NCBI GenBank assembly: GCA_041674405.1
Contig: JBAYVT010000005.1
Coordinates: forward strand, 60,001-92,000
Direction of reading: 5' to 3'
Origin: Patescibacteria group bacterium
Lineage (GTDB): Bacteria > Patescibacteriota > UBA1384 > XYA2-FULL-43-10
Length of the DNA: 32,000 bases
This document shows positions 1 through 32,000 of this stretch, in pieces. Both the position numbers and the translations under genes were made by a program. Below the pieces are notes generated by a model, which saw only the letters and a list, made by a program, of their open reading frames with translations, did not search any database and was not told the origin of the DNA. How positions within the stretch are numbered: the first letter of the stretch is position 1; the number at the start of each line of letters is the position of its first letter.

Positions 1-584
1 GGCATCACCTCAACGAGAGAAAAAGAAGTTTGTCGCAGAGCTTTGGCATTAAATGGCGATTGCCTGACAAGCCGATGCACACCGCCTTCACCTTTTAGCT
101 TTCCGTATACATAAGAGCCATCAATTTCCAATGTTGCGCTTTTTATTCCAGCAATACCACCTCTGGATTCATCGATGATCTTTACATCATACCCATTAGA
201 CTCCGCCCACCTAATATACATCCGCATGAGCATTTCCGTCCAATCTTGGGCATCGTCTCCTCCAGCTCCGGCATAGAAATTTAGTATAGCTGAGTGGTCA
301 TCATATTTGCCCGAAAAGAGTGCAAGGAGCTCCAATTTTTCAATTTCAGGAATCAGGGAATTCAGTTCGTTTTCGTCCGCTATTTCAGCCAATTCAGATA
401 ATTCATCAAATTTTTCGGCCAGCTCTTTAAGATCTTTAAGCTCTCTTGCTTTCTCGTTTGACAAATTCTCGTCTGCCCAAAAAGAAGGAGAGCTCATTTC
501 TTCTTCGATTTGTTTAATTCTATCCTTTTTTTCTCCGATATGAAGCAAGGTCTCCAAATCGAATAATCGTTTTTTTGCACCCAT
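1..584 (-). CDS. prfB: peptide chain release factor 2, N-terminal ~194 codons (gene continues beyond window start)
   Basis: My own minus-strand translation from the ATG at 584-582 reads [14 protein letters not shown]...[26 protein letters not shown]...[21 protein letters not shown]. The AGxGG..AQDW and GVHRLVR.SPF motifs are RF2-type rather than RF1-type. The ORF is missing from the supplied track because it is open at the window edge. Confidence 0.85.
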
Positions 585-620
585 AAGTTCATATTACCAG
601 ATTCTTGTTTTTCCGAGAAT

Positions 621-656
621 AAGAAAACCAGCCCATTGTATCGGGCTGGTTTTCTT
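621..656 (-). terminator. rho-independent terminator downstream of the LPXTG surface-protein gene
   Basis: A perfect 14-bp stem (aagaaaaccagccc at 621-634 pairs with gggctggttttctt at 643-656) closes an 8-nt loop. It lies 7 nt past the stop at 663, and the 3' arm and flank are U-rich on the minus strand. Confidence 0.6.
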
Positions 657-662
657 ATTTAT

Positions 663-2684
663 TTAATTCACACTTTTTCTGGAGGCCTTAGTGAGTAATT
701 TTTTTTGCTTGAGATAAGTCAAGTTTACTCCCGCAAACAAAGATCCAAGAAGGCTCAAAACCCCACCGGCTGCAGCGCCGGTCTTGGGAAGAGGGGTGCT
801 TGCTGGCACAACTTTGGTCAAAATCACGGTTTGGGCAGTCGAAGAAATAGTATTTCCGCCCATAGACAAATATCCCGTATTTATCAGTTGTTCCCCAGCG
901 GCAATATTTGCAGAAGTGATCACCCTGAATCTTACATAGCCTGATTGTCCAGGAGCTAAGGTGTTGATGATAAATCCCTTGGTGACATCTTCAGAAATTA
1001 CATGTTCAGTGCCATCCAAGTTAATTATCGCAGGAACCGAAGTATCCAGGGCAACATTGGCTGGAAGGACATCGGAAATCTTCACCTGGTCAGCTGGCCC
1101 ATCTCCAGTGTTTGCAAAATCAATTTTGTATTCCAGCATGTCTCCAGGAAAGGCTGTATTTGATTTGGAAAATTCCAATTCATTGCTGGTGATATTTCTA
1201 ACAACTTTATTGATCGACAAGACAGGCTCTCTGTGTGGTCTTAGAATTATAATCGTGATTGTATTTCCATACTCGTTAAATAATTTATCATCGAAATGAA
1301 AACCATTTTGCGGGTTATCAGGCAATGGGTCCATCACCTTAACCGTAAATTTCCTAACCACATTTTGCCCCGGATCAATTCGAACTTCCGGCCAAATTAC
1401 TTCTTTGGAATTATTACCTTCCTCTGGATTATCTTTGACAATACCCCCATTACTTATACTGACAATGTTTGATTCCTCTAACACATCGCCGATACCATCC
1501 GAAACCACAAAGTTAGTAGCAATGGTTCCGGTGTTTTTGGTGTTCAAGGTATAAATAATAACATCGCCAGGCCTGGCAGGAGTAGATGTCGCATCAACTT
1601 TCAAAGTATCATTATAAGCAGACTTTGAACGATGAATATTAACAACTCCGGCTTTCAAGTCAACAATGGCTTCATCGTTAACGTTAATATTACCTGAAAT
1701 TGCATAGGCAACATTCGTTACAGATTTTGCAACCAATATGTAAGAAGGCGCTTTTGCACGAAATTTAATCACCGCGCCATTTTCCGCGCCAACCTTAAGG
1801 CTGCCAATACTTACTCCACTAGCAAAAAATCCGGCTGCGTCAAGATTGGTTGTGCTGTCCTCTTTGGTCATCGTAAGGGAATTATCCACATAGGTTAAAT
1901 CCGAAGGCAGGCCATCAGAAGCTGTAACTTCCTCAAGCGTTGATTCTCCAGGATTGGTAATATTTATTTTGTATTCCACTGACTCGTTTTGATCTACAGA
2001 TGTGCGCTCGACAAAACTAGTCTCATTCTTCGAAATGTTCCTTACCGCTTTCTCAATATGCAGATTACCCGGATTCACTTTTGCAGTTGTTTTAAACTGG
2101 AACATTACAAAACCGGCAAATTCCCAACAACCATTGATATCTCCGATATTCAAGCCAGACGAAGATAGAAGTTCTGATCCGTCTTGCCCAAAAGGAAGCG
2201 GAGTTGGATTGTTTATATCAGGATTGCTTGCCTGATTTGGAAACCACTTAACAGAACCAGGAACCAGTTTAAGCGTTGCATTTTGATCAAGATTAACAGT
2301 CAACGTATCAGAAACTGCAGCTACGCTATCAGCTGAAATTGTGGCGGACAAAACAGCTGTTTTGTTGGTGGTCTGTGCAGGCATGGATACCTTAATGGTT
2401 GTATTTTCAGCGGTAGTATTGACCTGGCCATTGTGATAATAAATTAAACCATCTATCACATCACCAGCCTGCCCGTCTACAGGATCACGCCAATCATCAT
2501 CCTGTGTATCACGAGTTGAATTAAAACCCCTAAAAAGCTCCTGATCACCCGGCAGGAAATTAAACCTCGGGCCATCGGCATTGATTCCGATTGCAGGTGA
2601 AATAACTTGAGAAATCAAAAGCGCTGCGGCGGCTACGCCTAAAACATACTTTAATTTCTTTTTAATTTGTGAAAACCATTTCAT
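663..2684 (-). CDS. LPXTG-anchored cell-surface protein with DUF11-type repeats and a shared N-terminal domain
   Basis: The 673-aa ORF has an N-terminal signal/TM segment (VLGVAAAALLISQVISPAIG). Its C-terminus is a sortase sorting signal: LPKTG, then a hydrophobic stretch, then a KQKK basic tail. Several DUF11-like repeats are present (e.g. AFPGDMLEYKIDFANTGDGPADQVKISDVLPANV). An AAGGA Shine-Dalgarno precedes the ATG. Confidence 0.8.
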   Translation of the reverse strand: MKWFSQIKKKLKYVLGVAAAALLISQVISPAIGINADGPRFNFLPGDQELFRGFNSTRDTQDDDWRDPVDGQAGDVIDGLIYYHNGQVNTTAENTTIKVSMPAQTTNKTAVLSATISADSVAAVSDTLTVNLDQNATLKLVPGSVKWFPNQASNPDINNPTPLPFGQDGSELLSSSGLNIGDINGCWEFAGFVMFQFKTTAKVNPGNLHIEKAVRNISKNETSFVERTSVDQNESVEYKINITNPGESTLEEVTASDGLPSDLTYVDNSLTMTKEDSTTNLDAAGFFASGVSIGSLKVGAENGAVIKFRAKAPSYILVAKSVTNVAYAISGNINVNDEAIVDLKAGVVNIHRSKSAYNDTLKVDATSTPARPGDVIIYTLNTKNTGTIATNFVVSDGIGDVLEESNIVSISNGGIVKDNPEEGNNSKEVIWPEVRIDPGQNVVRKFTVKVMDPLPDNPQNGFHFDDKLFNEYGNTITIIILRPHREPVLSINKVVRNITSNELEFSKSNTAFPGDMLEYKIDFANTGDGPADQVKISDVLPANVALDTSVPAIINLDGTEHVISEDVTKGFIINTLAPGQSGYVRFRVITSANIAAGEQLINTGYLSMGGNTISSTAQTVILTKVVPASTPLPKTGAAAGGVLSLLGSLFAGVNLTYLKQKKLLTKASRKSVN

Positions 2685-2738
2685 TTTTTATCCTTTTTTA
2701 GCCCTCCGCGAACACATTATTTTATTTCTAATAAATAC

Positions 2739-4262
2739 TTAAAAAGTTGGTGCAGGAATCGGCATAAGCCTTAGAATCGAACGCGCAATGTCGGAAATTT
2801 CCGCTACATTATCCCCCTTTACAAAAGCAGTATTGGTAAGGGTGTAATCTCCGATCGGCGGGCAACCAACAATAATCCCTGATAACTTGATGATCTTACT
2901 CTGGCCCGGATTCATATTACCCAAGCTAATTCCGCCGGCGAAAGTGATTCCATCTGGAACTGAAATACCATTAACCGTCGTGGAACCGGGGACATAATTT
3001 ACATAAAGCGGAAAGATGTCTCTAGCTTTAACGTTAGTTACAGCCGCATTTCCGGTCGCAGTAACAACGATTTTATAAGTGATCTTTTCTCCCAATTTCA
3101 CATTATTTTGTTCAACCCAGGTTGATCCGCTTAATACGGTTTTCTGAATTGTTAATCCAGATGTTGTCGAAACAATCACTCTTGCTGTGCTCTGGCCCTT
3201 AAACACTCCGGCCATAAAAAGCTTCGCTAAGTTGTCGAGGGTTAGCGTCCCTGCGGGAACTGTCGAATCAACTTTCACTTTGTATATAACCCTGATTGAC
3301 CCAGCGTCGAGAGGCGCGATATTCGGCAGATTAACCCCGGTAGAAAAAATCGTATCTGGCAGCTTTACTCCGGCTGGATGTGAAGCATCGAAATAAAAGG
3401 TTGTGCCTGTTTCATACTTCATATGAAGAGGTAATACATCTTTAACTGAAACATTGTTCGCAGTTACATTTCCACTATTTTCAACTTCCAACTTATATTC
3501 AACTACTTCTCCTGGATTCGCGGTAATCTCTTTGTGCCAGACATTTTCATTCAAGTGCTTAACATTCTTATCAATTGAAAGAGCTGTGTTGCCTTTGATT
3601 TTTCCGACAAATGTTACAAACCCCGCAAACTCCCAGCATCCATTTATATTTCCTATATTTACGCCATTTGCGCTGGTAATTCCATCAGGCAATGATTGTC
3701 CGGGTTGGCCAACATGAGTGGCTTGTTCGGGAAACAATTTAGTTGAACCGGGCACATATTCGATTATTCCACTTGACGGAAGATTAATTGTCTGTCCCGA
3801 TATGCCTTTGACTGCGCCATTGATTATAGTGTCATAGATTGGGGCAGTTTCATCTGACCACAGAGCGCTTGTCTCTTTTAGCGCATTTGACTCGCCTGTC
3901 GGCAGTGAAACGCGAATACGTACATTGTGGGCTGTCGAATTTAACATTCCATTGTGGTAATAGACCAAAAATGCAACTTCATCACCGATATTGGCATCGA
4001 TCGGGTCAGCCCAATCATTGCCCGAAGAAACAACAGATGCACGAAGCATCTCCTGGTCGCCAGGTAAGAAATTAAATCTTGGTGTTTGGCTTGTGTTATT
4101 TGATTCGGCAACTTTGGCATTTGAAGAAACCAAAGACAGCGAAATCAAACTTACAACAGCCAAAATAACGCCAATTGTTCTTTTGGTTTTTGAAATTCTT
4201 GTTTTTGATTTGTCCTTAACTCCGTGAAACAATTTCTCTCTCATTTTTTGAAAGAATGACAT
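2739..4262 (-). CDS. DUF11-repeat surface/secreted protein, paralog of 663-2684, no LPXTG signal
   Basis: The ORF track gives 2739-4292 with a TTG start. I prefer the internal ATG at 4262 (MSFFQKMREK...) because gtAAGGAGaaac lies directly upstream. There is a TM/signal segment (IGVILAVVSLISLSLVSSNA). The N-terminal domain is shared with the neighbouring gene (PRFNFLPGDQE, YYHNG, INGCWEFAGFV). DUF11-like repeats are present (ANPGEVVEYKLEVENSGNVTANNVSVKDVLP). Confidence 0.75.
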   Translation of the reverse strand: MSFFQKMREKLFHGVKDKSKTRISKTKRTIGVILAVVSLISLSLVSSNAKVAESNNTSQTPRFNFLPGDQEMLRASVVSSGNDWADPIDANIGDEVAFLVYYHNGMLNSTAHNVRIRVSLPTGESNALKETSALWSDETAPIYDTIINGAVKGISGQTINLPSSGIIEYVPGSTKLFPEQATHVGQPGQSLPDGITSANGVNIGNINGCWEFAGFVTFVGKIKGNTALSIDKNVKHLNENVWHKEITANPGEVVEYKLEVENSGNVTANNVSVKDVLPLHMKYETGTTFYFDASHPAGVKLPDTIFSTGVNLPNIAPLDAGSIRVIYKVKVDSTVPAGTLTLDNLAKLFMAGVFKGQSTARVIVSTTSGLTIQKTVLSGSTWVEQNNVKLGEKITYKIVVTATGNAAVTNVKARDIFPLYVNYVPGSTTVNGISVPDGITFAGGISLGNMNPGQSKIIKLSGIIVGCPPIGDYTLTNTAFVKGDNVAEISDIARSILRLMPIPAPTF

Positions 4263-4309
4263 GTTTCTCCTTACTAGGCTTAAGAATTTCAATTTATTAC
4301 TCGCACAAA

Positions 4310-4338
4310 ACCATACTAAATTCTTGAGCTAATGTCAA
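4310..4338 (-). promoter_or_regulatory. sigma70-like promoter for the DUF11 paralog pair
   Basis: The minus strand reads TTGACA (plus 4333-4338), a 17-nt spacer, then TATGGT (plus 4310-4315), about 45 nt upstream of the ATG at 4262. Confidence 0.45.
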
Positions 4339-4391
4339 TGTGTTTTTTCACTTTTTTCACCTTACCAAACATTCAAAATTTAAATGCTTGG

Positions 4392-4461
4392 TCGGTGGCC
4401 CTGGCGCATAGCGCCAGGGCACCGGTTTAGTTGTACCACACCGCCCGCTAGGGCGGTGTGG
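4392..4461 (-). terminator. two tandem GC-rich hairpins at the 3' end of the GC-rich two-gene unit
   Basis: Hairpin A has a perfect 11-bp stem (ccacaccgccc at 4436-4446 pairs with gggcggtgtgg at 4451-4461). Its 4-nt loop, gcta, contains the TAG stop of the 4448-5113 ORF. Hairpin B has a 10-bp perfect stem (gccctggcgc at 4398-4407 pairs with gcgccagggc at 4411-4420), extendable to 4392-4425 with one bulge. No clear U-tract follows either hairpin. Confidence 0.5.
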
Positions 4462-5113
4462 GCGTGGGCACGGGGATCGGATCCCCGCAGGTCCCCGGCA
4501 CCTTCTCCTCCTTGTTCGCCATCCCGGCGAATAGGGTGAGAAGCGTCTCGGTACAGCCTTCGATCACCCGAGCCATGCCCACCGGGCAATCCGGGAGAGG
4601 CTGGCTGGGGCTGATCCCCGCAGGAGCGACCCACTCCCGAGCCGGCGCGTACACGACGTACGGTACCGGGTAGGGCTTGGGGATCTCTACGACCACCGGG
4701 TAGGGTACCTTGACCTCAACCCGCTCAGGACACGCCAGTTTGCACGCTGGCGGTACCGGAGTGCATGGGATGAAGAAGCGGCCCCTAGCTAGGTTACCGC
4801 ACCGCACCATACGGGTAATCGTGTACCAGCGCCCCTGTACCCCGTCCTTGCAGCCCATCTCTGCAGGTACTGCGTAGACAGTTTCTGTGGGGATCAGGTA
4901 CCCGGGAACGAAGCGACCTTCGGACTCAAACCAGACCTCGGCGTCGACATACTGATTGAGCCGGTAGGCCTCCTGGCCGTTGATCGCCGGGCAGTGCCGC
5001 CCGATCGGGTACGTGTTCGTGATCTTCTCCGAGAGGTTGATGCCCGAGGCAAACGCTGCCCCGACCATGACCATCAAGAGAAGGGTGAGGATCAGCGTCA
5101 GCTTACCCCTCAT
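4448..5113 (-). CDS. hypothetical secreted Cys- and Pro/Val/Tyr-rich protein (GC-rich insert, gene 2)
   Basis: The ORF track gives 4448-5122 with a GTG start. I prefer the ATG at 5113 (MRGKLTLILTLLLMVMVGAAFASG...) because GGAGG lies 8 nt upstream. It has a clear signal peptide, about 10 Cys and a PYPVVVEIPKPYPVPYVVY tract. It overlaps the upstream ORF's stop by 11 nt. I recognise no family. Confidence 0.6.
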   Translation of the reverse strand: MRGKLTLILTLLLMVMVGAAFASGINLSEKITNTYPIGRHCPAINGQEAYRLNQYVDAEVWFESEGRFVPGYLIPTETVYAVPAEMGCKDGVQGRWYTITRMVRCGNLARGRFFIPCTPVPPACKLACPERVEVKVPYPVVVEIPKPYPVPYVVYAPAREWVAPAGISPSQPLPDCPVGMARVIEGCTETLLTLFAGMANKEEKVPGTCGDPIPVPTPTPP

Positions 5114-6395
5114 GGATCTCACCTCCTGTGAGAATCAGCACTTTGACTTTCCCGTCGAGCGGGTACGTCCAGGTGCGAGTGTCCGGAGATGTGGACAGCG
5201 CGAAATGCGTATAGCCACGCGCTGCCTCACACGTGAACCAGGACTCTCCCTTGTCTCTCGCCGCGACCGTAAACGGTGCGTTGGGAGCGATCCAGCGGCC
5301 ATCTTGCTGAACCCACAGGAAGAGTGTCGCCGATGTCTCGCCGGACTGCTCGTCCAGCGCCACGACGAAGGTGGAGTCGGTATGCGCCTCGCGGAGGCGC
5401 TCGGCCTGAGACTTTACCGGCGGTGCCGAGGTAGTGACAGGCGTGGTCGTAGTGGAAGGCTGAACGGAAGCAGGGGGCGGATCCACAGGAGAAGCTTGCT
5501 GCTGCTCCTGCATCTTCCGTAGCACCGCTTCCGCCGCTTCCGCCCGCTCACGCTCTGCCTGAGCCTGGGCCTTAGCGGCTGCGGCCTCGGCTTGCGCCGC
5601 GGCAACTGCCGGATCAGGCCCGTTCTGCCGAGGCATGAACGGAGGTGCGAACCCCTGTGCAGCGCGCGCTGTAGCAGTCGAGATCTCCTGGTAGTCAGCT
5701 GGCTTGCAGGCCAGCATTATACTAGAGGAGAACATACTGTAGACACGCGACCGGTAGACCGGCCACAGGGCCTTGGGAAGGTCCTTTTCGCACTGCACGC
5801 CGCACTGCCCGTTGAGGAAAGAGACGATGTCGGCGTTTACGTTCTGTACGTTGAACGCTATGGCCGACTGGTCGGTCCTCATGACATGGTCAGCGTGCCT
5901 GATGAAGAAGAACCTGTAGTCCCTTCGGGACTGATCGTGGCGAACCTCTGACACGAGGAAGTAGCGGCCAGGACCGAGCCGATTGAGATCAACCCAGAGC
6001 CGGTTATCCTCCGCAGAAACACACAGCCCGTCCAGTCCCTCAACTTCGACCCGGGTTCCCTTCAGGTGGCAGTCCTCAATCCCGAATACCCTCAGGTCCA
6101 CCGACATGCAGCAGGTCTCTTCGGTGATCTTGTATGGCCTAGGATACCCCTCCGAACAGTCCTCGGAGACCGGAGCCGTGAAGGTCTGGCCCAGAGCCCA
6201 GCCGTTCACCGTGCCACCTTCCTTGTTGCTGAAAGTGACAATTGCGGTGGGCGAACTGATGACCGTGGTTCCCTTGACCGTGATCAAAGGGATACCAAAC
6301 CCACCGAAGATCGTGGTCTCGTCGGCCGAAGCCGGCGCGAGACAGACCGCCAGAATGGCAGCCAGAACCAGCAGTACGACGAATCTAGTGCGCAT
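5103..6395 (-). CDS. hypothetical secreted multi-domain protein (GC-rich insert, gene 1)
   Basis: The 430-aa ORF has an AAGGAGG Shine-Dalgarno 8 nt before the ATG at 6395 and a signal peptide ending in an AxA site (LAVCLAPASA/DE). A Cys-rich N-terminal region is followed by an Ala/Glu/Gln-rich helix (AAAQAEAAAAKAQAQAERERAEAAEAVLRKMQEQQQ), a Pro/Thr/Ser linker and a C-terminal domain of about 90 aa. I recognise no family. Confidence 0.65.
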   Translation of the reverse strand: MRTRFVVLLVLAAILAVCLAPASADETTIFGGFGIPLITVKGTTVISSPTAIVTFSNKEGGTVNGWALGQTFTAPVSEDCSEGYPRPYKITEETCCMSVDLRVFGIEDCHLKGTRVEVEGLDGLCVSAEDNRLWVDLNRLGPGRYFLVSEVRHDQSRRDYRFFFIRHADHVMRTDQSAIAFNVQNVNADIVSFLNGQCGVQCEKDLPKALWPVYRSRVYSMFSSSIMLACKPADYQEISTATARAAQGFAPPFMPRQNGPDPAVAAAQAEAAAAKAQAQAERERAEAAEAVLRKMQEQQQASPVDPPPASVQPSTTTTPVTTSAPPVKSQAERLREAHTDSTFVVALDEQSGETSATLFLWVQQDGRWIAPNAPFTVAARDKGESWFTCEAARGYTHFALSTSPDTRTWTYPLDGKVKVLILTGGEIHEG

Positions 6396-6472
6396 GGTTA
6401 TGCGCCTCCTTGTGAGTCCCCTTAGCGGGGTTAGTGTCCCCGCAGGGGGATTTTGTATTCATCTATATCAAA

Positions 6473-6502
6473 GTGCCACCTCGCTCGCTGCGCAGGTGGC
6501 AC
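6473..6502 (-). terminator. GC-rich hairpin about 80 nt upstream of GC-insert gene 1 (terminator-like insulator or leader structure)
   Basis: A 9-bp stem (gtgccacct at 6473-6481 pairs with aggtggcac at 6494-6502) closes a 12-nt loop. On the minus strand it is followed by UUUGAUAU. Confidence 0.3.
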
Positions 6503-6871
6503 AGTGAACGAGGTCAATCTCCGCCAAAACCGTAGTCTTGGCAAGAGGCGAATGATTTAAAAGTCATCACGCCTTCTGCCAAAAAAGTTCTTCAATTATT
6601 TTTGACCTTTCCAACCTCGGCTCGACCATCGGACGAGACGGGTGATTTTCGAATTATCTTCACAGATCCAGCCAGGAATAAGGCGAGAAACGATCAAGGT
6701 ATTAGCCAGACCAGGTTCGCATTTTTTAAGGAACCATCAATGTCAGCTATAGAGCTTGCCGCCCATAAGGCCCCTTATTCCCAGCCAGACCCGTAAAAAC
6801 AATCTCTCAACTTCGGTCGAGATAAATCTCCGCTTCAGTCGATGTAAACAATTTCTCAATTCCCTTGGAAT

Positions 6872-6901
6872 AAAAAACGGAATGGAAATCTCTTTCCATC
6901 C
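6872..6901 (-). terminator. rho-independent terminator of the dus/PGI operon
   Basis: The stem atggaaa (6882-6888) pairs with tttccat (6893-6899) around the loop tctc, with two extra G-C pairs across a bulge. On the minus strand a U6 tract follows (plus-strand aaaaaa at 6872-6877). It lies about 70 nt past the PGI stop. Confidence 0.6.
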
Positions 6902-6970
6902 CTCACTTTCACGAGAATTACTTTAGCACAATTATCGAATCTTGTCAATATCTGACTCTACTATTTCGCA

Positions 6971-7756
6971 TTATTCGAACAAATTAGCTACAGACAGATC
7001 GGATAAATATTTCTCTGGATTTCTCAAAAAATCAACCCGAGACAGATCGGTAACATAATCATATGCCGGATTATCAAGATAAGGCCCAATAATTTTGGGG
7101 GCTGATTTCAGATTTTTAACCGGCAGGAGTTCTCCGTATCTTGGATTTTTGACAATTTTCTTTTCACCAAATTTATCTAAAATATAATATGCAGCTCCCT
7201 GTTTATTTTCAAATTCAGAATAATCAGAATCGAAACCATTACAAACCCAGTTTGCCATTACAAGAGTGCGATTTCCGGCGTTGATTGTGGCGTGTCCATA
7301 TCCTGGGGGTATAACGATTGAGTTTCCCTCTTCAACTTGGCAGATAATCACATCGGTCACAATGCCGTTCTCTAAATTTTGCACAAGACATGTTGCGACG
7401 CCAGACGCTACATAATATAATTCCGGATATTGAAAATTTGTACCCTGCTTGTTTGGGTGATAATGCCCTATGGTTTTTATATATTCATCTCCAATTTTGG
7501 CTGGCGGCACAACGGTAAGATCAAATCTCAAATTGGAATTTGAAATTTTCTCGGCATCAGCCATTTTTTTTACGCCTCGGTACATTAAATATGAAGAATT
7601 GTCAGAGAGTGGAACGTCCTGATTGGCAGCAACTGGGCGAAGGTCGGAAAATTTTCTCTCACTGACTTTTTCCACGTCGACAGCGGCACCAAAAGACAGC
7701 CTGCCGTTTTCTTCAAGCAGAGCAGAAAAGCCGATTTTGTCCGTAAGATTAGTCAT
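6971..7756 (-). CDS. cupin-type (archaeal-type) glucose-6-phosphate isomerase
   Basis: The blocks are collinear with the Pyrococcus-type cupin PGI as I remember it: TVVPPAKIGDEYIKTIGHYH, ELYYVASGVATCLVQ, IVIPPGYGHATINAGNRTLVMANW, IVKNPRY. Confidence 0.7.
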   Translation of the reverse strand: MTNLTDKIGFSALLEENGRLSFGAAVDVEKVSERKFSDLRPVAANQDVPLSDNSSYLMYRGVKKMADAEKISNSNLRFDLTVVPPAKIGDEYIKTIGHYHPNKQGTNFQYPELYYVASGVATCLVQNLENGIVTDVIICQVEEGNSIVIPPGYGHATINAGNRTLVMANWVCNGFDSDYSEFENKQGAAYYILDKFGEKKIVKNPRYGELLPVKNLKSAPKIIGPYLDNPAYDYVTDLSRVDFLRNPEKYLSDLSVANLFE

Positions 7757-8756
7757 TTTTAATCATGTTAATTATTTTTTCAATATCTCGAATCGATTTG
7801 ATCGAAGCTGCTTGCTTTCTCATCTCTTTTGCATTTTGGAATCCTCTAAGATAAGCCAAAAGATGTTTTCTAAATTCAATTATACCATGATCCCCTTTTG
7901 TTTCGTAAACAAGTTTTGCATGTTTCAATATTAAAGCTGTGGGTTTCAAGCTGTTAACTGCAAGCTCTGCAGAAAAGATCCATGGCTTGCCAAAAGTGGC
8001 TCGACCTATCGCTACCCCATCAAGCTTAATGCCCCCTGATTCACTCCTTTTGATGGCTTCATCGTAATTTGAAATATCACCATTGCCTATAATCGAAACT
8101 TCCTTATTTTTGATCTTTGATATTTGATCTTTGATTTGATAAATATTTTCCCACCTGGCTATGTTCTTAAAGCCATCTTTATAGGTTCGGCCGTGAATTA
8201 TGATTGCATCGGCTCCGGCTTCAGCTAATCTAGGAGCAAAATCCAATATTTCATTGTCATTTTCCCAGCCAAGACGAGTTTTTACCGAAAGAGGAATTGA
8301 TATTTCCGCCCTAACTGCGCGGACGATTTCGCAAGCCAAATCAGGATTCTTAAGAAGCGCTGCGCCGTGATCCGATCCGATAACTTTGCGCGCCGGGCAG
8401 CCCATATTGATATCAATTCCGTCCGGCTTCAAATTTTCCACCACCCATTTGGCGGCATAAGCAAATTTTTCGGGATATTTTCCAAAAAGCTGAACTACTA
8501 TCGGCCTCTCGTCGTCGTAGAACGAAAGTAATTCGGCTGTAGAATGATTCTTGCCTTCGACTTTATGGACTTTACCGACTTTATGGACTTTGAACTTGCC
8601 GTAGGCAATCGCATCTGCAGAAACCAATTCTGTCATCACGACATCGGCACCATATCCTTTGCACAGAATTCTAAATGCTGAGTCGGTATATCCGGCCATG
8701 GGAGACAATACCAAAAGCGGATTATGGGGATTTTTTCGAGTCCAAATATTATTCAT
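7749..8756 (-). CDS. dus: tRNA-dihydrouridine synthase
   Basis: Diagnostic motifs are LSPMAGYTDSAFRILCKGYGADVVMTELVSA, DINMGCPARKV and IIHGRTYKDGF. Its stop overlaps the PGI start by 8 nt. Confidence 0.85.
   Translation of the reverse strand: MNNIWTRKNPHNPLLVLSPMAGYTDSAFRILCKGYGADVVMTELVSADAIAYGKFKVHKVGKVHKVEGKNHSTAELLSFYDDERPIVVQLFGKYPEKFAYAAKWVVENLKPDGIDINMGCPARKVIGSDHGAALLKNPDLACEIVRAVRAEISIPLSVKTRLGWENDNEILDFAPRLAEAGADAIIIHGRTYKDGFKNIARWENIYQIKDQISKIKNKEVSIIGNGDISNYDEAIKRSESGGIKLDGVAIGRATFGKPWIFSAELAVNSLKPTALILKHAKLVYETKGDHGIIEFRKHLLAYLRGFQNAKEMRKQAASIKSIRDIEKIINMIKND
8558..8593. repeat. in-frame 18-bp tandem duplication inside dus
   Basis: The sequence cgactttatggactttac is followed directly by cgactttatggactttga (16 of 18 identical). 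Together they encode KVHKVG/KVHKVE. Confidence 0.85.
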
Positions 8757-8757
8757 T

Positions 8758-10140
8758 TTATTTCTTAGTTACCTTACTACCGCCAGCCGTATCTTCAACT
8801 TTGTAACCAAGCTTGTCAATTTCATCGCGCAAATCGTCGGATTTGGCCCAGTCCTTTTCCGCTCGTGCTTTTTCCCTCTCTCTGACTAGATTTTTGACCT
8901 CTTCGGGAATATCTATCTCGGCCTTTTCCCCTAGATTAAGACCAAGAATTTTGTCCATCTCAAGTAACGTTAAATATTTTTCACCGGCCTCAAGGCTTAC
9001 ATTGCGAATCATTTCCCAAACTACTGCCAATGCCTCCGGCATATTCAAATCATTAGCAATTTTCTCTTTGAACCCGTTTAAATATTTAGAATTTTGGATT
9101 TGATTGGAAATTGGAAATTGGAAATTGGAAATTCCGCGGATGATATTAAGTAAACGCTCCCTAGAATTTTTAGCCGCGGCCAGCGCTTCCCATGTGAAAT
9201 TTATCTTGCTTCGGTAATGCGCAGAGAGGCAAAGATAGCGAAAATCTAATGGGTCAAAACCGCGCTCTTCAATATCGGCAAGCTTGTAAAAATTGTTCAG
9301 GCTCTTGCTCATCTTTTTGCCATCAACTAAAAGATGCTCTCCGTGAACCCAGAAATTGGCAAACGGTTTTCCTGTTCTGGCTTCTGATTGAGCAATCTCA
9401 TTTTCGTGATGGGGGAAGATTAAATCGACGGCACCCGCATGGATATCGAGGGTATCCCCAAGTCTATCTTGCGACATAGCAGAACACTCAATATGCCAGC
9501 CCGGGCGCCCCTTGCCAAGTTCTGTTCCTGCCCCGAGCCATGTCGAAGGGTCCCAAAATATCTCTCCATCCGCTTTGTCCCAGGCTTTCCAAAGCACAAA
9601 ATCAGCTGGGTTTTCTTTATCGTACTCATCTTGTTTGACGCGGGCACCGGCCCTTAGGCCTTCCTTGTCAAGATGTGAAAGTTTTCCATAATCTGTAAAT
9701 TTTGAAATTGAAAAATAGATCGATCCATCATCGGCCTTGTAGGCAAACCCTTTTTCCAAAAGCTCCGAAATAAACTTAACCATTTGCGGGATATATTCGG
9801 TGGCACGAGTAACCGTGTCGGGCTTTTCAATATTTAGTTTAGAAAGATCGTAAAAAAATAATTCTTCATATTTGCGCCCGAGTTTTTTAAGCTCATCCTT
9901 CTTGCCACCGCTGTTTTTTATAGTTTTATCGTCAACATCAGTGATATTCATTATATGATTTACTTCATAGTCGACAAAAGACAGAACTCTTTTTAAAACA
10001 TCCTCAAAAATATAAGTACGCAAATTTCCAATGTGTGCATAATCATAAACTGTCGGCCCGCAAGTATATAGCCCGACCTTTTTATCGTTAATTGGCTCAA
10101 ACTCTTCAATTTTCCGTGATAGAGTGTTAAATAATTTCAT
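8758..10140 (-). CDS. cysS: cysteinyl-tRNA synthetase
   Basis: It carries the HIGN class-I motif ([10 protein letters not shown]), [12 protein letters not shown] and KMSKS. Confidence 0.95.
9104..9133. repeat. heptanucleotide microsatellite (ttggaaa x4 plus a partial unit) inside cysS
   Basis: Read directly from the sequence: ttggaaa at 9104-9110, 9111-9117, 9118-9124 and 9125-9131, followed by tt. It encodes [10 protein letters not shown]. Confidence 0.9.
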
Positions 10141-10197
10141 ATTTTTATCCTAATAAGACAATACAAGATCAGCTATCCTTTTTCAATTGACTAAACT

Positions 10198-10228
10198 AAA
10201 AAATCCCTCGATTTCTCTCGGGATTTTA
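10198..10228 (-). terminator. terminator-like hairpin after the Zn-ribbon ORF
   Basis: The stem aaaatccc (10200-10207) pairs with gggatttt (10220-10227) around a 12-nt loop. A U-run follows on the minus strand. Confidence 0.4.
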
Positions 10229-10236
10229 TTTCCAGG

Positions 10237-10458
10237 CTAAAATTCATCGTCAGCTGCGCCTTGCATCCTTTCAAGCGGTATTTCTTCTTCTGCAAGATCC
10301 ATCGGCTCAAATTCTTCACCAGGATAATCATTCTCTTTTCGGGTATCATCATCAGTGTCGCCGATATTGACCATACTACCGCCACAGGGGCATTTCTCTT
10401 CACCCGGATCATCTAGTGTAGAGTGTCCGCATTCTTCGCAGACCCATTCATTTGGCAT
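10237..10458 (-). CDS. small acidic zinc-ribbon protein (hypothetical)
   Basis: The 73-aa ORF has CEEC...CPC spacing typical of a 4-Cys ribbon, followed by a strongly acidic tail. A GAGGGAAG Shine-Dalgarno lies directly before the ATG. Confidence 0.5.
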   Translation of the reverse strand: MPNEWVCEECGHSTLDDPGEEKCPCGGSMVNIGDTDDDTRKENDYPGEEFEPMDLAEEEIPLERMQGAADDEF

Positions 10459-10569
10459 CTTCCCTCTTTGTTTTAATTTTATACTTTTCAGATTTTATAT
10501 GTCAGAATTTCCAATGTCAATGAACAACAATTATCCTCTCTGGCAGCAGAATTTATGAGTTATCAACAG

Positions 10570-11172
10570 CTACATGTAATCTTTTCTGCCTTCCAGTGAA
10601 CGCTTCAGCGTAACTTCATCGGCATACTCAAGATCACCGCCAACTGGCAAACCTCTAGCAATCCGGGTAATTTCTATACTGCTGTTTTTAGTTTTTACCT
10701 TGTCTTTAATATACGCAGCGGTGGCTTCTCCCTCCAGGTCCGGATTAGTTGCAAGAATTATTTCGTCAAATTTCTCATTGTCCAATCTTTTCAAAAGTTC
10801 AGAAATTCTTAGTTCTTCCGGGCCAATTCCATCAATCGGGGAGATGGATCCACCAAGAACATGATAGATGCCATTAAATCCACCGGACTTTTCGAGAGCA
10901 ATTACATCAAGCGGTTCTTCTACGACAGCCAAGACCGATTTGTTTCTTTTATCATCAATGCATATTTTGCATATATTTTCTTCCGAAAAATTGAAACATT
11001 TTTCACACTTTTTCATACCATCAGAAATGCCTAGCACAGCATCACCAAGTGATTTAATATCTGTTTCGGGCTTAGTCAAAAGATAAAAAGTAAGCCTTGC
11101 AGCCGTTTTTGGCCCAACACCTGGTAGCTTTGAAAATTGATCTATTAGATTCTGAATTGATTTAGGAAGCAT
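10570..11172 (-). CDS. recR: recombination protein RecR
   Basis: It has the helix-hairpin-helix motif KLPGVGPKTAARL, a C4 zinc finger (CEKC...CKIC) and a Toprim region. Confidence 0.95.
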   Translation of the reverse strand: MLPKSIQNLIDQFSKLPGVGPKTAARLTFYLLTKPETDIKSLGDAVLGISDGMKKCEKCFNFSEENICKICIDDKRNKSVLAVVEEPLDVIALEKSGGFNGIYHVLGGSISPIDGIGPEELRISELLKRLDNEKFDEIILATNPDLEGEATAAYIKDKVKTKNSSIEITRIARGLPVGGDLEYADEVTLKRSLEGRKDYM

Positions 11173-11245
11173 TGAACGAACAAATTAATAATTAATAAAT
11201 ATTTAGGATTTTATTATTTTTCAATTTAATTTTGACTTTTAAGTT

Positions 11246-13402
11246 CTAACTTTTGGCTTCTTTTACCGGTTCATCCCAGGTAGCATATTTACATGAAGGA
11301 TAACGCGAACATCCCCAAAATCTTCTGCCTTTTTTGGTTCGGCGCTCGATTACGTCTCCCTCACCACATTCCGGGCATTTTATTCCGGTTGGGGTGATGA
11401 TTGTCTTGGTATTTTTACACTTTGGATAATTTTCGCAGGCAAGAAATTTTCCAAATCTACCCTCTTTCAACAGCATTTTTCCACCACATTTTTCGCATTT
11501 TTCACCTTCTGCCTCAGACAATTTTTCAGTCTCGCCGTTTTCGGTTATAACTTCAGATTTTTTATCTGCCTTGGTTTCCAATGGGCGGGAATATTTACAT
11601 TCCGGATAACCACTGCATGCAACAAATTTGCCATATCTGCCAGGCCTAATAAGCAGGATTTTTCCACATTCGGGACATTTCTCCTTAAGCTCTTCAATTT
11701 TTACAAAATCTTGTTTTTCAAGCTCTTTACCTTTTATTTCAAGTTCGGCCTCGAATGGTTTATAGAATTCGTCAATTACTAATTGCCACTTAATTTTTCC
11801 TTCTGCAACATCATCAAGCTCGTCTTCCATTTTAGCTGTAAATTTATAATCCACTACTTCCGGAAAATGTTCTACTAAAAGATCGTTGACAATTTCACCA
11901 ATTTCTTCAGGCTTGAACCTTCGCTCATCAAGCCTTGCATAACCACGATCGACAATCGTTGACATTGTTGGTGCATATGTTGACGGACGGCCAATCCCTA
12001 AACTTTCCAATTTCTTGACCAATGTCGCTTCCGTATACCTCTTTGGGGGTTCAGTAAATTTCTGATCGGCCAAAAGCTCATGAAAATCCAGATTTTCTTC
12101 CTTTTTTAGCTCCGGAATCGTAATTGCTTCTTCCTCAGATTCGTCATCCTTGCCCTCAGTATATACTTTAATAAAGCCGTCAAATTTTATGCTTTCTCCG
12201 CGGGCCAGAAAAACCGGCTTACTTGAAATATTGGCTTCGATTTTTGCCTCGATTATCTTAATAACCGCTTCCCGCATTTGCGAAGCAACCGTTCTCTTCC
12301 AAATAAGGTCATAGAGGCGCTGCTCTCGGGCATCATAAGAAGCCTCACGCTTGGCAAAATCAGTCGGACGAATCGCCTCATGCGCTTCCTGTGCATGTTT
12401 TGATTTGGTTTGATATGCCCTGACACCTTCCGGCAAATATTTTTCGCCGTATTCTTTTAAAATTGTGCTTCTAATCGCAGAGAGTGCATCTGCAGACAAA
12501 TTCGTCGAATCTGTTCGCATATAAGTGATATGGCCTTCTTCATACAATTTCTGGGCTACGGCCATCGTTTGTTTAGCTGAAAACCCAAGCTTTCTCGATG
12601 CTTCCATTTGCAAGGTCGAGGTTGTAAATGGTGCAGATGGATTGCGCAATGACTCACTTTCGGTTACATCCAAAACTTGATAATTTGCTTCATGCAATTT
12701 TTTCTTAATGTTGTCGGCTTCTTTTTTCGTCTTGATATCCATTTTTTTCACTGGCTTGCCGCCATCTTCAATAAGAGTTGCTTTGAATTTTAATTCATCG
12801 CCCTTTTTTGACAGCAAAACAGCAATAACCCAAAATTCCTCCGGCTTGAAATTTTTGATCTCGCGTTCTCGCTCTACCACAAGTCGAACCGCAACCGATT
12901 GAACGCGGCCAGCAGACAAGCCGGATTTAACCTTTTTCCACAAAAGCGGAGAAAGTTTGTATCCGACTAAACGATCAAGAATTCGCCTGCCCTGCTGGGA
13001 ATCCACCAGGTTCATATCAAGTTTTCGAGGGTTTTTGATTGCTTTCTCGATCGCCGATTTGGTTATTTCTGCGAATGTAATTCTTTTAACTTTCGGGTCA
13101 TCGCCTTTTATTTTAAGGGCTTCTAGTATATGCCAAGAAATCGCCTCGCCTTCTCGGTCCAAGTCGGTTGCAAGATAGATTTCTTTCGCCTTTGCTTCAG
13201 AGGTTTTAATTTCAGAAATAATTTTTTTAGATTTTGGAGGAATAACATATTTGGGTTCGTAGTTTAATTTTGTATTCACACCAAGTTCGCTTACAGGCAA
13301 ATCTCTGACATGGCCAAAAGATGCCAGGATTTTATAATCCTTGCCCAAATATTTTCCAATTGTTTTGACTTTTGCTGGAGACTCAACGATCACAAGGTTC
13401 AT
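11246..13402 (-). CDS. topA: DNA topoisomerase I
   Basis: It begins with a Toprim domain (LVIVESPAKVKTIGKYLG) and contains the active-site region ITYMRTDS. Several C-terminal CxxC...CxxC zinc ribbons follow. Confidence 0.95.
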   Translation of the reverse strand: MNLVIVESPAKVKTIGKYLGKDYKILASFGHVRDLPVSELGVNTKLNYEPKYVIPPKSKKIISEIKTSEAKAKEIYLATDLDREGEAISWHILEALKIKGDDPKVKRITFAEITKSAIEKAIKNPRKLDMNLVDSQQGRRILDRLVGYKLSPLLWKKVKSGLSAGRVQSVAVRLVVEREREIKNFKPEEFWVIAVLLSKKGDELKFKATLIEDGGKPVKKMDIKTKKEADNIKKKLHEANYQVLDVTESESLRNPSAPFTTSTLQMEASRKLGFSAKQTMAVAQKLYEEGHITYMRTDSTNLSADALSAIRSTILKEYGEKYLPEGVRAYQTKSKHAQEAHEAIRPTDFAKREASYDAREQRLYDLIWKRTVASQMREAVIKIIEAKIEANISSKPVFLARGESIKFDGFIKVYTEGKDDESEEEAITIPELKKEENLDFHELLADQKFTEPPKRYTEATLVKKLESLGIGRPSTYAPTMSTIVDRGYARLDERRFKPEEIGEIVNDLLVEHFPEVVDYKFTAKMEDELDDVAEGKIKWQLVIDEFYKPFEAELEIKGKELEKQDFVKIEELKEKCPECGKILLIRPGRYGKFVACSGYPECKYSRPLETKADKKSEVITENGETEKLSEAEGEKCEKCGGKMLLKEGRFGKFLACENYPKCKNTKTIITPTGIKCPECGEGDVIERRTKKGRRFWGCSRYPSCKYATWDEPVKEAKS

Positions 13403-13424
13403 TGTACGTTCCTTTGGTTTTTAG

Positions 13425-13448
13425 CCCCTAAGGGGACCCCTTTGGGGT
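13425..13448 (-). promoter_or_regulatory. alternating C4/G4 hairpin element between dprA and topA
   Basis: The sequence is cccc-taa-gggg-a-cccc-ttt-gggg. It can form two adjacent 4-5 bp hairpins or one alternative central pairing. It shares the core ccctaaggggac with the hairpin at 25478-25499. Confidence 0.35.
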
Positions 13449-13455
13449 TATTTTA

Positions 13456-14532
13456 TTAGATTTTCTTCCTGTATCTTCCACCCACATTCTCAATTAAACC
13501 TTTCATTTCCATTATTGTCAAAAGAGAATTTAGCTCGATGACATTTATTTTGCTTGACACAAGAATTAAGTCAGCTGGCATATCTTCGCTACCGATAATT
13601 TCCAGAATTGACAACTCTTTGTCATTTGCAGGAGAAATCTCTTTGATTTTATCTACAAATTTTATTTTTTCAATATTTAGTTCACCCAAAATATCGTCGA
13701 TAGACTGGACTAACTTAGCCCCTTTTTGAATCAAAAGATTGCACCCTCTTGATGTTTCCGATGTAATCGGCCCCGGAACTGCAAAAATCTCCCGATCATA
13801 TTCAAGACCAGCTTCAGCTGTGATCAGGGCACCCGAAATTTCCGCCGCCTCCACCACCAGAATTCCTTTTGACAGCCCCGCAATTATGCGATTGCGTGCT
13901 GGAAAATTTTGTTTAAATGCTTCGGTTCCCGGAGGATACTCAGAGACAATTGCCCCGCCCTTTTTAATAATTTCATAAGCCAGCCCTTGGTTTGCGACTG
14001 GATAAATTCTATCAAGACCACATCCCAATACACCAATTGTAATTCCATCAGCATCGAGCGCGCCTTTATGCGCGACGGCATCGATTCCTAAGGCAAGACC
14101 AGAAATAATGCCAAGCCCATTTTCCGCACACTCTTTACTAAGCCTGTATGCAACGTTTTGGCCGTATGAGGAAAATTTACGGCTGCCCACTATTGAAATT
14201 GCCGGAACATTAAAAGCATTGATATCACCTTTTATATACAAAATTATTGGTGCGTCATAAATCTCTCTTAAAATATCGGGGTACCTCTTGTCAAAAAAAG
14301 TAAGATAACCGATTCCAAGTTTTCTCAATTTTTTTACTTCCTCGTCGGGATCAAATTGATTTTTCGCCTCCATAAACATATCCTGAAACTTTTCACCATA
14401 TATTTTTTTTAACTCCCTGCCATCAGATTTCCATAGTTTTTCGGCATCATCGCAAAAAGCAGCAAGCATTTTTTTAATAGTCTGCGAACCAATTTTAGGA
14501 TGTGAATTTAGAGCTAATAAATATTTAGACAT
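13456..14532 (-). CDS. dprA: DNA processing protein DprA (Smf)
   Basis: The Rossmann-like core carries IVGSRKFSSYGQ, GLALGIDAVAHKGAL and FPARNRIIAGLS. Confidence 0.9.
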   Translation of the reverse strand: MSKYLLALNSHPKIGSQTIKKMLAAFCDDAEKLWKSDGRELKKIYGEKFQDMFMEAKNQFDPDEEVKKLRKLGIGYLTFFDKRYPDILREIYDAPIILYIKGDINAFNVPAISIVGSRKFSSYGQNVAYRLSKECAENGLGIISGLALGIDAVAHKGALDADGITIGVLGCGLDRIYPVANQGLAYEIIKKGGAIVSEYPPGTEAFKQNFPARNRIIAGLSKGILVVEAAEISGALITAEAGLEYDREIFAVPGPITSETSRGCNLLIQKGAKLVQSIDDILGELNIEKIKFVDKIKEISPANDKELSILEIIGSEDMPADLILVSSKINVIELNSLLTIMEMKGLIENVGGRYRKKI

Positions 14533-14554
14533 TTAAGTATGTTATAAGTATAAT
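14526..14554 (+). promoter_or_regulatory. sigma70-like promoter for the lone plus-strand ORF
   Basis: TAGACA (14526-14531), a 17-nt spacer, then TATAAT (14549-14554), 30 nt upstream of the ATG at 14585. An AGGAG Shine-Dalgarno lies at 14575-14579. Confidence 0.35.
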
Positions 14555-14584
14555 TGAACAGACATTAATTATCCAGGAGTATTT

Positions 14585-14935
14585 ATGGGAGAAACAAGAC
14601 AACCTTTTGATCCCAATTATCCAAGGGGTCATCTCTTTTCCGAAGACAAAGATTGGAAAGATATTCAACCCGATGAACCGTTAGCAGAAACTGATAAACC
14701 TCAATCAGTAGATCATTCCAATGATATTCCTCTGCCCGGGCTCGAACCTGATTCCCCGGATGTACCAGGCGAATCAATTTCAATTCCACGATATTCGGAA
14801 GATGATGAAAAATCAAAACCACTTACAGAGGACCAAATAGCTAAACTTAGCGACAAAGATCGCAAGCTGTATGACAGCATTGGCTGGCCAGGGACAGATC
14901 AATACGACCAATATCAAAGACGAAGGTTTCTCTAG
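14585..14935 (+). CDS. hypothetical acidic, Pro-rich, probably disordered protein
   Basis: The 116-aa ORF has an ATG start, an AGGAG Shine-Dalgarno 5 nt upstream and a candidate promoter. It is the only well-supported plus-strand gene. I recognise no family. Confidence 0.5.
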   Translation: MGETRQPFDPNYPRGHLFSEDKDWKDIQPDEPLAETDKPQSVDHSNDIPLPGLEPDSPDVPGESISIPRYSEDDEKSKPLTEDQIAKLSDKDRKLYDSIGWPGTDQYDQYQRRRFL

Positions 14936-14940
14936 TAGTA

Positions 14941-16755
14941 TTAACTTTCAATTTTCAAAACTGCTTGCTTCAAAAGTTTTGAATATAGTACTAATCCAAC
15001 AGCTTCCATGTTGCCGTGTTGTTCGCGACCAAGAATATTCCCACCACCGCGGATTTCAAGATCGGACATTGCAATATTGAAACCTGAACCGAGCTCTGTG
15101 TTCTCCGCGAGTGATTGTAGCCTTTTAAATGCATTTACTGATAATTCTTTCTTGTATGTAAAAAGAGAATAAGCTTGCCGATCGGAACGGCCAATACGGC
15201 CTCGGATTTGGTAAAGTTGTGACAAACCAAACCTGTCGGCCTCTTCAATGATTAGCGTGTTCACGTTCGGTAAATCCAAGCCGTTCTCAATAATAGTCGA
15301 GCAAACCAGAATATCGACATCTCCTTTTGCAAACTCTGCCATGGTATTTGCCAAATCTTCTTCAGACATCTGGCCATGAGCGATTTGGATTTTGGCTTTG
15401 GGCAACATCCGCTGCAATTTTTCTCGTGTAGGAATGATTGTTTCCACCCTGTTGTGAAGATAATAAATTTGCCCGCCACGCTTAAGCTCTCGATCAGCAA
15501 ATTCGACAATGTCAGAATCATTAAATTTCGCAATTTTGGTCTCGATGCTTTTCCGACCTCTAGGCGGAGTATTGATTTCTGAAATATCGCGTATGCCGGA
15601 AAGCGAAAAATAAAGCGTGCGTGGAATCGGAGTAGCAGACAAGATCAAAACATTTAATTTTTCTGATAATTTTTTGAATTTCTCTTTTTGTTTAACGCCG
15701 AATCTCTGTTCCTCGTCAATAATGACAAGGTCTAGAGATTTAAACCTGACATCAGAAGATAAGAGCCGATGCGTACCAATCGCAATATCAGTAGAACCAC
15801 TTGAAATTGATTTAACTGTATTCTCCATGTCCTCCTTCGAAAGAAATCGGCTCAATTTTGCAATGTTCACGCCGGTATGTTCCAAGCGTTTGGTAAATGT
15901 CGCAAAATGCTGTTCAGTAAGAATTGTCGTTGGGCAAAGATATGCGACTTGATAACCATTGGCAACAGCCTGCAAAGCCGCTCGCAATGCGACTTCGGTC
16001 TTGCCATAGCCAACATCCCCGCAGATCAGTCGATCCATCGGTTTCATCGAACTAAGGTCCAAATAAATGTCATTGAGAGCTTTTTTCTGGTCGGGCGTCT
16101 CGGTATATGGAAATGTTTTTAAAGCCTCTTTCTCGATGATTTTGTCAATGTTATACGCAGGTTTTTTAATCAACTCCCTTTTGGCATAAATGGCAAGAAG
16201 TTCTTTTGCCAACTTAAGAGCGCTTTCATATATTCTTTGTTTGGTTCTTTGCCAAGTAATACTTCCTAATTTATTTAATTTCGGCTTTCGCCTTCCAACC
16301 CCGACATAAGGGCTGACCCGATCGATTTCACGGAGCGGAACATAAAGATAATCATCATTGAGATAAGCAATAAATATATATGGTTTAAAAACTTCACCGA
16401 TCTTTTTTAGGCCGATTCTCCGAAAAATTCCAACACCATGATCAATATGTACAACATAATCATCCGGTTTAACTTTTGTGCCATTTGGGAATCGTAAAAT
16501 GTTTTCATCAATAATTATTGATGAAACTTGTGTTGTTTTTTCATTTACCGTTGATGTAATCGACTCAACCTGATCACCAAAAAAACTGATTTTACAGACA
16601 CCTAAACTATTGGTCGGATAAATTGTAAGAAGATCTCCAATCAATTTGTATTCGCCCGGTTCCGCAACCTTCTCCGCTTTCTGATAACCGGATTCTTCTA
16701 ATTGTATGATTAAATCATACAATTTGTATTTTTTACCAAAACTAATCTCTTCCAT
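14941..16755 (-). CDS. mfd: transcription-repair coupling factor, short form (RNAP-interacting domain plus translocase only)
   Basis: It has a CarD/TRCF-like segment (YVVHIDHGVGIF), helicase motif I (GDVGYGKTEVALRA), motif II (DEEQRFGV) and a TRG-like motif (IRGGGNILGREQHG). At 604 aa it is far shorter than the canonical Mfd, which as I recall is roughly twice as long. Most of the UvrB-homology N-terminus and the C-terminal domain are absent. Confidence 0.85.
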   Translation of the reverse strand: MEEISFGKKYKLYDLIIQLEESGYQKAEKVAEPGEYKLIGDLLTIYPTNSLGVCKISFFGDQVESITSTVNEKTTQVSSIIIDENILRFPNGTKVKPDDYVVHIDHGVGIFRRIGLKKIGEVFKPYIFIAYLNDDYLYVPLREIDRVSPYVGVGRRKPKLNKLGSITWQRTKQRIYESALKLAKELLAIYAKRELIKKPAYNIDKIIEKEALKTFPYTETPDQKKALNDIYLDLSSMKPMDRLICGDVGYGKTEVALRAALQAVANGYQVAYLCPTTILTEQHFATFTKRLEHTGVNIAKLSRFLSKEDMENTVKSISSGSTDIAIGTHRLLSSDVRFKSLDLVIIDEEQRFGVKQKEKFKKLSEKLNVLILSATPIPRTLYFSLSGIRDISEINTPPRGRKSIETKIAKFNDSDIVEFADRELKRGGQIYYLHNRVETIIPTREKLQRMLPKAKIQIAHGQMSEEDLANTMAEFAKGDVDILVCSTIIENGLDLPNVNTLIIEEADRFGLSQLYQIRGRIGRSDRQAYSLFTYKKELSVNAFKRLQSLAENTELGSGFNIAMSDLEIRGGGNILGREQHGNMEAVGLVLYSKLLKQAVLKIES

Positions 16756-16800
16756 ATTTGAAATAACTTATGTAATCTGATAATGTATATGCATAATCTT

Positions 16801-16894
16801 CTTAGTGCTATCTGCGATTATAAGCCTTTGCCCCTCCTTTGGCTAGTCTACCTTAAGACCTACGGTCTTGGGCGGACTCGTAGATAGCACTAAG
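16801..16894. ncRNA. candidate structured RNA or palindromic element (unclassified)
   Basis: A 13-bp perfect closing helix (cttagtgctatct at 16801-16813 pairs with agatagcactaag at 16882-16894) continues for 3 more bp after a mismatch. Inside it is a hairpin: aagacc (16855-16860), tac, ggtctt (16864-16869). G+C is higher than in the flanks. It lies between the rplK terminator and the mfd start. Confidence 0.25.
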
Positions 16895-16903
16895 CATGTT
16901 AAT

Positions 16904-16932
16904 AAAAATCTCGTATCAATTACGAGATTTTT
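16904..16932 (-). terminator. rho-independent terminator after rplK
   Basis: A perfect 12-bp stem (aaaaatctcgta at 16904-16915 pairs with tacgagattttt at 16921-16932) closes a 5-nt loop. A U-run follows on the minus strand. It is about 50 nt past the rplK stop. Confidence 0.7.
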
Positions 16933-16983
16933 ATTTATTCGATTTTCCTTTGTGCTATTCTGTATTACAAAATTCTGTGTTCG

Positions 16984-17412
16984 TTACTTCTTCTCGACTT
17001 CGATTCCCATACTTCTAGCAGTGCCAGCAATAACTTTCATTGCAGCAGAAACATCATTTGCATTTAGATCAGCCATTTTTTCTTCAGCAATCTGCTTCAA
17101 TTTTTCTTGTGAGATTTTCGCGACTTTGTCCTTTTTCGAGTTCGCAGCCCCACTCTGAATATTACAAGCTTTTTTAAGGAGGATTGCCGCTGGGGGGGTT
17201 TTCAAAATAAAGGTAAAGGTTCGATCTTCGTAAATCGTAATTTCAACCGGAATAATAGTGTCACCTTTTTCTCGAGTTTGCTCATTAAAAGCTTGGCAAA
17301 ATTCCATGATGTTTACACCATGTTGGCCAAGGGCTGGTCCAACCGGGGGGGCAGGATTTGCTTTTCCGGCAGGGCATTGCAGTTTTACAATTGTTTTTAC
17401 TTTTTTTGCCAT
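16984..17412 (-). CDS. rplK: 50S ribosomal protein L11
   Basis: The N-terminus [43 protein letters not shown] is canonical for L11. Confidence 0.95.
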
Positions 17413-17453
17413 AACATTTACCTAAGATATTAGTTTTAAGTTATTAGTTAATA

Positions 17454-18131
17454 TTACACTTTTTTAACTTGCAAGAAGTCTAAGTTTACAGGTGTTTCAC
17501 GACCAAACATATTAACAAGCACTTTGACAGAACCTTTGTCTTGGTTAATTTCTTCAACCTTACCTTCAAATCCCTTGAGTGCCCCATCGGTAATACGAAC
17601 CAATTCGCCTTCTTTGAAATCGACTTTATACTTTGGTTCTTCAACACCCATTCGTTTCTTGATTCTGCCAATTTCATCCTTCGACATCGGGGTTGGGCGA
17701 ACGCCGAATCCAATAAATCCGGTAACATTCGGAGTGTTTCGAACAACATACCAAGAATCATCAGTTACAATCATGTCAACAAGGACATATCCTGGGAAAA
17801 TTCTTTTTTCAACGGTTCGTCTTTTACCATTTCTGATTTCGATTTGCTTTTCTTTTGGAACAATGACATCAAAAATTTTATCAGCCATGCCAAGAGATTC
17901 GATTCTCTGTTTAAGGGAATCAGCAACTTGTTCCTCGTATCCAGAATAAGTGTGAATTACATACCAGTTACGCTCGCCAGACTGCTTTAAGGTTAGAAAG
18001 CTTTTCTTTTCTTCGTCGGCTTGTGGTGATGGCTCTTCTTCCTTGAGAATCATCTCTTCGGTTTCACTCTCGCCCGAAACCTTATCGACAGAAACAGGCT
18101 CTTCAATTTTTTCAATTTTTTCTTCTGCCAT
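17454..18131 (-). CDS. nusG: transcription antitermination factor NusG with an acidic N-terminal extension of about 55 aa
   Basis: The NGN domain starts at WYVIHTYSGYEEQV. The KOW motif is GELVRITDGALKGFEGKVEEI. Confidence 0.9.
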   Translation of the reverse strand: MAEEKIEKIEEPVSVDKVSGESETEEMILKEEEPSPQADEEKKSFLTLKQSGERNWYVIHTYSGYEEQVADSLKQRIESLGMADKIFDVIVPKEKQIEIRNGKRRTVEKRIFPGYVLVDMIVTDDSWYVVRNTPNVTGFIGFGVRPTPMSKDEIGRIKKRMGVEEPKYKVDFKEGELVRITDGALKGFEGKVEEINQDKGSVKVLVNMFGRETPVNLDFLQVKKV

Positions 18132-18138
18132 AAATCCC

Positions 18139-18339
18139 CTATTGTTTTAAGGAAATTATATATGAAATTAAACTTGACAATCCCTGATCTATCGCCGTAA
18201 CTATCAGCACCGCAACTATCGAGGAAACAATGACAATCAAAGTATGATTAATTACATCCTTACGGCTAGGCCAAGTAACCTTATTAAGCTCCTTCCATAC
18301 TTCTGAAAAATATTTCGGGATCCTATTTATAAATGTCAT
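18139..18339 (-). CDS. secE: preprotein translocase subunit SecE
   Basis: A 66-aa ORF with a single C-terminal TM helix and ELNKVTWPSRKDV, in the conserved position upstream of nusG. Confidence 0.8.
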   Translation of the reverse strand: MTFINRIPKYFSEVWKELNKVTWPSRKDVINHTLIVIVSSIVAVLIVTAIDQGLSSLISYIISLKQ

Positions 18340-18653
18340 TTGGACTCTATTTTATTAATTTGAACCTTTAAATACGAACTTCTTGACCCGGCAGTTCGCT
18401 TGTATCTCTTCTTTGCTCGGAACTTCAAGATGCGAACTTTGTCCGTTCTGCCAGTTTCTAGAATTTCTCCTTCGACTTTGGCATTTTTTATCTCCGGTTT
18501 ACCGATTTCCGTTTTTTTATCATCAGAAACAAGCAAAACCGAATCAAAAATGATTTTCTTGTTCTTGTCATCGTAATCAGACATCGGTAGATTGATAGTT
18601 GTCCCTTCGGACACCTTGTACTGATTGTTTTTGTAAGAAATTATTGCAAACAT
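18336..18653 (-). CDS. rplU: 50S ribosomal protein L21
   Basis: MFAIISYKNNQYKVSEG...KFRAKKRYKRTAGSRSSYLKVQINKI matches the L21 pattern. It overlaps secE by 4 nt. Confidence 0.9.
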   Translation of the reverse strand: MFAIISYKNNQYKVSEGTTINLPMSDYDDKNKKIIFDSVLLVSDDKKTEIGKPEIKNAKVEGEILETGRTDKVRILKFRAKKRYKRTAGSRSSYLKVQINKIESK

Positions 18654-18695
18654 CGGTACTCCAAATTAAAAAAGACCTGCGGTCCACTTGGTAAA

Positions 18696-18725
18696 AGTGT
18701 ATCATAAGGCCCTAATAAAAGTCAA
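18696..18725 (-). promoter_or_regulatory. candidate promoter for the rplU-secE-nusG-rplK block
   Basis: The minus strand reads TTGACT (plus 18720-18725), an 18-nt spacer, then TACACT (plus 18696-18701), about 40 nt upstream of the rplU ATG. Confidence 0.3.
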
Positions 18726-18745
18726 GTGAATTAACACCCATACCC

Positions 18746-19864
18746 CTATTTGAAGAATTTTTGTTTTTCTTTCTGATATATACTCTGTATTAAACCAAGT
18801 GCACTAAAACTAATAACTAGAGATGTTCCCCCGTAACTCATAAATGGCAAAGGTATTCCTGTAACTGGTAAAAGGCCCAAATTCATTCCGATATTAACTG
18901 CTGTTTGAAAAAGAAACATTGCACCAATCCCACATGCCAAAAAAAGTCCGTAATAATCTTTTGAATATGAGGCGATCGAAAAAATCCTAATTATCATAAA
19001 CAAAAATATTGCCACTATCAAAACTGAACCCAAAAAACCCAGGGCCTCTGAAGTACCAGCAAAAATAAAATCAGTATGTGGCTCTGGTAAAAATTTAAGT
19101 TGGCTTTGCGATCCTTGGCCCAATCCTTGCCCCAGAAGGCCACCTGAGCCAATGGAAATTTCTGCTTGTTTTACATTGTATCCATTCCCGTACGGATCGT
19201 TCTGGGGATTAATGAAAGTCATCACCCTATTCCGCTGATAAGTTTTAAGTAGTTTTCCGAAGGGAGCAACATTATTTACGGATAAAATAAAGGATCCTAA
19301 AAATAAGGCTAGAATTATAAATATTACGGCATACTGCTTGACAGTCGGTTTTGAAATAACCAACAAAATTGTATAAATAAATGCTACAACAAGCGCAGTG
19401 CCAAGATCGGGCTCTTTTAAAATCAGAAGTAGAGGTGGAACCATTAGAACAAGTGACCATAAATAATCTTTTATATTGAGTTTTCCCACGCGTTTATAAA
19501 AAAAGGAGGAAAGAGCGAATATCAAAGAAATCTTGGCAACTTCAGAGGGCTGAAGCCGAAAGAAGCCAAGATCAATCCACCTGGTAGCCCCCTTTGCCGT
19601 TGCACCCATCATGTCTACAATAATAAGAAGCAAAAGCGCCACGAAATAAAAAATCCACCACACATTCTTGAAGCTTCTATAATCCGAAAAAGCAAGCACG
19701 AACATCGCCCCAAGACCAAGTAAAGCACATAGACCCTGTTTAAATGCCAAGGTGGCATCTCCGCCAGCATATACTAAACTATAAATTACCGATACGCCAA
19801 TCGCACACAGAATGATTGGCCCGATAAACAAACCCAGATCAAAATTTTTGAGCTTTGTTAACAT
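18746..19864 (-). CDS. SEDS-family peptidoglycan polymerase (RodA/FtsW)
   Basis: A polytopic membrane protein with PSEVAKI and LPEPHTDFIFA motifs. Confidence 0.85.
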   Translation of the reverse strand: MLTKLKNFDLGLFIGPIILCAIGVSVIYSLVYAGGDATLAFKQGLCALLGLGAMFVLAFSDYRSFKNVWWIFYFVALLLLIIVDMMGATAKGATRWIDLGFFRLQPSEVAKISLIFALSSFFYKRVGKLNIKDYLWSLVLMVPPLLLILKEPDLGTALVVAFIYTILLVISKPTVKQYAVIFIILALFLGSFILSVNNVAPFGKLLKTYQRNRVMTFINPQNDPYGNGYNVKQAEISIGSGGLLGQGLGQGSQSQLKFLPEPHTDFIFAGTSEALGFLGSVLIVAIFLFMIIRIFSIASYSKDYYGLFLACGIGAMFLFQTAVNIGMNLGLLPVTGIPLPFMSYGGTSLVISFSALGLIQSIYQKEKQKFFK

Positions 19865-19870
19865 GTTGGC

Positions 19871-20125
19871 CTAAATCATTATTTCAATTAACTTTTGGGC
19901 TGTTTTCTCGCCTTTAACGATCCTTATAGCGGACGGATTAGTGTTGAAATATTCAGCAATCGATCTAATCACCGCCTTATTCGCTTTGCCTTCAACTGGT
20001 TTTTCGTTGATCCAAATTTTAAAAATGCCGTCATTCTCGAGAATCTTCGGTTTTTTTGAATTAGTAATTACTTTAACTGAAATTATTTTAGTGTTATTTT
20101 TTACATTTTTCATCGAGTGCTTCAT
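19871..20125 (-). CDS. DUF167 (YggU-like) protein
   Basis: The pattern KPVEGKANKAVIRSIAEYF...IRIVKGEKTAQKLIEI is typical of UPF0235/DUF167. The start codon is uncertain; an alternative Met lies 4 codons in. Confidence 0.65.
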   Translation of the reverse strand: MKHSMKNVKNNTKIISVKVITNSKKPKILENDGIFKIWINEKPVEGKANKAVIRSIAEYFNTNPSAIRIVKGEKTAQKLIEIMI

Positions 20126-20534
20126 TTACTAGCCTATCAGCCCTCTTGTTTTGTTCGCGTGGCACGTATGTAAAAATTAATTTTATGTGAAACTTGCACT
20201 TGATCTTATTCAACGAATCCAAAAGAATACTTATGCCCTCATTTTTTACCTTGTAATTTCCGTTGATTTGTTCAACTACCAGCTGGCTATCTAGCCGGCA
20301 AACAACTTCTGAATCAGGATTGTTGTTGTTTTTTAGCCACTTGCTTTTCTCGAGAATTAGAAGTGCTTTGAGAATCGCACGATATTCAGCCTGATTATTG
20401 GTAGTATTGCCGATAAATTCTTTATAAGAATGGATTTCAACTTCATTTTCATCATAAAAAACCACTCCGATGCCTGCCGGACCCGGATTTCCTCTTGCCC
20501 CGCCGTCGGTATTTATATAGATCTTCGGCATCAA
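20094..20534 (-). CDS. rnhA: ribonuclease HI family protein
   Basis: TDGGARGNPGPAGIGVV and NNQAEYRAILKAL are catalytic-region motifs. The C-terminal N..AD motif (NKRADRLVNEAL) is also present. Confidence 0.8.
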   Translation of the reverse strand: MMPKIYINTDGGARGNPGPAGIGVVFYDENEVEIHSYKEFIGNTTNNQAEYRAILKALLILEKSKWLKNNNNPDSEVVCRLDSQLVVEQINGNYKVKNEGISILLDSLNKIKCKFHIKLIFTYVPREQNKRADRLVNEALDEKCKK

Positions 20535-21511
20535 ATTCCCAATCCAACAGCCTTATGCACCCTTCCAAGGGTTTCTGTGGCAATAGGCCAAACTTTATTG
20601 GCTCCTTCGTTCAATAATTCCTTGATTTCAGATTCACTTGATATTATTTTGTTGTATTTTTCCTGTATTGGGCGCAAATATTCAATAATGACTTCAGTCA
20701 AAGATTCCTTGAATTCCTTGTACCCTTTGCCGACAAACTCCCCTTCGATTGAGCTAATTTCTTTTCCGGTGACCTCGTGATAAATGTTCAATAAATTGGT
20801 GATCGCAGGCCTTTCTGTTCCAGATTTAACTTCCGATCCAGAATCGGTAACCGCGCGCATTATTTTTTGCTTGACAATGTCCGCTGTGTCAAACATTGAG
20901 ATATAGTTGTTTGGGGTTGAAGATGATTTACTCATTTTCTTTTCCGGGTTATCAAGACCCATAATTCGGGCGGATGTTTTTTTAATTAGTGGCTCAGGTA
21001 TAGTAAATATTTGGCCAAATTTGCTATTGAATCGAATGGCAATGTCACGGGTTAGCTCAACATGCTGTTTTTGATCATCACCAACAGGCACATGGGTTGT
21101 CCCATAAAGAAGAATATCGGCCGCCATAAGGACGGGGTAATCGAACAAACCGGCAGAAACCGAGTCAGAATCGCCTCCTTTATCTTTAAATTGGGTCATT
21201 CGTTTAAGTTCGCCAATATTTGTAAAACAATTCAAGATCCAGGCAAGTTCGGAATGTTCCGGTCTTTGAGACTGGACAAATAGAGATGATTTTTTAGGAT
21301 CAATTCCTGCTGCCAAATAAAGCGCAGCCAAAGATATGATATTTTTCTGAAGCTCCTCGGGGTCTTTTGGTACAGTTATGGCATGAAGATCAACAATACA
21401 AAAAATAGATTGCTCGGCATCATTTTGAAGATCAATCCATTGTTTAATTGCACCCAAATAATTTCCGATGTGTATTTGCCCTGTTGGCTGTATACCAGAA
21501 AAGATCTTCAT
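20531..21511 (-). CDS. trpS: tryptophanyl-tRNA synthetase
   Basis: It has FSGIQPTGQIHIGNYLGA (HIGH-type), KMSKS, and the length typical of TrpRS. Confidence 0.95.
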   Translation of the reverse strand: MKIFSGIQPTGQIHIGNYLGAIKQWIDLQNDAEQSIFCIVDLHAITVPKDPEELQKNIISLAALYLAAGIDPKKSSLFVQSQRPEHSELAWILNCFTNIGELKRMTQFKDKGGDSDSVSAGLFDYPVLMAADILLYGTTHVPVGDDQKQHVELTRDIAIRFNSKFGQIFTIPEPLIKKTSARIMGLDNPEKKMSKSSSTPNNYISMFDTADIVKQKIMRAVTDSGSEVKSGTERPAITNLLNIYHEVTGKEISSIEGEFVGKGYKEFKESLTEVIIEYLRPIQEKYNKIISSESEIKELLNEGANKVWPIATETLGRVHKAVGLGI

Positions 21512-21583
21512 TTTGATCCTAAAATTAATGTTAAAAAAATAGAATTTAACTTTATACTATACAAGTTCGTATGAAAATTCAAA

Positions 21584-22312
21584 CTATGGGTTATAGTCTC
21601 GGCTCTCAACACTCGTTTTGATTTCAGCCTGAGCACGATAATTGGGCAGTAAATTGTCATAATCTTTTGATTGTGCAAAGATCCCTATCCTTACAAATGG
21701 CTGCTGAATTCCAGACGAAGCCATAAACCCCCAAAATCTGGCATTGAGGCTTACTTCATTATTTACTATTTCCTCTCTAAAATTTTGGTTTGTGTTCAAA
21801 TTTATCGTGCCTTTCCATTCATTACTAGAAACTTCATCAGAAATCGTATATTCGCGACGATAAAGGTCATGATCGCCACTTGCAGTCACCAGCGTTCTGT
21901 AGAGTATTATTTTACTATCAGTTTTTTTAAGTACTCCAAGAGAATAATAGTTATTTGAATTGTAGTTGATTGTCTCATCTGGGTTTGTTCCGCCTGGCCT
22001 AACAATATTTCCAGAAGTCGTGGAAAAACTGCCAGACTGATCGGTTTGGACCAAAAACACATCCCTAACAAGCACATCTGCGGTAGTACCCGCCGTGATT
22101 TTTACGCTGCCGTTTGAAAGCCTCACGTCATCTGAAATTTTCATCATAGTACCCCTAGCCTCGGACAGAGAATTTCTGGTTTCCCTAATTTTTGCATTAT
22201 ATGAGGAAGTCATAGAAAAAACAGCTGTTGCCATGATCATAATAATGGCAAAAATTGTCGATGCAATCAGTATTTCTATGAGTGTAAAACCTTTTTTGTG
22301 TGAATTTGTCAT
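21584..22312 (-). CDS. prepilin-type N-terminal cleavage/methylation domain protein (minor pilin-like)
   Basis: It has a class III signal, KKG/FTLIEILIASTIFAIIM, with Glu at +5. Confidence 0.7.
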   Translation of the reverse strand: MTNSHKKGFTLIEILIASTIFAIIMIMATAVFSMTSSYNAKIRETRNSLSEARGTMMKISDDVRLSNGSVKITAGTTADVLVRDVFLVQTDQSGSFSTTSGNIVRPGGTNPDETINYNSNNYYSLGVLKKTDSKIILYRTLVTASGDHDLYRREYTISDEVSSNEWKGTINLNTNQNFREEIVNNEVSLNARFWGFMASSGIQQPFVRIGIFAQSKDYDNLLPNYRAQAEIKTSVESRDYNP

Positions 22313-22315
22313 ATG

Positions 22316-22912
22316 CTAAAAATTAGGATGTGAATTAGTAATAAGCTCGTCAATCAAAACAGACTTGCTATTATTATCGCCCCAGGTTATCGTGCAAGTT
22401 GCAATTATGGCATTGTTATTATCGACGGTGATATTATTTCCTAAACCATCTGTAACATTGTCGATATCCTCTGCAGCCTTGAAAATAATGGTTCGCGTAA
22501 ATTTGTTTCCATCTAGCGGTACTTCTCCAGTGATTCCGGATCCATCTTTTTCAACTAATTTTGAACGATTTGGATAATTGGGAGCCGGAGTAGAACTCGC
22601 GGCCTTAAAGTCAAAAACATATTCGGTATTTAGTTTTGGCTTATTGTCAGCAATATTTTCCAATACGAAGGAATTCCATTTTGTAGAGGGGTCATTGTCA
22701 ATGTAATTGGTATCGCGAATCTGCCTTAACATTTCAATCCCCTGTTGTGCTAAAAATGTGGCTTGAGCTCTTTGCTTAGTCAAACTCAAGTTGTTTAGAA
22801 CCGTCTTGCCAAGCACAACAAGAGCACCAAGCATGGTGATAATAATAACTCCAGCCAGTAATACTTCTAGCAAACCAAAGCCTTTAGTTTTTGTGACGAG
22901 CATTTTTTTCAT
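22316..22912 (-). CDS. prepilin-type protein (minor pilin-like)
   Basis: TKG/FGLLEVLLAGVIIITMLGALVVL has Glu at +5 after the predicted cleavage Gly. Confidence 0.65.
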   Translation of the reverse strand: MKKMLVTKTKGFGLLEVLLAGVIIITMLGALVVLGKTVLNNLSLTKQRAQATFLAQQGIEMLRQIRDTNYIDNDPSTKWNSFVLENIADNKPKLNTEYVFDFKAASSTPAPNYPNRSKLVEKDGSGITGEVPLDGNKFTRTIIFKAAEDIDNVTDGLGNNITVDNNNAIIATCTITWGDNNSKSVLIDELITNSHPNF

Positions 22913-23436
22913 TGCATAATGGTATTATTTTTTGCCGAATAAGGCTCTGCGGTGACTACGACCCGTTGTTCGCGCGTTGTTCTGTTTGAACCTATAGTAA
23001 TGCTTGTACTTGGTAAATTATTATTGATTTTAAAATTTCCGGGGTAATAAGAGTATGTAAAACCCAAATCCGATCCGGTACCGAAAACTACATTCATTCC
23101 AGTAAAGTCTACAATGTCTTTGGAGTCAGTTATAGAAGTAGGCGCAAGATCACAATCCTCTTTTGTGCTATTGATCTGCCCGTACTGAATATTCATACTT
23201 GTTCCATCGGGGTTTTGAGTAAATATAATCCTGGCACAATTTTGGTTTTGTTGGGGATTTTGTGAATATGCATAGGCGCGATCCAGCAGCGCTTTCACCT
23301 CGTCTGCCTTTAATACGACTTCCTGCCTGGCCCCAAAATTTTGATATGCCGGAATAGCTGCCGCAGCCATTAACAAAATAATCGCAATCACTATCAATAT
23401 TTCAATTAATGTAAAGGCTCTTTTTTTAAAACTCAT
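22909..23436 (-). CDS. prepilin-type protein (minor pilin-like)
   Basis: It has the signal KKRA/FTLIEILIVIAIILLMAAAAIPAY. It overlaps the downstream gene by 4 nt. Confidence 0.7.
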   Translation of the reverse strand: MSFKKRAFTLIEILIVIAIILLMAAAAIPAYQNFGARQEVVLKADEVKALLDRAYAYSQNPQQNQNCARIIFTQNPDGTSMNIQYGQINSTKEDCDLAPTSITDSKDIVDFTGMNVVFGTGSDLGFTYSYYPGNFKINNNLPSTSITIGSNRTTREQRVVVTAEPYSAKNNTIMQ

Positions 23437-23460
23437 TTTTAACCAAAATTAACAATATTG

Positions 23461-24108
23461 TCATGGCGCACTAACAAGATTTGAACCGACGAAAAATATT
23501 TCTGGATATTCCGGTGATGTATAGGCGCTGGAAAAATCTTTGAGCGATTCAGATGCGGACAGTGCCATCGCTTGCCCTTGTGTATCGCGGAGTGTTTGGC
23601 TGAAAAATTTCCTACCATTCCCATCATTTGCGATTTCAAGGTGAGCGGCTAATACATAAGAATATTTCGATGTAAGATAGGTGTAAAAATATTCATTCGG
23701 ATCCGCATGCCAAGTTACATGGTTTTGGGTATTATCTTTTTGTTTAGGATCTTCCGCCATAGGAAGGGGAATATATCCGTTGAGAAGCCCATTGAGACCG
23801 CTAGACCAGCGATTAGTATTGGGTCCACCATCCGGGTTTGACAATGAATTACAGCTTCTTACCCGATACCAATTTTGGCCGGCTGGAACATTTACTGCAT
23901 CATATGGATATACCCTTCTATCGGCATGAAATGCTTCAATTGCCGCAGCAATTGCCTGAATATCAGCCTTTCTCTTGTTGTCCCGCGCTTTTGCCTGGGC
24001 ATTGGTATATGAAATGATAATAATTGTTGCAAGAATCCCAATAATTGCAACTACGACAAGCAGCTCAATTAATGTAAATGCCCTTGATTTTGCTAAATGC
24101 CGTCTCAT
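23461..24108 (-). CDS. type IV pilin / pseudopilin (PulG-like N-terminus)
   Basis: The N-terminus is [43 protein letters not shown]. Confidence 0.8.
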   Translation of the reverse strand: MRRHLAKSRAFTLIELLVVVAIIGILATIIIISYTNAQAKARDNKRKADIQAIAAAIEAFHADRRVYPYDAVNVPAGQNWYRVRSCNSLSNPDGGPNTNRWSSGLNGLLNGYIPLPMAEDPKQKDNTQNHVTWHADPNEYFYTYLTSKYSYVLAAHLEIANDGNGRKFFSQTLRDTQGQAMALSASESLKDFSSAYTSPEYPEIFFVGSNLVSAP

Positions 24109-24671
24109 CTATTTGTGTGTTTATCTATAAAATAGGCCTTGTTATTGTCATGATCTTGTTGGTTGTAAGAAAAATTTGGCGGATCAGTGGTTGCGGGACC
24201 ATATCCCCCGCAAATCCCGCCCACAGGGTAAAAAGCGGTGTTTCCGGAAGAAGTCTCAAGACGGGTAGTCAAACAATACTGATTTGGCCACAATATAACC
24301 CCGTAAGAATAAATCTCACTTTGATTCCACGATTCAAGTCCATTGTATGAGCTGAGTGCAACCTTTGGATCTTGCGGTAGAGAACTAAGATAGCCCGAAA
24401 GCCAATTGCCCAACTTGGGCCAATAGCGAGGGTCTGCAGAATCGTTGACATATGAGGCGAAGGTATCATGATCTGTGTTGGAATACCTATGCTTATCGGC
24501 ATATCTCATTTCCAACGCACTGGCGATGGACTCGAGATCGACCTTTCTTTTATTATCTCTGGCTTTGGCTTGTGCATTATTATAAGAAATGATAATTATT
24601 GTTGCCAAAATTCCGATTATTGCAATAACAACCAATAACTCAATTAATGTGAAACCTCTTTTTCTGTCCAT
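24105..24671 (-). CDS. type IV pilin / pseudopilin, paralog of 23461-24108
   Basis: The N-terminus [43 protein letters not shown] is nearly identical to the neighbouring gene over about 40 aa. An AGGAGG Shine-Dalgarno precedes the start. Confidence 0.8.
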   Translation of the reverse strand: MDRKRGFTLIELLVVIAIIGILATIIIISYNNAQAKARDNKRKVDLESIASALEMRYADKHRYSNTDHDTFASYVNDSADPRYWPKLGNWLSGYLSSLPQDPKVALSSYNGLESWNQSEIYSYGVILWPNQYCLTTRLETSSGNTAFYPVGGICGGYGPATTDPPNFSYNQQDHDNNKAYFIDKHTNR

Positions 24672-24679
24672 ATCCCCTC

Positions 24680-25438
24680 CTAAATCCTAAAATATCCAAA
24701 ATACCAATCAATAAAATATTGTCCCCAAATAAGGGCAATCAGCGCCGAGGCAATCAAAAACGGGGCAAATGGCAAACTATCTTTCATTTGTTTCTTTTTA
24801 GTAGCTAAATATATTACACCCACTATTGAACCGAGAACAAAGGCAGCGAAAATCAGAAACATCGCTCGCGGATAGCCAACCATGGCACCAACCAGAAAAC
24901 CAAGTTTGATATCGCCTGCCCCCATCCATTTTTCCCTAGATACAAGCACGAGTATAAGCGGGATCGCTCCACAGATTAATGAACCAATGAGCATATTAGA
25001 TAATCCAAAATTTCCAAAATACCATGATCCCAAAAGGGCGATTACAAGCCCTGTCCAGACAAATTCTTCCGGAATCAGTTCGGTTTTAAAATCATATACA
25101 AAAACGACGGTGAGTATAGAAAACAAAATCGCATAAAAAGCAAATTGCCACCCCAGCCCAAAAATATAATATAAAACTAAAAATAATAGGGCTATCCCCA
25201 CCTCAACGATTGGATATTGGATTGATATTGTTTTTTTGCAATATCTGCATTTTCCGCGCAAAATAACATAGCTTAAAAATGGGATAAGATCATACCATCT
25301 CAGCACCTCTTTGCAATGTGGACAATGTGACCTAGTATAAAGAACGCTTTTCAAATCATCAATACGGAAAATTATAACATTCAAAAAACTGCCAATCGCC
25401 AGTCCCACAAGAATCGCTATGATTGGATAAATATACAT
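24680..25438 (-). CDS. pilD: prepilin peptidase (A24 family)
   Basis: A polytopic membrane protein with the zinc-binding N-terminal motif CPHCKEVLRWYDLIPFLSYVILRGKCRYCKK and the GAGDIKL active-site Asp motif. Confidence 0.9.
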   Translation of the reverse strand: MYIYPIIAILVGLAIGSFLNVIIFRIDDLKSVLYTRSHCPHCKEVLRWYDLIPFLSYVILRGKCRYCKKTISIQYPIVEVGIALLFLVLYYIFGLGWQFAFYAILFSILTVVFVYDFKTELIPEEFVWTGLVIALLGSWYFGNFGLSNMLIGSLICGAIPLILVLVSREKWMGAGDIKLGFLVGAMVGYPRAMFLIFAAFVLGSIVGVIYLATKKKQMKDSLPFAPFLIASALIALIWGQYFIDWYFGYFRI

Positions 25439-25477
25439 TAAAAATACTCCTTATTCAATTTTTAAATTAATACCCAC

Positions 25478-25499
25478 AGGGTCCCCCTAAGGGGACCTT
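25478..25499 (-). promoter_or_regulatory. GC-rich hairpin immediately downstream of a pilin gene (attenuator or mRNA stabiliser candidate)
   Basis: The stem ggtcccc (25480-25486) pairs with ggggacc (25491-25497) around the loop ctaa, extendable by 2 weaker pairs. It begins 9 nt past the stop at 25508 and lies about 40 nt upstream of the pilD start. Confidence 0.4.
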
Positions 25500-25507
25500 T
25501 GTAGAAA

Positions 25508-26020
25508 CTAATCTGTTAGCGCATAATTGTAGTTTGCGGGCAACCCAACTGTTGAGGTTGGTGCTGTTGCATTCACTATTTGATATGTGCCCTCAGTGGC
25601 TCCCGGAGTAGCCTCACCTTTATCCGAATCTGCTGTATTTTCAAGCTCTGCGGCTAGAGCAAAATCAGCCGGGGTGCCAGCAGTGCCATTGTGGGATAAA
25701 TACATATACGGATTTGTTCCCTGTGGATCTGCAGGCATTGTCTTAAGATAAAGCCCTCCCGCAATAAGAGCGGCTGTAACCGTGTTTCCAGAAGCTGCCA
25801 AAGATTCAAAAGTATCATCAGCGGTAGCAGCCGGGAATTGATCCTTGTCCGTGTTATATTGGGCGAGAGCGGACTTGATCGTACGAAGATCATTTTTTCT
25901 TCTCGCATCGCGAGCCTTGGCTCTGGCACCATTAAGCGCTACAAGCACCATAGCTGCCAAAATGCCAATGATGGCGATAACTACAAGAAGCTCAATTAAT
26001 GTAAAACCTCTTTTTTTCAT
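25508..26020 (-). CDS. type IV pilin (major pilin candidate)
   Basis: The N-terminus is [45 protein letters not shown]. The product is 170 aa, with an AGGAG Shine-Dalgarno. Confidence 0.85.
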
Positions 26021-26050
26021 AAAAACTCCTAATGATTTATTAGTATTGTA

Positions 26051-26473
26051 CTAATCGCAGTTTGATGTTGAGCCAACAGTACAAGTAATAGATGGATACC
26101 CCGTAGCAGGAGTTACAGCCATTGCTGTTAACGTCGTTCCATTTAAAGCATTGGTTACCGTGTAGGAGTAACCGTCACTGGCAGCTGTTAATGTTGGCCA
26201 AACAACATTTGCCGCATCTGATGATACGCCTGCGGGGATATTGCTGCAGATATTACCAGAGGGGGTTGTATTTGCGTGAGCTGCACCAAGATTTCCACCA
26301 TCTACCACACAAATAGAAATCGTCTTTAGGGCCTGGTTAAGATTTGAAACTGCTGCAGCTTTTTTGGCGGCCGGCCTTGCATTAGATAATGCAATAATAA
26401 TGATCGTCGCCAAAATGCCAATGATTGCGATAACCACCAAAAGCTCGATAAGTGTAAAACCTCTTTTTTTCAT
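26051..26473 (-). CDS. type IV pilin (major pilin candidate)
   Basis: The N-terminus is [38 protein letters not shown]. The product is 140 aa with a strong AGGAGG Shine-Dalgarno. A C-terminal Cys pair (ITC...NCD) is consistent with a pilin D-region disulfide. Confidence 0.85.
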
Positions 26474-26543
26474 ATTCCTCCTTTAACGCTTATTACAGTC
26501 TTGATCGACCCCTCCTAGGACAAGACAGTTTTTTATATTAAAA

Positions 26544-27746
26544 CTACTGAATTTGCGCAATATTATAAATCGGCACCAAGATTGCAAAAATGAGAAATGC
26601 CACGCCAAAGCCAATAACCAAAAGCACGGCTGGTTCAACCAGAGTGGAAATGCCCTTAATTTTTTCGGATGTTTCAGATTCATAATATGTTGCAACCTTA
26701 TCCAGCACCTTATCCAGTTTGCCAGTCTGCTCACCAACAGCTACCATCTGCCCCATAAGTCCGGGAAAAGAAACGTCCTTGGAGAGTGGAACGGAAAGCG
26801 GAACACCTTTTTCTACTTCTAAAGCCATCTGCGCGATACTTTCTTCGTAAATTTGATTATTCATTGTGGCACCAGCAATTTTTAATGAATCAAGTATTGG
26901 CACGCCAGACGAAATTAGCATTTCGAGCGTACGCGAAAATCTGCTCATGTAAATCCCTTCGGATAATCCTTTAATACCGGGAATTTTCAATTGCCATATG
27001 TTTAGTGTTCTGGCTCCCACGTCAGAAACGAGCCAAAAACGAATTCCCAAAACCAACAAGATCAAGATTATCAAAGCTAGCCACCACATATTTGTGAAAA
27101 ATCCTGAAAGGGCTATCAAAACCCGCGTGGCCACCGGCAATGTAACACCATTCGCCTTAAAAATTACATCTAATTTTGGAATAACCGCAACAAGCATATA
27201 TACACCAATACCAAGCAGGGCAACAAGTATAAATATCGGATAATAAAGTGCGCTTTTGATCTTGCCCACAAAATTGTTATCATTTTCATATTTATCAGCC
27301 AGTTGCGATAATACCACCTCGAGATTACCCGTTGTTTCTCCTGATCGTGCAACAGACACGAAGATTCGGTCAAAAACGTTCGGATGTTTTGCCAGTGCTG
27401 TTGAAAAAGCGTAACCTTCTTCGATATCCTTGAAGATTTCATAATAAGCAGCCTTTAATTGTTCATTCCGCGCTTGCTTCGCGACGATACTCAATGCTTT
27501 TGACAATGTAAGCCCAGCACCAATCATTGTGGCGAGTTGGCGGGCAAAAACAGCTTTGTCTTTTAGGGTTGCTTTGGAAACAAACAGATTATTAAAATTT
27601 AGTTGTTTCCTTTCTGCGATAATTTCACTAGGAAACAACTTGTTTGAAAGGAGCATTTTTTCAGCCGCAAATTCATTCGCCGCTTCTACCGAGCCGGTTA
27701 CATTTGCCCCTTTGTCGTTTTTTGCTTTAAATAGAAATTTCGCCAT
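26544..27746 (-). CDS. pilC: type IV pilus platform protein PilC (GspF family)
   Basis: The 400-aa ORF has the duplicated GspF architecture: two cytoplasmic domains alternating with TM segments, plus FARQLATMIGAGLTL and FSRTLEMLISSGVPI repeats. Confidence 0.9.
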   Translation of the reverse strand: MAKFLFKAKNDKGANVTGSVEAANEFAAEKMLLSNKLFPSEIIAERKQLNFNNLFVSKATLKDKAVFARQLATMIGAGLTLSKALSIVAKQARNEQLKAAYYEIFKDIEEGYAFSTALAKHPNVFDRIFVSVARSGETTGNLEVVLSQLADKYENDNNFVGKIKSALYYPIFILVALLGIGVYMLVAVIPKLDVIFKANGVTLPVATRVLIALSGFFTNMWWLALIILILLVLGIRFWLVSDVGARTLNIWQLKIPGIKGLSEGIYMSRFSRTLEMLISSGVPILDSLKIAGATMNNQIYEESIAQMALEVEKGVPLSVPLSKDVSFPGLMGQMVAVGEQTGKLDKVLDKVATYYESETSEKIKGISTLVEPAVLLVIGFGVAFLIFAILVPIYNIAQIQ

Positions 27747-27828
27747 ATATCAGTTTGTTGTTATTGGTCCGTAGTTTTTAGTTAATTTCAACTGGCTTTT
27801 AGTTTTTATATTTAAGTTATTAACTAGC

Positions 27829-28899
27829 TTAATAAACCATCATCTTAAAGCTCTTCGGATCAAGCGACCATGAAAGCGCATCCTCGAGCGTAATTTCGCC
27901 CCTTGATACCAATTCAGCCAACACTTTATCAAGGCTGATCATGCCTTCAGACGCAGAAGTCTGAATCACATTTGGAATTTGATGAATTTTACCTTCACGA
28001 ATCAAGCTGCGAATTGCAGAGTTCGCAATCATAATCTCTGCGGCCATGACGCGACCACCATTGACTTTTGGAATCAATCTTTGTGACACCACCCCAAGAA
28101 GCACTGAGGCTAATTGCGATCTTACCTGTTGTTGCTGGTGTGGCGGAAAAACAGAAACAATACGATCCGCGGTTTGAGCAGCGGAATTTGTATGAAGTGT
28201 GGTAAACACTAAGTGGCCAGTCTCAGCCATCGTAAGAGCCGCATCTATGGTCTCCAGATCTCGCATTTCACCCACCAGAACAACATCCGGGTCTTCACGA
28301 AGGGCTGATCGCAGTGCACGAGCAAAAGTATTGGTATCCTGCCCGACCTCTCTTTGTGAAATGAGTGATTTTTTGTGTTCAAAAACATATTCAATTGGGT
28401 CTTCAATCGTAATGATATGATTGCGTTTTTCGGAATTTATCCGGTCTATCATTGCAGCCAATGTGGTAGATTTTCCTGAACCAGTCGGTCCGGTAATAAT
28501 TACAAAACCCTGGCTTGGCTCGGTAAATTTCTCTAAAATCGGCGGCATGCCCAGCTCTTCAAATCCCCTAATTTTGCTCGGAATTAAACGAAGCGAAGCA
28601 GCTTCGTAGCCCTTTTGGTAGTAAATATTGACACGAAAACGCATTTCTTTGTAACCAAAAGAGAAATCAATCTCCTTTTTCTGTTTCAAAAGAAGAAGAA
28701 CATCTTCAGATACGATACCCGAAATCAACTCTTTGGCTTTTGCCTGAGTGACTGCTGGCACTTCTGGAATCGAGAACAATTTACCATCTACGCGTAATGT
28801 GACCGGAACACCCACGCTAATGTGAATATCAGAAGCATTCTTGGATATCGCATATTCAAGATATTTGCTCATTTCCGGACTTAATTTCCCCTCCGTCAT
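27829..28899 (-). CDS. pilT: type IV pilus retraction ATPase PilT
   Basis: It has Walker A (GPTGSGKSTT), REDPDVVLVGEMRD, the His box HLVFTTLHTNSAAQT and the AIRSLIREGK motif. The length is typical of PilT. Confidence 0.9.
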   Translation of the reverse strand: MTEGKLSPEMSKYLEYAISKNASDIHISVGVPVTLRVDGKLFSIPEVPAVTQAKAKELISGIVSEDVLLLLKQKKEIDFSFGYKEMRFRVNIYYQKGYEAASLRLIPSKIRGFEELGMPPILEKFTEPSQGFVIITGPTGSGKSTTLAAMIDRINSEKRNHIITIEDPIEYVFEHKKSLISQREVGQDTNTFARALRSALREDPDVVLVGEMRDLETIDAALTMAETGHLVFTTLHTNSAAQTADRIVSVFPPHQQQQVRSQLASVLLGVVSQRLIPKVNGGRVMAAEIMIANSAIRSLIREGKIHQIPNVIQTSASEGMISLDKVLAELVSRGEITLEDALSWSLDPKSFKMMVY

Positions 28900-28936
28900 A
28901 TACCCTCCAAAATAGTACTAAAGAGCACCTATAACC

Positions 28937-28965
28937 ATTATAAATATACGCTTAATTGTAGTCAA
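28937..28965 (-). promoter_or_regulatory. near-consensus sigma70 promoter upstream of pilT
   Basis: The minus strand reads TTGACT (plus 28960-28965), exactly 17 nt of spacer, then TATAAT (plus 28937-28942). A GGAGGG Shine-Dalgarno lies before the ATG at 28899. Confidence 0.5.
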
Positions 28966-28996
28966 CTGCTTTTAAGATTTTGAGGTTAACGCTTTA

Positions 28997-31516
28997 TTAG
29001 CTGCTTGTTGCACGGAATACTTCATCAATAGTGGTCAAACCCTCAAGTGCTTTAAGTATTCCATCTTGTTTCATCGTAATCATCCCGTCTTTTAAGGCCG
29101 CTTCTCTGATTTCGTTCGCCGGCCTTTTCTCAACAGTAAGGGCCTCAATTTCATCTGTCATGCGCAAAACTTCAAATATGCCGATTCTTCCCACATAACC
29201 TTGTGAACAATTACTGCATCCCACGCCATGGTAGAATTTAAATTCTGATGGAATTCTTTTTTTGTCTTGTTCGTTTTGGGCTGATATGGCGGATAATTCT
29301 TTTTTAACCTCTTCGATAAACGCTTGCGGAACTTTCATTTCCTCTTTGCACTTTGGGCAGATTCTACGGACTAGTCTCTGTGCAATAATGATGTTGATTG
29401 AAGAGGTGATCAAAAACGGTTCAATTCCCATATTTGTAAATCTGGGCAAAGCGCCCGAAGCATCATTCGTGTGAAGAGTAGAAAGTACGAGGTGGCCAGT
29501 AAGCGCGGCGTGAGTTGCCATCTCAGCAGTTTCCCCATCCCTAATTTCACCAACCATCACCACATTTGGGTCTTGGCGCAGTACACTGCGCAATCCTTCT
29601 GCAAAGGAAAATCCGATACCTGGTTTTACCTGGCACTGGTTAACTCCATTAATTTCATATTCAACAGGATCTTCGAGGGTAACAATATTCACCGATGGTT
29701 TACTGATTCGATTAATAATTGCGTATAAAGTTGTGGATTTTCCAGAACCAGTGGGGCCTGTGGACAGAATAATTCCGAATGGTTTTCCGATCGCCTCAAT
29801 AGTTAAATCAAAACCACGGCCGATCATCCCCAGGTCTTCAAGGGAAAGAATGCCCTGATCTTTGTCTAGGATTCTCATCACAATCTTTTCGCCATGCACC
29901 GTAGGCAGTGAAGAAACTCGAACATCCACCTCTCGATTCTTAAATGTAACGTCAAACCTTCCATCCTGCGGAACTCTTGTTTCATCAATTTTCAGTTTTG
30001 ACAAAATCTTCACACGGCTCGTAATCGGAGGATGCAAAGACAACGGCAATCTGATAATATCTCTCAAAATTCCATCAATTCTATATCTGACGCGCAGATC
30101 CTTTTGTTCTGGTTCAATATGAATGTCAGATGCGCGCTCAAACAAAGCGAAATTTATTAAAGCAGCAACTATCTTGGGTGCCGAAGAATTCTTGATATTG
30201 CTTTTTAGGCCCTCGACATCAACAATATCTCCTTTAAGATAGGCCCCGATGTTTTTTTCGCTTTCTTCCACGCTTTCATCAGTTTTTGGATTTTTTTCAA
30301 GCTCTTCCGTTGCAATTTCGCTGATATCAGTCTTTGATTCGAGATCAGGATTATCACTTGGCTGCTCACCATTTTGCCCTGCAGTCTTATCTTCAACGCC
30401 ATCGCCAGTTTTTGATTCAGTCTTTGTGGGTGATTTTATATCTTCCGGGGCAGTAATATTGCCAACCGCAGCTGTTTCTCCGCCTGGCTGAGCCCCAAAT
30501 GGGGCAACGATTGTCTCTTTTTCATCCCCACTCTCTTCGCTGTCAATTCTAATTACTGGCGTTACCTGAGAAACGGGCTCCTTTTTTCCAAGAAAAGAGC
30601 CAAACAAGCTCGAAAGTGTAATAATTTCATCACCAGATGATTGCTTTTTTTCAATAACTTTTTCTTTGGTTTTTTCTTCTTCCACCTCTACTTTGACAGA
30701 ATTTTCTTTTTTATTCTCAAGCTTTTTCTTGTATGCCTCGATCGCATAGTCGATATCTTCGCGAGAAGTGGCAAAAATTTGAAAATTAATTTTGTTAGCA
30801 TTCTCCAAAGATTTGATGGCCTTGTGCAAAGCAGTATCATCTGGGTTCTCTGCTGCCAGAGCGAATGAATTATCCGTTTTTTTGTAAAAAACAACTACCC
30901 GATACTGCTCAATAAATGAAAGCGGAAGCTTGCCCAGATATTCCGACCTTATGTCCTGATTTCGCAAAAAGACCGTCGGATAACTTCCGGTAGACAATAA
31001 ATCCTCAAACTTTCCCTTTTGGTCGTATTGTTTTAACGCCTCCAAAAAATCTGATTTTGCGGTTATATATAAATCTAAATTCAAATGCCTATCTTCGATA
31101 ATTTTTTGAAGGCCCTTGTTGAAATTTAGAGACAATTCCGTGGGATTGGCAACAGCAAGCTGCAATGATCCCTCCTTAAGCCCAAATGGGATCACAGAAA
31201 ATTTTTCTGCAACTGATTTCGGTATAATACCAAAAACATCGTGTGGAATTTCAAAATTCTTTAGGCTGACATATGGGATTTTCAAAAGAATACTATACGC
31301 TTTGTTTATGGTGTCCGAACTGACAATACGATTTTTCAAAAGAAAATTTTCCACATCTCTATTGGTTCGGTATTTTTTCTTGAGTTTGGTTGCGTCAGGT
31401 GCGGTTAGTAATCCCTGCATTACAAACACATCCAAAACAGACTGGGTAATAGAATTATAATCCAATCCATTCAAAAAATAAGAGTTTTTTGAAACTGTTT
31501 GTGACATTGTATTCAT
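28997..31516 (-). CDS. pilB: type IV pilus assembly ATPase PilB (GspE family) with extended N-terminus and an acidic disordered insert
   Basis: The C-terminal core has Walker A (GPTGSGKSTT), RQDPNVVMVGEIRD, GHLVLSTLHTND and a tetracysteine motif (CPKC...CSNC). The N-terminus has a T2SSE_N/MshEN-like segment (IPYVSLKNFEIPHDVFGIIPKSVAEKFSVIPFGLKEGSLQLAVANPTEL) and a second partial copy. Between them and the core is a Glu/Lys/Asp/Ser/Thr-rich insert of about 180 aa. Confidence 0.9.
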   Translation of the reverse strand: MNTMSQTVSKNSYFLNGLDYNSITQSVLDVFVMQGLLTAPDATKLKKKYRTNRDVENFLLKNRIVSSDTINKAYSILLKIPYVSLKNFEIPHDVFGIIPKSVAEKFSVIPFGLKEGSLQLAVANPTELSLNFNKGLQKIIEDRHLNLDLYITAKSDFLEALKQYDQKGKFEDLLSTGSYPTVFLRNQDIRSEYLGKLPLSFIEQYRVVVFYKKTDNSFALAAENPDDTALHKAIKSLENANKINFQIFATSREDIDYAIEAYKKKLENKKENSVKVEVEEEKTKEKVIEKKQSSGDEIITLSSLFGSFLGKKEPVSQVTPVIRIDSEESGDEKETIVAPFGAQPGGETAAVGNITAPEDIKSPTKTESKTGDGVEDKTAGQNGEQPSDNPDLESKTDISEIATEELEKNPKTDESVEESEKNIGAYLKGDIVDVEGLKSNIKNSSAPKIVAALINFALFERASDIHIEPEQKDLRVRYRIDGILRDIIRLPLSLHPPITSRVKILSKLKIDETRVPQDGRFDVTFKNREVDVRVSSLPTVHGEKIVMRILDKDQGILSLEDLGMIGRGFDLTIEAIGKPFGIILSTGPTGSGKSTTLYAIINRISKPSVNIVTLEDPVEYEINGVNQCQVKPGIGFSFAEGLRSVLRQDPNVVMVGEIRDGETAEMATHAALTGHLVLSTLHTNDASGALPRFTNMGIEPFLITSSINIIIAQRLVRRICPKCKEEMKVPQAFIEEVKKELSAISAQNEQDKKRIPSEFKFYHGVGCSNCSQGYVGRIGIFEVLRMTDEIEALTVEKRPANEIREAALKDGMITMKQDGILKALEGLTTIDEVFRATSS

Positions 31517-31521
31517 TTCTC

Positions 31522-31776
31522 TTATTCCGGATTAGCAAATGGGTTTGCTTTGCCCATTTTTGTAGTTGGGTCAGGAAGCGGTATTCCGGCATTGTTCTCA
31601 CGACCCTGAACAAGCGTCTCAGCTTCATCCTTAACCCCGGAGATGTCAAGAGTAATATAAGATGCCGTATTTTGTACCGAGATGCTTGAATTATTTTTCC
31701 AGATCATGTAAAAACCAACGATAGCGATCGTGAGAAATATTAGGCTTAAAATTAAATTGAATGTTCTTTTCTTCAT
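31522..31776 (-). CDS. small single-pass membrane protein of the pilus locus (hypothetical)
   Basis: The 84-aa ORF has an N-terminal TM helix (LILSLIFLTIAIVGFYMIW). It overlaps the upstream PilO-like ORF by 4 nt and ends 6 nt before pilB. Its function is unknown. Confidence 0.5.
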   Translation of the reverse strand: MKKRTFNLILSLIFLTIAIVGFYMIWKNNSSISVQNTASYITLDISGVKDEAETLVQGRENNAGIPLPDPTTKMGKANPFANPE

Positions 31777-32000
31777 TGTGTCTCCCCCGCACTAACACTT
31801 CCTCTGGTATAAACCTCCAGGGTATAAGATGCCGATATGATATTTTCTTCCGGAGAAGTCATTGATAGCGCCTTTATGCGCATAAATTTAATGCTTTTTT
31901 CGATCGTGTCGGTAAATGCGCTTATGTTTTCAAAAGAACCGGAAACTGAAAAACTTACATTCAATAGATTTCCTGCTGTTACAGTTTCCGCCCCCTCGCC
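31773..32000 (-). CDS. PilO-like pilus alignment protein, C-terminal part (gene continues beyond window end)
   Basis: The frame stays open to position 32000; the codons upstream of the track's TTG start are not stops. The C-terminal pattern VSFSVSGSFENISAFTDTIEKSIKFMRIKALSM...YTLEVYTR resembles the PilO ferredoxin-like C-terminus. Its position upstream of pilB also fits. Confidence 0.4.
   Translation of the reverse strand, partial: GEGAETVTAGNLLNVSFSVSGSFENISAFTDTIEKSIKFMRIKALSMTSPEENIISASYTLEVYTRGSVSAGETQ

Follow-up and report, generated by a model that had tools for sequence, protein, structure and literature searches.

A translationally coupled gene pair in a GC-rich island of Candidatus Berkelbacteria as a candidate recombination-diversified surface module

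The window analyzed here, a 32,000-nucleotide stretch of a contig from an uncultured patescibacterium (Candidatus Berkelbacteria), contains two adjacent genes, g1 and g2. An original prediction took their products for two Cys-rich secreted proteins of no recognizable family, possibly part of a cell-surface or host-interaction module. The pair occupies an island of about 2.1 kb with sharp edges and 61–63% GC within a 40% GC genome. The earlier reading had overlooked the GC island, the hypervariability and mosaicism of the pair, and a conserved structured RNA upstream. The features of the operon are as follows.

4390..6520, no strand: GC-rich island, 57–72% GC in 100-nt windows versus about 40% in the flanks
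6437–6450 and 6418–6430, minus strand: two small GC hairpins before the Shine-Dalgarno sequence of g1
6405..6411, minus strand: Shine-Dalgarno sequence AAGGAGG of g1, 9 nt upstream of the ATG
5103..6395, minus strand: g1, 430 aa, ATG start, predicted to be exported
5122..5126, minus strand: Shine-Dalgarno sequence GGAGG of g2, inside the end of g1
4448..5113, minus strand: g2, 221 aa, ATG at 5113–5111, predicted to be exported
4394..4461, minus strand: pair of GC-rich hairpins, one at the g2 stop and one beyond it, likely operon terminator and 3' edge of the GC island

Both minus-strand reading frames (g1, 5103–6395; g2, 4448–5113) were borne out by the sequence, as was the proposed coupling: g2 starts at ATG 5113, overlaps g1 by 11 nt, a stretch that takes in the g1 TAA (5105–5103), and is preceded by GGAGG in the end of g1. 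In homologous loci the two genes overlap by 4–14 nt or abut, and a GGAGG-type Shine-Dalgarno sequence lies 7–10 nt before the ATG in nearly all of 17 genes at the g1 position. We conclude that g1 and g2 form one translationally coupled bicistronic operon. As had been described, a perfect 11-bp hairpin (arms 4436–4446 and 4451–4461) encloses the g2 TAG (4448–4450) in its loop of 4 nt, and a second perfect hairpin, of 10 bp, spans 4398–4420. This region (4394..4461) folds at −53.4 kcal/mol (RNAfold), and all of the 19 loci examined have a strong hairpin no more than about 60 nt from the g2 stop, followed by a drop in GC. The hairpins are likely to be the operon terminator.

GC-rich DNA gives long ORFs in several frames, and four antisense ORFs of 119–180 aa are present here. 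We therefore considered whether the island is an assembly chimera, or whether g1 and g2 are chance ORFs in GC-rich non-coding DNA with the true gene on the opposite strand. Three other assemblies, from different samples, contain this DNA with its two GC junctions at 99.98–100% identity, and the island is therefore not a chimera. The GC fractions at the first, second and third codon positions follow a coding pattern (0.62/0.50/0.72 in g1 and 0.62/0.49/0.79 in g2), and dN/dS between related loci was 0.08–0.21 in the two frames (0.08–0.19 for g1 and 0.12–0.21 for g2), which indicates purifying selection. The antisense ORFs, including 4980–5522 and 5983–6507, had no homologues; g1 and g2 have homologues in related loci, with conserved Shine-Dalgarno sites and signal peptides. 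An exact copy of g2 is annotated as the hypothetical protein WC080_03950 of a Patescibacteria MAG. The artefact reading is thus already refuted, with a negligible residual probability, and the claim that these are real genes for exported proteins rather than high-GC ORF artefacts stands. A 10-mer, CCTGCGGGGA, occurs three times in the GC island, possibly by chance.

All of the features earlier ascribed to g1 (AAGGAGG, the AxA site, the Cys-rich N-terminal region, the helical tract, the linker and the C-terminal domain) were found in the sequence, and so was the unusual tract of g2, VPYPVVVEIPKPYPVPYVVY. The proteins are divided as follows.

g1 residues 1–24: signal peptide
g1 residues about 39–185: Ig-like beta-sandwich
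g1 residues 187–246: helices
g1 residues 262–300: long helix
g1 residues 301–329: Pro/Thr linker
g1 residues 341–429: C-terminal beta domain
g2 residues 1–22: signal peptide
g2, next in order: variable Cys-bearing N-domain (type 1, RCGNxARG motif); Val/Pro-rich extended tract; conserved R-[EQ]-[WFY]-[VI]-x-P-x-G motif; short Pro-rich tail

For the signal peptides, we relied on visual inspection and on conservation among homologues. The g1 N-terminus, MRTRFVVLLVLAAILAVCLAPASA with cleavage before DE, consists of a positive n-region, a 15-residue hydrophobic core and A-S-A (MRTR, FVVLLVLAAILAVCL and APASA, then D); that of g2, MRGKLTLILTLLLMVMVGAAFA with cleavage before SG, reads MRGK, LTLILTLLLMVMVG and AAFA, then S. 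Both proteins thus have the features of Sec substrates processed by type I signal peptidase, and this organization is shared by all 17 genes at the g1 position and by the homologues of g2. No lipobox was found: the L-A-V-C of g1 has Val at −1 and a Cys that is absent from the homologues, and the g2 signal peptide has no Cys. Neither protein ends in an LPXTG signal (g1 ends in LILTGGEIHEG and g2 in PVPTPTPP). In the AF2 model of g1 (pLDDT 78), an Ig-like sandwich is followed by a coiled coil, which a linker joins to a small beta domain; its neighbours in the PDB were generic beta-sandwich or Ig-like structures, none at E ≤ 1e-3. The g2 model, predicted from the single sequence, had a pLDDT of 38 and was unusable.

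The description of the proteins as Cys-rich and disulfide-stabilized applied to the window allele only. Here g1 contains 10 Cys, of which 8 fall between mature residues 80 and 230, and g2 has 9 (2.3% and 4.1% of residues, respectively, versus 0.7% in the other 22 window proteins), but family members have 2–7 Cys at positions that are not conserved. Likewise, the absence of a recognizable family held for curated libraries: in the Pfam search that had been proposed neither protein was matched, with no Pfam hit even at E ≤ 0.1, and none scored above the cut-off in Pfam-A, NCBIfam or PHROGs. It did not hold for uncurated sequences, where g1 belongs to a small family with 13 representatives among 1.84 billion sequences (exhaustive phmmer; a word-index profile search found only 2 proteins). 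Matches of g1 to PilP (E = 0.08) and to the phrog_200 'lipoprotein' (E = 0.009) were rejected as composition matches on its Ala/Glu/Gln helix and Pro/Thr linker.

The two adhesin-like paralogs reported next to the pair are DUF11 proteins.

2739..4292, minus strand: DUF11-A, adhesin-like protein with DUF11/CLIPPER repeats, conserved downstream partner
663..2684, minus strand: DUF11-B, DUF11/CLIPPER-repeat protein with a C-terminal LPKTG sortase signal (Pfam, NCBIfam)

DUF11-A matches DUF11, DUF7507 and DUF7619 of Pfam and an isopeptide-forming fimbrial domain of NCBIfam, has a promoter-like site of its own (4310–4338, TTGACA-17-TATGGT) and is syntenic in all loci. DUF11-B ends in PLPKTGAAAGGVLSLLGSLFAGVNLTYLKQKK, with LPKTG, a transmembrane segment and KQKK; no sortase is encoded in the window. 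Related loci were gathered with the DUF11 alignment as bait, and the g1 alignment had no stretch conserved enough. A shared layout was found in about 40 distinct Candidatus Berkelbacteria loci, in the order Dus/GPI, the RNA of about 157 nt, g1, g2, DUF11-A, DUF11-B (LPKTG) and prfA. All six g1 relatives looked up (P0003, P0005, P0007, P0008, P0011 and P0013) lie in the Dus/GPI-g1-g2-DUF11 context within the reach of their contigs, and in 13 GTDB genomes titled Berkelbacteria, Saccharibacteria or Patescibacteria a GC-rich stretch precedes DUF11-A wherever the contig extends upstream. The DUF11 partnership of the coupled operon is thus conserved across the clade, and a cell-surface module is therefore a reasonable reading.

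This synteny bears directly on the composition of the island. GC3 was 0.71–0.72 in g1 and 0.79 in g2, versus 0.32–0.40 in the other 22 window genes, GC4 was 0.67 and 0.75 versus 0.39 in the same 22, and the codon usage is the reverse of that of the genome. Together with the sharp GC boundaries, the reversed codon usage could indicate a recent horizontal acquisition from a high-GC donor (a host bacterium, phage or plasmid) whose composition the island would retain; Patescibacteria do take up foreign DNA, and the window contains DprA and a type IV pilus operon. However, the two-gene unit occupies one chromosomal site in about 40 distinct loci of genomes whose housekeeping proteins are only 37–62% identical, the locus was found in every relative examined rather than patchily, and every g1 relative with a looked-up context sits in it. 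In addition, no relatives were found in phage, plasmid or IMG/VR collections, which led us to reject a phage, plasmid or viral origin, and the hallmarks of a genomic island are absent, with no tRNA, integrase, transposase or other mobility gene in the 32 kb and no flanking direct repeats beyond chance. The synteny largely refutes a recent acquisition, which we consider highly improbable; the island was not recently transferred, and its composition is not evidence of recent foreign origin.

The GC excess is itself a property of the clade. The island exceeded its flanks by 8–21 GC points (median 16) in all of the 21 measurable loci, its edges coincide with the leader and the terminator, and the GC skew is about 0 across it. 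The housekeeping identity of 37–62% means that synonymous sites are saturated. Expression-linked codon bias was rejected as the cause, since the ribosomal-protein genes of the same genome have a GC3 of only 0.33–0.41.

The pair is also hypervariable. Identity between loci was 22–39% for g1 and 41–51% for DUF11, g2 was often unalignable, and N- and C-domain types combine in many ways across loci. Near-identical genomes carry swapped alleles: between L032 and L047 the flanks are 93–97% identical (DUF11 dS 0.24), the g1 synonymous sites are saturated and the g2 heads are non-homologous, and between L022 and L051 dS was 0.49 for DUF11-A, 2.36 for g1 and 1.50 for g2. These comparisons led us to conclude that homologous recombination between lineages exchanges complete alleles as well as individual domains, and that the sequence on either side stays conserved: on the upstream side the RNA, on the downstream side the tail of g2 together with DUF11-A. 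Within the island, the three assemblies of this organism do not differ, and there is therefore no sign of rapid switching within a population. No silent cassette was found, with no g1 or g2 copy outside the island when all alleles were compared by tblastn with the window and all loci, including flanks of about 10 kb in the other loci (10–30 kb per genome), nor was a diversity-generating retroelement, with no RT domain in window ORFs of at least 150 aa and no long direct repeat of island sequence.

The GC-richness may be the footprint of this chronic recombination through GC-biased gene conversion or, alternatively, a sequence property that the locus needs for recombination or expression. To our knowledge, GC-biased gene conversion on such a scale (GC3 +0.35 to +0.45) has not been documented in bacteria. 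The GC excess is much weaker in the sub-clades L015, L017 and L032 despite allele swapping, and recombination and GC are therefore not tightly proportional. Selection on the transcript rather than recombination could also keep the island GC-rich: a structured mRNA with genome-rare codons would be long-lived and slowly translated, and the upstream RNA and attenuator would set its expression. The coincidence of the GC-rich tract with the transcription unit from leader to terminator hairpin, the conserved structured leader with a possible two-state element upstream and the inverse codon usage are consistent with such selection. We nevertheless consider it unlikely, as it has no known precedent, leaves the excess synonymous divergence and allele swapping unexplained, and would have to account for shifts in amino-acid composition and in GC1 and GC2 of the kind that a DNA-level bias would give. 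It is compatible with recombination as the main explanation and does not exclude it.

The leader of the operon contains three structured elements.

6648..6804, minus strand: rod-like structured RNA of about 157 nt, 5 helices, 43 bp
6537..6580, minus strand: leader hairpin GGCAGAAGGCG...CGCCTCTTGCCAAG, recognized by eye in the window and in L004, L005, L006, L008 and L017
6461..6517, minus strand: attenuator-like element with two alternative pairings

RNAalifold of the upstream RNA from nine loci gave −48.8 kcal/mol, with 26 of the 43 pairs compensatory. In an alignment of 15 sequences, 94.3% of the cells were paired and 29 of the 43 pairs changed on both sides, a level reached by none of 500 shuffles; on its own, the copy in the window has a folding energy of −64 kcal/mol (z = −6.7). 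With the covariance model (R1), a single copy was detected upstream of g1, and on its strand, in each of 17 loci and in 34 further metagenome loci located through the RNA; the metagenome pattern search had given 37 matches, of which L044, L049 and L053 were chance matches rejected by the model. Rfam gave nothing at the gathering score in the window and nothing relevant at E ≤ 10 in 6380–6980 or in four other loci. We therefore regard the element as a previously undescribed predicted structured RNA. Identity with 6S or SRP RNA was rejected, since there was no Rfam match even at E ≤ 10. A MITE or an integron attC site is an unlikely reading of the long inverted repeat, which is single-copy and syntenic and keeps its pairing by compensatory changes, but a role as a DNA hairpin is possible. 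The distance from the RNA to the ATG ranges from 74 to 499 nt, and some loci have a −10-like box before the RNA and a U-tract after it; the RNA may form the beginning of the g1-g2 leader or be an independent small RNA, and most likely it would regulate the operon in cis.

The leader hairpin at 6537..6580 shows, by eye, apparent compensatory changes (AGGCG/CGCCT, AGACG/CGTCT and AGACA/TGTCT). In the attenuator-like element, CGAGGTGGCAC (6473–6483) can pair with GACCTCG (6509–6515) or with GTGCCACCT (6494–6502), the latter pairing giving a hairpin followed by TTTGATAT. Compensatory changes for both pairings were seen in a few sequences (the window, L007/L019, L008 and L035), which is only suggestive of a possible terminator/antiterminator pair; a promoter is another possible reading. 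A T-box, considered for the conserved GGUGG[CU]AC segment, was rejected: RF00230 did not match at E ≤ 10, and the T-box (AGGGUGGNACCGCG) forms the 5' side of the antiterminator, whereas in both alternative helices the conserved segment provides the 3' strand.

Taken together, the explanation that we hold with moderate confidence as a whole is that g1-g2 and the two DUF11/CLIPPER proteins constitute a conserved cell-surface locus of Candidatus Berkelbacteria, in which g1-g2 is a recombination-diversified adhesion or specificity module. The operon, with its own structured leader and terminator hairpins, would encode two Sec-exported proteins that serve as the variable, specificity-determining part of a surface apparatus. 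In g1, an Ig-like head would be followed by a coiled-coil helix that could drive oligomerization, with a Pro/Thr linker giving flexibility ahead of the small beta domain at the C-terminus; in g2, a variable head would be carried on an extended Pro-rich stalk, which is collagen-like (GXY repeats) in other alleles. From this architecture, the synteny and the variability we infer that the pair may adhere to, or recognize, either a substrate or another cell, be it a partner or a host. The absence of a known wall-binding domain from both proteins counts against a surface module.

Structural components of the envelope, such as an S-layer-like or wall-associated scaffold whose epitopes vary under phage or predator pressure, could have similar properties. 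The pair is present in every clade genome examined, the Pro-rich and collagen-like tails look like regions that span the wall or form a stalk, and the nearest structures include S-layer Sap domains, with weak scores generic to beta-sandwiches. These fold matches were not significant (none at E ≤ 1e-3), however, SLH and other S-layer anchoring domains are absent, and the strict linkage to the DUF11 adhesin-like genes suggests a single functional surface appendage, so that we regard a scaffold role as somewhat unlikely. Far less probable is a secreted polymorphic effector or toxin with its partner, directed against host or competitor cells. The domain shuffling between alleles recalls polymorphic toxin loci, and both proteins are exported; yet no toxin, enzyme or immunity domain was detected, neither protein resembles a cytoplasmic immunity protein since both have signal peptides, and variable N-terminal heads on stalk-like regions are an adhesin-like layout.

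It is also conceivable, if quite improbable, that the locus has a dedicated device for diversification, made up of the RNA (or its DNA hairpin) and the transcription unit with its GC-rich, recombination-prone DNA. This device would direct naturally transformed DNA to replace the g1-g2 cassette by homologous recombination. Its logic would resemble that of the G4/sRNA element upstream of Neisseria pilE or of Borrelia vls, and such a device would amount to a programmable host-range locus for an episymbiotic bacterium with a reduced genome.

Partner recognition and attachment in the CPR (Patescibacteria) are largely obscure, and most of the surface proteins are unannotated. The locus provides a concrete, clade-wide candidate for a specificity determinant, combining two unannotated, swapped families of exported proteins with conserved DUF11/sortase-anchored partners and a new predicted structured RNA, their probable regulator. 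In addition, the island is one of the rare bacterial cases in which a deviating composition has persisted over deep divergence instead of being ameliorated, so that GC-biased gene conversion or selection on transcript composition is directly testable with existing metagenomes. Binning tools and detectors of horizontal transfer would wrongly mark the island as foreign.

Several known systems share individual features with this locus. The covarying structure of about 157 nt upstream, and the possible terminator/antiterminator pair downstream of it, recall riboswitch or attenuator leaders and 6S-type rod RNAs, but the upstream RNA has no Rfam match and a variable distance to the ATG. The exposed N-terminus of the streptococcal M protein is hypervariable, and the protein also has a coiled coil and, close to the wall, a Pro-rich region. 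The M protein is, however, a single LPXTG-anchored chain that is almost all coiled coil, whereas g1 has a beta-sandwich head and one helix of about 40 residues. At a Gram-positive-type surface, streptococcal Scl1/Scl2 and Bacillus BclA display a globular N-terminal head that is variable and is borne on a Pro/Gly-rich or collagen-like stalk. Some g2 alleles (those of L047, L032 and L024) likewise have true GXY runs, but the window g2 has neither GXY repeats nor an LPXTG anchor, and no sequence similarity was detected. The vls locus of Borrelia burgdorferi is, like the present one, a surface-protein locus whose G+C lies far above that of an AT-rich genome throughout the group; its cassettes have 49% GC and the genome 28.6%, a property that has been linked to gene conversion and tied to recombination-based variation (PMC11499132). 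It differs in having an expression site with adjacent silent cassettes, G-runs and a strong GC skew of 0.52, as against about 0 here; the variation in the Berkelbacteria locus lies between genomes and not within one population, and the proteins are unrelated. DUF11-A and DUF11-B share their domains, and one of them its LPKTG signal, with sortase-anchored Gram-positive adhesins and pilins with isopeptide domains (DUF11/CLIPPER; PMC12617251). Although g1 and g2 have neither a DUF11/CLIPPER domain nor a sorting signal, they are the invariable partners of these DUF11 genes.

The two minus-strand ORFs of the original prediction, together with their Shine-Dalgarno sites, 11-nt overlap, and stop-codon hairpin, were all found in place:

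5103–6395, minus strand: g1, a 430-aa ORF with AAGGAGG 9 nt before its ATG
4448–5113, minus strand: g2, a 221-aa ORF starting 11 nt ahead of the g1 TAA

The GGAGG ahead of the g2 start sits within the 3' end of g1, and a perfect 11-bp hairpin carrying the g2 stop codon in its loop is followed by a second, perfect 10-bp hairpin. By inspection, both N-termini resemble classical Sec signal peptides. The DNA, both GC junctions included, recurred at 99.98–100% identity in three further assemblies derived from different samples, and g2 is carried as hypothetical protein WC080_03950 in a Patescibacteria MAG. Among 1.84 billion representatives searched exhaustively with phmmer, 13 were true g1 relatives, most of them full-length (26–34% identity). 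The dN/dS between related loci was 0.08–0.19 for g1 and 0.12–0.21 for g2. These results bear out the proposal that the two genes are real. The antisense ORFs had no homologs in the related loci; thus, the conserved frames are not the rival opposite-strand ones but those of g1 and g2, with their dN/dS of 0.08–0.21. We conclude that g1–g2 is a real, coupled operon encoding two predicted exported proteins.

All six of the g1 relatives that were looked up (P0003, P0005, P0007, P0008, P0011, and P0013) share one neighborhood within contig reach, with the gene order Dus, GPI, g1, g2, DUF11-A, DUF11-B, and prfA, and their g1 and g2 overlap by 4–14 nt or abut. Using the adhesin-like DUF11 proteins as bait, we retrieved 13 species-representative genomes, mostly labelled Candidatus Berkelbacteria, in which a GC-rich stretch of ~2–2.5 kb (weaker in L015 and L017) precedes DUF11-A wherever the contig reaches upstream. 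The synteny with DUF11 and LPXTG proteins is clade-wide. No tRNA, integrase, transposase, or RT was found near g1–g2, and the pair had no phage, plasmid, or IMG/VR relatives. At one locus, g2 is followed by a third GC-rich ORF (L009:10351–10503; 60% GC) that is truncated at the contig end, and the island may have three genes there. CysRS and Dus, adjacent in the window, are separated in two relatives by a spacer of 0.9–1.3 kb (L012:5567–6464 and L022:5059–6345) with local GC up to 0.55–0.61, whose gene-coding strand lacks a convincing ORF; an Rfam search of the L022 spacer returned nothing. A segment of ~320 nt is 94% identical between L014:4358–4677 and L027:3127–3446, within DNA of 72–79% identity; it may represent an RNA gene that has escaped annotation, or else a recent exchange. 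In the g2/DUF11-A terminator region of L022 (9799–9883, plus strand), an Rfam match to 'Termite-leu' (31 bits, E = 0.005, below the gathering score of 51) is probably a hairpin artefact.

In the window, the GC-rich island extends from ~4390 to 6520 with sharp edges, and its GC content is 57–72% in 100-nt windows, compared to ~40% for the rest of the 32 kb. The GC3 values of g1 and g2 are 0.71 and 0.79 (four-fold-site GC, 0.67 and 0.75), and those of the other 22 genes are uniform at 0.32–0.40; the shift is also seen in GC1, GC2, and amino-acid composition. Expression-linked codon bias was rejected as the cause because the GC3 of the ribosomal-protein genes of the same genome is only 0.33–0.41. 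The island exceeds its flanks by 8–21 points (median 16) in 21 of 21 measurable loci, and recent transfer was likewise rejected as its origin, the locus being conserved in a clade. Housekeeping proteins among these genomes share only 37–62% identity, so an ancient import should have ameliorated by now; the excess persists nonetheless. The GC excess is therefore persistent, and it is restricted to the transcription unit. Three copies of the 10-mer CCTGCGGGGA (minus strand) lie within the island, two in g2 (4482–4491 and 4615–4624) and one in the g1 leader hairpin (6437–6446), which may be chance in GC-rich DNA.

The pair is highly divergent between loci. The identity is 22–39% for g1 and 41–51% for DUF11-A and DUF11-B, and g2 is often unalignable. 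At several loci the g1 position is held by a non-homologous gene of like layout (signal peptide, head, coiled coil, and small C-domain). When the domains were clustered separately, they were found to combine freely: g1 N-type 1 is paired with seven C-types, two or three N-types are seen with each of g1 C-types 1, 2, and 4, and g2 head types are also reassorted among loci. L032 and L047 share 93–97% identity in the flanks and a DUF11 dS of 0.24, with saturated synonymous sites in g1 and unrelated g2 heads. Between L022 and L051, the dS is 0.49 for DUF11-A, 2.36 for g1, and 1.50 for g2. These close pairs led us to conclude that alleles were swapped by recombination, with breakpoints within the conserved flanks; both domain shuffling and allele replacement occur at g1–g2. 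No silent g1 or g2 copies were found in the sequence within reach, and the island is identical among three assemblies of the window's organism. The variation lies between lineages, and no rapid switching was seen. Also in the window is an operon of type IV pilus or competence type (21584–31516, minus strand), which is complete: five genes carrying prepilin N-methylation motifs, a prepilin peptidase, a PilC-like protein, and PilT-like and PilB-like ATPases. DprA (13456–14532) and RecR lie near it, and this gene set bears on DNA uptake and recombination.

In line with the original proposal, neither protein falls in a curated family: no matches were found in Pfam, NCBIfam, or PHROGs. The AF2 model of g1 (pLDDT 78) comprises the following parts:

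residues 39–185: beta-sandwich
residues 187–246: helices
residues 262–300: ~40-residue helix
between this helix and the beta domain: disordered Pro/Thr linker
residues 341–429: beta domain

A Foldseek search of the model against the PDB gave only generic Ig-like matches (cadherin, Sap S-layer domains, and PKD), none at E <= 1e-3. A GG..E-[VA]-[RKH]-like strand closes every g1 C-terminus. The g2 protein consists of a variable head (with an RCGNxARG motif in the window allele), an extended Val/Glu/Pro-rich tract, a conserved R-Q-[FY]-[IV]-x-P-x-G motif, and a Pro/Gly tail. Collagen-like Gly-X-Y runs (e.g., GKNGRNGHDGKPGPKGDRGETGRPGRDG and GPPGPPGPPGPP) occur in the g2 alleles of L047:2306–3220, L032:1640–2368, and L024:8837–9664, and are absent from the window allele. 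The window g1 and g2 contain 10 and 9 Cys, respectively (0.7% Cys in the remaining window proteins), and Cys positions vary across the family with no conservation. The original interpretation is supported in part: the two genes are real and their products are exported members of a surface module, which may interact with a host, but the description as Cys-rich and disulfide-stabilized applies only to particular alleles. LPXTG and lipobox motifs are absent from g1 and g2. The product of DUF11-B (663–2684, minus strand) has a canonical sortase signal at its C-terminus, in which LPKTG is followed by a hydrophobic transmembrane stretch and KQKK; no sortase gene was found within the 32-kb window.

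The spacer between GPI and g1 is 575 nt long, and blocks within it stay conserved though g1 diverges. It contains three elements:

6648–6804, minus strand: ~157-nt rod-like RNA with strong covariation
6537–6580, minus strand: conserved hairpin GGCAGAAGGCG...CGCCTCTTGCCAAG, between the RNA and the next element
6461–6517, minus strand: candidate two-state element in which CGAGGTGGCAC can pair with either of two upstream partners

An alignment of nine loci gave a five-helix rod of 43 bp, 26 of which were compensatory. The covariance model found exactly one copy per locus, on the g1 strand and upstream of g1, in 17 of the 17 loci covering the region (e.g., L005:586–745, L012:7574–7729, and L014:7345–7500). 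In a 15-sequence alignment, 94.3% of cells were paired and both sides changed in 29 of the 43 pairs; none of 500 shuffles reached these values, and slid controls gave 38–57%. The window copy alone folds at −64 kcal/mol (z = −6.7). When metagenomes were scanned for its pattern, 37 loci were recovered, and the covariance model confirmed 34 of these; in all cases with downstream sequence, the RNA was followed by two genes in a GC-elevated island and then by a DUF11 gene. Its position in Berkelbacteria is invariably between Dus/GPI on one side and the two GC-rich genes on the other. Rfam has no family for it. We conclude that the RNA is conserved, structured, and new. An invariant pyrimidine tract on its 3' strand, UUCUCnCCUU, is similar to an anti-Shine-Dalgarno sequence. 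In another sub-clade, a −10-like box ahead of the RNA and a U-tract behind it raise the possibility that it is a free-standing small RNA. The 6537–6580 hairpin shows apparent compensatory changes in L004, L005, L006, and L017. In the 6461–6517 element, one of the CGAGGTGGCAC pairings yields a hairpin with a U-rich run behind it, and compensatory changes are seen for both pairings in the window's sub-clade; relatives carry the element from L007:515, L008:7864, L019:1491, and L035:1390. Judged from these few sequences, the element resembles an attenuator and may switch between terminator and antiterminator forms in the leader of g1.

The locus is more interesting than first thought, in that its compositional island has been maintained, its genes are hypervariable in a cassette-like manner, and its upstream RNA is new. 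We infer that g1 and g2 supply the variable portion of a surface apparatus, the one conferring specificity or adhesion; alternatively, they may have a structural role in the envelope. The GC excess may reflect selection on transcript composition. Our preferred explanation is that it arises from chronic recombination, through GC-biased gene conversion, or is a property needed by recombination or expression. The nearest precedent is Borrelia vls, where a GC content of 49% versus 28.6% is tied to gene conversion (PMC11499132); unlike the present island, vls has silent cassettes and shows a strong GC skew.
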